Shown: piece after piece, positions 1-64,000 of the stretch
How positions within the stretch are numbered: position 1 is the stretch's first letter
How the letters are laid out: each line of letters opens with the position of its first letter
Assembly: GCA_007376395.1 (NCBI GenBank)
Contig: VMGE01000001.1
Coordinates: 25,635-89,634 of the forward strand
DNA length: 64,000 bases
Reading direction: 5' to 3'
Source: Microgenomates group bacterium Gr01-1014_5
GTDB taxonomy: Bacteria; Patescibacteriota; Microgenomatia; UBA8517; UBA10165
The notes under the pieces: model-generated
What the model saw: only the letters and a program-made list of their open reading frames with translations
Told to the model about the DNA's origin: nothing
Databases searched by the model: none
Translations under genes and position numbers: made by a program

Positions 1-41
1 ACATAGGTACGAGAAATGGATTTACAGGATCTCATTATGTA

Positions 42-284
42 TTGGGGCTAGAAACACGAATGATATCTAGTGGTCCGGAAATAGGTGTTATTATCGATTA
101 TAGTTATGTCCTGGGAGAAGAGGGAAAATATTTAAAACAGAGAGCGATAAATGACCAAAGGCCAAGTAGAGTAACGTACTCTACTGACGTAACACCAACA
201 GAATTGGAAACTATTGGAGCATGGATAAATGCACTTCGACAAAGACTAGCTTCTTTTGAAGAAAAATTACCCACTTCCACTTAA
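42..284 (+). CDS. hypothetical small protein
   Basis: 80-aa ORF in the track; no recognisable motif. Confidence 0.3.
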   Translation: MGLETRMISSGPEIGVIIDYSYVLGEEGKYLKQRAINDQRPSRVTYSTDVTPTELETIGAWINALRQRLASFEEKLPTST

Positions 285-329
285 AGATTAATTTTTCTTA
301 TAATATTCTTACCTGCCTTTATGTCAAAT

Positions 330-660
330 GAATCTTAAATTACTTTTTACTCTATGGTCATATAAAAAAGAGCTAAAACTCGTTGCTTTTTCTTCGGGAG
401 TAATCTTGAAGGTTAAATAGGTTTCAAAATCCTCCCAGATGGTGCACCTTTTGTGCCCATATAACAAGGAAGACCAAAGGTTTGCACCTCTGGCCTTCCA
501 AACCTCTCGAAACCTTGCGGTTTCTCGAGGTAAACTCTCCCAAGCCTTGCGGCTCGGAGAGAGTGAAGTTCCACTCCGCCTTTCGGCTTCGTGGAACAAA
601 ACCCCGAAGTCATATAGGTTTAAAGCTATAAACCTCAGGATCTAACTAGCACTATAACAT
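330..660 (-). ncRNA. candidate structured GC-rich ncRNA (unknown family)
   Basis: GC-rich patch in AT-rich DNA covered by three mutually overlapping ORFs. Several consecutive hairpins (ctcgaaacc-ttgc-ggtttctcgag; ctctcc..aagcc-ttgc-ggctcgg..agagag; gttccac..ccgcc-tttc-ggc..gtggaac) have loops that read as GNRA tetraloops (GCAA, GCAA, GAAA) on the minus strand. Confidence 0.3.
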
Positions 661-790
661 CCTATTTGCCAAATGTCAAGTATTAGAGGATACGAACAAT
701 ATGCGTAACCATACTTGATGCTCGCACGAAAGAGGTTACGCATAAATTTTAAATTATAAATTTCAAATTTTAAATTCCAGCGTAGCTGGT

Positions 791-1402
791 CTATTCCATC
801 TGCCCTAAGAATTGGTTCACGCCCGCTGCCCAGCTTCCGGGAGAGCTTGGAGTATACTTCTTCATAATTTGCTCAGGGGTAACATACCCGCGGTCTATAT
901 AATCCTCCTTAAGGCCGCTTGCAACTGTTTCTAAGGCTTCAGGGTAACTATCGAACTTAAGTGTGCCTCTCTCATGAATACCCCACCCCCAGCAGTTGTA
1001 AGAGCTTTCGGGGATTTTTTTACACAGGTTTGATTCCTGTTGCGCAATAGCAACTAAAAGTCTAAAGTCTAGGCCATATTTTTCAGAAACAGCCACAACC
1101 TCTGCTGAATATGGCTCTAAAGGCGATTTATAGTTCGCCAGATACTGCCTGATAATCTCGGCGCGGGCGTCAGCGGCCGTTGCCGCGCCTTGAACCTGAC
1201 CTGTTGAACTTGGCAAGGCGGCATAAACCTGAGTACCGTATTTAGGCGAAGCAAGCGCATTTAAATTATTAGTTTGCGGTTCAATAAGCTCTATAGACTG
1301 CTTTGTATCGTATTTAGAAAGGGCGGAAGAGGTAAAAAGAGTTACAGCTAAGGTTAGCGGTGTTAAAGTGAAAAAGGTAACGATGTAGAGTATGTTGCGC
1401 AT
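791..1402 (-). CDS. membrane-anchored/secreted cell-wall hydrolase-like protein (SLT lytic transglycosylase / glucosaminidase-like motif LLVAIAQQESN)
   Basis: N-terminal hydrophobic anchor; ...DFRLLVAIAQQESNLC... resembles the catalytic E-S region of lytic transglycosylases. Confidence 0.45.
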   Translation of the reverse strand: MRNILYIVTFFTLTPLTLAVTLFTSSALSKYDTKQSIELIEPQTNNLNALASPKYGTQVYAALPSSTGQVQGAATAADARAEIIRQYLANYKSPLEPYSAEVVAVSEKYGLDFRLLVAIAQQESNLCKKIPESSYNCWGWGIHERGTLKFDSYPEALETVASGLKEDYIDRGYVTPEQIMKKYTPSSPGSWAAGVNQFLGQME

Positions 1403-1478
1403 TTAAGGCATACTGCCTCCATTAAGAATGCCATTTTGATACCTTTAAGTCAAGTTATGTGATAAAATATGCCTGTAA

Positions 1479-1553
1479 GCCTCTATAGCTTAACGGATAA
1501 AGTAACCGTCTTCGGAACGGTTGATGGGGGTTCGATTCCCTCTAGGGGCACCA
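1479..1553 (+). tRNA. tRNA-Arg (anticodon TCG), CCA encoded
   Basis: Cloverleaf folded by hand: acceptor GCCTCTA/TAGGGGC, anticodon stem ACCGT/ACGGT with loop CTTCGGA, T-loop TTCGATT, 3' ACCA. Confidence 0.85.
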
Positions 1554-1777
1554 AGAAAGAATTAGGGTCATGCAATACACTGATTAGCTCGATATAAGGT
1601 ACTAATTTAGGTGTTCCATACTTTAACTCTTGATAGGCGGTTACTTCATCAAATAATATCCCAAAATACTCTGCATTTTTGTAATCACTTCTTTCGCAAT
1701 GTAAATACAAAATTTTCTCTTTCGTTAAGTACAAACGTACATGCTTTTTAACATTTTATTCATGCTATGTCAATAAA

Positions 1778-2659
1778 ATGTACTGGATGAGTAAATCGGT
1801 GACACTTCCTGGTAATAGGTATCAAGAAACTCTAACCTCTGAATACTTATTTTTACATGATTTGTTTCTATTATATTCTTCTATAATCTTCATTTTTAGA
1901 GCAAGCATCACATGTGATATACTTGGAAGTGTGGATCAGGATCGTAAAAGTTTAAGAAAAAAAGCTATTTTACTAAGAAAAGATGGGCTAAGTTACAACG
2001 AAATAAAGAATAAGATTGGTACTTCTAAGAGCACTTTAAGTTATTGGCTTAAGAATGTACCTTTAAGCCTCGAACACAAAAAGCGTTTATATACGAGACA
2101 AATTCAAATTCTATCAATAGGACCCCACAGTCAAAGAGAAAGAAGAAAGATAGAGATAGATAAAATTATCAACGATGCTTCTCTAGAAATTAAATTACCT
2201 ATTAGTCTAGACTCATATCGTTTAGCGGGTGCTTTTTTGTATTGGGCAGAGGGTAGTAAAAAAAGTACGTTGCAAATTACTAATTCTGATCCTTATATCA
2301 TTCTGTTTATGGTAAAGTGGTTAAAAGAAGTATTTAATATTCACCCCAGAAACCTTAAAGCATGGCTAAACATTTACTCCCAACAGAATGATATTAAAAA
2401 CAAAAAGTTTTGGTCAGAGCTTACTGGTATACCATTCGAAAATTTTGGCAAGAGTTATATTAAGCCTCTAAATAAAGGTTATAAAAAGAATAATTTGTAT
2501 TACGGGACAATAAAAATAGCTGTCCCTAAAAGCGTCAATATGAAGCATAGAATTTTTGGGTGGGTAAAAGCGACTCTTGTTGATATTGAATCTGAAACAA
2601 GATTAATTAAACAAAAATGGCAGAGGCTGAGTGGAATAAAAAGACCAATTAATTTATAA
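1778..2659 (+). CDS. HTH + degenerate LAGLIDADG-like (homing-endonuclease-fold) protein between two tRNA genes
   Basis: Resolvase-type HTH (LRKDGLSYNEIKNKIGTSKSTLSYWLK) followed by LAGAFLYWAEGSKKSTLQITNSDPYIILFMVKWL, matching the LAGLIDADG-GS.. pattern with the acidic residues replaced. The true start is probably downstream of 1778. Confidence 0.45.
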   Translation: MYWMSKSVTLPGNRYQETLTSEYLFLHDLFLLYSSIIFIFRASITCDILGSVDQDRKSLRKKAILLRKDGLSYNEIKNKIGTSKSTLSYWLKNVPLSLEHKKRLYTRQIQILSIGPHSQRERRKIEIDKIINDASLEIKLPISLDSYRLAGAFLYWAEGSKKSTLQITNSDPYIILFMVKWLKEVFNIHPRNLKAWLNIYSQQNDIKNKKFWSELTGIPFENFGKSYIKPLNKGYKKNNLYYGTIKIAVPKSVNMKHRIFGWVKATLVDIESETRLIKQKWQRLSGIKRPINL

Positions 2660-2679
2660 TATACCTTGCGAGAATCTCT

Positions 2680-2754
2680 GGACCGCTAGCTCAATGGTAG
2701 AGCAACCGGCTCTTAACCGGTAGGTTTTGGGTTCGAATCCCAGGCGGTTCACCA
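2680..2754 (+). tRNA. tRNA-Lys (anticodon CTT), CCA encoded
   Basis: Acceptor GGACCGC/GCGGTTC with G-T wobble, D-loop AGCTCAATGGTAGAGC, anticodon loop CTCTTAA, T-loop TTCGAAT. Confidence 0.85.
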
Positions 2755-2769
2755 AGCATTTAAAATATT

Positions 2770-3039
2770 ATGAGCAAAGAAATTTGGAGAATACGAGGTT
2801 ATGACCAGTTTGAAGGTGAGTATTACAACCTGACTGGTGAATTCGTCAGCGAAGACATTGCCAAAGAAGCGGCTTTAGCTCGATTTAAGCTTTTAGAAAT
2901 CGTTCAACCTCATACCCAAAGTGGTGGTCAGGATGATCTTGGAATACAAGACCGTGTTTTTGTAGTAAGACCAGACGGAACACAATACCGCTTTCTTCCT
3001 GTAGAACCTGAACATTTCGTGAAGCTTCAAACAGACTGA
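2770..3039 (+). CDS. hypothetical protein
   Basis: 89-aa ORF; no motif recognised. Confidence 0.35.
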   Translation: MSKEIWRIRGYDQFEGEYYNLTGEFVSEDIAKEAALARFKLLEIVQPHTQSGGQDDLGIQDRVFVVRPDGTQYRFLPVEPEHFVKLQTD

Positions 3040-3482
3040 ATCCTGGCTTTTTCTTCTAGTCGGTCTCTCCCCAGACTTATGAGTACATAAGGACTAATAT
3101 CTTGAAATCTTACTCTTGCTCCCCTTGTATTAAGATTTGCTCGCGTACCCTCATCCATCCCGCCCCATAAGGTTTGTGCGCCTTCAGATAAACATCTTAA
3201 TACACAGCCTGCATCCATCTTGGTTGCTGCTGCAAGTTCCCTTAGCGTGATTCCCGTAGTTATATCAAAAGCTACTAGGCGATGTGTTCCATTACTGGTT
3301 CTTTCAGTACCTATTACTACAACCTCAGTGGATTCTAGATTTGGTTTATCTATTCCCTTTGAACCATAAATCGCGTATTGCTGTGTAGGGACGCGAGCAA
3401 GACCGTCTGCGTTTACGACCGTAAAACCTGTTCTGGGTAATGCTTCCGACTCTCTCCTTCTTGCGTACTCCATTTGAGGCAT
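3027..3482 (-). CDS. hypothetical protein (GC-richer than its flanks)
   Basis: 151-aa ORF of coherent composition; no family recognised. Confidence 0.35.
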   Translation of the reverse strand: MPQMEYARRRESEALPRTGFTVVNADGLARVPTQQYAIYGSKGIDKPNLESTEVVVIGTERTSNGTHRLVAFDITTGITLRELAAATKMDAGCVLRCLSEGAQTLWGGMDEGTRANLNTRGARVRFQDISPYVLISLGRDRLEEKARIQSV

Positions 3483-3532
3483 TTTACTAATGTTTTAGCC
3501 TAAAGTCAAAAATTTTAGGTATAATTCTCTTT

Positions 3533-4606
3533 GTGGAAGATATTCAAAAAAGAATAACAGACATTGAAAAGGAAATTCGGGAGACGCCGTATCACAAAGG
3601 TACAGAGCACCACATAGGTCTTTTGCGAGCCCGTCTGTCCAAGCTTAAAGATCAGTTAATCGAATCTGGAACAAAAAAATCTAGTGGAGGCGTCGGTGGA
3701 TTTGCTGTTAAGAAGCAAGGAGACGCAACTGTCGTTTTAGTCGGCTTCCCTTCTGTTGGCAAATCTACCTTACTTAACAAGCTCACAAATGCCAGTTCCC
3801 GCGTTGCCCCGTATTCGTTTACAACAGTAACAGTTATTCCGGGAATGATGCACTTTCAGGGAGCAAGAATACAAATTTTAGATGTTCCCGGACTGATTGA
3901 AGGCGCCTCTAGCGGGAAAGGACGCGGGCGCGAGGTCTTGTCGGTGGTCAGAAGCGCGGATCTTTTATTGATTATGTCGGACGCGAAACATCCAGGTGAT
4001 TTCGAAAAAATAATTTCAGAGCTGGATAAAAATGGAGTTAAAGTAAACGAAGTCAGACCGCAAGTGGAAATTAGAAAAACTTCAACAGGTGGTCTTAGAA
4101 TTAATTTTGCGGCCAAACAAGATATATCGGAAGAAACGATAAAGGATATCTGCCGCGAATTTAGAGTTTCCAACGCTGAAATAATTATCAAAGAAAAATT
4201 AAACATGGAGCGTTTAATCGATGCATTTTCTCTTAACAGAATTTATATTCCCGCGCTTTACATCTTGTCAAAAAGCGACTTGCTGGAAAGCGCTAATATC
4301 CCTGAGGACGCGATTATGATTAGCGCGGAAAAAGAAAAAGGACTAGAAGACTTAAAATACACGGTTTGGGAAAAATTAGGTATGGTTCGTGTATACCTTA
4401 AAGGCAGGGGCGGAATTACGGACTATGAGGATCCGCTGATCGTTAATAAATCATATTCACTAAACGAAGTAATGCTGAAAGTTGGTAATGAATTTGCAGA
4501 AAACAAGAAAGGCGCGAAGATTTGGGGGCCTGGTTCCCGTTTTCCCGGTCAGTCTGTTTCCTTGTCAACGCTGGTTGTAGACCAAATGGAAGTAGAGTTT
4601 GTGTGA
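3533..4606 (+). CDS. Drg/Obg-family GTPase with C-terminal TGS domain
   Basis: N-terminal HKGTEHHIGLLRARLSKLK (DRG signature), G1 GFPSVGKSTLLN, G3 DVPG, C-terminal TGS-like region. GTG start 7 nt after a TATAAT box. Confidence 0.8.
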   Translation: MEDIQKRITDIEKEIRETPYHKGTEHHIGLLRARLSKLKDQLIESGTKKSSGGVGGFAVKKQGDATVVLVGFPSVGKSTLLNKLTNASSRVAPYSFTTVTVIPGMMHFQGARIQILDVPGLIEGASSGKGRGREVLSVVRSADLLLIMSDAKHPGDFEKIISELDKNGVKVNEVRPQVEIRKTSTGGLRINFAAKQDISEETIKDICREFRVSNAEIIIKEKLNMERLIDAFSLNRIYIPALYILSKSDLLESANIPEDAIMISAEKEKGLEDLKYTVWEKLGMVRVYLKGRGGITDYEDPLIVNKSYSLNEVMLKVGNEFAENKKGAKIWGPGSRFPGQSVSLSTLVVDQMEVEFV

Positions 4607-4658
4607 ATGATATTTTTCCAATCCGGAAAACTTAAGCCTTGGATTATTCCACATGATC

Positions 4659-4934
4659 TTATCTTTTAATTTCTTCTAAAACACGAATTTCATATCGCCA
4701 CGGAGTTCCTACATGCCTAATACCAACATATTTTCTTTCTCCTTTGGTACTTTCAAGTAAAACTAGACTTGTGTCCACATCTGGTATTGGTTTATCTGAC
4801 AAGAACCTATTCTCTAATACAGTAGGGATTCTGGATTCTCCTCCGGAGTAATTCAAAACTACTTTCAATAAATCAACGGATGTATCATCAGATTTTTTAT
4901 ATGGATGTATCTCTATGGATGTCAGTATGCCCAT
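4659..4934 (-). CDS. hypothetical protein (possibly a fragment of a longer disrupted gene together with 5024-5506)
   Basis: 91-aa ORF directly downstream of, and on the same strand as, 5024-5506. Confidence 0.3.
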   Translation of the reverse strand: MGILTSIEIHPYKKSDDTSVDLLKVVLNYSGGESRIPTVLENRFLSDKPIPDVDTSLVLLESTKGERKYVGIRHVGTPWRYEIRVLEEIKR

Positions 4935-5023
4935 TCCTAAAGTACCACCCGGTAATTGGATGGCAGCAGCTCCATCTCTATCCTGAACTTTTCTACTGAT
5001 TTCAGTAAGTTTTCTACCAAAGT

Positions 5024-5506
5024 CTACCTGAGGATAACTAGCTCTCCACCCGCCATGTGAGAAGGTTGTCGGTTCAAACCCAGCGTTGGAGTTTCCTTTT
5101 CAAATTTAGCCTTATCATCTTTCTTTTTTTGAATATTTCTCGCCTGTTCTTCTTCATATCTTTGCCAAGCTTCAGGAGAATAGTTTGCATCATAAAGAGC
5201 TTTTACAACGCTTCCTGCAACAATCAAAGGGACTCCAACGATAAGCCCTTTTTTTGCAGCACCTTTTGCGGCGTTTGTGAAAAACCTTCTCCTGGACAAT
5301 TGATCCTTGAGCTGAGCTACTTCTTCTTGCTGTGCAAGGAGATCCCTTAGGGTAACTAAGTTTCCGCCGAGTTCAACAGATAAAGGAAAAGAAATAAGAT
5401 TGTGATCTTGAAGTGCATTTATTATTCGTGGTCCAAGCTCCCCAACCTCTATACTAGATACTGGTTTAGACTTGAAAGCTTCGGATCTTGATCTTTTCTC
5501 TAACAT
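5024..5506 (-). CDS. membrane-anchored protein with HhH / RNA polymerase alpha-CTD-like motif
   Basis: PRIINALQDHNLISFPLSVELGGNLVTLRDLL resembles the HhH of alpha-CTD; hydrophobic segment GLIVGVPLIVAGSVV. Confidence 0.35.
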   Translation of the reverse strand: MLEKRSRSEAFKSKPVSSIEVGELGPRIINALQDHNLISFPLSVELGGNLVTLRDLLAQQEEVAQLKDQLSRRRFFTNAAKGAAKKGLIVGVPLIVAGSVVKALYDANYSPEAWQRYEEEQARNIQKKKDDKAKFEKETPTLGLNRQPSHMAGGELVILR

Positions 5507-5665
5507 ACGGGATATATAATATCAAAGCTGCGCTCAATCTGCAAACTATGGGGATCACACCTCCTTAAAATATATACTTTGCGTCAAGTGGGTAAGTATG
5601 TGACCTGTACAAAGTATTGACAAAGTCCCCTTTTCTGACTACAATCTGACTATAACCTGACTAAT

Positions 5666-7033
5666 ATGGCTGTAAAGTCTCATAAGTTGGAGTTCGACCC
5701 GCCCTTGCCTCTTGCGACGCTGAAGTCCTACGCCGAGGAAATTTTTACACCGATAAGGCGTGGGGAGTGCGTTTCTACTATTTGGGTTCCTATGGCCGGA
5801 CGCAGGGTGAGAAATAAATTTATTATCTCCTACCCCGAACTTTTTAAAAGTGAAATCGGGAATCAAAACTATCTTCTCGTTTATGTTGAACCGCTAGAAT
5901 TAACAGAAGAGTCACATCTGGGGTTTTTTAAGCTGCTTGCTCAATCAGTAGCTGAGACTTTTCACAACTCTCACTCTGACGAAAAACTTGCCAATCCAAA
6001 AGAATACTACTTTTCTGCCTCAGAATATTCTGATCAACAAACTAGATTAAAGTCCCTTTTGAAAGAAATTATCGCTAAAGGTATAGAGATAGTACTTTTT
6101 ATTGGTGAGTTTGACGAGTTAAATTTTGCCGACTCTGTACTTTACAACAACTTAAAAGCTGTTTGGGCAAGTCTCGCTGGAAAATTACACTTCGTCTTTC
6201 TTTTACAAAAAGACTTAACCAAACCAGAGCATGTAGCCGAGTATGGCGACTTTAATGAAGTACTAATGCAAAACGTTGTTTACGTTCCACTTTTACTAAT
6301 CAACGATATAGATTACTTGTTAGATTATTTTTCCAAAGAACTCTCGAGAGAATTTTCGCCAGAAGAAAGGAACTTAATTATTGAAGTTTGCGGTGGACAC
6401 CCTTTTCTCATTAAGGCTTGTACCCGCATCATCGCGTTTTTAAACGGTAACAAGATAAGCACTGAGGAGCTAAGAGAGCTCTTGATCTCTCACTACGAAC
6501 CGCGTTCTGCGTGTCAAAGGTTTTTTGATTTGCTGTCACAAGAAGAACAGCAAGAGTTAAAGAAAATAGTTAGTGATAAAGTTACAGATCTTCCGAGCGT
6601 GCTTAAAGTTTTAATGAAACTTGGTCTCGTTGTCAAAAACGGTGATTACTGGATGCCTTTTGGTCAACTTTTTGAATCTGCTATTAAATCCTTGAGTCAG
6701 GATAACTCTGTGCAGGTGGAAGCATCAAGCGGCCTTACCTTCCAAGAAAAAAACGGTGCAATTTTTATTGCGGGTAAAAACGTTGAAGACAAGTTTACGC
6801 GGCAAGAGTACGAAGTATTACGCTTTTTGCTATCAGATCCTGAAAAATTACGTTCGAGGGACGAAATAGGAGAGGCGATGTGGGGAAAGCTGGCGTATGA
6901 CAAATACTCTGACTGGGCAATAGATCAGGCAATGAGTAAAATCCGCAAAAAATTAAAAAAATTAGGAGCGGACAAATATTTAATAACAGTTCGCGGTAGG
7001 GGGTATAAATTAGCTACTTTTTCGGAAAGTTAA
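5666..7033 (+). CDS. transcriptional regulator: N-terminal NTPase/STAND-like region fused to C-terminal OmpR/PhoB-type winged-helix DNA-binding domain
   Basis: C-terminus TRQEYEVLRFLLSDPEKLRSRDEIGEAMWG...DQAMSKIRKKL...ITVRGRGYKL is a classic trans_reg_C domain. Confidence 0.55.
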   Translation: MAVKSHKLEFDPPLPLATLKSYAEEIFTPIRRGECVSTIWVPMAGRRVRNKFIISYPELFKSEIGNQNYLLVYVEPLELTEESHLGFFKLLAQSVAETFHNSHSDEKLANPKEYYFSASEYSDQQTRLKSLLKEIIAKGIEIVLFIGEFDELNFADSVLYNNLKAVWASLAGKLHFVFLLQKDLTKPEHVAEYGDFNEVLMQNVVYVPLLLINDIDYLLDYFSKELSREFSPEERNLIIEVCGGHPFLIKACTRIIAFLNGNKISTEELRELLISHYEPRSACQRFFDLLSQEEQQELKKIVSDKVTDLPSVLKVLMKLGLVVKNGDYWMPFGQLFESAIKSLSQDNSVQVEASSGLTFQEKNGAIFIAGKNVEDKFTRQEYEVLRFLLSDPEKLRSRDEIGEAMWGKLAYDKYSDWAIDQAMSKIRKKLKKLGADKYLITVRGRGYKLATFSES

Positions 7034-9261
7034 GCCGCGATTGTATGTAGATGTCTCCTCATCTCTTCTAAAGAGTTCTGGTAAATTTGATTAACACTAA
7101 AGTAATGTTGAGGAGGTGGAAGATCGCGGCGAGCCCTTTCTGCTTCAAGACTCCAGTGTTTCTTAAAATAGAAATGCCATCCTGGAGAAACATGACTACT
7201 GCTTCCCGTTGAGTGGAGTTCGTTAATGGCCGCCGTTGAGCTCGAGAAAGGTGTTCCCGGAGTCAGAATTATATTTTCTAAACCAGTTTCTGCTTGTAAG
7301 TGCCCTAGATTTTTAAGGGCTCGCTCCAGGTGCCCTCTTCTAACGACAGCGATTCCGCCATCTTCTTTCACTCTTCTGGGTTGTTGCGCTCTTGGAGCAA
7401 GTTTTCCAGTTTTAGCATCCCATTTTATACCATCCGGCCCGAAGAGATAGGTGTGAGATATTTGTACAACTGCCCTCCGCTGGGCTTTTCTTAAATCAGT
7501 AACGACCTTACTCCTTAGCACATTTATCGTTTCTTCTACTCTGTCTTCGAGACTTAAAGGAATCATTGGATCCGGCTGTAGTAAAGTGGTTACCATAACC
7601 TTTGTTTTATCAATTCTTCCAGCGGTAAGCTCAAAACAGATAGAAGATACTCTTTCATCAATTCGACCTACCCTAGAGGGAATTTTTGGATAATTAGGTA
7701 TACCTGATGCGTCTAACATTGGAACAATAAGTATCATTCTGTAAATCGGCCTACCTTGCTCATCGCATTGCGGTAGGGTTTTCATATGTTCTAGTCGAAT
7801 TTCGATTAAATCCCTATGTCCCCTCGTACATGGTCCTAGGGTTCCAGTTAACACATCTACCTGCATTCTGTATGTTTCAGGAGTTAATATTTTTGCATAA
7901 TCTTGTTCTCCTGCATCAAGCCATTTTTCTTCACTAAATCTGTCATATAGTTTTCTTGTAGCCTCGGCGTCTGCTATTAACCCGCAAGCTTTTGCTTCTT
8001 CTATAAAGGCATCCTGAAGTTCAGGATAATCCTTTAATTTTGCAACAAGCGGACCCACATCTCCTATTCCGATTGATTCAGCCATTTTGACTAAACCTTT
8101 GGAGGTGCGATATATATCCCCGCGTTCTCTTACAAGTCTTGCCGCAAGAGTAGCAAAGTCGCCGGGTTTTGGTATAAGAGCCTCTTCTCTAGCAGTGAAT
8201 ATTGAAGTCTGGTGGGCTTCACTATATACCTCGCCATATCTAAGCTCAAGAGTTGCTGCAAGCTCTATAAACCCATCCCGAATATCTGTATTTTTATATG
8301 CGCTGTGAAGTTTCAAGGCAATATCTCTTATACATCTGCGCAGAGAGAAAAAGGTATTAAAAATAAACTCTTTATCTCTTCCTTGAACCACAGGAGGTTT
8401 ATAGAGATCGAGATGGGTTTGCGAATCCAGAAAGGAAGTAAAATTAATTAATACTTTAAGAAAACCCAAGGCGTCTCTGGCTCCATTTTCCGTTCTACAT
8501 TGTCGAATAACCCATTCTTTTAGAATTACTTCAGACTCCTCGTGCTTTAAAGACTGTAGAGTGTCGAGGAGCTGTTCCGGTACAACACCTCCATAATTTA
8601 CTTGATTTTGAATATCTGTAGTTTTTGTTTTAACAACAAGCCCGGTTATACTTAACTCAATTGGATCTATTAGTTGAGCAGTTACAGAATCAGGTTCGCT
8701 AAGAATGATATTAGTCATGACCTCATCAAGTGTTTTAGCTGACAATATCTCAGCAGGAGGGGCTGGTTGTGAATACCACTCAGATGGAGTATCTTTTCGC
8801 TTGGGATGAAGGGCAATTGCTAATAATTGGTCTGCTATATCTGGAACAGCAGATCTTTTTTCAAGTTTATTGCAACAGGGTAAATCACGCAATTTACCTC
8901 CAAGCCACCAAGCATACGGATTTTTATCAGGTCTCCTTTTATGGTTTGTAGCAACATCTTCTTCTATTTGTTCACGAGAGGGTTTTTCGCAGGCATCGAG
9001 AAGTCTGACAACTTCAGGTCCAGGTATAACGAATGTACCTATTTTTAAAGGTCTTTCAGAGTGTGCTCTATCGTCAAGAAATTGAATGAGCTTATCGCTC
9101 CAGGTTTCCCGAATATTTAGTTGCGGACGCTGTTCCCTTCGATGTGACCTTCGGGCGAGATATCCTACATTCTCGTGGCCTTCAAGAACAAGACTTCTGG
9201 GTTCTCTATCAAATCGCGGCGACATAAAGTTTTGGGTAGGAGATATTAAAAAGGCCTCCAA
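7030..9261 (-). CDS. large hypothetical protein with embedded nucleotidylyltransferase (HxGH/HIGH-like, NMNAT/cytidylyltransferase-like) motif
   Basis: GTLGPCTRGHRDLIEIRLE....IYRMILIVPM resembles GTFDxxHxGH...LvVav of cytidylyl/adenylyltransferases. GC content is clearly above the neighbours. Confidence 0.4.
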   Translation of the reverse strand: MEAFLISPTQNFMSPRFDREPRSLVLEGHENVGYLARRSHRREQRPQLNIRETWSDKLIQFLDDRAHSERPLKIGTFVIPGPEVVRLLDACEKPSREQIEEDVATNHKRRPDKNPYAWWLGGKLRDLPCCNKLEKRSAVPDIADQLLAIALHPKRKDTPSEWYSQPAPPAEILSAKTLDEVMTNIILSEPDSVTAQLIDPIELSITGLVVKTKTTDIQNQVNYGGVVPEQLLDTLQSLKHEESEVILKEWVIRQCRTENGARDALGFLKVLINFTSFLDSQTHLDLYKPPVVQGRDKEFIFNTFFSLRRCIRDIALKLHSAYKNTDIRDGFIELAATLELRYGEVYSEAHQTSIFTAREEALIPKPGDFATLAARLVRERGDIYRTSKGLVKMAESIGIGDVGPLVAKLKDYPELQDAFIEEAKACGLIADAEATRKLYDRFSEEKWLDAGEQDYAKILTPETYRMQVDVLTGTLGPCTRGHRDLIEIRLEHMKTLPQCDEQGRPIYRMILIVPMLDASGIPNYPKIPSRVGRIDERVSSICFELTAGRIDKTKVMVTTLLQPDPMIPLSLEDRVEETINVLRSKVVTDLRKAQRRAVVQISHTYLFGPDGIKWDAKTGKLAPRAQQPRRVKEDGGIAVVRRGHLERALKNLGHLQAETGLENIILTPGTPFSSSTAAINELHSTGSSSHVSPGWHFYFKKHWSLEAERARRDLPPPQHYFSVNQIYQNSLEEMRRHLHTIAA

Positions 9262-9471
9262 GAGGAGTCCTTTTAAAGTTGCCTTATTGTACTCGGATAT
9301 AGGGTGTAATTCAACTTTTACAAGCTTTCTTTGGTCAGACTTCTAGGCATGACTAGTTAGATTGAGGTGAGATACAGCTCAAGTATGTGTACTTTATGTA
9401 GGCTATGATTTGTTTATTCCTAAAAAAAGAAAGAAGAAATACTAAAATGATATCTAGATCGCCGCCATAAA

Positions 9472-10053
9472 ATGGACATACAAAGACCCCTATCAAAACA
9501 ACCGCTCCCAAAAGAAGCAAAAAGAGTCTTTAAAGGGGTGATTTTTGACGTTTATCAATGGCAGCAAAAAATGTTTGACGGGAGTGTGCAAACGTTTGAA
9601 AAGCTTAAAAGAAAAGATACGGTCATTATCATTCCAATTACAGAAGAAGGTAAGATAATTTTAATCGAACAAGAACAGCCTGCTAGAAATCCCTTTATTG
9701 GTCTTGCCGGAGGCAGAATAAATGAAGGTGAAAATATAGAAACTGCTGCTTGTCGTGAATTACTCGAAGAAACAGGTTATGAGACTGACGAGCTAGTATT
9801 TTGGGACGCAATTCAGCCTGTAGGTAAAATTGAATGGTCGGTTTTTACTTTTATAGCTAAAAATTGCAGAAGGGTTAACGAGCCGCAATTAGATGCGGGA
9901 GAAAAAATGCGTCTTAAATTTGTTACTTTCGACGAGTTTGTAGAAATTGTTACGGATAACGGATTTGATGATTTAGAAATAGTAATGAAAGTAATGCGTG
10001 CCAAGCTTAACTCCAAAAAAATGGAAGATTTGAGAAAGTTATTTCTTTCCTAA
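9472..10053 (+). CDS. NUDIX hydrolase (ADP-ribose pyrophosphatase-like)
   Basis: Nudix box GGRINEGENIETAACRELLEETGY. Confidence 0.8.
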   Translation: MDIQRPLSKQPLPKEAKRVFKGVIFDVYQWQQKMFDGSVQTFEKLKRKDTVIIIPITEEGKIILIEQEQPARNPFIGLAGGRINEGENIETAACRELLEETGYETDELVFWDAIQPVGKIEWSVFTFIAKNCRRVNEPQLDAGEKMRLKFVTFDEFVEIVTDNGFDDLEIVMKVMRAKLNSKKMEDLRKLFLS

Positions 10054-10181
10054 CCCCCTCAGGTTAGTCAGGTTTTCACGCCCAACCGGTTAGATACAGG
10101 TGAGATATAGCTCAAGTACGCTTGTTTCTCCTGGGTTATTCTTTACTCATACATATAAGCAACAGCTTGTTTGTAAAACAA

Positions 10182-10391
10182 ATGAAACAACTAATTAAAA
10201 ATATTCAAGATTGGCTTTTGGAAGACGGCAGATGCACAGGTTGCGGGAATGCTCTGGCAGAAGGAGTCAAGGAAAGATACGGAAACGAAATGTATATTAT
10301 CTGTAATTGTCTAAGGCTTTATGTCTATGATCGGCAATTGAAAGTATTTACCAAATGTGATTCAGAGTGCAGTCTTAGACAGGAGGGTTAA
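10182..10391 (+). CDS. small Cys-rich (zinc-ribbon-like) hypothetical protein
   Basis: CTGCGN...CNCL...CDSEC. The track ORF begins at TTG 10122; ATG at 10182 is the more likely start. Confidence 0.3.
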   Translation: MKQLIKNIQDWLLEDGRCTGCGNALAEGVKERYGNEMYIICNCLRLYVYDRQLKVFTKCDSECSLRQEG

Positions 10392-10442
10392 ATAACTATG
10401 GAAAGATCACCGCCTAAATAAATTTCACTTTAGTTCCAAGCA

Positions 10443-10480
10443 TGAATCCACCGCGCGCTCAGCGAGGTGGATTTTCTTTT
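10443..10480 (+). terminator. rho-independent terminator (hairpin + T-run)
   Basis: atccacc-gcgcgctcagcga-ggtggat followed by tttctttt. Confidence 0.5.
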
Positions 10481-10481
10481 G

Positions 10482-10553
10482 GGAGACGTAGGGGAATCGA
10501 ACCCCCGCCGATAGCTCCACAAGCTACCGTGCTACCATTACACCAACGCCTCC
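10482..10553 (-). tRNA. tRNA-His (anticodon GTG) with encoded G-1; no encoded CCA
   Basis: rc reads G(-1)GAGGCGT..GTGT/GCAC D-stem..anticodon loop TTGTGGA..TTCGATT..ACGTCTC-C73. Confidence 0.85.
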
Positions 10554-10623
10554 ATACAAATCGCTAACGTATTTTAGCACATTTTAGCCTTTTTCTTGTC
10601 TTGGGAGCCTCGGGTATTGTGTT

Positions 10624-11388
10624 TTAAGCCTGCTGAGAACCTTGTGACGATAACTTTGCATATTTGACTTGCGGTGTTTTTCTGGCAGTGTCAATGAGCC
10701 AACCAAGAACAGTTCTCGTGTATCCCCTTTCGTCAAAACGGCGGGAGGAAAGCTGGTTAATCATCTTCAAGTTGACCACTCCCTTTAGTTCTGGTCTTAC
10801 CCAAAATTTCTGGCTTATCCAGTAATCTTCGCCAATTACAGGTTCAAACCCTCCCAGACTAAGGAAAACATCTTTCTTAATCGCCAAATTATTACCTACA
10901 AGAAAAGTTTGCGAAAAAATCCTGTCATCCAAGACAACACAGCTATAGGCAAGAAGAGTGTACAAGTTATACCACACTTCTTTAAAGCTGTTGTCGTGCT
11001 GAAATATATTTAAGCCTGAAACGGCTGAGATGCGCGGATCTTTTAATGATTTTAAAGCTTCCTCCAGCCAATTTGGGCACATTTGACCATCGGCATCGAT
11101 AAAGCAGATAATATCTCCTCTGGACGCATGTGCGCCGGCGTTTCGAGCCTTACTAAGGCCTTGTGCGCCTTCCCAGACGACCATACAACCCAAACTTCTT
11201 GCCACTTCCGCTGTTTCGTCGCGGCTATTGTTGTCAACTACAATAATTTCGTCAAAAGGTTGAGTTTGAGCTTTTAGAGCAGAAACACACTCAGGAAGAC
11301 GTTTTCCTTCATTAAAGGCGGGTATGATAACTGAAGTTCTGATTCGTTCCACTAAATTTTGTGACCCCGGGAGGACTCGAACCTCCAA
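10624..11388 (-). CDS. family 2 glycosyltransferase (GT-A, DxD)
   Basis: SVIIPAFNEG...IIVVDNNSRDET...FIDADGQ. The 5' end of the track ORF overlaps tRNA-Arg(TCT) (11362-11435), so the true start is probably internal (about 11340). Confidence 0.75.
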   Translation of the reverse strand: MEVRVLPGSQNLVERIRTSVIIPAFNEGKRLPECVSALKAQTQPFDEIIVVDNNSRDETAEVARSLGCMVVWEGAQGLSKARNAGAHASRGDIICFIDADGQMCPNWLEEALKSLKDPRISAVSGLNIFQHDNSFKEVWYNLYTLLAYSCVVLDDRIFSQTFLVGNNLAIKKDVFLSLGGFEPVIGEDYWISQKFWVRPELKGVVNLKMINQLSSRRFDERGYTRTVLGWLIDTARKTPQVKYAKLSSQGSQQA

Positions 11389-11435
11389 CCTAGAGTTTAG
11401 AACACTCCCACTCTATCCAGTTGAGCTACGGGGTC
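11362..11435 (-). tRNA. tRNA-Arg (anticodon TCT)
   Basis: rc: GACCCCG-TA-GCTCAACTGGATAGAGT..anticodon loop GTTCTAA..GGAGG-TTCGAGT-CCTCC-CGGGGTC-A. Confidence 0.8.
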
Positions 11436-11719
11436 TTGTTAACTCCGATCCGATCGGAATTAACCAATGCTTCAATATACTTCCTACTTTTATAAGATTT
11501 CAATTGCCGTTCTCTTAACCTAGCTTCTAATATATTATCGTATTCTTCGGTATAAGCAAGTGTAAATGTCTTTAAAACTTTAGTTGTTCGAGTATGTCCG
11601 CCTTTGTGTTGCTTTAGCCTTCGTTCAAGATTGTTAGTCGAACCAACATAATACCTGCCCGTTTTGTCGTTTCTCGAAATATACAACCAGCCCCTCGTTT
11701 TGTGATATTTATCCGACAA
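11426..11719 (-). CDS. GIY-YIG nuclease family small protein (cassette 1)
   Basis: GWLYISRNDKTGRYYVGSTNNLERRLKQH (GIY...YVG...R..H). Confidence 0.8.
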   Translation of the reverse strand: MSDKYHKTRGWLYISRNDKTGRYYVGSTNNLERRLKQHKGGHTRTTKVLKTFTLAYTEEYDNILEARLRERQLKSYKSRKYIEALVNSDRIGVNKTP

Positions 11720-11773
11720 GGTCGGATCCAGTTGACCCCGATCATATCGGGGTTAACCCCGATTTAATCGGGG

Positions 11774-11788
11774 TTGAGCTACGGGGTC
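11774..11788. repeat. 15-bp direct repeat (ttgagctacggggtc) duplicating the 5' end of tRNA-Arg(TCT) (first copy 11421-11435); brackets GIY-YIG cassette 1
   Basis: Identical 15-mer at 11421-11435 and 11774-11788. Palindromic hairpins CCCCGAT-cat-ATCGGGG and CCCCGAT-tta-ATCGGGG lie between. Confidence 0.6.
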
Positions 11789-11890
11789 AATATTGGTATT
11801 TTACCAAATTTGAACGTATAAATCGAGTAACGCCTTTAATACCAATAGAAAGACTAGCCTATAATTCTATTTTTTGCTATAATTACACCC

Positions 11891-12607
11891 GTGTCTATAG
11901 AAGGAACTATTGTACCGACGAAGCCAGAGGGCGAAAAATGCACTGCAGAAGTTATGATCGCCATGCCTGATGGGTTATTAATACAGGGTTTAAAAATGCT
12001 TTTGGAAGCAAGAGGTGTTCAAGTTGGCAAGTTATGTTCGGATGCTAAAGACATAGACAAAATACTAGAATGTGCACCAACACCCGGAATACTTCTTGTA
12101 GACACTGATCTTCCTAACTTAAACCTCGTATCGTTATCAAAAAGCATAAAAGGCGGCAGAACAAAAATTATTCTTCTGGGTGAATTCTTTCATCCTGCAG
12201 GGCTTAGACTATATCAAAAGTTTGGTGTAAACAATGCAGTATTAAAATCTGATTCGGCTGACGATCTTGTAAAGACTATTTTGGGAACAAGAAACGGATC
12301 TTTATACAGAAGTCCCCGAATTGCAGAAGCGTATAGACTTGCAAACGCACAGGTCGAGACAATTGAGACAATCACCTTACGTGAGGCAGAGGTGCTAAGA
12401 CTAATTGTTAGACTTTATACAAACAAACAAATAGCCGTTATTTTGAAAATTAGTGTTAAAACAGTGGAAACACACCGTTCCCATATTCTAGATAAGACAG
12501 GTAACCCAAATTTAGCGAAGTTAACTGATATGGCTAACTGCTTAATAATCACAGCAGAACAAAAACCAGGTGGAAAAAGAGAACATTATGAATACGGTCA
12601 AAAGTAG
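11891..12607 (+). CDS. LuxR/FixJ-type response regulator (receiver-like domain + GerE HTH)
   Basis: ILLVDTDLPNLN receiver-like segment; C-terminal LTLREAEVLRLIVRLYTNKQIAVILKISVKTVETHRSHIL is a LuxR HTH. GTG start. Confidence 0.65.
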   Translation: MSIEGTIVPTKPEGEKCTAEVMIAMPDGLLIQGLKMLLEARGVQVGKLCSDAKDIDKILECAPTPGILLVDTDLPNLNLVSLSKSIKGGRTKIILLGEFFHPAGLRLYQKFGVNNAVLKSDSADDLVKTILGTRNGSLYRSPRIAEAYRLANAQVETIETITLREAEVLRLIVRLYTNKQIAVILKISVKTVETHRSHILDKTGNPNLAKLTDMANCLIITAEQKPGGKREHYEYGQK

Positions 12608-12644
12608 CCTAAAAGTATAGGAGTAAAATATATTATTTCAACCT

Positions 12645-12725
12645 GAGCGGGAGATGCAAGTTATTCCGAACTCTTTCTCCCACACACCCTATCTCATTTT
12701 AGCAACTTAATGGTAACCTATCAAG
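12645..12725 (+). repeat. 81-nt repeat element, copy A (about 88% identical to copy B at 14016-14096); candidate cis-regulatory leader
   Basis: gagcgggagaYgcaagttattccgaactctttctccc... contains the stem GGGAGA/TCTCCC; lies about 30 nt upstream of the 12758 start codon. Confidence 0.5.
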
Positions 12726-12757
12726 CTAAGAATGCTACTGTTTGATATAATCTACGC

Positions 12758-13615
12758 ATGCTAGAACAACACGTGGGTCCAAAACTTCTAACCTATTCAA
12801 AAGAGTGGGCTACATACACAGATAAATACACGGCTTATCTTCGTTTCATTAATAAAGTAGTGGGATCAACTAGTTCTGTCTACACACAATTTGAATATAC
12901 AGGAATATTCTTAGCACTTCTTGAAAATTCCGATAACAACCCACAATTAAGGAATCTACGTGGTCAAATAGAAACTGCGCCTAATCCTAGCACTGTTGCA
13001 CAAGAAGCCTTAACTTGTCTTCCCTTTGACGGTATAAGAATTATGGAAATTGGCGGCCCTTTCGGGCAAATTTTGCACGCCATGGGTGCGGAGGTTTGGT
13101 GTGTAGATCCGGATATTGAAGGGGAAAGTGGGTGGCAGAAATTAAATTGGACATATTCACCCACTAGCAGAGCCCATCTTTACCATGCTGTCCCTCACAG
13201 AATAACTTTCGTAAACTGGGAAACGCTTATTAGAGAGAGAAATTTTGATGCTATATATTCTAGTGATGTGTTGAGTACGAATAGTGGTGCCTCAAGCGAC
13301 TGGAGAAAACACCTCCCTGATTTTAGTGGTGATTATCACGAAGCTCAAGCGGAGTGGGTAAGAGTAACTACGAAAAACAAGTCTCTCGAAGCACTGGCAA
13401 GAAAAGAAATATTCCTTGTTTCAGCACTCGCCTCTAAAAAAGGTGGACTTGTAATGCACAAGGGGGATGCTCTTGCAGAAATTAGACCAATCGCGCCAGA
13501 GGCAGGATTGGATCTTATAGAGAAAAGATTTGATTATTTATTTGATAGTCAAACAAGGCAACCTTATGATGGTGCTGAATTATTGGTCTTTAGAAAACAA
13601 AGAGATGGGGTTTGA
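12758..13615 (+). CDS. class I SAM-dependent methyltransferase-like protein
   Basis: Motif I-like RIMEIGGPFGQ...VWCVDPD and post-I FDAIYSSDVL. Confidence 0.45.
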   Translation: MLEQHVGPKLLTYSKEWATYTDKYTAYLRFINKVVGSTSSVYTQFEYTGIFLALLENSDNNPQLRNLRGQIETAPNPSTVAQEALTCLPFDGIRIMEIGGPFGQILHAMGAEVWCVDPDIEGESGWQKLNWTYSPTSRAHLYHAVPHRITFVNWETLIRERNFDAIYSSDVLSTNSGASSDWRKHLPDFSGDYHEAQAEWVRVTTKNKSLEALARKEIFLVSALASKKGGLVMHKGDALAEIRPIAPEAGLDLIEKRFDYLFDSQTRQPYDGAELLVFRKQRDGV

Positions 13616-13703
13616 ACCAAAGTGAAGCTAGAAGAGTCTAAAAATATTAGAGAGAGACGGGAAACCCTAGTATTTATAAAATTTTCAAGGCTAAATTTTG
13701 AAT

Positions 13704-13955
13704 TTAATCAATTATAGGAGCTAGTATTTTTCTTAGCTGTCTTCTACCCCAAGAAGTTTTAAGATACTCTTCTCTTTTAAGAGCTTCGAGTCTATTCGGA
13801 TACTCTTCCTTGTAAATTAATTTAAACGGAATTCTGTGTCTTGTAGATTGAACCTGACCTGTATTGTGATCCTGAAGTCTTCTTTCTATATTATTAGTGC
13901 AACCAACATAAGTTCTTTTATCTTTAAGACTTTGCAAAACATATACCGTACACAC
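13704..13955 (-). CDS. GIY-YIG nuclease family small protein (cassette 2)
   Basis: VYVLQSLKDKRTYVGCTNNIERRLQDHN. Confidence 0.8.
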   Translation of the reverse strand: MCTVYVLQSLKDKRTYVGCTNNIERRLQDHNTGQVQSTRHRIPFKLIYKEEYPNRLEALKREEYLKTSWGRRQLRKILAPIID

Positions 13956-14015
13956 ACGTTTAGTTTAATGAGTCCGTCTCCTCGTCCGCCTTTGGCGAGA
14001 CGGGGACGAGACTAT

Positions 14016-14096
14016 GAGCGGGAGACGCAAGTTATTCCGAACTCTTTCTCCCTCACATCCTAGCTCATTTTAACAGGTTAATGGAAGCCTATCAAG
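14016..14096 (+). repeat. 81-nt repeat element, copy B; directly upstream (with SD aaggagg) of the PLD nuclease gene
   Basis: See copy A; ends 15 nt before ATG 14112. Confidence 0.5.
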
Positions 14097-14111
14097 TCGA
14101 AAAGGAGGAAA

Positions 14112-14570
14112 ATGGATCGTTCTAACGCTCTAAATACCTCTTCTTTGTTTGATGAGGCTACTTTCTATAAAAAGTTCCTTAAAGACTTGGCATATTGTAG
14201 CCATGAATTAATTATAGAAAGCCCATATATCACATCCGGAAGGATGAAAACCTTATGGCCTACCCTAAAAAAGTTACTTGGCAGAGGTGTCAAAATCTAT
14301 TTTCTTACCAGAGACCCTAGAGAACACGAATTAGGCATGGAGTATCAGTCGGAAGATGAAATTAGGTACTGTGAAGAGCTTGGAATACAAGTTTTACTGT
14401 GCGCTGGTAATCACCACCGAAAACTAGCTATTCTTGATAGAAAGGTGCTTTGGGAAGGTAGCCTTAACATTCTCTCTCAGGCGCACAGTCGTGAGATTAT
14501 GAGAAGAATTGAAGGAAAAGAAATGGCACTTCAGATGTTTAATTTTTTGAGGCTGGATAATTTTATCTAG
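14112..14570 (+). CDS. single-HKD phospholipase D-family nuclease (Nuc/DrmC-like)
   Basis: Perfect HxKx4Dx6GSxN: NHHRKLAILDRKVLWEGSLN. Confidence 0.7.
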   Translation: MDRSNALNTSSLFDEATFYKKFLKDLAYCSHELIIESPYITSGRMKTLWPTLKKLLGRGVKIYFLTRDPREHELGMEYQSEDEIRYCEELGIQVLLCAGNHHRKLAILDRKVLWEGSLNILSQAHSREIMRRIEGKEMALQMFNFLRLDNFI

Positions 14571-14779
14571 CTGACTACAAACTTCGTTTTCAAGGCTCTT
14601 GCGATACTCTCCAGTATTTCAAAAGAGGGATTTACCTCTCCTCTTTCGATACGAGCATAATAATTTACATGGACACCGGCTTTCTCGGCAACTTCTACTT
14701 GAGTTAATTTAGCCTGTTTTCTAGCCTTTTTTATGGTTTTTCCTAGTTGATCTTGTGACCCCATATTTGGATTATACAA
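14567..14779 (-). CDS. XRE-family HTH transcriptional regulator
   Basis: LGKTIKKARKQAKLTQVEVAEKAGVHVNYYARIERGEVNPSFEIL. Divergent from the helicase operon. Confidence 0.75.
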   Translation of the reverse strand: MYNPNMGSQDQLGKTIKKARKQAKLTQVEVAEKAGVHVNYYARIERGEVNPSFEILESIARALKTKFVVS

Positions 14780-14802
14780 CTTTTGTGGATAGTTTGCTTC
14801 TG

Positions 14803-14832
14803 TCTTATAGGCAGAGTTTCTGCTAAAATTGA
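14803..14832 (+). promoter_or_regulatory. 30-nt promoter/operator motif (TCTTATAgGCagaGTTTCTGCTAAAATTGA) upstream of the SNF2 operon; second copy at 24524-24553
   Basis: Extended -10 TGCTAAAAT. Near-identical 30-mer 11 nt before the 2TM/NTase operon start. Confidence 0.5.
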
Positions 14833-14864
14833 TCTGGTTTGTACCTTTTTAAGAATTTTAAGAT

Positions 14865-17800
14865 ATGTCGCAGTTTTTACGAAGCTATTTAGCTACAAAA
14901 CTTACTTTAAGGCGTTCAATTACTGACCCTGAAAAGTTAAATACCAGTATAAGGTCAGCAAATGTAGATTTAAACCCTCATCAAGTTGACTCCGCCGTAT
15001 TTGCGTTTAATAGTCCTCTCTCAAGGGGCGCCATTCTTGCTGATGAAGTCGGATTAGGTAAAACAATTGAGGCAGGACTTATTATTAATCAATTATGGGT
15101 CGAGGGGCAAAGAAAAATATTAATCCTAGTACCTGCATCTTTGCGAACTCAATGGGCAGATGAACTTAGAGATAAGTTTGGACTTGATTCTACAATTCTA
15201 GATTCCAAAATACTGAAACAATTACAACAATCTACCGATTCGTTTAATCCTCTTGATAATCCCAAAATCTTTATAGCTTCTCATAATTTTGCATATAAAA
15301 ACGAATTACATGTTAAAAAAACACCTTGGGATTTAGTAGTTATTGATGAAGCACACAGAATGAGAAATGTTTATAGGAAGGGTAACAAAACTGCAAAAAA
15401 ACTCAGAGAGACTATTTTAGGAAGACCAAAATTATTATTAACAGCAACTCCTTTACAAAATAGCTTAATGGAATTATTCGGCCTCGTTAGTTTTATTGAT
15501 GAAAAATATTTAGGCGACCCTGACTCTTTCAAATTTTTATATGTACAGCAACGAGGCACTAATAATGAGGCACAAAGGACTAAATTATCAGATCTTAGGG
15601 AGAGATTAATGGGGATAATTGATAAAAACACTGGCGAAACAGAGGGTGGAATAATGACTAGAACTCTTAGAAAACAGGTTAGAGGTTTAATCCCATTTAC
15701 CAATAGATTCAATATCACAGAAGATTTTAATCCAAATGACGACGAGGTAGAACTCTATAACAGCGTAAGTGATTATATTCAAAGACCTCTTCTAGCTTCT
15801 ACTAAGGCAACACAACGACACATGATGGAACTTGTTTATAGAAAAATATTAGCAAGCTCGTCGTTTGCTATTGCCGGAACTCTATTTCGGGTATCTCAAT
15901 TTCTAGCTAAAAGGTTGCAAAAGGAACACAAGGTTCAGATTGAAGAATTACAAGCCGTAGCCGATTTAGTATTAGTTGATGCCGACCAAAGGTTTGGCAG
16001 AAAATTTGATAAATTCGAAGTCGAAAAAGTTGAGGAAGTAGTTGAAGAAGAACAATTATCAATATTAAACGATATTGAGCTCTCGCTTGATGATTTAGAA
16101 GAAGAGGAAGGAGACGCTATTCAGGATGAACTAACAAAAATTGAAGAGGGCGAAGATTCCCCTAAGGAGTTGGAGGAAATACAAGAGAGAGAAATTGATC
16201 ACAAGTTTTCAAAAGAGGAAATTATTAGTGAATTTAAAGATGTTCTTGGCTACTACTTACTTGCTACTTCAATCGATAAAAATCAAAAAAGCCAATCATT
16301 GATTAGAGCGTTAAAAAAAGTTTTCGATCATGCTGAAAAAAAGAATTGGCCTAAAAAAGCAGTAATCTTTACCGAGTCGCGCAGGACTCAAGACCACCTC
16401 GAAAACATATTATCTCTGGCTGGTTATGAAGATAATATTATCTTGTTTAATGGTTCTAATGCCGGTAAAAAAGCAAAAGATATTTATCAAGAATGGGCTA
16501 ACGAGTTTCCTGACGAAGCAGAGAAAAATCCAAAATCTATTAGTTTGAGAAAAGCGTTAGTTTGGAAATTCAGAACCTTAAAAGAAGCTATTTTAATCAC
16601 TACTGAGGCTGGTGCAGAAGGTATTAATTTACAATTTTGTAATATTGTAGTGAATTATGACCTTCCTTGGAATCCTCAAAGGATAGAGCAAAGAATAGGA
16701 AGATGTCATAGATACGGACAGGAATTAGATGTATTAGTTATTAATTTTCTCAATAAAAGAAATTATGCGGATGAAAGAGTTTATGAATTACTACGAGAAA
16801 AAATAAAGCTATTTGGAAACTTGTTTGATTTTAGCGACAAAATCCTTGGAACTGAAGAGCAAACTGATGATGGTTATGAAGTTAGAGAAATTGCATTGGG
16901 TTCTTTAGATAGTGGCGTTGGATTTGAACGAAAGGTGCTTAATATCTATCAAAAATGCAGAACCAAAGTTCAAATAGAGAAGGAATTTAATCAATTAGAG
17001 TTAGATTTGTCGAGTGAGATAGAAGAAAAATTTGAAAATACACAAAGAAAAGTTATCCAACACTTCGATGAAGAAGTTAGGGCTAAATTAAGGATTAGAA
17101 ATCAAAAAATATCTGAAATGCTTAACTCTTTTGATAGAGATTTAGAGCGTTATATTAAGCTAGTTTTTAACTCTGGACTAAGGCAAATTGATGAACATAG
17201 ATTTGAAGTTAAGCATGTCCCTAAAGATATTGAGAAGTCTGATATTAAAAATCTGGTTGGAAAAATATTAGGAATTGGGGTAGTTACAGATATCGAAAGA
17301 CAAAAAGGTGTACTACCAATACACACAGAAACACAATATTTTTCTGATTTACTTAAAAAAGATGCCAAAGATAAGGATTTTATTTATAAGATTACCTTTA
17401 GCCATGACGGTGAGTCAAAGCGCTTAGATTTTAAAGATATTCATGGGAGGAATGGATTATTGAGCATTGTAAAAGTAGTTTGCCGTAGAAAAACAATAAA
17501 TAATATTGATGAAGTATTTGAAGAATTAGTTTTTACTTGCTTAGTAAAAGATGAAGCATCTTGGGCACTTCCTACAAAAGTTGAGGATGGAAAAGGCTGG
17601 AGTAACATTGGGAGTTATAAAGCAGAAAAAATAGTAAATTTATTGGTTAAAAATGAAAAACAAGCAGAATTTGAGATTCCTAATATTCTCAAAATATGTT
17701 CAGAAGAGAATATAAATTTAAAGAAGGAAGAGTTTATTGAGAAAAACCAAGGTTTTATAGAAAAAATGCGCGATCAATTAAATCAATATAGCGATGATGT

Positions 17801-18086
17801 TCTATTAAGATTCAAAAGAGAGATGGACGAAAGAGAGGAAGAAATTAGGGCGCTAGAAAGAAGTATGAAAGGCTCTAAGACGACAGGATTTCATGAACGA
17901 CAACAAATTCAGCAAGATATAGATAAAAAGCAACGACAATATGCCCAAGCAGTCAAGAAACACGCAGAAATGCAGTTGGGTTTATTCAACGATAAAGATA
18001 AGAGTTTAAAAGATTTAGAAAAAAAATTGACCTTAGGTTTTGAACTAGTACAATTGGCAACAATTTCATTTACAATTGAATCATGA
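14865..18086 (+). CDS. SNF2/RAD54-family SF2 helicase (DrmD-like), long C-terminal extension
   Basis: Motif I ADEVGLGKTIEAG, II VVIDEAHRMRN, III LLLTATPLQNS, V-VI TEAGAEGINLQ...YDLPWNPQRIEQRIGRCHRYGQ. Stop overlaps the next start (ATGA). Confidence 0.85.
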   Translation: MSQFLRSYLATKLTLRRSITDPEKLNTSIRSANVDLNPHQVDSAVFAFNSPLSRGAILADEVGLGKTIEAGLIINQLWVEGQRKILILVPASLRTQWADELRDKFGLDSTILDSKILKQLQQSTDSFNPLDNPKIFIASHNFAYKNELHVKKTPWDLVVIDEAHRMRNVYRKGNKTAKKLRETILGRPKLLLTATPLQNSLMELFGLVSFIDEKYLGDPDSFKFLYVQQRGTNNEAQRTKLSDLRERLMGIIDKNTGETEGGIMTRTLRKQVRGLIPFTNRFNITEDFNPNDDEVELYNSVSDYIQRPLLASTKATQRHMMELVYRKILASSSFAIAGTLFRVSQFLAKRLQKEHKVQIEELQAVADLVLVDADQRFGRKFDKFEVEKVEEVVEEEQLSILNDIELSLDDLEEEEGDAIQDELTKIEEGEDSPKELEEIQEREIDHKFSKEEIISEFKDVLGYYLLATSIDKNQKSQSLIRALKKVFDHAEKKNWPKKAVIFTESRRTQDHLENILSLAGYEDNIILFNGSNAGKKAKDIYQEWANEFPDEAEKNPKSISLRKALVWKFRTLKEAILITTEAGAEGINLQFCNIVVNYDLPWNPQRIEQRIGRCHRYGQELDVLVINFLNKRNYADERVYELLREKIKLFGNLFDFSDKILGTEEQTDDGYEVREIALGSLDSGVGFERKVLNIYQKCRTKVQIEKEFNQLELDLSSEIEEKFENTQRKVIQHFDEEVRAKLRIRNQKISEMLNSFDRDLERYIKLVFNSGLRQIDEHRFEVKHVPKDIEKSDIKNLVGKILGIGVVTDIERQKGVLPIHTETQYFSDLLKKDAKDKDFIYKITFSHDGESKRLDFKDIHGRNGLLSIVKVVCRRKTINNIDEVFEELVFTCLVKDEASWALPTKVEDGKGWSNIGSYKAEKIVNLLVKNEKQAEFEIPNILKICSEENINLKKEEFIEKNQGFIEKMRDQLNQYSDDVLLRFKREMDEREEEIRALERSMKGSKTTGFHERQQIQQDIDKKQRQYAQAVKKHAEMQLGLFNDKDKSLKDLEKKLTLGFELVQLATISFTIES

Positions 18087-26509: not shown

Positions 26510-28327
26510 TTATAAATAAATTTCTCTTGGATCAGTAGTTAGTAGTGGATGTTCTTTATCTGAAGCTACAACTTTTAAGGCTACATGGTTTTGATCTGCA
26601 ATAATAATCGCTTCTCCTCTATCGCAGGTCAGAAGAAATTTTTGTTCGTACTCGCTTAATTTGAATTCATTAGCTACTTTTTCAATGGTGGTTGTATCTT
26701 GTTTCATTAAAACACGGACAGATGACTGGGAGGCGATAGCCCGGCCATACTCTTGGTTCAAAAAGTCATTTGCCTGTTGGGAGATGATGGTTACTCCCAG
26801 ATAATACTTTCTGGCACGTCTGACAAGCCCGGAAATGAATCTTGCGCTCTCTTCGTGCTGTAGAAGCATCCAACCCTCATCAATGACTAAAATACGCTTC
26901 TGAGGGCTTGATTTGACCTGTGCATGGACAAAGTTAGCAACTACCATCATCATTATCTGGCGAAGCGACTCATTAAGATCTTTAATATCAAAAATAACCA
27001 GTCTGTTATCCAATTCGATGTTGGTTTGTGAATCAAAAACTGATGAGAGTGAACCCTTAACAAACCGCTCCAAGCGGTTACACAGATCCTTCTGTTTTAA
27101 CTCTTTAAGTACTTTGTATAAATCTTTGAGTATTGGAAATTCTTTGTTCTTAGTTTTTTTGGTGCCACTCATGGTAAACCCAAAGTTCTTGTAAGTTTGA
27201 ATGATAGCCTTATCGATTACTGCCCGTTCCTCAGCGTTCAAGCCTCCGACCATAAGCGAGATAATCTCTGTTAAGTCCTGAATATGCTCTGCCAAATCAT
27301 TATCTTCACCAAGTGAGTTAATGGTAAAGTCAAAAGGATTGATCTTTTCTTTGGATTTTGCAGAAAGTTTAATGTAGGTTCCGTTTACAGAAGCCGCCAA
27401 CTGTTTATATTCTCTTTCCGGATCAACAACGATAACTTTCGTACCCTGCATAAGTTGTCTTAATATCTCAACTTTTGCGGTGTAGCTTTTACCGCTTCCG
27501 CTCTGGGCGAAGATAATCGAGTTTGCGTTGTTTAAACTAAACCTATCGATAATGACCAGAGAGTTATTGGATTTATTGATTCCATACAAGATACCGGATT
27601 CTTGAACCAATTCTGACGAAACAAAAGGGAAAGTGAGAGCGGCAGACGAGCTATCTAAATTTCTTTTTTGGTTTAACTGGTTTTCTGCCCTTGGAAGTAT
27701 AGATTGTAAACCCTCAAGTTGTTGGAAAGTAGCAATTTTAATATAGAAAAGCCTTGTAGACATGACAGTTTCCAAAAGTGTAGTAATTTTGTTTAAGTCT
27801 GCCAAAGAATCAGCAGTAATAGTCATATAAATTGACACTTGGAATAGTTTTTCCTGGCCTCTTTGAATTTTATCTTTCAACTCCATGGCCGATTCCAGCG
27901 GATCGGTAATTTCCGAGCCGATAACTTTTCCTTGCTTAAGCATGGTTCTTTTAGTTGACTCAAGCTCGGTAATTTTTCTATTAAGTTTAGGTAGCGCCAT
28001 TAGCGGATCAATCTGTTCAATATGATATGAGATATCAACATTGTGGTTGAAGTTAATTAACATATTTAGCCAACCAGTGGAGGCTACATAAGGATAGCCG
28101 GAGATAAATAGTGTTCGAACAAACTTATCACCCATTTGAAGGTAACTTGATGATTCTTCAAGTCCGGAATAAGAAATTAAGTCAAGCTGGTCTTGTTCAC
28201 CGAAATTAAACTGTAAAGACTTTTTAACAACCTCTTTTTTTGAAGGTTTTTTCTTTTTAGGCTTACTGAGATCAAACTTGGGAATATTAAATCTGTTTAT
28301 AAGTTGTAATCTAGGTGTTTTAAACAT
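26510..28327 (-). CDS. virB4: VirB4/TrbE/CagE-family conjugative T4SS ATPase
   Basis: TLFISGYPYVASTGWLNMLIN, Walker A AQSGSGKS, Walker B RILVIDEGWMLL. Confidence 0.85.
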   Translation of the reverse strand: MFKTPRLQLINRFNIPKFDLSKPKKKKPSKKEVVKKSLQFNFGEQDQLDLISYSGLEESSSYLQMGDKFVRTLFISGYPYVASTGWLNMLINFNHNVDISYHIEQIDPLMALPKLNRKITELESTKRTMLKQGKVIGSEITDPLESAMELKDKIQRGQEKLFQVSIYMTITADSLADLNKITTLLETVMSTRLFYIKIATFQQLEGLQSILPRAENQLNQKRNLDSSSAALTFPFVSSELVQESGILYGINKSNNSLVIIDRFSLNNANSIIFAQSGSGKSYTAKVEILRQLMQGTKVIVVDPEREYKQLAASVNGTYIKLSAKSKEKINPFDFTINSLGEDNDLAEHIQDLTEIISLMVGGLNAEERAVIDKAIIQTYKNFGFTMSGTKKTKNKEFPILKDLYKVLKELKQKDLCNRLERFVKGSLSSVFDSQTNIELDNRLVIFDIKDLNESLRQIMMMVVANFVHAQVKSSPQKRILVIDEGWMLLQHEESARFISGLVRRARKYYLGVTIISQQANDFLNQEYGRAIASQSSVRVLMKQDTTTIEKVANEFKLSEYEQKFLLTCDRGEAIIIADQNHVALKVVASDKEHPLLTTDPREIYL

Positions 28328-28940
28328 ATTGGTTCTCCAATAACATTTGAATAGTTTGTCCTTTTAACTCCTGAGTCTTAATTTGTGACGGATTGTAGAA
28401 GTTATAAAATAAATCAAGAAGCTCTAGGCTGTCTAAGACTCTGGCTTTCATTCCTAACCTCTCCAATCCTCTTTGTACAATGTCCCGGTTTAAATAAATC
28501 TGTTCTTTTATTAAGTTAAAGTCTTTATTCCTGTCTAAATGTTGATAAGGTATTACTACATAAAATCTTCTGGATAAGATTTTGTTTCCGGCAACAAGAT
28601 TTTTAATAAAATCGCAGTAATTATCTGTTTGTTCTTTATAAATCTTTTCTTTCTCATTTTTCTTACTTTGAGAGATAGCTTCTAAATACCTGTCAATATC
28701 AACTTCCCGAACCCTTATTAAAACCTGTAAAGCACACGGAAGAGAGTTAAGGAAGTTTTGGAAAGAATCAATTAAAACATCTTGTTCGGCTTCGCTTTTT
28801 AATTCAAAGTTAATAGAGGAAGTTTCAATAATTAACCTATATTGGTTATTTGGTAATACCAGAATTCCGTCGCGGACTTCTTTCATCTGAATTTGTCTGC
28901 GAGACGATACTCTACTTTTGGACTTGCCCAACAGAAACAT
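28320..28940 (-). CDS. T4SS-associated hypothetical protein (operonic, overlaps virB4 start)
   Basis: 206 aa, no TM helix; position conserved in Gram-positive T4SS clusters. Confidence 0.35.
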   Translation of the reverse strand: MFLLGKSKSRVSSRRQIQMKEVRDGILVLPNNQYRLIIETSSINFELKSEAEQDVLIDSFQNFLNSLPCALQVLIRVREVDIDRYLEAISQSKKNEKEKIYKEQTDNYCDFIKNLVAGNKILSRRFYVVIPYQHLDRNKDFNLIKEQIYLNRDIVQRGLERLGMKARVLDSLELLDLFYNFYNPSQIKTQELKGQTIQMLLENQYV

Positions 28941-29430
28941 TGAAGCCTCCTTTCTTGCCCGGTTTTAAGATAAATGAATATCTGGGGTCTCTTACAATAT
29001 TTTCGAACTTCACTAAATCACGGATCGCAAAAGCAGGTATTGGAGCTTTGTTTTCCAGCTTCGCTGGCGCTTTTTTAAATATTCTTCTTTGCCTTTTCTC
29101 AAAGACAGGAAGATCAAGAGTTCTTAAAGCAACTTCATTTTTGTTATACAGATAATACCGGGGTCTTAAGTTATACCGCAGAAGAATGACTAACCAATTC
29201 AAAACTACCTTCCCTTTAATTCTTAATGAGAGGAGTAAAGAAATAAGCAAGACCACAAGTACTATCGGAAACTTATATACCGCCAGATTCATTCGTGGAG
29301 GCAAGAATGCATAGGCAAATGTGGTGAAGAATACCGGAATCATAAGCAGAAGGATTTGTGTCAGGTTTAGATTTCCTGCGATTTTATCCTCAACTGTTGT
29401 AATTTGTGCCGGAATAACTGTTGTTCTCAT
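28912..29430 (-). CDS. VirB3-like small 2TM membrane protein
   Basis: Two hydrophobic helices near the N-terminus; overlapping-gene operon position between VirB6-like and VirB4. Confidence 0.35.
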   Translation of the reverse strand: MRTTVIPAQITTVEDKIAGNLNLTQILLLMIPVFFTTFAYAFLPPRMNLAVYKFPIVLVVLLISLLLSLRIKGKVVLNWLVILLRYNLRPRYYLYNKNEVALRTLDLPVFEKRQRRIFKKAPAKLENKAPIPAFAIRDLVKFENIVRDPRYSFILKPGKKGGFNVSVGQVQK

Positions 29431-30791
29431 GCGTGTACCACCTTTCTGGGAGTTTTAACTGCTCTTTGTGTAGCCTCTCTGGACTCTGAGGAATTGTTAC
29501 TGGTAGTCATAACATTCATAATCTGGCCACCAATATTTCTCATCATTCCCCGTCCGGTGTTGTACATAATAAGTTGCATCATAAAGCCCGGAGTTTTTAA
29601 GAGTGTAAAGAATAAACCAATTCCCACAGCAATAGAAATTAAGGAGTTATTGTTATTGCCAGGGATCGTTAAGAACGATGAGGCAAGTTGAATGATAACT
29701 ACATGGACAAAGACTGCAAAAACTGTGACTATGTAGCTTTTAATCGCAATCTCGGCAAAGTCAGCGGTTTTTGGTATTGCCATGAGGAGAAATATAAACG
29801 GAGACAATACCGCACCAAGTGAGATGGCAATTAGTCTGGTTATGTACATAAGGAGCAGAACAATTGAAACAATCAGAAATAGAATTAAAAAGATAAGCGT
29901 GATCAGTGGCGTTGTACCGGTAATAAAGGCAGTCGGATTAACGGCATTCAGTACCCATGCTTGGTTTAATCCTCCGGTTAAATCTAAGACTCCCTTAACT
30001 AAAGCGTTACAGGTGATAATCACATAGTCTGCTAAGAATAAGGATGTATTTGCTCCCAAGAAGCAAATGCCGATTCTAGGTAAAAGCTGTCTTAATTCAA
30101 CCTCTTCAAAACCGAATGTTGAGGCACTCATAAAGCGAAGACCTAAAAGCGCAACTACAACAACAAATAGCGAATCTACAATCCCTAAAGTAATCAGCCA
30201 GAAATTGAATACAACCGAGTTTGTCATTAAGTTTGGAGTAGTAGTCAGATAAGTCATAATCGCGTCCACTGTGGGCTTTGTAGCGCTTTCTACGATATTC
30301 TGCATAAAGCCTGTGACTGCATCTATTAAGACTTGAGTTAAACCGCCGGTAGGCTCTGCACTTTCAAGAGGGGTTAGAGCGACAGCACCAGTGTTTGTAT
30401 TTGCCGAAGGGTTTGTTAGGGCATTTTGAAATACCGAGATAATAGTTCCGGCGGCAAGGATTAACACCAGTCCAATCAAGGCATTCTTAATAGTTTTCTT
30501 AGCATTGTTTAAACTTTCAGGGTTTCCGGAAGAAGCAATATATAAATATCCACCCTTAATCAAAAAAAAGACCGCCGAAGCGGTCCCGATTAGGGTAATG
30601 ATTTGTAAAGTATCTCTAGTGTAGTTTGTAATTTCAGAACTTGTTGTGACTTGGGCGAACACAGGAGAAGCGTAAATAAAAGTTAATAGTATTCCAATAA
30701 ATCCACCTAAGATTCGACTCATATCTTTAGTTATTAAACGAGCAGATAGAGCAGAAAAATTAATTACCTCCGCCAAATGCACCGGTTGCAA
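29427..30791 (-). CDS. VirB6/TrbL-like polytopic membrane protein with N-terminal pilin-like module
   Basis: More than 6 TM segments. N-terminus GGYLYIASSGNPESLNNAKKTIKNALIGLVLILAAG duplicates the pilin motif of the adjacent VirB2-like gene. Confidence 0.5.
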   Translation of the reverse strand: MQPVHLAEVINFSALSARLITKDMSRILGGFIGILLTFIYASPVFAQVTTSSEITNYTRDTLQIITLIGTASAVFFLIKGGYLYIASSGNPESLNNAKKTIKNALIGLVLILAAGTIISVFQNALTNPSANTNTGAVALTPLESAEPTGGLTQVLIDAVTGFMQNIVESATKPTVDAIMTYLTTTPNLMTNSVVFNFWLITLGIVDSLFVVVVALLGLRFMSASTFGFEEVELRQLLPRIGICFLGANTSLFLADYVIITCNALVKGVLDLTGGLNQAWVLNAVNPTAFITGTTPLITLIFLILFLIVSIVLLLMYITRLIAISLGAVLSPFIFLLMAIPKTADFAEIAIKSYIVTVFAVFVHVVIIQLASSFLTIPGNNNNSLISIAVGIGLFFTLLKTPGFMMQLIMYNTGRGMMRNIGGQIMNVMTTSNNSSESREATQRAVKTPRKVVHA

Positions 30792-31092
30792 GTTGTGTCA
30801 CAATATTTGAAAACACAAATGCTCCCAAAACAATTGCCAGTCCGACAGCCGAATACAAAATAGTCTTTTTAGACCTATCTAATGATTCGGGATTACCGGA
30901 TGAAGTAATGTACCCATAACCTCCCCAGATAAAAAATCCTGTAGCAACTAAACCACCCAGAGTTGTTGCTATCTGAATAATGCTTTGAATGAAGGTCTGA
31001 ATTTTCGTTACATCAGCCGCTTGAGCATATACCGGAGAAGCAACAATTAGAGAAGTTAATAATGCCGATTGAAGAATAATTGCTTTTTTCAT
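30760..31092 (-). CDS. VirB2/TrbC-like T4SS pilin
   Basis: Signal peptide ...SPVYAQA, then two hydrophobic segments around GGYGYITSSGNPESLDRSKK. Confidence 0.5.
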   Translation of the reverse strand: MKKAIILQSALLTSLIVASPVYAQAADVTKIQTFIQSIIQIATTLGGLVATGFFIWGGYGYITSSGNPESLDRSKKTILYSAVGLAIVLGAFVFSNIVTQLATGAFGGGN

Positions 31093-31366
31093 ACTCTACC
31101 TCCTTTCCTTAAAAGTGGGCAGAGTTGACTTGACTTACTTTGAACTAGTTTATATCAGACAAGGGTTATGTTGTCAATGCAAGTAAATCTAATTGATTTG
31201 TGACTAAGGGTTGCACCCCTCTTTTTGCAAGGGTCAAGATGAACTCCTTGCAGTCGCCCTTGCAAAATTTCACCCCGCTTAAGCTTTCAGCATGTATCGG
31301 TAGCAGGCAGGCTGCTACCTAAAAATAAATTCTTTTAGGAAAGCAAAGAAAGGGGGTGAATATAAA

Positions 31367-31666
31367 ATGATGCTACTTACAAAACAGATACAGTCAAAAC
31401 TTCCTTCGTTATATTCTTGCGAGAACAAGAAAGATCCGATGGTAATAGTTAAATTCTTTGCTCCATGGAATGACTGGACATGGTACGGGATAGAGTTTGA
31501 CGGCCAGGATAGGTTCTTTGGATATGTTGTGGGACATGAGAAGGAGTTGGGTTACTTCTCTCTGTCAGAATTAAACTGGATAGAGGGACCTTACGGATTA
31601 AAGATTGAGCGCGATATGTATTTTGAGCCTCAACCTCTATCAGAGATTAAAAAACTTCACGAATAA
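31367..31666 (+). CDS. DUF2958-family protein (conjugative-element associated)
   Basis: DPMVIVKFFAPWNDWTWYGIEFDGQDRFFGYVVGHEKELGYFSLSEL matches the DUF2958 pattern as remembered. Confidence 0.55.
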   Translation: MMLLTKQIQSKLPSLYSCENKKDPMVIVKFFAPWNDWTWYGIEFDGQDRFFGYVVGHEKELGYFSLSELNWIEGPYGLKIERDMYFEPQPLSEIKKLHE

Positions 31667-31673
31667 GTTTTAT

Positions 31674-31708
31674 CCTGCCGTTACCTAAAAAGTAGCGGCA
31701 GGTTTTAT
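31674..31708. terminator. bidirectional rho-independent terminator
   Basis: cctgccg-ttacctaaaaagtag-cggcagg + ttttatt, between convergent genes. Confidence 0.55.
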
Positions 31709-32472
31709 TCTGATTCTACTTTTTGCCAAATATTCTGACCCTTTTTACTAAACCGGATAGTGTCCTGGGTAGTTAGAAATATCGGTATATCTTCAAATGT
31801 TTTTTTCAATTTTGCTTTACCATAATGGGAAACAAAAGCTCTTCTTCTTTCATTAGCCATAACAAAGAATATTGAAGGCAAGGGACTGTTATTAGTACTT
31901 GCTTCCCAACTACCATCTTGGAAATAGTTTATATATTTTCTAACAGAGTATCTGATAATCCCAGTCTTATTCCTGTACTCATCAAACAACTCAAGAAAAT
32001 ATCTTTTAGTAACCCCATTTGTTTCAACTGCAATATATGCATCTAAATCTTTTGGGAGATAATCAAAATTTTCTAAATCTTGTTGTGTACAAAAAGCCAT
32101 CTTAGACTTTTTATCTTTTTGGGATAAAAAGAAGAGGTAGGTGTCTGCTAAAAACAACCAATGATTCTTAAATATCTCAGAACGACTTCTTTCTTTGTAG
32201 ATTCTGTTTAAGAAATCCTCACTGGTATTTTCTTTTAGAATTTGTCTTGATTTTGATGCAAGGCAATAGATATATGGTTTGGTAATGTCTTTAGAATCTA
32301 CAACAGCGGTTATATATTTTTTCTTCCGTAAATCTTTGAGCCATTCTTTTATTCGTTTGTTGTCTTTATGGTTGAAGTATTTTTGAAGTTGTATTGTTTT
32401 TGTAAAGCGGAATTTGAGTAGAAAGAGAATGATTTGTTTTTGTGATTTAGTAATAGGCGGTAATGTTTTCAT
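31705..32472 (-). CDS. replication-relaxation (Replic_Relax) family wHTH protein
   Basis: N-terminal LTKSQKQIILFLLKFRFTKTIQLQKYF...WLKDLRKKKYI pattern; plasmid/ICE context. Confidence 0.45.
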   Translation of the reverse strand: MKTLPPITKSQKQIILFLLKFRFTKTIQLQKYFNHKDNKRIKEWLKDLRKKKYITAVVDSKDITKPYIYCLASKSRQILKENTSEDFLNRIYKERSRSEIFKNHWLFLADTYLFFLSQKDKKSKMAFCTQQDLENFDYLPKDLDAYIAVETNGVTKRYFLELFDEYRNKTGIIRYSVRKYINYFQDGSWEASTNNSPLPSIFFVMANERRRAFVSHYGKAKLKKTFEDIPIFLTTQDTIRFSKKGQNIWQKVESE

Positions 32473-32651
32473 TTAAGTTAGTTAATAGTATGGAGCAGAG
32501 AGCAGAAGGTTTAGGCAGAAGTTAGTTTATATATCCTTGTTTGGATTATATTACATCCCCTTATATTTATATAAGTATAAAGAGTCTGTGTTTTTTCTTG
32601 GTTTAGCTTCATTATTATACTTATTTCTGTCCCTACATGTGGGGACATTTT

Positions 32652-35207
32652 TTAGAATACTTTACTTTCAGGAAATAGCACATCACCCACACTATTATTC
32701 GTCCGATTTACACTTTCTGTTTCTTTGACTTCAGTAATTTTATTACTTACTTGTTGACTAACTTTTTGATATTTTATAGCCCAGTTTTTTCGGGAAGCCT
32801 CTATCAATTTGTCTATCTTTTTACTATCTCTTTTAAGAGGTGTGTAGATTGTTTCACCAGAGAAAGGTTCTTCCGGTTCAACCGCTGATACTTTAATGTA
32901 GAAACTATATTTGGGGAGATTAGAAATATCTCCTCTGTCTATATATGGCGCGAACTGATTTAACATCAACTCTTCATCTATATAGTTAGCGCTTCTAAAA
33001 CAGACAACGGTTGTTACGTTTGCCAAGATAACATTAACTATATTTCTATCATCTTGTTGTGAGGCGGATTGTTCAGCGATTGTAACCCTTAATTTATATT
33101 TTCTTCCCTCAGATAACATCTTAGTAAATGAGTGGGTGGCAAAGTTTTGGAATTCGTCTACATATAGATAAAATGGTTTTCTTTTGCTTTCGGAAATATT
33201 AGAACGTTTTAGTGCGGCTTGTTGTATTTTGGTCATAATAGTTGTTCCCAATAATCTTGAAGTGTCTTCACCTAATTTTCCTTGAGAAAGATTACAGATA
33301 ATAATTTTCCCAGAGTCCATTAATTCGCCAAAGTTAACAGTAGATTTTGGTTGTTCTAAAATTCTCTTTGCAGTTGGAGAAAACAAGAAACGTCCAATCT
33401 TTGCGGTAACTCCGCCAACCATTTTAACCACCTGATAATCACCAGCTCTACCAAACTCATACTTCCAAAAGTTTTTTAAGTTTTCATCTTTTAATTTAGC
33501 TAAAACCTGTTTTTGAAAAGGTGGGTTATTTAAAAGGTCATATACAGTAAAGATTGTTCTACCCTCTACAGTAAAAGCAGTGTAGATAGCGTTTCTTAAG
33601 ACATACTCAATTCTATGGGCGTTTACATATTCTTCTTTGGAAAATACTTTTCTGAATAAAGATATGACACCTTCGGCAACAACTTCTTTTTCTAACTCTG
33701 CTTCGTCCTCATCTAATCCGGGTGTTAACTCTAAGATATTTATTCCTATTGGAAACTTCAAATCAATTGGGTTAATGAATACCAAATCATTCAATCTCTT
33801 TTCAGGGATAACAGCAATCAAATCATCTGCAGCGTCTCCATGGGGGTCAAGAAAAGCCATACCTCTGCCTTGTTCAATATCATGCTTTGCCATCGAAAAC
33901 ATCATTGTTGTTTTACCAGAACCCGTGCGTCCAATAATGTACATGTGGGTTTCGCGCTCCTCTTCGGTTAAGCCTATATCTGTGATAGCGCCCCCATAAT
34001 TGTTTTTACCAAAGACCACATCATATTTATTACCTTTCTTCAAGGAGAGTGGCGCAGGGAGAGTTTTGCTATGTGACTTAACTAAATTTTCTGTATTCGT
34101 GGAACTGGTGTAGGGAAAATGATAAATACTGGAGATTTCAGAAATTGATAACACCGATGTTTTTGTCAAAGATAACACTCTTTTCTTAAAAGTATAAAAA
34201 GAGAAGTCTTTTAGCTTATCTATATTCAAAACTCTTTTAGTACCTAAAGACTGGTATCCGGTAGAAGAAAAAGTTGAGAAAGAAGACTTAAATCCTTGAA
34301 TTCTTTCTGATAAATCATCTTTATCGTTAAAAGACATAAGAAGTCTAATCGTTGTTTCAAACAAGGGTTGATTTATCTTTGAATCTATCGAGGCTACAAT
34401 ATCCATCTCGGAAGGAGATTTTGTTTTTGGCGCTCTATATGAATTGTAAAATAGCCATTTCAATAAAAATGTTGGAGTTTTTAGATACTTAATAACATCC
34501 CCATTAGCAGAGATGAGTTTTGCAATCTTTTTTGCACCTTTGCTATTGGCAGGAGAAACAACTAATTGAAGTGAGATTAATTCACCCGGAGCAAGTTTAG
34601 TCATCTGTCCGGTAAGGTAGGCAATCGGGTCATGCTTATCTAATTCACTTTGTCTTTTAAGGGAAAAGGCAAAATGCTTGGATAACTTAAATTCGATAAT
34701 CTTATAAAAGTGTTTTTTAAGAGTGCTTTTATCCTCTGGCAAATATTCACTTACTGTTTTAACGCGTAAATTAGGAAGGTAAGATAATAAATTCTTCTTT
34801 AATGTGTTTACCTGTTTAGGCGAAGTTCTTATTAAATATCTAATTCCTTGATTTTGAGTTGACACTATCTCAAGAGAAAATCTGGTTTTGTTACCAAACA
34901 ACCAATCCTTAAATGACGTCTGGTTTCCAAGTGCATGGATGATAGAAAAAAGTTGATCGGTTGTATAGGACATTTTTTCGGTAAAAGAGGGTGGGGTTAG
35001 CTCAAGTAGCATTGATGGCTCGCCTAACGACCTGCTAATGGCTAAAATCTTACGGATTATAAGCAGTAAAAAACCAGACAAGATAAGAAGAGCAACCGGA
35101 ATAATTAGGTTCTGAAAAGAAGCAAGAGAACTACCTTGAGGTTGACGGACGATTGAGACTAATTGATTTAGTAAATATCCGAACTCTAATTTATGAAGGT
35201 CGTTCAT
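32652..35207 (-). CDS. virD4: VirD4/TraG-like type IV coupling protein (T4CP)
   Basis: N-terminal TM anchor, Walker A IIGRTGSGKTTMM, ..DPHGD.., Walker B YLYVDEFQNF. Confidence 0.75.
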   Translation of the reverse strand: MNDLHKLEFGYLLNQLVSIVRQPQGSSLASFQNLIIPVALLILSGFLLLIIRKILAISRSLGEPSMLLELTPPSFTEKMSYTTDQLFSIIHALGNQTSFKDWLFGNKTRFSLEIVSTQNQGIRYLIRTSPKQVNTLKKNLLSYLPNLRVKTVSEYLPEDKSTLKKHFYKIIEFKLSKHFAFSLKRQSELDKHDPIAYLTGQMTKLAPGELISLQLVVSPANSKGAKKIAKLISANGDVIKYLKTPTFLLKWLFYNSYRAPKTKSPSEMDIVASIDSKINQPLFETTIRLLMSFNDKDDLSERIQGFKSSFSTFSSTGYQSLGTKRVLNIDKLKDFSFYTFKKRVLSLTKTSVLSISEISSIYHFPYTSSTNTENLVKSHSKTLPAPLSLKKGNKYDVVFGKNNYGGAITDIGLTEEERETHMYIIGRTGSGKTTMMFSMAKHDIEQGRGMAFLDPHGDAADDLIAVIPEKRLNDLVFINPIDLKFPIGINILELTPGLDEDEAELEKEVVAEGVISLFRKVFSKEEYVNAHRIEYVLRNAIYTAFTVEGRTIFTVYDLLNNPPFQKQVLAKLKDENLKNFWKYEFGRAGDYQVVKMVGGVTAKIGRFLFSPTAKRILEQPKSTVNFGELMDSGKIIICNLSQGKLGEDTSRLLGTTIMTKIQQAALKRSNISESKRKPFYLYVDEFQNFATHSFTKMLSEGRKYKLRVTIAEQSASQQDDRNIVNVILANVTTVVCFRSANYIDEELMLNQFAPYIDRGDISNLPKYSFYIKVSAVEPEEPFSGETIYTPLKRDSKKIDKLIEASRKNWAIKYQKVSQQVSNKITEVKETESVNRTNNSVGDVLFPESKVF

Positions 35208-35281
35208 TTCATACCCTTTCGGGCAGAAACTATAACAGAGTATATCACATATTAGAATTACTTTTTATGCCTGATTGCCCC

Positions 35282-35326
35282 TTGACAACTATCTTTATTT
35301 GGATATATACTATCCATATATGGATA
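35282..35326 (+). promoter_or_regulatory. sigma70-like promoter (TTGACA-17-ATATAC) with perfect 16-bp palindrome TATCCATATATGGATA at the start site; candidate operator or recombinase site
   Basis: ttgaca 35282-35287; palindrome 35311-35326; ATG of the 117-aa gene at 35356. Confidence 0.45.
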
Positions 35327-35355
35327 GATACTAGGTTCAGGATGAGGCTACTATT

Positions 35356-35709
35356 ATGCAAGGTATAGAACAACAATTATTGATAAGGGAAGAGAGAATA
35401 GTCACTCCATTAGTTGAAGTTTTAGACACAGTTAATCCACTCACGCCTCCTAAAAATACAGTTTCTATTTCTCCTACACTTCGTCAATCCTTAGATGAGT
35501 TGTTTCCAGAACAGCAATATGACGAGAAGGATATCCAAAAAGCAAAAGAGACTCTTGGAAAAATAGCTGATGAATTCACTGAAATTGAGCTCAAAGGAGT
35601 AATTGCCGAGGTGCAATTCTTGGCTGAAAGTTGGTTAGATGATTTTGAGAGAACGATTTTTAAAGGTATGACTCTAAAAGAGTTACTTCATGAGAAAGGT
35701 GGCGTATGA
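35356..35709 (+). CDS. hypothetical protein translationally coupled to the serine recombinase (possible accessory/directionality factor)
   Basis: Stop overlaps the recombinase ATG (35706). Confidence 0.35.
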   Translation: MQGIEQQLLIREERIVTPLVEVLDTVNPLTPPKNTVSISPTLRQSLDELFPEQQYDEKDIQKAKETLGKIADEFTEIELKGVIAEVQFLAESWLDDFERTIFKGMTLKELLHEKGGV

Positions 35710-37286
35710 AATTTGATCGTCCTGTTATCCACGAAGATGGCAAGAAAGCAGTTATTTATCTTCGAGTTTCCACCGAAGAACAAGTAGATAATTTTTCTTT
35801 AGGTAGCCAGGAAGATATTTGCAGGAAAGAAGCAGAAAAAAGAGGATATGAAGTGGTTGAGGTTTTCAGAGAAGAAGGAAGATCTGCTAAAACAATTCTT
35901 GGTAGACCTGTACTTATAAGTTTGCTGGAGTATTGCCGGAAGAACAAAACTAAAGTTCACGCGGTATTTGCATACAGGTTAGACAGAATATCGAGACAAA
36001 CCGCAGATTACCTAGCAATCAGGAAAAAGCTTCTTGAACAAGATATAACAATAATATCTGCCACTGAACCTACAGGTGACAGCCCTACTGAAAAACTAGT
36101 TGAAACAATCCTGGCCGGGTTTGCTCAACTGGATAACGATATTAGGTCAGAAAGAGCACGAAATGGGCTTAGAGCGAGATATATGTCAGGTCTTATAAGT
36201 GGTAAGCCCCCACTCGGATATAAGTTTCAGGCAGGGTTTGCAGTTAAAGACCCTGAAACCTGGGATAAGGTGAAAAGGGCTTGGGAGCTTATGGCAACTG
36301 GCACTAAAAGTACCCGAGACTTGGGTAAAATAATGTCTGATTGGGGTTTGAGAGAAATTCATGGCAAATTATCTTATGAACTTCGACCACAATCAGTTTG
36401 CCGTATTTTTAGGCTTAAATTCTATGCAGGTATCTTAACATCTAAAACATATCCTGATGAGATTAAAGGACAACATGTACCAATGATTACAGAGGAGCTT
36501 TTCTATAAGGTACAGGCTCTCCTTGACGGCAGGGGTCCTAACAGAGGGGTCTTTGTAAAAAGAACATTTATAAATGAGGCATTTCCTTTAAGAAGAATTG
36601 TCAAATGTGGTAAGTGTGGTGCAGGGCTAACTGGATACTGGAGCACAGGAAAAATGGGAGTCAGATATGCTTATTATTCCTGCGGCATGAAGTGTAATTA
36701 CAAATGTATCCCTGTAAAAGAAGTTGAGGATAGTGTGATTGATATGCTTAAAGACATCACTCCAAAGGAAGAGGCACTTAAGCTCTTTATCAACTCTGTT
36801 TACAAAGCATATCACCAAAGGCTCTCAAGGCTTAACAAAACAAAAAGCGAAGCAAATCAAGAGATAGAGCGTCTGAAATTACTTAGAAAGTCTCTGGTTG
36901 AAAAAAATCTATCAGGAGTTTATTCGGATGAAATATTTAAAGAACAAAGCGCAATAATAGAGGATAAAATGATAAAGTCTCAGATTTCTAAAGAGGACTC
37001 AATAATTAATAAATATAATATTGATGCACTAACTTCTTTTATTAAAACTCTTTTGGCTGATTTAGGAGAAGCTTACAAAAGATCTAGTATTCCACAGCTA
37101 AAAATACTCCTGAGTTCGGTGTTCGAGGATAATCTCACTTGGGACTATAATGGCACACCGAACTCTAAGATTAGCCCGTTATATCAGTATATTCGTGACT
37201 TTTCGGAACATCATGTCCCGTCTGGAGCGGGAAACGGGATTCGAACCCGCGACCTTCTCGTTGGCAACGAGACGCTCTACCACTGA
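35706..37286 (+). CDS. large serine recombinase (resolvase domain + recombinase domain + zinc ribbon + coiled coil)
   Basis: AVIYLRVSTEEQ (catalytic Ser), ..AYRLDRISRQ.., VKCGKCGAGLTGYWS...YYSCGMKCNYK zinc ribbon. The C-terminal 21 codons read through tRNA-Gly(GCC). Confidence 0.85.
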   Translation: MKFDRPVIHEDGKKAVIYLRVSTEEQVDNFSLGSQEDICRKEAEKRGYEVVEVFREEGRSAKTILGRPVLISLLEYCRKNKTKVHAVFAYRLDRISRQTADYLAIRKKLLEQDITIISATEPTGDSPTEKLVETILAGFAQLDNDIRSERARNGLRARYMSGLISGKPPLGYKFQAGFAVKDPETWDKVKRAWELMATGTKSTRDLGKIMSDWGLREIHGKLSYELRPQSVCRIFRLKFYAGILTSKTYPDEIKGQHVPMITEELFYKVQALLDGRGPNRGVFVKRTFINEAFPLRRIVKCGKCGAGLTGYWSTGKMGVRYAYYSCGMKCNYKCIPVKEVEDSVIDMLKDITPKEEALKLFINSVYKAYHQRLSRLNKTKSEANQEIERLKLLRKSLVEKNLSGVYSDEIFKEQSAIIEDKMIKSQISKEDSIINKYNIDALTSFIKTLLADLGEAYKRSSIPQLKILLSSVFEDNLTWDYNGTPNSKISPLYQYIRDFSEHHVPSGAGNGIRTRDLLVGNETLYH

Positions 37287-37297
37287 GCTACTCCCGC
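37223..37297 (-). tRNA. tRNA-Gly (anticodon GCC), CCA encoded
   Basis: rc: GCGGGAG-TA-GCTCAGTGGTAGAGC..anticodon loop TTGCCAA..GCGGG-TTCGAAT-CCCGT-TTCCCGC-T-CCA. Confidence 0.85.
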
Positions 37298-37536
37298 ACA
37301 TCTAACACAGAATTTAAATATTCCCGGCCTTTTCCTGTTTTAAGAAACAACTCTCTTCTATAAGCCTCACTTTTAGTGTTAAATGTCTCTCTGTGAACTA
37401 AAACATACGGTCTTGTTAGCTTTGTATACTTTGAAACACCACTATTGTGCTCTCGTATTCTTCTTTCAAGGTCAAGGGTAGACCCGGTATACAATCTGTT
37501 ATTCTTTAAGCTCCTAAGAACGTATACGTAATACAT
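37288..37536 (-). CDS. GIY-YIG nuclease family small protein (cassette 3)
   Basis: YYVYVLRSLKNNRLYTGSTLDLERRIREHN. Confidence 0.8.
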   Translation of the reverse strand: MYYVYVLRSLKNNRLYTGSTLDLERRIREHNSGVSKYTKLTRPYVLVHRETFNTKSEAYRRELFLKTGKGREYLNSVLDVRE

Positions 37537-37580
37537 ACTGCACGACCTGTCGCCTTGGCGACCGCTCTACCACTGTTGTA

Positions 37581-38774
37581 TTATATCATTTTGTGCTTAG
37601 CGATCAATTGGCTAGCCTCAGCTCTTCCCCAAGAGTCTGCGTCTAAAATATCTTCCAGATCAGGGTTATTGATAGTTTTATGTTTTTCTAAGACTTTTTC
37701 TAATACAGGCCAAATGTTGTGAAAAGATAGACTTCCAGCTAAAAACGAGGAAACGCAAATATCATTGGCCGCGCTTAATACCGCCGGAAAAGTGCCTCCA
37801 GACCTTCCTGCTTGGTAGGCAAGATCAAGACAGCGGAAAGTTTTAATATCCGGATGGTCAAATGTCATATTTGGATAATCGTCAAAATGAAATCTTTTAA
37901 ACTTATTAGTAGAGCTTTTTTTAGGGTAGAAAAGTGCATATTGAATCGGTAATCTCATGTCAGATGGACCAATTTGCGCAATTATCGTTCCGTCAGTAAA
38001 TTCAACCGCAGAATGTACAACGCTTTGCGGATGAACAATCACCTTTATTTTGTCGTACGGCACACCAAACAACCAATGTGCTTCGATTACTTCAAACCCT
38101 TTGTTCATTAAAGTTGCGCTGTCTATCGTAATTTTTCTTCCCATCTTCCAACTGGGATGGTTTAGCGCTTGCTCAACTGTAACTTTTTTCAAATCTTCAT
38201 TTTTAAATCCGCGGAACGGTCCGCCAGAACAGGTTAAAAAGATTCTGCTAATTTCTTCAGGCTTTCTTCCTTGGAGGCATTGAAAAATAGCGGAATGCTC
38301 AGAATCTATTGGGAGAATTTGAACACTCTGCTTTTTCGCCTCTTGAGTAATCACCACACCCGCCGCGACTAATACTTCTTTAGTTGCTAGAGCAATTGTT
38401 TTCTTTTTCCTGATCGCGGCAAGTGTAGGCTTAATGCCGGGAAGTCCGGGAGTGGCAATGACTATTCGTTCTGTCTTTGGTAAAGTGGCTACTGCAATAT
38501 TTCCCTCTTCGCCCCACATAACTTCAACTTTGTTTTTTAGACGTTTAGTTAAAATTAGAGCGTTATCTTCTGTTTTTACTGAAATTAAATCAGGTAAATA
38601 GGTAAGTGCCTGTTTTTCTAGTAAAGGAAGATTGCTTCCGGCAGAAAGCCCTCGCGTTTTAAGTACAGTTTTGTGAGCACGGAGTACGTCTAGAGTTTGG
38701 GTGCCTATAGAGCCTGTAGATCCAAGAACTGAAATGTTTGTTAGCAAATTACCTCTTTTGGCAAAAAGTGCCAA
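37581..38774 (-). CDS. dxr: 1-deoxy-D-xylulose 5-phosphate reductoisomerase
   Basis: VLGSTGSIGTQTLDV (NADPH site), LPIDSEHSAIFQ, NKGFEVIEAHWLF. Confidence 0.85.
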   Translation of the reverse strand: MALFAKRGNLLTNISVLGSTGSIGTQTLDVLRAHKTVLKTRGLSAGSNLPLLEKQALTYLPDLISVKTEDNALILTKRLKNKVEVMWGEEGNIAVATLPKTERIVIATPGLPGIKPTLAAIRKKKTIALATKEVLVAAGVVITQEAKKQSVQILPIDSEHSAIFQCLQGRKPEEISRIFLTCSGGPFRGFKNEDLKKVTVEQALNHPSWKMGRKITIDSATLMNKGFEVIEAHWLFGVPYDKIKVIVHPQSVVHSAVEFTDGTIIAQIGPSDMRLPIQYALFYPKKSSTNKFKRFHFDDYPNMTFDHPDIKTFRCLDLAYQAGRSGGTFPAVLSAANDICVSSFLAGSLSFHNIWPVLEKVLEKHKTINNPDLEDILDADSWGRAEASQLIAKHKMI

Positions 38775-38841
38775 GCTCCGGAATCGAACCGAAATCTGAC
38801 CCTCTTCAGGGGCCCGCCGTGACCAACTTGGCTAGCTTGGC
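38769..38841 (-). tRNA. tRNA-Phe (anticodon GAA)
   Basis: rc: GCCAAGC-TA-GCCAAGTTGGTCACGGC..anticodon loop CTGAAGA..GTTCGATTC..GCTTGGC-A. Confidence 0.8.
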
Positions 38842-38865
38842 TTACGAATATATTCTATCATGTTC

Positions 38866-38899
38866 TGAGGCTGACTGACAACCCAAGCTGTGGTATAAT
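38866..38899 (+). promoter_or_regulatory. promoter for the tRNA cluster (extended -10 TGGTATAAT)
   Basis: gctgactgacaacccaagctgTGgTATAAT about 13 nt upstream of the first tRNA-like sequence. Confidence 0.45.
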
Positions 38900-38912
38900 T
38901 CACAAGCCGATT

Positions 38913-39121
38913 GCCCTGGTGTTGGAATTGGCAGAACCCGTATACGACGGGTCAAGCAATCACGCTTGAGTCAAGATGGCGGAACTGGCAGACGCGTACG
39001 GTTCAGAACCGTATGGGGCAACCCTTGAGGGTTCAACTCCCTCTCTTGACACTGGAGTGAGAGCCTGCCCCGTAACGAACGAAGAGAGATTTACGGGGTT
39101 CAAGTCTCTCCCAGGGCACCA
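38913..39121 (+). other. split tRNA-like sequence (5' half GCCCTGG-TG-TTGGAATTGGCAGA... / 3' half ...GGTTCAAGTCTCTC-CCAGGGC-A-CCA) enclosing an intact tRNA-Leu(CAG)
   Basis: Outer 7-bp acceptor complementarity, Leu-like D-loop and T-loop motifs and an encoded CCA. No canonical cloverleaf could be completed by hand. Confidence 0.35.
38970..39051 (+). tRNA. tRNA-Leu (anticodon CAG), class II
   Basis: GTCAAGA-TG-GCG-GAACTGGCAGA-CGC..TACGG-TTCAGAA-CCGTA..variable stem GGGG/CCC..GAGGG-TTCAACT-CCCTC-TCTTGAC-A. Confidence 0.8.
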
Positions 39122-39131
39122 GTAGTACCTT

Positions 39132-39216
39132 GCCGGGGTGGTGGAATGGTAGACACGATGGCCTTAAGAGCCCTTGGAACAACAGTTCCGTGCAGGTTCG
39201 AGTCCTGTCCTCGGCA
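39132..39216 (+). tRNA. tRNA-Leu (anticodon TAA), class II
   Basis: GCCGGGG...anticodon loop CTTAAGA, variable stem-loop GGAAC-aaca-GTTCC, GCAGG-TTCGAGT-CCTGT-CCTCGGC-A. Confidence 0.8.
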
Positions 39217-39248
39217 CAAACAGTGGTTGGTTATAGTACTCTTAATTA

Positions 39249-39322
39249 GGGCACTTGGCTCAGTTGGTTAGAGCGTCTCGTTTACATCGAGAAGGTCAGG
39301 GGTTCGAATCCCTTAGTGCCCA
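39249..39322 (+). tRNA. tRNA-Val (anticodon TAC)
   Basis: GGGCACT-TG-GCTCAGTTGGTTAGAGC..TCTCG-TTTACAT-CGAGA..AGGGG-TTCGAAT-CCCTT-AGTGCCC-A. Confidence 0.85.
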
Positions 39323-39401
39323 CAAGTGGGATGGCCGAAAGGTCAAACAGGTGCAAGACCATTATGTATTCGCAAATGTCGAGCCCTGTACCGCCCACCA
39401 A

Positions 39402-39485
39402 GCCTAGGTGTCGAAATTGGTATACGAGCACGCTTGAGGTGTGTGTGGGAGCAATCCCGTGGAGGTTCGAGTCCTCTCCTAGGCA
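39402..39485 (+). tRNA. tRNA-Leu (anticodon GAG), class II
   Basis: GCCTAGG..CACGC-TTGAGGT-GTGTG, variable stem GGGA-gcaa-TCCC, GGAGG-TTCGAGT-CCTCT-CCTAGGC-A. Confidence 0.8.
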
Positions 39486-39530
39486 CCGATAACTGTAATT
39501 AGGTTCAAATTTTGGTATACTATAATATCC

Positions 39531-39603
39531 CGGGGTATAGCGCAGTTGGTAGCGCGCCTCGTTTGGGACGAGGAGGCCGGAGGTTCGAATCCTCCTACCC
39601 CGA
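39531..39603 (+). tRNA. tRNA-Pro (anticodon TGG)
   Basis: CGGGGTA-TA-GCGCAGTTGGTAGCGC..CCTCG-TTTGGGA-CGAGG..GGAGG-TTCGAAT-CCTCC-TACCCCG-A. Confidence 0.85.
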
Positions 39604-39608
39604 CACAA

Positions 39609-39679
39609 GCGGGATTAGTTGAACGGCTCAACATCTGCTTTCCAAGCAGAAAAAACGGGTTCGACTCCCGTATCCCGCT
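39609..39679 (+). tRNA. tRNA-Gly (anticodon TCC)
   Basis: GCGGGAT-TA-GTTGAACGGCTCAAC..TCTGC-TTTCCAA-GCAGA..ACGGG-TTCGACT-CCCGT-ATCCCGC-T. Confidence 0.8.
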
Positions 39680-39757
39680 CAAAAGTATGACGTTATGTGA
39701 GAGAAAATCTCACACTTAGAAAAAACAGAGTGTTAGCCAATACGCTTCGCGATTCGC

Positions 39758-39778
39758 GACTCCCGTATCCCGCTCCAG
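39758..39778 (+). repeat. partial direct copy of the tRNA-Gly(TCC) 3' end (gactcccgtatcccgctcca); att-like remnant. Third, shorter copy at 40773-40788
   Basis: Original ttcgactcccgtatcccgctca at 39660-39681; copies cgcgactcccgtatcccgctccag (39755-39778) and atatcccgctccagacgg (40773-40790). Confidence 0.55.
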
Positions 39779-39787
39779 AAGGTGAAG

Positions 39788-40456
39788 TTAGTTTGTCAAA
39801 GCCAATTCTTTTAAATTTTGTGCTTCTTTAAGCCAAAAATCCTGCCATTCTTTCTCTGGTAGTTCAGTCAGTAGAGCGGGATAGTCCTCTAATGCGGTAA
39901 CTTTTAGAAGTTGTTGACCCATTTGAATAGGATCAATAGGAGAATCAAACTTAGCTTTAGCCTTTTTGATTAAATCTTTAAATTCCCAGCCTTTAGTTTT
40001 AATAATTAAATACAGGTCGATAAAATGCCGACTACTTGGCTGTTGGTAAATAGTAAATGTTTTATTGGTTGCGATATCTATTAGACTATCTACTTTAATT
40101 CCATTTATTACCTTTGGTTGTTCAATCTGGGTAAATGGATAGTATGTAAATTCAGTCTTTATGACCCCCTCTTTGTGATGAAGAAAGAATAAATTTCTGT
40201 TAAAGCTTTGTTGAAAATCAATTTTATCTATTCTAGCCTCTTTTTGAAGGGATTTTAAACTTACTTGGATATTCATTGGATCTACTTCTTCCATGCAAAA
40301 GAAATCTAGATCTTCTGATAATCTATGCTGAAGATAATATTCAGCTAAAGCAGTACCACCGGATAAATAAAAGTTATTTACAATATCAGTTTTCTTTGAT
40401 ATAAGATCGAGAAGAAGTTTTTGTGTATCAGTTAAGATTGTTTTGGCCATAATCAA
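39788..40456 (-). CDS. AbiEii/DUF1814-family nucleotidyltransferase (type IV TA / abortive-infection toxin-like)
   Basis: FYLSGGTALAEYYLQHRLSEDLDFF matches the AbiEii GGTAL...R.S.DLDF signature. Confidence 0.6.
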   Translation of the reverse strand: MIMAKTILTDTQKLLLDLISKKTDIVNNFYLSGGTALAEYYLQHRLSEDLDFFCMEEVDPMNIQVSLKSLQKEARIDKIDFQQSFNRNLFFLHHKEGVIKTEFTYYPFTQIEQPKVINGIKVDSLIDIATNKTFTIYQQPSSRHFIDLYLIIKTKGWEFKDLIKKAKAKFDSPIDPIQMGQQLLKVTALEDYPALLTELPEKEWQDFWLKEAQNLKELALTN

Positions 40457-40468
40457 AACCTCGATCTG

Positions 40469-40666
40469 TTAATGCTGTCCCAACCACATCTCAAGAAGCT
40501 TTTTTCTTTGAGGGTCAATGGTGAGTTTTAACCAATATTTTTTCAAATCATCAACCTTTAACTTTTCTCCATTAAGACCGAAATTAATACTTTGCTCTAG
40601 TTTCCAAATAGCGTATTTTTCAGGGTTTTTCTTTAATTTTTTAGTGTTTATATTCCAGTTATACAT
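40469..40666 (-). CDS. small hypothetical protein upstream of the AbiEii-like gene (possible cognate antitoxin; not AbiEi-like in size)
   Basis: 65-aa basic protein, same strand, 12-nt gap. Confidence 0.3.
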   Translation of the reverse strand: MYNWNINTKKLKKNPEKYAIWKLEQSINFGLNGEKLKVDDLKKYWLKLTIDPQRKKLLEMWLGQH

Positions 40667-40806
40667 GTATACATTATACCAGTTTTTGGCCTATTTTTCT
40701 TTATAAGTTTCCATCAACTTGCCAAAATGAATGAGTATTTGATTGCATAGGGGGCGCTAAATAATTTGCATATCCCGCTCCAGACGGGGCAGTGTCAATG
40801 GGAAAT

Positions 40807-41198
40807 CTATCTTGAGCCGATGGGTTTATTATTCCAACGTACTTTTGTAAACACGAGGTCTTTCCATTCTGCTTCAATCTTGTTTGCCTGTGAATAATCC
40901 GGATTATCTTCCCAATAAGACCATTGTGTTGATTGTCCAGAATTTTCAATCGTACCCATGACAGTAAGCCTACTTTTGTCGGCATATTGTACATAAAGAT
41001 CCATACTGTTTGGTGGAAATGTAAATTCAGTATTCCAAGGATAATTTCTTGGCATCAGTAGTCTTCTTTTTGGGATTTCTAATGTATAACTGCCGGAAGT
41101 GTAATCAATTTGACCGCTATCAAGTCTATTTCCCCAGATTTTCCATATTCCAATCTCAGTCTCTATAACGTTGTCAGGTAGTCGTTCATATTCTTTGC
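40807..41198 (-). CDS. hypothetical protein (N-terminus uncertain; the track ORF runs into a GC-rich structured element)
   Basis: Trp/Tyr-rich 130-aa body. The first about 17 codons of the track ORF lie in the GC-rich element 41205-41345. Confidence 0.3.
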
Positions 41199-41204
41199 CT
41201 ATGC

Positions 41205-41345
41205 ACGATGAAGCTCCCGCGACCTGACGGTCGGGGTATCTTCTCCCCACGGCTTCGTAGGGAGCGGAATCCCTCCGAAGCGAACAAGACTTCGCTCAGA
41301 GTCGCGAGCTAACGCTCTTGGGTATTTCGCGAAGGGGGATAAAAC
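41205..41345. other. GC-rich structured element (nested hairpins) in AT-rich context; candidate cis-regulatory RNA/ncRNA
   Basis: CGACC-tgac-GGTCG; GCTTCG-tAGGGAgcggaaTCCCTc-CGAAGC; GCGAA-caagac-TTCGC; TCGCGA...TCGCGA. Confidence 0.3.
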
Positions 41346-41642
41346 AATAGCGTTTCCGGCAAGAATCATTAATTCTCTTCTTGAAAAAACTCTTCCCCTC
41401 ATCTCTGACATATCCTATAATGATACTATAGAAATGTGGACTAAATCAATTAGCTTATTGAAAAAAGAAATTTTAGATATATAATACTACTGTGGCTAAG
41501 CCTGAAATTCCAGTAACAAGTCCAATTAGAAGAGACATACCGGATATTCCTAATCCATTTATTAAACCCATAACTGTTCCGGTTCCTGCTGAACCCATAA
41601 GGGTCCCCGTGCCAGCTGTCCCCGTTACACGCTAATTATTTC

Positions 41643-43109
41643 ATGAGTAGTCCTGAAAGCTTACATCAAGATATCAGCCATAGATCTGAATTGTCGCACC
41701 AAAGAAGAAACCTTTATTTCATTATGCGCAATAATGGTTGGATTATAACTAAAAAAGGAAGATTGTTTTTTGATAATGGTGAAATTAACAGTTTAAATGC
41801 AGAATTTGCAAGTGATCGAGTCTCTTTTTTTGGACCTGGCCAAAGAGATAATTATCTGCTTACTGCGGCTGCAGTAGTAAAAAATCGTCTTTTTACTGCA
41901 CTCTCCCAACCCACTGTTGTTGAAGTCATGGAAAAATTCCGTAGCGTCGATGAAGATTTAGCTGCAAAAATCGCATTTATTTTAGGTGGGTTGGTTCGAT
42001 ATAACTATGAAAAAACCCTCGATATCTTGTCTGAAGGTCGAGTAAAATATGTGGCTGAAATGGCTAAGTTAGGTCAACGGCATAGTGGACTTAACATTAC
42101 TATTGGTGTGGCCATGTATATACTATCGGGCGGGGAAATCGTCGAAAATAAGCGATTTAAGAGTGATGTCGCAAATATGGCAGAAGCTATCGATCAAGAC
42201 CCAACAAAGATCGCGACTACGGCTGATTTAGGATTATCACAAACATTAAGATTAAAAGGTTTTATTGATAGACTCACAAATCAACCTATGTTAAACCTTC
42301 CCGACGTTCAACCTTTATTAAAGTATTTTACAGGCTTCCCTACCGTTGGCGCAGAGTTTCATTTTTCGCCTGATGACCCAAACTTAAACCACACCTTTTG
42401 GCAAAGACTTGCTCTTTTAAACATGTCTCAGTACCAAGAAGGTTCTTATATTCAAATGTCTAGAAATGATCGGGGTGTAATTGAAGTCAGAATGAACCCC
42501 TCTGTCTATCCTGTTACTATTGCCAACTGGAGACGAATGATGTTTTTACTTCCAGAGCTTAAAAGAGCCTTTTTTACCGTTACTTTTAATCGTAATGAAA
42601 AGAATGGCGATTTTTGCTGGAATAACGAAGAAGACAAAAATTTACTTACTAAACTACAATCTATCGGACTACTTTGTTATTCCAGTTTGTTTGAGGAAGC
42701 CCCGCAAAGAGGTAAAAATGAAGAAATACCTTTCGGCACAGTTTATCTCGGACAAACTGTCAGAGCAGTGGGTAGAGATTTTATATATACAGGTAAGTGG
42801 ATTAGAAATAATAATAATAATAGTAATGAAAATGGAGATCACGGACAATTTGCAATTTATGCAGGATACGGCGACTCCTTTCCATATATGGCTTATTATC
42901 CATCTATGGCGTTAGCCAATCCTGATATTCTCAGTGATTTCGGTAAAAATTTTTGGGAAGAAACTCAAACTCTAAGCCAGGTATTAGCATTTTCACCAGA
43001 ATACAGAAAAGATGTCTTTGCAGCAATCGAAAATAATATTGATAAAATTAGTCAATTGATATGGGCACGTCGAGCCGGTCTCGAGATAATTGATTTATTG
43101 AGTAAATGA
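41643..43109 (+). CDS. hypothetical 488-aa protein with Asn-run (RNNNNNSNENGD)
   Basis: No confident motif; TVGAEFHFSPDD only loosely resembles carboxylate-amine ligases. Confidence 0.4.
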   Translation: MSSPESLHQDISHRSELSHQRRNLYFIMRNNGWIITKKGRLFFDNGEINSLNAEFASDRVSFFGPGQRDNYLLTAAAVVKNRLFTALSQPTVVEVMEKFRSVDEDLAAKIAFILGGLVRYNYEKTLDILSEGRVKYVAEMAKLGQRHSGLNITIGVAMYILSGGEIVENKRFKSDVANMAEAIDQDPTKIATTADLGLSQTLRLKGFIDRLTNQPMLNLPDVQPLLKYFTGFPTVGAEFHFSPDDPNLNHTFWQRLALLNMSQYQEGSYIQMSRNDRGVIEVRMNPSVYPVTIANWRRMMFLLPELKRAFFTVTFNRNEKNGDFCWNNEEDKNLLTKLQSIGLLCYSSLFEEAPQRGKNEEIPFGTVYLGQTVRAVGRDFIYTGKWIRNNNNNSNENGDHGQFAIYAGYGDSFPYMAYYPSMALANPDILSDFGKNFWEETQTLSQVLAFSPEYRKDVFAAIENNIDKISQLIWARRAGLEIIDLLSK

Positions 43110-43857
43110 TGGCGGTGCTATTTGATAAGACACGAGCATCTTTTTCTTCTAGAATCTTTTTTATCTCTAGATATTTGCAAACACGTTGTTCACCAAAAAC
43201 TTCCGCTGAGTAACTAAAATGCACCACTTTTAACACGTCTTGTTCATCGTTGTCTGATCTTCTTTTCTCATTTACCACTACGCGGATATAGGCTGCTCCA
43301 TGTAAAATTTCATTCGAGTCTGTCGTTCTTCGACCTCCACGCGTTGAAAAGCGTTGTGTTTTTTCTTCGAGGTTCCGATATCCTTCGGGAGCACTTTTTA
43401 TTTGTGGGTTTCTTACGTTGGCACGCGTTACTTGTAACGCGCCGTCACCATTGAAATCTGCTTTTACATCTCGTGAGACTAAGCTTTCTTGAATATGGAT
43501 AATCCAAAGGAGTGACCATGGTATTTGATATTTTTCCCAACCTGCCCAGTACATGTCAAAGTATATATCTAAATCTTCTTGTATTTCTTTTCCGGAAAGA
43601 TTATGGAACGCATCTTCTGCAAAAAGCGGCACGAGTTGATCAATCTTCCCCCTCACCTTTTCCCGTTCTTTGAGGTTCCCTTCAGGATCTAAGACAAAAC
43701 GGGACAATTCTTCTTCTGTTGTATGTAAAAACATATCAGGAGGTTGATAGGGGTCAATCTCCAACTGTATGTTTGGTAATTTTGTAAATCCAACGGCCAT
43801 TGCCTGCAGGAGATTTCTTCGTGATAATGATAAACTTAATACTTCTTTGTTCCACAT
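43048..43857 (-). CDS. hypothetical exported protein (Tat-like RR signal SRRNLLQAMAV; ..IHIQESLVS.. transglycosylase-like motif)
   Basis: N-terminal twin-arginine-like motif with hydrophobic stretch. Confidence 0.35.
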   Translation of the reverse strand: MWNKEVLSLSLSRRNLLQAMAVGFTKLPNIQLEIDPYQPPDMFLHTTEEELSRFVLDPEGNLKEREKVRGKIDQLVPLFAEDAFHNLSGKEIQEDLDIYFDMYWAGWEKYQIPWSLLWIIHIQESLVSRDVKADFNGDGALQVTRANVRNPQIKSAPEGYRNLEEKTQRFSTRGGRRTTDSNEILHGAAYIRVVVNEKRRSDNDEQDVLKVVHFSYSAEVFGEQRVCKYLEIKKILEEKDARVLSNSTAIIYSINQLSRDRLDVPISID

Positions 43858-44007
43858 AAAATAATGCCTTGTATCGCAAGTTATATAGGAGTATCTAAAA
43901 AGAAGACTCAGTAAAAACTTACTCTGTAGCCGTTTTTTCGCTTTGTATCTATATTATATAAAATTCCGGAACCTATTACAATACGCTCCATCGTCTTTAA
44001 ATGCTTC

Positions 44008-45573
44008 TTAAGGCAAAAGTCCTAATTTGGTAAGGCGCGATCTGATGGCTCCGCTTTTTCTACCAAAAGTTTTTGCAAGACCGGTAACTGATGATCCTTT
44101 TGCAAAGAATTTCCGTAACTTTTCATCCTGCGTTTTGTCCCACGGCAGGTAGGCATTCGGGGGTTCTTCTCTGATTTTATCAAAGCCCGTTCCGCCACTG
44201 CTTTTTCCTGGATTGATTTTTCCTCCACACTCACGAATAAACCGATCATGTACAGCTTTTGTATTACTCTCTGCCATACTGCCGAACTCTAGCGCCGCCT
44301 GTCCTGACTGCGTGTGAAACTCTACGTCTTTCGCTACTATTTCCGGGTGCACCTGAAACGCACGTTCGTTCCAACCCAACATATATAATCCTGAAAACCG
44401 CCTCACACGAGAGAGAGCAACATAACCCTGGCCAAATTCAAATACATGAGAGAGATCCATTACCGCAGAATCTAAATTCATCCCCTGACTCTTATGCACG
44501 GTGATTGCCCAAGCGAGTCGTAGTGGTAACTGCGAAATCAGTGCACGGACTTTGCCATTTTCTTCTAACGTCCATTCCATAGGCTTAACTTCAATCAGAC
44601 GCACGTTTCTTATTTTTATAATCGGGTAGGAATTTGTTTTATTAAATCCTTCAACTACCCCAAGCGTACCATTTACAAATCCTTCTTTCGGATTATTCTT
44701 CGTGAACATCACTGCGGCGCCGATTTTAAGATAAAGCGCTTCTGGAGAGAGGCAACCTTTTTTAAGCATAGCCACAAGAGCGTCGGGTCCTTGTGAAGAC
44801 ATAGTAAACACCTTTGATTCACCCGGAAGTTTAGCTAATACTGCATCATTGATGCGATCAACATTAGTATTATGCGAAAAGAGTTTCGGAACGGTATCTG
44901 GGACGGCATCGTATTCAATTTTTCTGGTTTTAATATGATTCAAATGATTCGCGTTAAAGGTGCCTTGCCGTATCGCCGAGAGCACAGCAAGAAGATCGTT
45001 ATCGTCCTGCCGGTGCTGTTCGGTTAGATAACAAACAATTGGATTTGCCTCTGTCCACGCAGGTGAATCAAAAGCAAAACGAGCCAACGGTGTTTCAATA
45101 AGTGCCGTTTGTGCGTTTTCCTCTGTTTCTCTTTTTACAACCGGAGGCAGTTGGAAAAAATCTCCTGCGAAGATTACTTGCATACCGCCAAACGACTCTG
45201 AATTCTGTTTTATTTTGCGACAAACTGTGTCAACCATAAACAGTGTGTCGCTAGTAAGCATGGACACTTCTTCTATAATAAGGACTTTAGCGTCAAGTAC
45301 GCGTTTGGTAACGTATTTGTTAGAAACAATCCTATTCAAATCACGTTTATCCAGTTTGGTTTTAATCCCTATGCCGCTCCATGAATGAATTGTCATCCCT
45401 CCGATGTGAGTTGCTGCAATGCCTGTCGAAGCCGTGATAGCAGGTTCAATGCCCCGACTCCTCAAGTAGGTCACGTACTGGTTAATCGTATGTGTTTTAC
45501 CAGACCCAGGTTCACCGGTTAAAAAAACATTGGCGCCGGTCTTTAATGTGGATAGTGCTTGAGATTGAATCAT
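44008..45573 (-). CDS. Pif1/RecD-family SF1 helicase with C-terminal HTH
   Basis: Walker A FLTGEPGSGKTHTI, ..VLIIEEVSM.., FAGDFFQLPPV, ..VHKSQGM...; C-terminal GLAKTFGRKSGAIRSRL. Confidence 0.75.
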   Translation of the reverse strand: MIQSQALSTLKTGANVFLTGEPGSGKTHTINQYVTYLRSRGIEPAITASTGIAATHIGGMTIHSWSGIGIKTKLDKRDLNRIVSNKYVTKRVLDAKVLIIEEVSMLTSDTLFMVDTVCRKIKQNSESFGGMQVIFAGDFFQLPPVVKRETEENAQTALIETPLARFAFDSPAWTEANPIVCYLTEQHRQDDNDLLAVLSAIRQGTFNANHLNHIKTRKIEYDAVPDTVPKLFSHNTNVDRINDAVLAKLPGESKVFTMSSQGPDALVAMLKKGCLSPEALYLKIGAAVMFTKNNPKEGFVNGTLGVVEGFNKTNSYPIIKIRNVRLIEVKPMEWTLEENGKVRALISQLPLRLAWAITVHKSQGMNLDSAVMDLSHVFEFGQGYVALSRVRRFSGLYMLGWNERAFQVHPEIVAKDVEFHTQSGQAALEFGSMAESNTKAVHDRFIRECGGKINPGKSSGGTGFDKIREEPPNAYLPWDKTQDEKLRKFFAKGSSVTGLAKTFGRKSGAIRSRLTKLGLLP

Positions 45574-45656
45574 GTTTACTTTGCAAACTTGCTCTGAGCT
45601 ATTTTACACCAAACGCTAATTTGCAACCTTTAAAGCTTTGTATTAAAATTCTCGAT

Positions 45657-46040
45657 ATGACTGAGATTAAAACAGATGTTATGTCTGACAGGGAGAAATT
45701 TGATCAGGGTATGAGAGGTGTGTTCCGAACCACTTTGATAGACGGACAACTGGTAGAAAGATTAAGCAGAGCTTGCGCCTCTGTTGGGTCAAAATTTGAG
45801 ATTATATTAAAACCTGGAGATAATTGTTTCGGAACAGACGGAAAATGTTTATACAACAAAGGCGTAACTGGTAGATTTGATATCGAAGATTATAGAAAGA
45901 GAAAAGTAATCACTGAACTTAAAGGCCCAAAAGTTGCGCAAATGGGAATTGACGTGTATTGGGTAAGATATCAGATAGGCGAAACCGGTTACTTTGCTTT
46001 CTGTAGTGCATTTGACAAAACCGCATACGAAACAATATAA
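45657..46040 (+). CDS. hypothetical protein
   Basis: Track ORF 45492-46040 overlaps the helicase start; ATG 45657 (MTEIKTD...) is more plausible. Confidence 0.3.
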   Translation: MTEIKTDVMSDREKFDQGMRGVFRTTLIDGQLVERLSRACASVGSKFEIILKPGDNCFGTDGKCLYNKGVTGRFDIEDYRKRKVITELKGPKVAQMGIDVYWVRYQIGETGYFAFCSAFDKTAYETI

Positions 46041-46068
46041 TCGCCTTTTAGAGAATTTAAATACGCTC

Positions 46069-46407
46069 ATGATTCCAAATAACGAAATAGGCAGACAAGA
46101 CTATGATGAAGCAAGAAGAAAAGCTGTTGCACTTAAAACTTTATGTAGAGAGCTTGGTGCTGGAAATCAAAAACCTTTACAATATACCGATAGAGATGCG
46201 GAAACAGCGCTAAATAATTTACAAAGACTGATAAGAGACGGATTCGTTACAACATATAGAGACGTAGCGTTCGTTGTGAAAAACACCTCTCCTTTCATGG
46301 GCACTGATTATCCAGACGTAGATTTAGCAGCAGCAAGGGTACAGGAGGTAATCAGTCTAAATCAAAGATCCTCGCTTTTTGAACTCAGACCCCCGAGAGC
46401 TGAGTAA
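46069..46407 (+). CDS. hypothetical protein
   Basis: Probable start MIPNNEIG within track ORF 45994-46407. Confidence 0.3.
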   Translation: MIPNNEIGRQDYDEARRKAVALKTLCRELGAGNQKPLQYTDRDAETALNNLQRLIRDGFVTTYRDVAFVVKNTSPFMGTDYPDVDLAAARVQEVISLNQRSSLFELRPPRAE

Positions 46408-46988
46408 AGTTGGATAAATCTATTTTTTCCCGCTATTAGAGCCATTTTTCTTGCAGTAGCCATAGGCATAAACTTAACAGGTGTGTTTTGTAAATCCCGC
46501 ATACGGCTAGATACTAAAAAATCAATAAGGGCAGAAGGACCGGACAGTCTTAATATAGTTGCATATTGTTGTCTATGTATTTCTAAATTTGCCTGACCTA
46601 TTAAGACATAGTCTGGAGTTTTTTTGAGGTTTGTGTGACTATAATCAGTACCTCCGTATAATTCTAGAAAAACTTTATCTGTGATATAAGATTCTCCTCT
46701 AATGACCTGTTCTGCTTCCAGAATTACGATTGCAGGCCACATAAATGACGCTATGAGAGTTTTTGTTTTTAAATCTAGCAAATCTCTATCAGATTTACTG
46801 CTTCTGCTTCTAGCTGAGTTGTTTCGAGCCATTTCCATGGCTTCGTCGATAATTGCCTGAGCCGCACTTCCCGCCGGGCTCCTTCCCTCGTTCCGTAAAC
46901 GAGTAATTTTTGCAGAATCCTCAGAACTAATAACATTTGGGTATATTATTTCCGGCACTCTATTCCAAAAACTTATTTCTCTGCCCAT
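46362..46988 (-). CDS. hypothetical protein
   Basis: 208-aa ORF; no motif recognised. Confidence 0.3.
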   Translation of the reverse strand: MGREISFWNRVPEIIYPNVISSEDSAKITRLRNEGRSPAGSAAQAIIDEAMEMARNNSARSRSSKSDRDLLDLKTKTLIASFMWPAIVILEAEQVIRGESYITDKVFLELYGGTDYSHTNLKKTPDYVLIGQANLEIHRQQYATILRLSGPSALIDFLVSSRMRDLQNTPVKFMPMATARKMALIAGKNRFIQLYSALGGLSSKSEDL

Positions 46989-47112
46989 GCGGAAGAGATT
47001 ATAACAGAACCCAAGAAAACCATCCCCCTATGGTGGATAGATGAATTGGATTCTGATATGTTATTCTCCTTTAGAGGAGAAACCCCGCTCTTTTAGAGCG
47101 GGGAGAATGTCA

Positions 47113-48456
47113 TTACTTTTTTGTAACTGTATATGTTGTCGGGTGGTAGAGGAAAATGATTGGAGAATCTTCGACCAAAAAGCGTTGAAAATCAATATAG
47201 ATTTGCTTCCGGGACTCCTGGTCAAGAGTTCTGCGCCCGTCCTCTAAAAGCTTATCTATCCTTTGACTTTCTTTTGAATTCCTGTAATTTGTTATATTGC
47301 TGGAACTTTGGGTAGAGTGCCAAAAACTATACTGATCCGGATCTGGCGGGGTCTCCTGGATTGCCAGCATTGTTTGAAAATCGCCTGGAGGGCTATTTGA
47401 GACTTGAACCTGAGTTTTTATACCAACAGCTTCCCAATTAACTTTAATTTTATCAGCTACAGAAAGCAGTGTCGGGGTAGTTACAAGCTTTATTGTCAAA
47501 CTTTCCCGTTGGTCTTTTGACAACGTTTGCAGTAGTTCGCGAGATCTGGCTGGGTTATAGGCATATTGCTTTACTTGAGGATTATATGCCCAAGAGTTAG
47601 GGGAAATTGGGCCAATTGCACGTTTTTTCCCGAACGCATCTTTGTCGATAGCATAAGTTAACGCCTGACGTAAACTTTTGTCGGACAGAACTAAATCTTG
47701 ATTGTTAATAAAGACTGCAACATATAAATCAGACCGGGAATGTTCGGTCAGGTCTACCGTTTTCCAATCCTTAATTTCTCGGGTCTCAACAATATCCCTT
47801 AACTGCCCTACTTCACCTAACTTAAACGCTGTTCTGGCGGTTTCTTCGGTCGGATAAAATCTATAGGTTTTAACCTGTAAAGTTTGGGTGTTAATTAACT
47901 TTAAAGATTCGACGAATCTTCCTCCCGAGGCAAGCGTAATTTTAGAAACTTTCCATTTCCCTGTTCCTAAAAACCCTTTTTTAAAAACCGGTTTTATCAT
48001 AACCGAAGGGAAAGGAGAGAAAGGATCCTTTAATTTAAACTTAACGGTTTTCTCGTCGATTATTTCGCTTGTTACGTCGGAGAATGAATAATTAATATCT
48101 TTTGCGACAACTTGAGTTCCATCTTGCCACTTATGATCCCCTAGTCTAAAAATCCAAACCTTACCTTCTTCCAGCGTTTCCCAACTTTCTGCTAGAGCCG
48201 GGGCAACTTCATTCTTATCGGTTAGCCGGGTTAAACCCGAACTTACCTCGACTAGTATCGAAAGAGGAAGCTCGCCTGGAGAATATCTGCCGACGTAGCC
48301 AACTGAATCCCCGCGCGTAAAAGGAAGAAATAAGCCTGTAATTTTTGGAACAACTGTAAAGAAAAGTACGCCAACAATAATTCCGCCTAAAAAAATAAAT
48401 TTGAACTTTGTTAAGAAAGCGTGCAAAAAGCGTACCCAGTAGCGAATTTTACGCAT
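47113..48456 (-). CDS. ABC-transporter substrate-binding protein, family 5 (OppA/DppA-like), membrane-anchored; no permease genes nearby
   Basis: N-terminal TM anchor; LTRLTDKNEVAPALAESWETLEEGKVWIFRLGDHKWQDGTQVVAKD typical of SBP_bac_5. Confidence 0.65.
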   Translation of the reverse strand: MRKIRYWVRFLHAFLTKFKFIFLGGIIVGVLFFTVVPKITGLFLPFTRGDSVGYVGRYSPGELPLSILVEVSSGLTRLTDKNEVAPALAESWETLEEGKVWIFRLGDHKWQDGTQVVAKDINYSFSDVTSEIIDEKTVKFKLKDPFSPFPSVMIKPVFKKGFLGTGKWKVSKITLASGGRFVESLKLINTQTLQVKTYRFYPTEETARTAFKLGEVGQLRDIVETREIKDWKTVDLTEHSRSDLYVAVFINNQDLVLSDKSLRQALTYAIDKDAFGKKRAIGPISPNSWAYNPQVKQYAYNPARSRELLQTLSKDQRESLTIKLVTTPTLLSVADKIKVNWEAVGIKTQVQVSNSPPGDFQTMLAIQETPPDPDQYSFWHSTQSSSNITNYRNSKESQRIDKLLEDGRRTLDQESRKQIYIDFQRFLVEDSPIIFLYHPTTYTVTKK

Positions 48457-48458
48457 AA

Positions 48459-48671
48459 TTAAAGTACTAAGGAAGCAAGTGAAACAGCAACAAACAGAAA
48501 GGTGACTAAAATCGTCCCTCTGAACAGAATCTTCTCAACCCCACGGCGCGTTCCGTATAACTCCCCTTCTCCTCCCCAGGCAGAACCAAGCCCGGCGCCT
48601 CGTCCTTGTAAAACAATTAAAACTATCAAAATCAAGGCTAGGATTGTTTGGACAATTGAAAACAAATTCAT
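48459..48671 (-). CDS. secG: preprotein translocase subunit SecG
   Basis: Two TM helices flanking LQGRGAGLGSAWGGEGELYGTRRGVEKILFRGT (SecG G-rich loop). Confidence 0.7.
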   Translation of the reverse strand: MNLFSIVQTILALILIVLIVLQGRGAGLGSAWGGEGELYGTRRGVEKILFRGTILVTFLFVAVSLASLVL

Positions 48672-48734
48672 ACTTTAGAGTATATACCAGTAAGCCTTAG
48701 CCTCACAAGTTCACCCCGATTATATTGGGGTTTA

Positions 48735-49136
48735 CTAATGCAAAAGCCAAAAAAGAAGAGATACTGTAAATGAAACTAATATAGCGATTAAAATATATGC
48801 TCCCAACACAGATAAGGTTAACGAAGGAATAATAAAATACTCTGTTACGAGACCGGGATAGGCAAATGCCTTGATGACAAACCCTTGAACAAGCAGTGTT
48901 GTTAGGTACAAAGCGGCGACACTGGAAACCCAGCGAAAGACGCCTAAGGTAACCAAATTAAAAGGAAGTAGAAGAAGATTAATCAGAGGCTTGATTAGAC
49001 CGTCGACCAAGGTTAGAGCTAAAGAGGCGGAGAGGAGAATTTTAGGGTCATTGGCAAACTCAATCCCGCCAACATTGGTAGCTATAAACCAAATAACTGC
49101 CGTGTGAACTATAAATGAGCGAAGTAGACCTTTCAT
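48735..49136 (-). CDS. DUF360/phage-holin-4-like 4TM membrane protein
   Basis: Four TM segments; LINLLLLPFNLVTLGVF...ALYLTTLLVQGF pattern. Confidence 0.45.
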   Translation of the reverse strand: MKGLLRSFIVHTAVIWFIATNVGGIEFANDPKILLSASLALTLVDGLIKPLINLLLLPFNLVTLGVFRWVSSVAALYLTTLLVQGFVIKAFAYPGLVTEYFIIPSLTLSVLGAYILIAILVSFTVSLLFWLLH

Positions 49137-49250
49137 TAAAATATTGGGTAACTACTAATATGTAACAAGTTATTTCGATCAAAGTCAAGGTGATGCATAT
49201 TGATATAGTTATTGCGCTGTGAATGAAATTCTGATACTATACGAATACAC

Positions 49251-49760
49251 ATGGCACAACTTCGAGAAACAACCAGTTTTTCAGGAACATATTTAAAAGA
49301 AATCGCCTCGCGCGCTGATGAATATCTTCATGCCTATCCAGACGCTACCCGCGATGAATTAGTAGAGACTATTAGCTTAGAAGAAAGTGAACGTCCGCTC
49401 GTTGATGTAGCCTTAGATGCATTAAATCAAATAAGTGTTTTAGAAGTTAAGGGTGACGAAATTGGAAACAGAGTAAGAGCATTTGTAGTACAGACAATGA
49501 CTCCACCGGGTAGTACTGTATACGAAACAACTTGGACAGGAGAAAAACCAGAAAGTCTAACGAGAGAAACAGAATCACCCAGACATCCTGAAGTGTCAAA
49601 ACCCGCAGAAGTGCAATACCCTTTTAGACCAGCAGGTCAAAAGCCAACAGATAGGCAAATACGTCTCAGGGAGAATCCTTTATTGATCGCAAACGAAGAA
49701 GTGAAAAGGATCGTTTTAAAAATATCCGACGATAGCTCGCGAATTAATGGAGAAAACTAA
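49251..49760 (+). CDS. hypothetical protein
   Basis: 169-aa acidic ORF. Confidence 0.35.
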   Translation: MAQLRETTSFSGTYLKEIASRADEYLHAYPDATRDELVETISLEESERPLVDVALDALNQISVLEVKGDEIGNRVRAFVVQTMTPPGSTVYETTWTGEKPESLTRETESPRHPEVSKPAEVQYPFRPAGQKPTDRQIRLRENPLLIANEEVKRIVLKISDDSSRINGEN

Positions 49761-49816
49761 CAGTTCAAGTCGACAAGTTGTATCTATGCATGTTTCTCGA
49801 TAAATTGAGTGATATT

Positions 49817-51157
49817 TTAACTACTTGACTTAAAACTTTGCAGTCTTAGTTTAAAATGCAAACGACGGGCAAACCTGTGCGCTTCATCCCGTATCCTTTG
49901 TAAAAGAGATAGCGCAAGGTTACCGACAGGAAGTCTAAGGACGACAAAGCTAACGTCTAACTTTACCTTTACACCTGAGAGGTGTAGCCTTGGAATTATG
50001 ATCTCTTCTAACCTTTTGGCTAATCCGACCACTGGGATTCGCACACTATATTCTTTCAACACTAAACGAGCTGCTCCAACCTGTCCTTTTCCTCCATCAA
50101 TAATAATTAAGTCAGGTCTCCCCCAATCTGTAAAGTGCTTAACTCTGCGAATCAAGGTTTCTTTAAGCATGGCGTAATCGTCGCGAGAATTTTTTGACTT
50201 AATTTTGAAATGACGATAAAAAGTTTTTTCCGGTTCACCGTTTACAAAAGTCACCATAGAGGAGGTTGCGTTTTTACCGGACAAGTGGGAAACATCATAG
50301 CACTCAATTCTTGAAGGACACTTCAAGTATTTAAAGTGCGGTTTTAATAATTTATACAAAGATTTTGCCTCGTTTTCTCTTATATCTTCTAATAGATTAG
50401 GATTTTCTAAATACTCTCTTGGACTTTTATATGGAGTAGTTATGTATTCTAAATTCTTTATCTGGTCGCGGATTTTGGAGGCTAATTCGAAATCTTCTTG
50501 TTTTGCTGCATTGACCATTTCCTTTTGCAATGACTTGTACAGCATCTTAGATTTCCCAGATAATAAATCCTTTATTCTTTTGATATTTTTTCTATATTCT
50601 AGTTTCATTTGAATTTTATCAATTGGATTTTGCGTATTTGCGATATAAGACGGGCAAGGATTACAAAGACCTAAGTGCGCATACAAACAAGGCCTTTTGC
50701 CAATTTTATTTTGTGAATGATACGGAAAGATGCGCCTTACGCGTCTAAGGACTGATTTTACGGCAGTAGACGAAGGAAATGGTCCAAAATATAATGCCTG
50801 CTTATCGTCCTCCTTTCTGCTCGTGATTACTTTGGGGTAATCCTCGCCGGTTATCTTAATATAGAGGGGGTGTTTATCATCTTTGGCTGTACTATTGTAA
50901 TGGGGCAGGTTTTGTTTGATTAAGTCGGCTTCAAGCAATAATGCCTCGAGCTCTGACGCAACCGGAATAGCTTCAATGGTCTGAGCTGAATTTATTAACG
51001 CGCGCGTCTTTTCGTAGTCGCTTGCCAAGTGTTGTTTGACGCGGTCGCGCACACTAATACTTTTTCCGACATAAAGCACTTTTCCCTCATAATCACGGAA
51101 AATATAGACGCCTGGAGCAGTAATTAGGCTTGATGCTTGTTGTTGAAGACTCTTCAC
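49817..51157 (-). CDS. uvrC: excinuclease ABC subunit C, short form lacking the C-terminal (HhH)2 domain
   Basis: GIY-YIG (GVYIFRDYEGKVLYVGKS...R..QH), Cys-rich LGLCNPCP, UVR motif, endonuclease region IECYDVSHLSGK...FYRHFKIK. Confidence 0.8.
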   Translation of the reverse strand: MKSLQQQASSLITAPGVYIFRDYEGKVLYVGKSISVRDRVKQHLASDYEKTRALINSAQTIEAIPVASELEALLLEADLIKQNLPHYNSTAKDDKHPLYIKITGEDYPKVITSRKEDDKQALYFGPFPSSTAVKSVLRRVRRIFPYHSQNKIGKRPCLYAHLGLCNPCPSYIANTQNPIDKIQMKLEYRKNIKRIKDLLSGKSKMLYKSLQKEMVNAAKQEDFELASKIRDQIKNLEYITTPYKSPREYLENPNLLEDIRENEAKSLYKLLKPHFKYLKCPSRIECYDVSHLSGKNATSSMVTFVNGEPEKTFYRHFKIKSKNSRDDYAMLKETLIRRVKHFTDWGRPDLIIIDGGKGQVGAARLVLKEYSVRIPVVGLAKRLEEIIIPRLHLSGVKVKLDVSFVVLRLPVGNLALSLLQRIRDEAHRFARRLHFKLRLQSFKSSS

Positions 51158-51163
51158 TCAAGG

Positions 51164-53044
51164 CTAATTATATAACGACCGGGCTTTTCCAACAAGTTGT
51201 TTAGCCTTTTTGTAGGCACGTGGAGAAAAAACGGCAGCAATTAAAAGAAGTACTAAAGTTAAAAAGAGGACGATTCTGCTAACGATAATATGTTCCCCTT
51301 CAAGTGAATATGAATCGCTAAAATCACCGATATTAGCAACAAGTTCGCTGTCTGTTCCGAATGGGAATAACGGAGAACGAGCGCTAGCTTGAAGAGTGGT
51401 TGAAGAGTAAGGAGCTAAAAACTCAACATTTGTAGAGGTTGATAATTTACCACCTTTAAGAACTAAAGGACGGTTATAGAGAGCGCTTTGACCCAAATTT
51501 TTTATTTGTATTGAATAGGAATTGGAAATAAAAGGCAGATCAAAAGAAAATGGAAGGAAAAATGTTTCTGCCGGGCTAATTTTTATCTCAATTTGTTCGT
51601 TTCTCTGGATTGGCATAACACCGAATTTGGCTGTTATATCTTTTTGCGGCATACCTTTCTCTTTATATGCTCCGGCGGGAAGTGGATAAACAGAGCTAGC
51701 GCCATGTATGGCGAACGTAACGTGCGAAAGGTCAAACTTGTCGAAAAAATCTATTCCTCCGGTTGTATTTTCCCAAGTTGGGTCGACCGGCTGCCAAACC
51801 GCGTTTTTCTCATCCCAATATTCGGGCCAAGCATGTAAAACGTCTGCGACAAGGGAAAGTGGCTGTAACTCGGGGTTTTCAGTATGCGCGTATCCATTTA
51901 TTTCCCGGGCTGGAATCCCAGCCGCTCTGGAAAGAGCGATAAACAAATCCGTAAATTCCATACAAATTGCGCGGTCGGGATTTTCCAAGGCTTTGACTGC
52001 TCCAAAACGTTCAACATCTTCCTTAACCCTGCTGTAGTCATAATCAAGTTTGTTTACTACGAAGTCATAAATTTGCCGGGGAGTTTTAAGAGTTTTGGCA
52101 AGTAACTGAATTTGCGGATCGTTGACCTGCCATTTATCTGTAGCAGAAAGGTAATAGTTCACAGAATTTGGCAATACCTTGAGATAGTCACTTTGAGGTT
52201 GAGAAAATACCTGAACCGAAACTTGAGCAACTATTTCTTTACTTACTTGAGGTTTTAATTTATATTTAGCCATCCAATTTCCATCTTTGTCCAAACGTAC
52301 CGAGAGCGGCGTTGGTTGTAAGTTTTCGTAATAAACTTTTTGATACGCTGTGTCGGGAATAAGGGCAATTTCTGTCTCAACCTCTTTATTTGATGCATTT
52401 GGCAAGTGGTAATTAAGAGTAAAATTAAAAACCTGAAAATCTCCAAAAATAGCCACCACGCCAGCTTTAGTTAAATCGTCTTTTTTAAACGAAAAAACTT
52501 GCAAACTTCCATCATCGTTTTTATTTCTAGGTTTGGGTGAAATATATGCCGGAGCGCCAAAGATACTAGGGACCTTGACCGTTAAATTGTATTCGTTTAT
52601 TAGTTCCGGCGTGGCAAGTTTGGGAATGCCAGCATCCCAAACTTTACCGTTTCTAGTCGCTATTTGGGAATTATTGTAGTGTACTGAAAAAACGCGGGTT
52701 TTCCCTTTACCGACCAGTGCTTCAGGGAAGGAAATTGTAATCTCATATTTCCCTTCTATTTCTTTCAGTTCTGTCTGGATTTGTTTTCCACCAGATTCAG
52801 TGCGCAGATTATCTGGTTTTTTACCTTCAATTTTTAAAGTATATGAACTTGCGTAAATTTTAGAGAAATTATTAGTAAGACTTATTCTTTGCTCAACTTC
52901 CGCCGCTCCTTCTTTGTCGACTGTGTAGGTTGTGTCATAAATAACATTAAACTCTTCCTGGGCGAGAGAACTAGAATTAAGAATGAAGAATAATGAGTAA
53001 AATACAAAAAGAAACGAGGTAAATCTGAGACAGGCAATACGCAC
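51164..53044 (-). CDS. transglutaminase-like cysteine-protease-fold membrane protein
   Basis: Core RAICMEFTDLFIALSRAAGIPAREINGY (Cys) with downstream His/Asp; N- and C-terminal TM helices. Confidence 0.65.
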   Translation of the reverse strand: MRIACLRFTSFLFVFYSLFFILNSSSLAQEEFNVIYDTTYTVDKEGAAEVEQRISLTNNFSKIYASSYTLKIEGKKPDNLRTESGGKQIQTELKEIEGKYEITISFPEALVGKGKTRVFSVHYNNSQIATRNGKVWDAGIPKLATPELINEYNLTVKVPSIFGAPAYISPKPRNKNDDGSLQVFSFKKDDLTKAGVVAIFGDFQVFNFTLNYHLPNASNKEVETEIALIPDTAYQKVYYENLQPTPLSVRLDKDGNWMAKYKLKPQVSKEIVAQVSVQVFSQPQSDYLKVLPNSVNYYLSATDKWQVNDPQIQLLAKTLKTPRQIYDFVVNKLDYDYSRVKEDVERFGAVKALENPDRAICMEFTDLFIALSRAAGIPAREINGYAHTENPELQPLSLVADVLHAWPEYWDEKNAVWQPVDPTWENTTGGIDFFDKFDLSHVTFAIHGASSVYPLPAGAYKEKGMPQKDITAKFGVMPIQRNEQIEIKISPAETFFLPFSFDLPFISNSYSIQIKNLGQSALYNRPLVLKGGKLSTSTNVEFLAPYSSTTLQASARSPLFPFGTDSELVANIGDFSDSYSLEGEHIIVSRIVLFLTLVLLLIAAVFSPRAYKKAKQLVGKARSLYN

Positions 53045-53053
53045 AAACTAATT

Positions 53054-56000
53054 CTACACGATTTTTGCCAAAAATTGTCCTGTGTAAGAATTTTTAACCA
53101 TCGCAATATGTTCCGGAGTGCCAACAGCGATTATTTCTCCACCCTTGTCTCCTCCTTCTGGTCCCATATCTATAACCCAATCTGCATTTTTAATAACGTC
53201 CAGGTTGTGCTCAATAACGACAACAGTATTCCCCATCTGCACCAATTTTTGAAACACGCGGATTAATTTTTCTAGATCCGCAAAATGCAATCCTGTTGTC
53301 GGTTCATCAAGAATATAAAAAGTTCCGGTACCAGAACGTTTACCAAGCTCAGAAGCCAGTTTAATGCGCTGTGCCTCTCCTCCAGAAAGAGTCGTGGCAG
53401 ACTGCCCAAGTTCCATGTAATCAAGACCTACTTCCAGCAAAGTGTCGAGTTTGTCAGCAATTGCAGGAATATTAGCAAAAAAGTTACGCGCTTCTTCGAC
53501 GGTCATTTTTAAGACATTTGCTATATTTTTTCCGTGCCAATCGACGTCTAGAGTCTCACGATTATAGCGCGAGCCGTTACACACGTCACATGTTACATAA
53601 ACGTCAGATAAAAATTGCATTTCAATTTTAATTAAACCCTGGCCTTCGCAATTTTCACAACGCCCGCCTTTAACGTTAAAAGAAAAACGGCCTTGTTTAT
53701 AACCCCTTACGCGCGCTTCAGAGGTTTGAGCATACAGCGCCCTGATTTCGTTAAAAACCCCGGTATAAGTAACAGGGTTAGAGCGAGGAGTGCGCCCTAT
53801 TGGGGATTGGTCAATTAAAGAAACACGGTTTACCCCGTCTAACCCCTGCAAGTCTTTGTAATGCTGGCGGTTCACATATTGTTCTTCTTCTGAAAGCCGC
53901 CAGCGGTATTTGGCTATAGGTATTTCAGTTTTTAAGGCCGGATATAGTGTATCTACCAGTAAAGTAGACTTACCAGACCCGGAAACTCCGGTGATACAGA
54001 CAAGCTTTGCCAAGGGAATTTTTATATCAACATTTTTTAAATTGAACTGATCGGCTTCTTTTAGGACTAACCATTGTTGACTCCGATCAGATCGGAGCTG
54101 ATCACCTGTCAATTGTTTTTGTCCTTTTCTAAAATCTAAAGACTTTTTTCCGGACAAGTACTTTCCGGTTAAAGAATCTTTATCTGCAATTATTTCTTTT
54201 ACAGACCCTTGGGCAACTATTGCCCCGCCGTGTTTACCTGCACCTGGGCCAAAATCAAGAATCCAATCTGCCTCTTCCATCATTTCCCGGTCATGTTCCA
54301 CGACAATAACCGAATTTCCCAGGTCACGCAGGTGATGGAGCGTATTTATTAATCTTTTGTTGTCTCTTTGATGTAAACCAATGGTTGGCTCGTCAAGAAC
54401 ATAAAGTACTCCGGTTAAACCAGACCCAATTTGCGAAGCAAGCCTGATTCTCTGCGCCTCTCCTCCCGAAAGGGTTCCCGATGGTCTTTCTAAAGTTAAG
54501 TACTCTAATCCTACAGATACTAAAAAGGAAAGCCTGGCTAGTATCTCCTTAAAAATTAACTTTCCAATTTCCAACTCTCTTGTTGACAAAACTGATAAAG
54601 GGGACGCCTTGTACACCTTACCAGGCTCGTTTCCGCTGTTTAAGGGGACGCCTTGTACACCTGCAATACTTTTAAAAAAATCGATTGCTTCCTGGATCGG
54701 CATACGGGTTATGTCAATAATGGACTTTTTGTCAACAGTGATTGATAAAGTCTCGAGTCGAAGTCTGGTTCCTTTACAATCTGGACAGAGTTGTTCCTGC
54801 ATATACTTGGAAAGTTCACCGCGCACATAATCAGATTCTGTTTGGGAGTGACGGCGTTCAAGTTCCGGAATAACACCAGGGAATTTTTCATGAATCCAGG
54901 TTTCGTGTCCAAATCTGTTATCTCCTTTGACCCGGTACTCGCGTGTACCCGTTCCATAGAGCAATATTTTTGTATCTGCTTCCGAAAGATTTCCCAATGC
55001 TGTTTGTACATTAAATCCGTTATCTTCAGCTACTGTTTTAATTAACCTCGAATACCAAGTATCTTTTTCAAAAATATTGGCGAGTGGTAAAATCCCGCCT
55101 TCTGCTACTGTCAGGCGAGGGTTAATAATCTTATGCAGATCGATCTTTAACAGAGTGCCTATACCCGAGCATGTCTGACAGGCTCCGTGTGGAGAATTAA
55201 AGGAAAATGTGCGCGGTTCAATTTCTGGAAAACTTATATTATCCACAGGACAGGAAAAACGTTCTGAAAAAAGGTGGTCGGCAAACTCCTTTGGTCTGTC
55301 GGGAAGGGAAAATGATTTATCCTTAATCTCTGAAACTACAACCAAACCTTCTGCCAGAGCTAAGGCTTGTTCAATTGCCGTAAAGAGACGGGAACGAAGG
55401 TTTTCTTCAGCAACTTTGTCCTTCAATTGAGTTTTTTCAATCGAAATGCGATCAGTAATAATATCAATATCGTGTTTGTTATTTTTTAATAGATATAAAT
55501 CTTCATCTAAACCATAAAACTTTCCGTCAATTCTTGCTCTTGTAAATCCTTTGGCGCGCATAGTTTCTAAAAGATTAGAAAATTCACCTTTTCTATCCCG
55601 CACAACAGGTGACAAAACCATATACATAGCCATTCTTTGGGTTTTTAACGTATTTTTTACCAGTTGTAGAGCATGGTCTGTGATTTGCTCGGCAGATTGA
55701 GAAGCAATTTCCCGTCCGCACAAGGGACAGTGTGGATGGCCAACCCGAGCAAAGAGTAAGCGCAAGTAGTCATAAATTTCCGTGACTGTTCCGACTGTGG
55801 AGCGCGGGTTGTGCGAGGTTGTCTTTTGCTCAATTGAAATTGCCGGGGAAAGGCCGTCTATGGCATCAACATCAGGCTTGTTCATGATGCCCAAAAACTG
55901 CCGGGCGTAAGAAGAGAGGCTTTCGACGTAGCGCCTTTGCCCCTCTGCGTAAATTGTGTCAAAGGCAAGAGATGACTTTCCAGACCCAGAAAGACCGGTA

Positions 56001-56089
56001 AAGACAACCAGTTTATTCTTTGGTATATCGACATCTATACCTTTCAGATTGTGCTGCCTTGCTCCACGAACACTTATAATATCGTTCAT
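53054..56089 (-). CDS. uvrA: excinuclease ABC subunit A
   Basis: Two ABC modules ([10 protein letters not shown] / [18 protein letters not shown] x2), zinc-finger Cys pairs; 1011 aa. Confidence 0.9.
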
Positions 56090-56311
56090 AGATATGGTGA
56101 CGAAACTCGTATCGTGAGGCGTCAGACGTATTACGTTACCGAAACGAGCATCCTAACCGGTCAACGCCCACGAAAATATGCCGCGGATTGCCGTGGCAAG
56201 TGCTTCTAAACACTCTAGTAAATTATACCACACCCCAAAATATACCCGAATTTGTTTTTTCACCATTTGAGTAGTATACTGAGCACAACGCATGCCCATC
56301 GAGGTGAAATT

Positions 56312-56635
56312 ATGGTAGATATATTAAGGCCAACAGAAATTAGAAAATTGCCATTTGTCGATAGGTTAAATCTTTTCAAAGAAGAAGCCTCCAAATTAAT
56401 TGAAGAAGCTCACCAAGATGATCGTGCAGATTTTGAACGGTTAATAGTAGTTTGCGGTCGTTTCTATTCCATACCAACCCCTGAAGGGGCACGCATAATT
56501 GGACTGGAACGAAGTAGGGTTAGAGACAGAATTGACAATAGAGGAAATCGAGATTCTTGGCGACCACTAGAAGATTTAAATGTCATAGAAGCACTTTATT
56601 TTGCAAATGAGCTTGGTAAAAATATTAATAACTAA
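56312..56635 (+). CDS. hypothetical protein between uvrA and uvrB
   Basis: Probable start MVDILRP within the track ORF. Confidence 0.3.
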   Translation: MVDILRPTEIRKLPFVDRLNLFKEEASKLIEEAHQDDRADFERLIVVCGRFYSIPTPEGARIIGLERSRVRDRIDNRGNRDSWRPLEDLNVIEALYFANELGKNINN

Positions 56636-58689
56636 TTAGCCCTAAGAGAATCTATCTCCCTTATTCTATCCCTAAACCTAGCTGCTAATTCAAAGTTTAA
56701 GTCCCGGGCGGCGGCATTCATGGCACTGCGCAACTTTGACTGAATCTTTTTCCTGTCTTGCGGAGTCATATCTTCAAAATCAAACTCTTCCAAATTTTCA
56801 ACCACTTGGCGCTCTAAACCGTAAAATAGAGGCGTTTCGTCTGCCTTTTCCCTGTCCACAAGTTTTTCCCGGATTGGTTTTGAAATAGATACTGGCGTAA
56901 TATTATGTTTTTTGTTGTATTCATGCTGTATTTCCCGGCGCCTGGCAACCTCATCCATTGCCCTTTGCATTGACCCTGTGATGTTATCTGCATACATGAT
57001 GACCCTACCTTCTATGTGACGGGCCGCGCGCCCCATAACCTGAACAAGCGCAGTCTCGCTCCGCAAAAATCCTTCCTTGTCCGCGTCTATAATCGCAACC
57101 AGAGAAACTTCCGGAAGATCCAATCCCTCGCGCAAAAGGTTAATGCCGACTAAAACATCATATTTACCCAAACGGAGGTCATCTAAGATGTCTGTACGGT
57201 CTAAGGTAATAATTTCTGAATGTAAATAATGTACTTTAACTCCTTTTTCCTCTAAATAATCAGCCAGGTCTTCTGCCATGCGTTTTGTAAGAGTTGTAAC
57301 CAAGGTTCTTTGATTCTTTTTAACTCTAATATCAATTTCTTTTAGTAAATCCTCAATTTGACCTTTTGTCGGCCGGACGTCTATCTCAGGGTCAGGAATA
57401 CCTGTGGGACGGACTAATTGCTGGACAACATGCTCCCTGGCTTGACCCAATTCCCATTTAGCCGGAGTAGCAGAGTTATAAACGACTTGCGACACGCGCC
57501 TGGTAAATTCATCAAAACGCAAAGGACGGTTGTCAAAAGCCGAAGGAAGACGGAATCCAAAATCTACCAAAGTTTTTTTACGTGCCTGGTCGCCATTATA
57601 CATTCCGCCTATTTGCGGAACAGTCATGTGTGATTCGTCTATAATTACCAAAAACTTGTCTTTGTAGGCTGAGTGAAAATAATCAAGCAGAGTATAAGGG
57701 GGATCTCCGGGTTTCCGGCCGTCAAAATAACGCGAATAGTTCTCAATTCCATTGACGTATCCTACCTCTTCAATCATTTCAAGATCGTAGGTTACCCGTT
57801 TTTCAATACGGTTTGCTTCAATTAACATATTTTTATCCTTAAAGTAGCGAACCTGTTCGCCTAAGTCTTTTTTAATTTTTGGAAAAACATCCTTGTAGGT
57901 TGCAGGATTGGTCATATAATGCTTTGCAGGGTAGATAATTACAATTTTTACTTCTTCCAATACTTTCCCAGTAAGCGGATCAATTTTCTCAATTTTAATT
58001 AGCTTCACACCTCTCAGGTGTAATCGTAAAGCAACGTCTTCGTGCGCGGGAAAAATATCAATTACTTCACCGCGCACACGGAAAGTTCCTCTATAAAACC
58101 CAAAATCGCCACGTTCATACTGGAGTTCCGTGAGACGCTTAAAAATTGCTTCCCGCGGGTTGTCACTGCCAACCTTCAACTCCAAAATAAAATTGCCGTA
58201 TTCTCGCGGAGAGCCGATATTGTAAATACAGGAGACCGAAGCAACAACTATGGCATCTGGTCTGGTTAGTATATTTGTAGTAGCTCGAAGTCTGAGTTTA
58301 TCAATTTCTTTGTTGATGTCAGATTCCTTTTCGATATAGGTATCGGTTGAAGGGATATAGGCCTCTGGCTGGTAGTAATCGTAATAAGAAACAAAGTACG
58401 AAACCGCGTTGTTTGGAAAAAAATCACGCAACTCCTGATAAAGCTGTCCGGCAAGTGTTTTATTGTGAGAGATAATAAGAGCAGGTCTTTGCGTTTTTTC
58501 AATAACGTTAGCCATGGTATAAGTCTTACCAGAGCCTGTAACCCCCAGCAAAACCTGATGCTGAACATCATTTTCTACTCCCAGCACCAATTTCTTAATA
58601 GCATCAGGCTGGTCTCCTGTGGGTTTATAATTCGCGTGAAGCGTGAATTTCAAGCTTTGCTTATATGGAGAATGTACTTTAAAATTCAC
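56632..58689 (-). CDS. uvrB: excinuclease ABC subunit B (GTG start)
   Basis: QVLLGVTGSGKT, DESH, C-terminal UVR motif ...ELAARFRDRIREI. Confidence 0.9.
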   Translation of the reverse strand: MNFKVHSPYKQSLKFTLHANYKPTGDQPDAIKKLVLGVENDVQHQVLLGVTGSGKTYTMANVIEKTQRPALIISHNKTLAGQLYQELRDFFPNNAVSYFVSYYDYYQPEAYIPSTDTYIEKESDINKEIDKLRLRATTNILTRPDAIVVASVSCIYNIGSPREYGNFILELKVGSDNPREAIFKRLTELQYERGDFGFYRGTFRVRGEVIDIFPAHEDVALRLHLRGVKLIKIEKIDPLTGKVLEEVKIVIIYPAKHYMTNPATYKDVFPKIKKDLGEQVRYFKDKNMLIEANRIEKRVTYDLEMIEEVGYVNGIENYSRYFDGRKPGDPPYTLLDYFHSAYKDKFLVIIDESHMTVPQIGGMYNGDQARKKTLVDFGFRLPSAFDNRPLRFDEFTRRVSQVVYNSATPAKWELGQAREHVVQQLVRPTGIPDPEIDVRPTKGQIEDLLKEIDIRVKKNQRTLVTTLTKRMAEDLADYLEEKGVKVHYLHSEIITLDRTDILDDLRLGKYDVLVGINLLREGLDLPEVSLVAIIDADKEGFLRSETALVQVMGRAARHIEGRVIMYADNITGSMQRAMDEVARRREIQHEYNKKHNITPVSISKPIREKLVDREKADETPLFYGLERQVVENLEEFDFEDMTPQDRKKIQSKLRSAMNAAARDLNFELAARFRDRIREIDSLRAN

Positions 58690-58732
58690 CTGTATATTGT
58701 ATCACAACTACGGGTTTTGTTTGGAGAACCGG

Positions 58733-59245
58733 TCACTCCTCTTCCACCGGGGTTGCATCTGAATTAATTGTAAACTTCATCATAATTATATTCCCAGTAT
58801 TGTCTTTTAGGGGTAAATCTTCCTCTGTACCGCCGAAGTCTTCGTCTTTGCTGGTATCCGCATGCAGTATTGAGAAATAAATGTCGCCTTTCATGGCTTG
58901 GGGATCTATATCAAGCACAACAGCTTTATTTTCACCTTTAGACAAGAGTTCTGAGTGTCCTACAACCTCACCGGGCTTTCCGTCTTTTGTCGAATTATGG
59001 ATAACTACAAATCCAGGTTCGGCTAATACCACCAAATCAACAGCGATTGTGTCTCCTCCTTCCTGGCTTTCTACATTAACCGCGTTCCCGCCCACAACCA
59101 CCACGGCCGATGAAGGTTCTTGGTTTGAAATCCTTGGAGATCCTAAAAATGAAGTTTGCTGCGGGTTTCTTGATTGATACCAAAAAACACCACTAGCAAC
59201 GGCAAGAAACGCTACGACAATTATTGCCAAACGGCTTTTTCCCAT
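58733..59245 (-). CDS. exported/membrane-anchored hypothetical protein
   Basis: N-terminal signal anchor (IIVVAFLAVASGVFW). Confidence 0.35.
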   Translation of the reverse strand: MGKSRLAIIVVAFLAVASGVFWYQSRNPQQTSFLGSPRISNQEPSSAVVVVGGNAVNVESQEGGDTIAVDLVVLAEPGFVVIHNSTKDGKPGEVVGHSELLSKGENKAVVLDIDPQAMKGDIYFSILHADTSKDEDFGGTEEDLPLKDNTGNIIMMKFTINSDATPVEEE

Positions 59246-59470
59246 TCTAATTAAGCATAAAGATCAACCACGGTGTTGTCAATATTAGTACTTGATCCCA
59301 CAGGGATCTCGGACTATTTATATGGAATATTGGTCCTTGACCCTATGCTCTAAGCACAGTATCGCGTGCCATTTTTAAGATTAAAATAGGTACTTGACAT
59401 ACGGGTTTTGTTGGGGTAACCTGGGTTATCAATTTGAAATTTCAAATTTAAAATTTTAAATTGACTTGGT

Positions 59471-60085
59471 ATGCCGCCTGTAATTTACAAAAGACAAAAA
59501 CAAATATTAGACTTCTTGGCTCAGTATATAGATGCCAACGGCTATGCTCCAACACTAAAACAAATTGCTCAGGCACTCGGGGTTTCATCTTTGGCAACAG
59601 TACACGAACATTTACAAGCTCTTGAGAAAAAGGGGTTAATCCGCCGCAAGAGCGGCACTAGCCGCGGACTAGTACTTACCGAGCACATTCCCCAAATCAG
59701 CCATGGACTGGATGTCCCAATCCTTGGTTTTATCGCTGCTGGCAGTCCCATAGAGCCTTACACAGACCCAAACGCAACTATTTCTATCTCTCCTTCGATG
59801 GTTACCTCAGCCAAACGTGTTTATGTTCTCCAGGTTAGGGGGGAATCGATGATTGAGGATGGGATCTGGGACGGTGATTATGTAGTTGTTGAACAGCAAG
59901 AGGCGGCAGACAACGGCGACATTGTTGTAGCCATGCTTGATAACGGCGCAGCAACTCTAAAACGCTACTTTCGGGAAAGTGACAGAATTAGACTTCAGCC
60001 AGCAAACCGCTCTATGAGTCCTATTTATGCCAAGAGTGTGACCATCCAAGGCAGAGTAGTAGGTCTGATAAGAAAATATCATTAA
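59471..60085 (+). CDS. lexA: LexA repressor (wHTH + S24 peptidase)
   Basis: N-terminal wHTH; cleavage region ..IAAGSP.., VRGESMIEDGIW (Ser), ..TLKRYF.. (Lys). Confidence 0.85.
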   Translation: MPPVIYKRQKQILDFLAQYIDANGYAPTLKQIAQALGVSSLATVHEHLQALEKKGLIRRKSGTSRGLVLTEHIPQISHGLDVPILGFIAAGSPIEPYTDPNATISISPSMVTSAKRVYVLQVRGESMIEDGIWDGDYVVVEQQEAADNGDIVVAMLDNGAATLKRYFRESDRIRLQPANRSMSPIYAKSVTIQGRVVGLIRKYH

Positions 60086-61332
60086 AGAACCAAGGCTCCG
60101 ACTGCGGCGGCAGAAAGAAGAACCAAGATTGCCACACCGAAAATATTTGAAACAATACCGTTGGTTTTATCACCCATTACAGTCTTTCTGTTAGCTAAAT
60201 CCAGAACAATTAAAATCAAAAATGGGGAAAGTATTCCATATAAAACCCCTGTTATAAAAAGTGCTCTAAATGGAGGTATACCCAAAAAGGTAAAACCTGT
60301 GCCAAGTATAGTTGCCGCCGCAAGAACAGCGTAGAAAATTTTTGATTTCGCAACTGGTGTACTAAAGCCTTCAGACCTGCCGCGGGCTTCCGAAATTGCA
60401 TAAGCCGCCGACCCTGCTAAAACAGGTATTGCCAAAAGTCCTGTACCTACAATTCCCAAAGTAAACAGTAAAAACGAAGCGTCCCCGGCCAATGGTCTTA
60501 GAGCTAATGCCGCTTGCTCGGCAGATTCAAGATTGTGTATTCCTGCCTTATAAAGAGTTGCGGCGACAGTTGTAATAATAAAATACATGACCAGGTTGGA
60601 AAAAACCATGCCAATAGTCACGTCGTGCCCCATAGACCTAAGCTCACCCTTGGAAACAACCTGCACATAACGCCTTCTGTCTATTTCGTCCTTAGACGCT
60701 CTGTCTTCTGCTTCTTCAGACGCTTGCCAAAAAAATAGATAGGGAGAGATCGTAGTACCCAACATAGCTACAATTAACAACAGTGTTTGCCGGTCAAAAC
60801 TAATTGAGGGGATAATGGTGGAATAAAAAACTTGAGCCCAGTCCGGCTTACTAATTATTGCCGCGAATACATAAGCAAGAAGGGAAATAGTTAACCAGCG
60901 GAATATATTAGTTATTTTTCTATAAGAAAAAAATAGCAACAGGATTAAAATAAGCGCACTATAAAATATAGTGATTAATGGAGTACTAAATGGTAATAGA
61001 AGCTGGGTACTTGAAGACATTGCCGCCAAATCCGCACCCACGTTAATTGTATTAGCAATAAACACCGAAGAGGCGACAATCCATAACAATAGCGGCGGGT
61101 AATGCCTTCTCATCGTTCCGATTAATCCGTGTCCAGTCACCATGCCAATCCGCGCGCACATCTCTTGAATTGCAATCATAAAAGGGGTAATAAAAGGGGC
61201 GGTCCAAAGAAGTTTATATCCGCTAAAAGCCCCTGCCTGGGCGTAAATTACGATTCCAGAAGGATCATCGTCAGAAGCTCCGGTAATAAGACCCGGACCT
61301 AAGGATTTGAAAAAATTAACAATCTTTTTCAT
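60082..61332 (-). CDS. mntH: NRAMP-family divalent metal transporter
   Basis: GPGLITGASDDDPSGIVIYAQAGA..; about 11 TM helices. Confidence 0.8.
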   Translation of the reverse strand: MKKIVNFFKSLGPGLITGASDDDPSGIVIYAQAGAFSGYKLLWTAPFITPFMIAIQEMCARIGMVTGHGLIGTMRRHYPPLLLWIVASSVFIANTINVGADLAAMSSSTQLLLPFSTPLITIFYSALILILLLFFSYRKITNIFRWLTISLLAYVFAAIISKPDWAQVFYSTIIPSISFDRQTLLLIVAMLGTTISPYLFFWQASEEAEDRASKDEIDRRRYVQVVSKGELRSMGHDVTIGMVFSNLVMYFIITTVAATLYKAGIHNLESAEQAALALRPLAGDASFLLFTLGIVGTGLLAIPVLAGSAAYAISEARGRSEGFSTPVAKSKIFYAVLAAATILGTGFTFLGIPPFRALFITGVLYGILSPFLILIVLDLANRKTVMGDKTNGIVSNIFGVAILVLLSAAAVGALVL

Positions 61333-62006
61333 TTACCTTTGAAAAACATCTTCTTAACATCTTCAAGAATATTTCCTTTACGCCGCTTGTGATAAAGATA
61401 AGCCAAGAAAGCAATAAAAATGAAAATCAGTAAGCCTTGGATAATAGTCTCTGTTGTACTTAAACCTGACAAAACAGAGTATAGAGCTGAGGCTCCGGTA
61501 TAACCAATATAAAGATAAAACCCATCACGGACTATAGTGCCAAAAAACGTTGAGACCCAAAATATTTTTTTGTTTACTTTCAAAAGACCACAGGCGATTG
61601 AAACTGGAGCGCTTGGTACCATAGGTAGCATACGCACGAAAGTCAGAATAAGTACGTCACGCCAGCTTCCGCTAATATGTTTACCCACAGATTCTATTTC
61701 TTTGTGGGAAACTCCAATATAACGGCCTAATTTAGTCAAGAGAAGATCTTCCAGTTTATCAGAGAAGTAATAAAGCACGCTTGCGCCTAGTACTTTCCCA
61801 AAAGCACCCGCAAAAGCGAGAATTAACAAATAATATAGTGGTTTTTCCTGTACGGAGGCTAGTGTTCCGGTGACTGTCATGACAATTGGAGACGGAATTG
61901 GAGCGATTACTTCTTCGACAAAAGAACCTACAAACGAGAAAAGTTCAAGAGGCAGGCTATCGGCAAAATTTAATAATTGATGCTCTAATTGTGCAGTAAA
62001 CGCCAT
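61329..62006 (-). CDS. DedA/TVP38-family membrane protein
   Basis: Operonic with mntH; pattern ...VEEVIAPIPSPIV...G.... Confidence 0.65.
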   Translation of the reverse strand: MAFTAQLEHQLLNFADSLPLELFSFVGSFVEEVIAPIPSPIVMTVTGTLASVQEKPLYYLLILAFAGAFGKVLGASVLYYFSDKLEDLLLTKLGRYIGVSHKEIESVGKHISGSWRDVLILTFVRMLPMVPSAPVSIACGLLKVNKKIFWVSTFFGTIVRDGFYLYIGYTGASALYSVLSGLSTTETIIQGLLIFIFIAFLAYLYHKRRKGNILEDVKKMFFKGK

Positions 62007-62043
62007 GTATGAGATATACTTGTAAAAGTGTAAACGATACTAA

Positions 62044-62748
62044 ATGAACAACACAAGTGGTAAGCTTTTTATTGTTTCTACGCCCATTGGCAATCTTGAA
62101 GATATAACGCTAAGAGCATTGTCTACTCTGCGGGAAGCTGATGTTGTCCTAGCAGAAGATACAAGAACTACGGCAAACCTTTTAAGACATTACAACATCC
62201 CCCGTAAAGAAATCATTTCCTTCTTTGAAGGTAATGAGGAAAAGAGACACCCGGAAATTCTTAACCTTCTCGTCTCTGGAAAAAACGTCGCACTTGTTTC
62301 AGAGTCGGGTACTCCTTTAGTATCCGACCCTGGATATAAATTGATTAGAGAATTGGTCAGTGACGGAATTAAAATAGAAACTATTCCCGGACCTACTGCA
62401 CTTGTTGCCGCTCTCGTCGTTTCAGGCTTACCGACAAATTCTTTTTTGTTTTTAGGTTTTTTACCAAAAAAATCCGGTAAAGCTAAAACTATATTGGTAA
62501 ACACAAAGTCCGCGCTATCGGCTCTAAGTCAATGCAAGTCAGTTATTTTATACGAAAGTCCTCATCGAATTGTAAAAACACTTCAATTGATTGAAGATGT
62601 TTACGGAGAAATAGATGTAGTTATTGCCCGAGAATTAACAAAAATCCATGAAGAGGTAAGGAGAGAGAAAGTATCCCAAGCAATCGAGTATTTTACTACC
62701 ACCAAACCAAGAGGCGAGTTCGTACTCTTGTTCTCAATTGAAAATTGA
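62044..62748 (+). CDS. rsmI: 16S rRNA (cytidine1402-2'-O)-methyltransferase RsmI-like (tetrapyrrole methylase fold)
   Basis: LFIVSTPIGNLEDITLRALSTLREADVVLAEDTR...ALVSESGTPLVSDPG. Confidence 0.8.
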   Translation: MNNTSGKLFIVSTPIGNLEDITLRALSTLREADVVLAEDTRTTANLLRHYNIPRKEIISFFEGNEEKRHPEILNLLVSGKNVALVSESGTPLVSDPGYKLIRELVSDGIKIETIPGPTALVAALVVSGLPTNSFLFLGFLPKKSGKAKTILVNTKSALSALSQCKSVILYESPHRIVKTLQLIEDVYGEIDVVIARELTKIHEEVRREKVSQAIEYFTTTKPRGEFVLLFSIEN

Positions 62749-62765
62749 AAATTTCAAATTGAAAA

Positions 62766-64000
62766 TTATATAAGCGCTCTACCAGTCATGTCGCTAGGTT
62801 GCGGGATGCCTAAAAGTTTTAGAATAGTGGGAGCTACATCTGCTAATATTCCAGACGTAAGCGTATTACCGTTACCTAAAAACATCTCTCCAACGATAGT
62901 AAAAGGTACCGGGTTTGCAGAGTGTTCAGTTTCAGGTTTGCCGTCAATGCTCAACATTTCTTCTGTGTTTCCGTGATCTGCCGTTATAATCACAACTCCT
63001 CCGATAGATTTTACGCTTTGTACAATTTTTCCTAGATTTTTGTCTATAACCTCACAAGCCGTTATTGCTGCTTTTAGATTTCCAGTATGCCCTATCATAT
63101 CCGCGTTAGCAAAATTTAGAACAAAGAGAGAGTATTTATTTTGATTGGTGTTTCCCAGTATTTCTAAAAATGCTGTGGTGATTTCAGAGGCAGACATTTC
63201 TGGTTTCTGGTCATAAGTCGAAACTTTCAGTGAAGGTACAATTTTTCTTTCCTCACCGGAAAAGGGAATCTCGCGTTGTCCATTAAAGTAAAAAGTTACA
63301 AATCTTTCTTTCTCGCTCTCTGCTATTCTTACTTGCCTCAGGCCGTTTTGCGAAATTACACCTCCCAGGGGAAGATTGACTACCGTGGGAGGAAAGGCAA
63401 CCCGTAAATAGCCTAAAGTTGTATTTTCATACTGTGTCATGGTGGCAAAATACATATTTTTAATTTTTTCTCCTCTTTCAAAACCACCAGAGGATACCTG
63501 TGGTGCTAAATGTGTTTTTCTATATTTAATTTCGTAAGGGTCAAAATCAAATGCTTGTTGATTTTCTGTATTGAAATCTTCGAAAACAAACGCGCGGGTT
63601 AATTGCCGTGGCCTGTCTATTCTAAAATTAAAGAAAACAACCGCGTCGTTTTCGGAAATTATTGCTCTTGGAGTACCGTTTTTAGTCATTATTAAGGGTT
63701 CAAGAAATTCGTCAGTGATGCCTTTTTCGTACGATTTTTCTATTTCGGTTTTATATTCAGCGGTTAACAAACCCTCTCCCTGGGTAAGAGCCCTGTAGGC
63801 AGTCTGTGTCCGCTCCCAGCGAAAGTCCCGATCTAAAGGCCAGAAACGCCCCATAATAGATGCAATCGTTCCTACGCCTGTAGTTTGTAGAACATTTTCA
63901 ACCTTCTGAAGATAACTTATTGCCATGTTGGGCGGTGAATCTCTACCGTCTGTAAATAAGTGAAGAAAAACTCTGCTAAAGTTTTGTTGTTTGCAAAGGT
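62766..64000 (-). CDS. gpmI: 2,3-bisphosphoglycerate-independent phosphoglycerate mutase (5' end beyond the window edge)
   Basis: GRFWPLDRDFRWERTQTAY, TADHGNTEEM. The reading frame stays open upstream of M63926 (..FLHLFTDGRDSPPN) to the window end. Confidence 0.8.
   Translation of the reverse strand, partial: LCKQQNFSRVFLHLFTDGRDSPPNMAISYLQKVENVLQTTGVGTIASIMGRFWPLDRDFRWERTQTAYRALTQGEGLLTAEYKTEIEKSYEKGITDEFLEPLIMTKNGTPRAIISENDAVVFFNFRIDRPRQLTRAFVFEDFNTENQQAFDFDPYEIKYRKTHLAPQVSSGGFERGEKIKNMYFATMTQYENTTLGYLRVAFPPTVVNLPLGGVISQNGLRQVRIAESEKERFVTFYFNGQREIPFSGEERKIVPSLKVSTYDQKPEMSASEITTAFLEILGNTNQNKYSLFVLNFANADMIGHTGNLKAAITACEVIDKNLGKIVQSVKSIGGVVIITADHGNTEEMLSIDGKPETEHSANPVPFTIVGEMFLGNGNTLTSGILADVAPTILKLLGIPQPSDMTGRALI

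Follow-up and report, generated by a model that had tools for sequence, protein, structure and literature searches.

The islands at ssrA in Dehalococcoides carry a CcrB-type large serine recombinase (LSR; DsiB) beside attL, have direct repeats of the 3′ end and occur in tandem, with a conserved non-target motif beside each repeat and integrase-less members that have been proposed to be CIMEs (PMC3146451). Here we describe a related arrangement in a window of 64,000 nucleotides (the whole stretch of DNA that was analysed) on contig VMGE01000001.1 of Microgenomates group bacterium Gr01-1014_5, a groundwater CPR bacterium. As in the Dehalococcoides islands, an LSR gene adjoins attL where a small structured RNA gene ends (at tRNA-Gly(GCC) of the window, though not in the islet itself), the borders are marked by direct repeats of this 3′ end, each repeat has a conserved non-target motif, islands stand in tandem and the insertion point falls in the T-loop/acceptor region. 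The two systems differ in their targets (tRNA genes (Gly, Leu, Glu, Phe, Gln) here, not ssrA), their hosts (CPR bacteria (Microgenomates) here), the length of the repeat (shorter here, 7–14 nt) and the terminal motif, which here is a leader of ~90 nt with a promoter; moreover, a second small recombinase (DsiA/CcrA-like) was not seen here, and the islet of the window keeps a toxin–antitoxin (TA) pair only. The islet also resembles CIMEs, as defined in PMC5704250, in its position at the end of a conserved gene, where further att copies stand in tandem with it, and differs from them in that its far site has one arm without a recognition-like motif and in that it may be fixed. As with CIMEs and SCC, a related recombinase is encoded elsewhere in the genome, and the best NCBIfam match of the window LSR is CcrB. 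SCCmec/pseudo-SCC composite islands are a further counterpart, in part through the structure of SCCmec. The tycheposons of Prochlorococcus are reportedly cargo elements at tRNA genes of streamlined genomes, with partial tRNA repeats and integrase-less units in arrays, and are said to have tyrosine recombinases and replication-type genes of their own; in contrast, the associated enzyme here is an LSR, and the large element of the window is ICE-like with T4SS genes.

The islet (39681–40797) follows tRNA-Gly(TCC), with which a Leu-Leu-Val-Leu-Pro-Gly array ends, and was resolved into the following features.

39609–39680 (or 39679), plus strand: intact tRNA-Gly(TCC) (ARAGORN; Rfam tRNA model, 63.6 bits)
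39662–39695: copy 1, the tRNA-Gly(TCC) 3′ end plus trailer, with the core CCCGCTC at 39674–39680 (repeat search, family D2)
39681..39756, plus strand: spacer of 76 nt between copies 1 and 2 (sequence; comparison with locus L002)
39757–39790 (repeat match; part 39757..39787), plus strand: copy 2, attL-like junction (repeat search)
39788–40456, minus strand: AbiEii/DUF1814 (MenT-like) nucleotidyltransferase toxin gene, 222 aa (Pfam, PADLOC)
40469–40666, minus strand: 65-aa partner gene, candidate antitoxin (conservation)
40667..40770, minus strand: leader of the islet (nhmmer profile match 40785–40656, E 8.7e-28; alignments)
40771–40793 (repeat match; part 40771..40797), plus strand: copy 3, attR/attP-like junction

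We interpret 39681–40797, with moderate confidence, as the decayed, integrase-less (CIME-like) remnant of an element inserted by an LSR at tRNA-Gly(TCC), which would have been retained because a predicted TA pair is encoded there. The segment shows what characterizes CIMEs, namely bounding direct repeats of the target tRNA 3′ end, no integrase or transfer genes and a deviant composition (GC content of 0.29–0.32 in the cassette, ~0.37–0.47 in adjacent coding DNA and ~0.5 in the tRNA array). The earlier note on this DNA had stated that no integrase remains; this agrees with the ORF content of 39681–40797, and the family of the recombinase, LSR, can be named from relatives and from 35706–37286 of the window.

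The same note had described three partial copies of the tRNA-Gly(TCC) 3′ end bracketing the cassette, at coordinates that are correct within a few bases, and the repeat search recovered all three (39662–39695, 39757–39790 and 40771–40793), with the tRNA 3′ end recurring at 39757–39779 and 40771–40784. Copies 1 and 2 share 82% identity over 34 nt, including an exact run of 19 nt (CGACTCCCGTATCCCGCTC), and copies 2 and 3 share 87% over 23 nt, including an exact run of 14 nt (TATCCCGCTCCAGA). With up to two mismatches, TATCCCGCTCCAGA matches the window four times against 0.15 expected, a count reached in 0 of 100 shuffles, which rules out chance as the source of the repeats; the fourth match is the genuine 3′ end of tRNA-Gly(GCC) (37221–37234, minus strand). 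Copy 2 covers the T-loop of the tRNA through to the 3′ strand of the acceptor, CCA included (CGACTCCCGTATCCCGCTCCA), and continues for ~12 nt (GAAGGTGAAG) that adjoin the stop codon of the AbiEii gene; a stretch of 21 nt within it (GACTCCCGTATCCCGCTCCAG) is unchanged in the related loci L039–41. Copy 3 consists of a core (TATCCCGCTCCA) and a trailer (GACGGGGCAGTGTCA) that resembles the recombinase-side arm found after tRNA-Gly(GCC) of the window and after tRNA-Gly(TCC) of L064. CCA is encoded in copies 2 and 3 (ATCCCGC-T-CCA) and absent from the live tRNA-Gly(TCC) (ATCCCGC-T-CAAAAG). The 76-nt spacer holds a hairpin (GTGAGAgaaaaTCTCAC) and a 10-mer (GTATGACGTT) that in L002 lies directly 5′ of tRNA-Gly(TCC), and may be what is left of an earlier insertion or, alternatively, of the 5′ part of a tRNA copy that has decayed; Rfam detected no pseudo-tRNA in 39690–39780. 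The 10-mer and the spacing of 90 versus 92 nt, its sole basis, suggested the idea that copy 2 might be the end of the original tRNA. Rfam searches (E ≤ 1) of the leader, the spacer and the GC-rich segment 41199–41300 returned tRNAs only and no other RNA family.

Both genes between the copies proved to be genuine. The assignment of the longer one to AbiEii/DUF1814, made earlier from its motifs, is borne out by Pfam PF08843 (E 2.5e-14, 54.3 bits (curated cutoff, 22.5), residues 27–214) and by 20 AbiEii models of PADLOC (best, 5e-13). The ORF has 1,915 homologues, contains the motifs GGTAL and SEDLDF and shows weak similarity to the DUF1814 structures that have been solved; motifs I/II of the Pol-beta NTase type (hGG/S ... 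DxD) are present as YLSGGTALAEYYLQHRLSEDLDFF and are kept in the homologues. The deposited annotation gives this gene 220 aa and a start at 40450, two codons later than in the 222-aa ORF. The 65-aa ORF is real and conserved, with 278 homologues, all in CPR bacteria and none with a Pfam domain, and with the invariant residues N3, W4, W21, E24, Q25, G30 and L31. It lies 5′ of the toxin gene in 18 of the 18 loci tested, overlapping it or at most 25 nt away. In toxin and partner alike, pN is ~0.12 and pS 0.7–0.8 (saturated), a pattern that indicates purifying selection on both. The pair shows the generic features of TA systems: a conserved two-gene operon, a small upstream partner and purifying selection on both genes.

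MenT toxins add nucleotides to the 3′ CCA ends of tRNAs (PMC10435456; PMC7450476), and the MenA1 antitoxin has 68 aa (PMC10435456). Like MenT1 and AbiE toxins, the islet toxin belongs to PF08843 with N-terminal NTase motifs, and, as in MenA1–MenT1, it is encoded downstream of a short partner (65–68 aa); unlike in these systems, the partner has no sequence or fold similarity to MenA1 or AbiEi/COG5340. AbiEi, a protein of ~200–300 aa with a winged HTH and a C-terminal domain, was rejected as the identity of the partner, which has only 65 aa and no match in Pfam, NCBIfam or PADLOC. MenA1, although similar in size (68 versus 65 aa), was rejected as well: a profile search of PDB sequences gave no match, nor did a Foldseek search of the PDB (E ≤ 0.001) with the AF2 model of the partner (four short helices, pLDDT 80). 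The designation of the pair as a type IV TA module in the earlier note is therefore unproven, because the partner is an orphan protein and not AbiEi; we regard it as an orphan CPR family and a candidate antitoxin for a MenT/AbiEii-type toxin. The cassette would be transcribed from the box TGGTATAAT in the leader, probably as a leaderless mRNA with its start at 40666, and the transcript probably ends in the antisense T-arm of the tRNA (39655–39671). The predicted toxin is most likely MenT/AbiEii-like, adding nucleotides to tRNA 3′ ends, a target that we infer, and the 65-aa protein would inhibit it. A function for the tRNA-antisense sequence in the UTRs of the operon, considered in view of the action of MenT on tRNA 3′ ends, was dropped because the cassette is found in both orientations relative to tRNA fragments.

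Copy 3 forms the tip of a conserved leader (~90–115 nt) of which further copies occur in the window, as do an intact LSR gene and the tRNA gene into which it reads.

12642..12766, plus strand: second leader with X-core, core at 12645–12650, tRNA-sense on the minus strand (nhmmer, E 2.8e-31)
14012..14123, plus strand: third leader with X-core, core at 14016–14021 (nhmmer, E 1.5e-27)
35706..37286, plus strand: intact LSR with Resolvase, Recombinase and Zn_ribbon_recom domains (Pfam; NCBIfam, CcrB-like)
37223..37297, minus strand: tRNA-Gly(GCC), attL of an island of ~24.6 kb

The leader of the islet comprises an extended −10 box (TGGTATAAT, 40673–40681) 6 nt ahead of the ATG, a block CATTTTGGCAAGTTGATGG and an X arm ending in AAATAATTTGCATAT. 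The second leader sits ahead of a 285-aa gene and is probably the outer attR of the tRNA-Gly(GCC) island, the third sits ahead of a PLD/DrmC-like gene, and in several Microgenomates genomes the leader heads unrelated cargo (for example, an FMO-like gene in L061). RNAalifold returned no pairs for a consensus RNA structure among 13 leaders, and the leader pattern had no match in IMG/VR. The terminal bases of the leader track the target, with TCCCGCTC at tRNA-Gly, TTCCGCAC at tRNA-Leu and TGGGGTCACCA at one tRNA-Glu locus. In all three target types, the T-loop-like GTTC lies 5 nt farther from the core in the X arm than in the matching tRNA, starting at −27 versus −22 (Gly, Leu) or −29 versus −24 (Glu). 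In serine integrases, a shift of the ZD motif distinguishes attP from attB (PMC3783163), and the 5-nt shift fits the known attP-versus-attB geometry of LSRs. The 5-bp shift of the distal motif holds at the level of the element family; copy 3 of the window lacks the motif, GTTC being gone from its X arm, and the islet is therefore probably fixed now. In the candidate attP, an inverted TTCGGAA/TTCCGAA pair has the discriminator base at its centre. No consistent mirrored motif was found in the right half-sites (native trailers), and an inner dyad (GTCtCCCG/CGGGAC) was discarded as half-site symmetry, being out of register.

The LSR gene lies 2.4 kb from the islet, at the edge of a conjugative (ICE)/defence island of ~24.6 kb with T4SS genes adjacent, and its ORF extends 64 nt into tRNA-Gly(GCC), the 3′ end and trailer of which (TTCCCGCTCCAGACGGGACA) have 16 identical nt in common with copy 3; its product is a candidate trans-acting enzyme for the att type of the islet. 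In L065, a homologue of 53% identity has the same coding tail and stops within tRNA-Phe, and a more distant LSR (23% identity) adjoins tRNA-Gln in L060. The last ~37 LSR codons are kept between tRNA-Gly(TCC) and cargo in L064 and L061 (tblastn E 4e-7 and 8.5e-5), directly beside the AbiEii gene in L064, and in L064 and L038 the remnant of the LSR 3′ end occupies the position corresponding to copy 2. The window islet itself holds no LSR remnant; ~12 nt alone part copy 2 from the AbiEii stop codon. These coding remnants, situated exactly between tRNA and cargo, argue against a tyrosine-integrase island, in which copies 1 and 2 would be the att cores of one element and copies 2 and 3 those of a second, the LSR being unrelated. 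Most IMEs at tRNA 3′ ends do encode tyrosine recombinases (PMC5704250), identity blocks running from the T-loop to the tRNA 3′ end are typical of their sites, and the 19 identical nt in copies 1 and 2 fit them; the identity block of 19–21 nt that starts from the T-loop in copy 2 resembles a classical tyrosine-integrase core, which counts against LSR insertion. However, no tyrosine integrase was seen beside any of the related cassettes examined, the repeats at far junctions are short and imperfect (4–14 nt) and the GTTC shift fits LSR sites, and we consider an origin from a tyrosine-integrase island improbable.

A footprint of site-specific insertion, as proposed in the earlier note, is supported by a comparison set of about 20 related loci, with the amendment that copy 3 is an element terminus (attP-left arm plus core) and not only a displaced tRNA end. 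Six cassettes of a clade with 72–81% identity (window, L038, L039–41, L061, L063 and L064) have the common junction ...AAT(T/A)TGC-(G/A)T.T-CCCGCTC, which lies ~105–180 nt upstream of the partner gene in 6 of 6, and homology between the loci ends exactly after CCCGCTC. Conserved despite saturated synonymous sites (pS 0.7–0.8), the junction is therefore, or was, under selection. Each of the six cassettes follows a tRNA-Gly gene at a distance of at most 2.2 kb; this gene is of the TCC or CCC type or, at a contig end, truncated. The repeat is also carried by related loci with the same two genes; the earlier note had named its absence from all of these as evidence against insertion. The syntenic L039–41 differ from the window by a 1.75-kb block with two core copies as its bounds, as att-mediated gain or loss would be expected to leave behind. 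In L002, the best orthologous locus, the tRNA array is present without core copies, an assembly gap (Ns) follows directly after the tRNA, and no unambiguous empty site was found. An ORF beside tRNA-Gly(GCC) in L002, considered as the counterpart of the window response regulator, is not an orthologue.

The junction of copy 3 is kept in other genomes, beside other cargo and even without an adjacent tRNA. Together with the shuffle counts, the co-variation of the core with the target tRNA and the deviant GC content of the cassette, this makes it very improbable that no mobile element was involved and that the tRNA copies arose by local duplication, by gene conversion around a resident TA operon or by chance, an explanation that could appeal to the rearrangement-prone tRNA arrays, to nearby GIY-YIG/LAGLIDADG genes and to the similarity of the copies for a few bases beyond the tRNA end.

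Units of ~1 kb with direct repeats of the local target also occur in unrelated contexts: besides tRNA-Gly in the window, cassettes are found at a tRNA-Glu site (L050, 14-nt direct repeat), at the 5′ end of a ychF-like gene (L045/46, 70-nt repeats, 78%) and at an intergenic site (L074, 59-nt repeats, 86%). No trace of leader or LSR was found at the non-tRNA sites L045/46 and L074, and LSR elements therefore cannot explain all moves of the cassette; the more distant AbiEii contexts (L074, L076 and L077) showed no tRNA, leader or LSR trace. In L061, several leader-headed units stand in tandem. The AbiEii stop codon in the Gly clade always abuts what is left of the recombinase-side arm, at 62 nt in L064, ~23 in L038 and ~12 in the window and L039, and this constant endpoint is explained more easily by one ancestral mini-element than by repeated deletions to the same point. 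Accordingly, the two-gene cassette of ~1 kb could itself be the mobile unit, an integrase-less mini-element (satellite, CIME-like or integron-like) that was repeatedly excised and re-inserted by resident recombinases in trans, or by single crossover of a circle bearing a copy of the target end, with no deletion from a larger element. We regard this as possible yet unlikely: neither a circular form nor presence/absence polymorphism was observed, the saturation of synonymous sites also allows vertical descent with rearrangement, the X arm of the window is decayed, and in L042 and L060 the leader stands at the island end with the cassette inverted, which makes the leader part of the island rather than of the cassette.

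Under the favoured reading, that of a remnant of an LSR-inserted element, the layout of the element family can be pieced together from relatives. One end would carry the LSR gene, reading toward the tRNA with its last codons crossing the att site, and the opposite end a leader of ~90–115 nt with an inward promoter for variable cargo genes. The leader would terminate in an attP-left arm containing a T-loop-like GTTCGGAAT, after which TCCCGCTC mimics the 3′ strand of the tRNA acceptor. We infer that the agent was an LSR, that site-specific recombination brought the element into the tRNA-Gly(TCC) 3′ end and that the crossover lay at or beside the discriminator/CCA position (between ...CCCGC-TC and CA...). 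Copy 2 would then be the leftover attL, in which the T-loop-to-CCA part of the tRNA is joined to element DNA, and copy 3 the leader end plus core (attR/attP-like), the LSR gene and every other gene from attL up to the AbiEii stop codon having presumably been deleted. That an intact tRNA and its trailer (copy 1) stand 95 nt upstream of copy 2 implies at least two events at the site, which may have involved a tandem insertion, with 76 nt left of its body, or replacement of the tRNA gene. One point weighs against this reading: because LSRs strictly recombine attP with attB only, extra assumptions are needed for tandem arrays and for the presence of an intact, attB-like tRNA upstream of a copy that is attL-like.

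A broader and more tentative reading, to which we give little credence at present, is that of an undescribed CPR cassette system, in which integrase-less cassettes (TA pairs, DrmC-like nucleases and others) would be shuffled among tRNA 3′ ends by resident LSRs, their head of ~90 nt combining a promoter with an attP half-site that mimics the tRNA T-loop and acceptor end. If true, this would be an integron-like or SCC-like capture platform for defence genes in very small genomes.

Taken alone, the window yields a modest result: the islet is genuine but unremarkable, the probable fossil of a site-specific insertion, apparently maintained by its TA pair. The mobile elements of CPR/Patescibacteria, whose genomes are tiny, have been little described; defence and addiction genes (the AbiEii-type TA pair and DISARM-like genes) appear to enter these genomes at tRNA 3′ ends on LSR-driven elements, with att sites that are legible from sequence and an attP arm whose T-loop mimic is shifted by 5 bp. 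This may provide a rule by which the borders of islands can be located in metagenome bins of CPR bacteria, natural attP/attB pairs as candidates for a new set of tRNA-targeting serine integrases and a new orphan candidate antitoxin family for MenT/AbiEii-type toxins.

The tRNA-Gly(TCC) gene of Gr01-1014_5 (Microgenomates group, CPR), carried by a 333-kb contig, closes a tRNA array (Leu, Leu, Val, Leu, Pro, Gly) and is followed by two partial copies of its own 3′ end, with two minus-strand genes between them:

39609–39680, + strand: tRNA-Gly(TCC), whose 3′ end is copy 1
39757–39779: copy 2 of the 3′ end, CGACTCCCGTATCCCGCTCCAGA
39788–40456, − strand: AbiEii toxin gene
40469–40666, − strand: gene of the 65-aa partner
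40771–40784: copy 3 of the 3′ end, TATCCCGCTCCAGA

The three copies, claimed in the earlier note, are real: a 14-mer search allowing ≤2 mismatches gave 4 sites in the window (0.15 expected), and no shuffle gave 4. The fourth site is the genuine end of tRNA-Gly(GCC) (37223–37297, − strand); over this end and its trailer, 16 bases are identical to copy 3 (TCCCGCTCCAGACGGG). Copy 1 belongs to the live tRNA, which has its own trailer, and precedes copy 2 by 95 nt. The GC content between copies 2 and 3 is 0.29–0.32 versus ~0.37–0.47 in adjoining coding DNA. A local duplication without a mobile element is a highly improbable origin of this arrangement. On the minus strand, the antisense T-arm of tRNA-Gly(TCC) followed by TTTTTTCT (39655–39671) scores as an intrinsic-terminator-like site, positioned to end the convergent AbiEii operon. 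Farther right, two weak ORFs overlap a unique GC-rich stretch (41199–41300; ~0.47–0.6 GC, the surroundings being AT-rich), which had no Rfam match and no other copy in the window or the fetched loci.

Profile searches, suggested earlier for both proteins, placed the toxin but not its partner. The toxin gene encodes a 222-aa nucleotidyltransferase of the AbiEii/DUF1814 family (PF08843, 54 bits, cutoff 22.5; 20 PADLOC AbiEii models matched) with GGTAL and SEDLDF motifs and 1,915 detectable relatives, the named ones mostly from CPR bacteria. The 65-aa partner had no match in Pfam, NCBIfam, PADLOC or PDB sequences; its 278 homologues are all CPR proteins without Pfam domains, and an AF2 model of it, with a pLDDT of 80 and four short helices, had no Foldseek match. 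The partner gene lies upstream of the toxin gene, overlapping or ≤25 nt away, in 18 of 18 related loci tested. Cassette copies differ at ~0.12 per non-synonymous site while synonymous sites are saturated (0.7–0.8), which argues that both genes are functional and the copies old. MenT toxins extend the 3′ CCA ends of tRNAs, and MenA1 is a 68-aa antitoxin (PMC10435456; PMC7450476); by analogy, the pair is most likely a tRNA-targeting toxin–antitoxin (TA) module. In the earlier designation 'type IV TA/Abi module', the 'type IV' part is unsupported because the 65-aa protein is not an AbiEi.

Some 20 distinct cassette contexts came from a metagenome scan and from look-ups of exact proteins; about half are tied to tRNA genes, and these tRNAs differ. 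Tied and repeat-bounded contexts were as follows:

Gly(TCC), cassette adjoining: window and L064
Gly(TCC), cassette within 2.2 kb: L039–41 and L061
Gly(CCC), cassette adjoining: L038
Gly, cut off at contig end, ~0.5 kb from cassette: L063
Leu(TAG), cassette adjoining: L044 and L049
Leu(GAG), 0.9 kb upstream of cassette, with a partial tRNA-Leu 3′ copy beside the cassette: L042
Glu(CTC), cassette adjoining, with a 14-nt repeat of the tRNA-Glu end on either side: L050
Non-tRNA site, L045/46: imperfect direct repeats (L045 35–104 and 987–1056; 70 nt, 78%); target, 5′ end of a ychF-like GTPase gene, restored downstream
Non-tRNA site, L074: imperfect direct repeats of the target (5687–5745 and 6670–6728; 59 nt, 86%)

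Neither leader (see below) nor recombinase trace is present at the two non-tRNA sites. Minimal ~1-kb units bounded by repeats recur, and the AbiEii stop codon always abuts the remaining recombinase-side arm (Y arm); both suggest movement of the cassette as a unit, a reading we consider unlikely. In L055/L056, several common short motifs, including a 37-nt hairpin unit, flank the cassette (5583–5800 and 6670–6790) in apparently mirrored order and look like genome-specific repeat elements.

The proposed footprint of site-specific insertion at the tRNA was essentially right. In all six cassettes of the 72–81% clade, the partner gene is preceded, in tRNA sense, by the junction ...AGTTCGGAATAAtTTGCGTCTCCCGCTC, and inter-locus similarity ends directly after the core CCCGCTC. 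A profile of ~115 nt located this leader ahead of unrelated genes as well:

Window 12642–12766: leader with tRNA-Gly-like core, preceding a 285-aa gene without family match
Window 14012–14123: leader with tRNA-Gly-like core, preceding a DrmC-like PLD gene
L061: leader preceding an FMO-like gene
L061, L002, L042, L060 and L049: further copies

An extended −10 box in the leader precedes the start codon by 6 nt; a conserved RNA structure was not found. Because the leader is conserved despite saturated synonymous sites, it is probably functional DNA. Its terminal bases track the target tRNA (TCCCGCTC at Gly, TTCCGCAC at Leu and TGGGGTCACCA at Glu loci). In L042 and L060 it lies at the island end with the cassette oppositely oriented, indicating that it belongs to the island terminus and not to the TA operon; copy 3 would be the tip of this conserved terminus. 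The leader also holds a conserved mini-ORF of 7–12 codons (ATG GAr nnn TAy mAA ..., ME.YQEK).

At tRNA-Gly(GCC), a large serine recombinase (LSR) gene overlaps the convergent tRNA by its last 64 nt, and further genes lie to its left:

14112–18086: DISARM-like pair, a 152-aa PLD/DrmC-like gene headed by the leader and a 1,073-aa SNF2 helicase (PADLOC DrmD, 1e-169)
26510–30791: TraG P-loop and TrbL/T4SS-pilin genes
32652–35207: VirD4/TraG-like gene
35706–37286, + strand: LSR (Resolvase, Recombinase and Zn_ribbon_recom domains; best NCBIfam, CcrB)

A relaxase-like gene also lies left of the LSR within the island, as do the VirD4/TraG-like and T4SS-pilin genes, and the DISARM-like pair is farther left than these. 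Here tRNA-Gly(GCC) and tRNA-Arg(TCT) are 25.8 kb apart, versus 2.6 kb in L002, a syntenic locus from Blackburnbacteria, and the leader/core copy at 12645–12650 is likely the outer border of a ~24.6-kb island (12645–37297). In an IMG/VR contig (L065), a 53%-identical LSR likewise ends inside tRNA-Phe, with the coding tail ISPLYQ.IR.F common to both. The statement that no integrase remains holds for the islet (39681–40797), in which only ~12 nt separate copy 2 from the AbiEii stop codon. Among its relatives, the last ~37 LSR codons persist between tRNA-Gly(TCC) and cargo in L064 and L061 (tblastn E values, 4e-7 and 8.5e-5), directly adjoining the AbiEii gene in L064, and L038 keeps a shorter piece. 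These remnants suggest that the missing integrase was an LSR; derivation from a classical tyrosine-integrase element is very unlikely. Integrative mobilizable elements at tRNA-gene 3′ ends usually use tyrosine recombinases, and those with serine recombinases usually disrupt genes (PMC5704250), so an LSR family that targets and restores tRNA ends would be a less common variant. In L060, a distant serine recombinase gene (2993–4357) lies between inverted 27-nt copies of a tRNA-Gln 3′ end plus trailer (2759–2808, +; 4461–4510, −); these might be an att pair that inverts or has been rearranged.

A candidate attP, GAGTTCGGAATAAYTTGCGTCT-CCCGCTC-CAGACGGGACATGATGTTCCGAAAAG, results when the leader end (X arm) is joined with the Y arm; its TTCGGAA/TTCCGAA motifs form an inverted pair around the discriminator base as centre. 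A T-loop-like GTTC begins 5 nt farther from the core in X arms than in the matching tRNA:

Gly target: X arm −27, tRNA −22 (7 of 8 X arms)
Leu target: X arm −27 or −26, tRNA −22 (3 X arms)
Glu target: X arm −29, tRNA −24 (1 of 2 X arms)

This shift matches that of the zinc-ribbon-domain motif between attP and attB of serine integrases (PMC3783163). Copy 2 looks like attL, in that element DNA follows the tRNA portion from T-loop to CCA. Copy 3 reads as an attR/attP-like junction: behind its X arm and core come 17 nt similar to the Y arm (CAGACGGGGCAGTGTCA; cf. L064); its X arm lacks the GTTC motif (gcgctaaataatttgc), suggesting that the site has decayed.

L039–41 have the same three-part layout with an extra 1.75 kb (three ORFs) between two core copies. 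The proposed comparison of orthologous loci revealed a core-bounded difference but no unambiguous empty site, L002 having Ns directly 3′ of the tRNA. Core-bounded blocks were probably gained or lost since these lineages split, and the position of live copy 1 upstream of copy 2, together with the shared layout, points to at least two recombination events. The islet is probably a decayed, att-bounded island remnant, stabilized by its TA pair. LSRs normally recombine attP with attB only, so tandem arrays would need regenerated attB-like sites or other steps. SCC composite islands presumably follow the same logic, as does the concept of cis-mobilizable elements (CIMEs) and accretion (PMC5704250). 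Among described systems, the Dehalococcoides ssrA islands come closest; they are tandem and have a CcrB-type LSR beside attL, 3′-end repeats and a conserved non-target motif beside each repeat, integrase-less members being proposed as CIMEs (PMC3146451). Our literature search found no paper describing such an LSR family at tRNA ends in Patescibacteria. The LSR att anatomy, the common leader and the 65-aa partner as a candidate orphan antitoxin family are by-products of moderate interest.

Three small GIY-YIG ORFs (82–97 aa, all − strand; 37288–37536, 13704–13955 and 11426–11719, the first two Pfam-confirmed) lie in the window: two immediately adjoin tRNA genes (at 37223 and 11361), and the other adjoins the leader/core copy at 14016–14021; L002 has a LAGLIDADG ORF within its tRNA array. 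Genes of the homing-endonuclease type thus seem to accumulate around the tRNA genes of these genomes. Finally, the 10-mer GTATGACGTT lies directly 3′ of tRNA-Gly(TCC) in the window (39685–39694) and directly 5′ of it in L002 (4611–4620), and window position 39695 is 90 nt past tRNA-Pro, the tRNA-Gly start in L002 being 92 nt past it; this placement and spacing hint that the live tRNA-Gly(TCC) is possibly a replacement copy.
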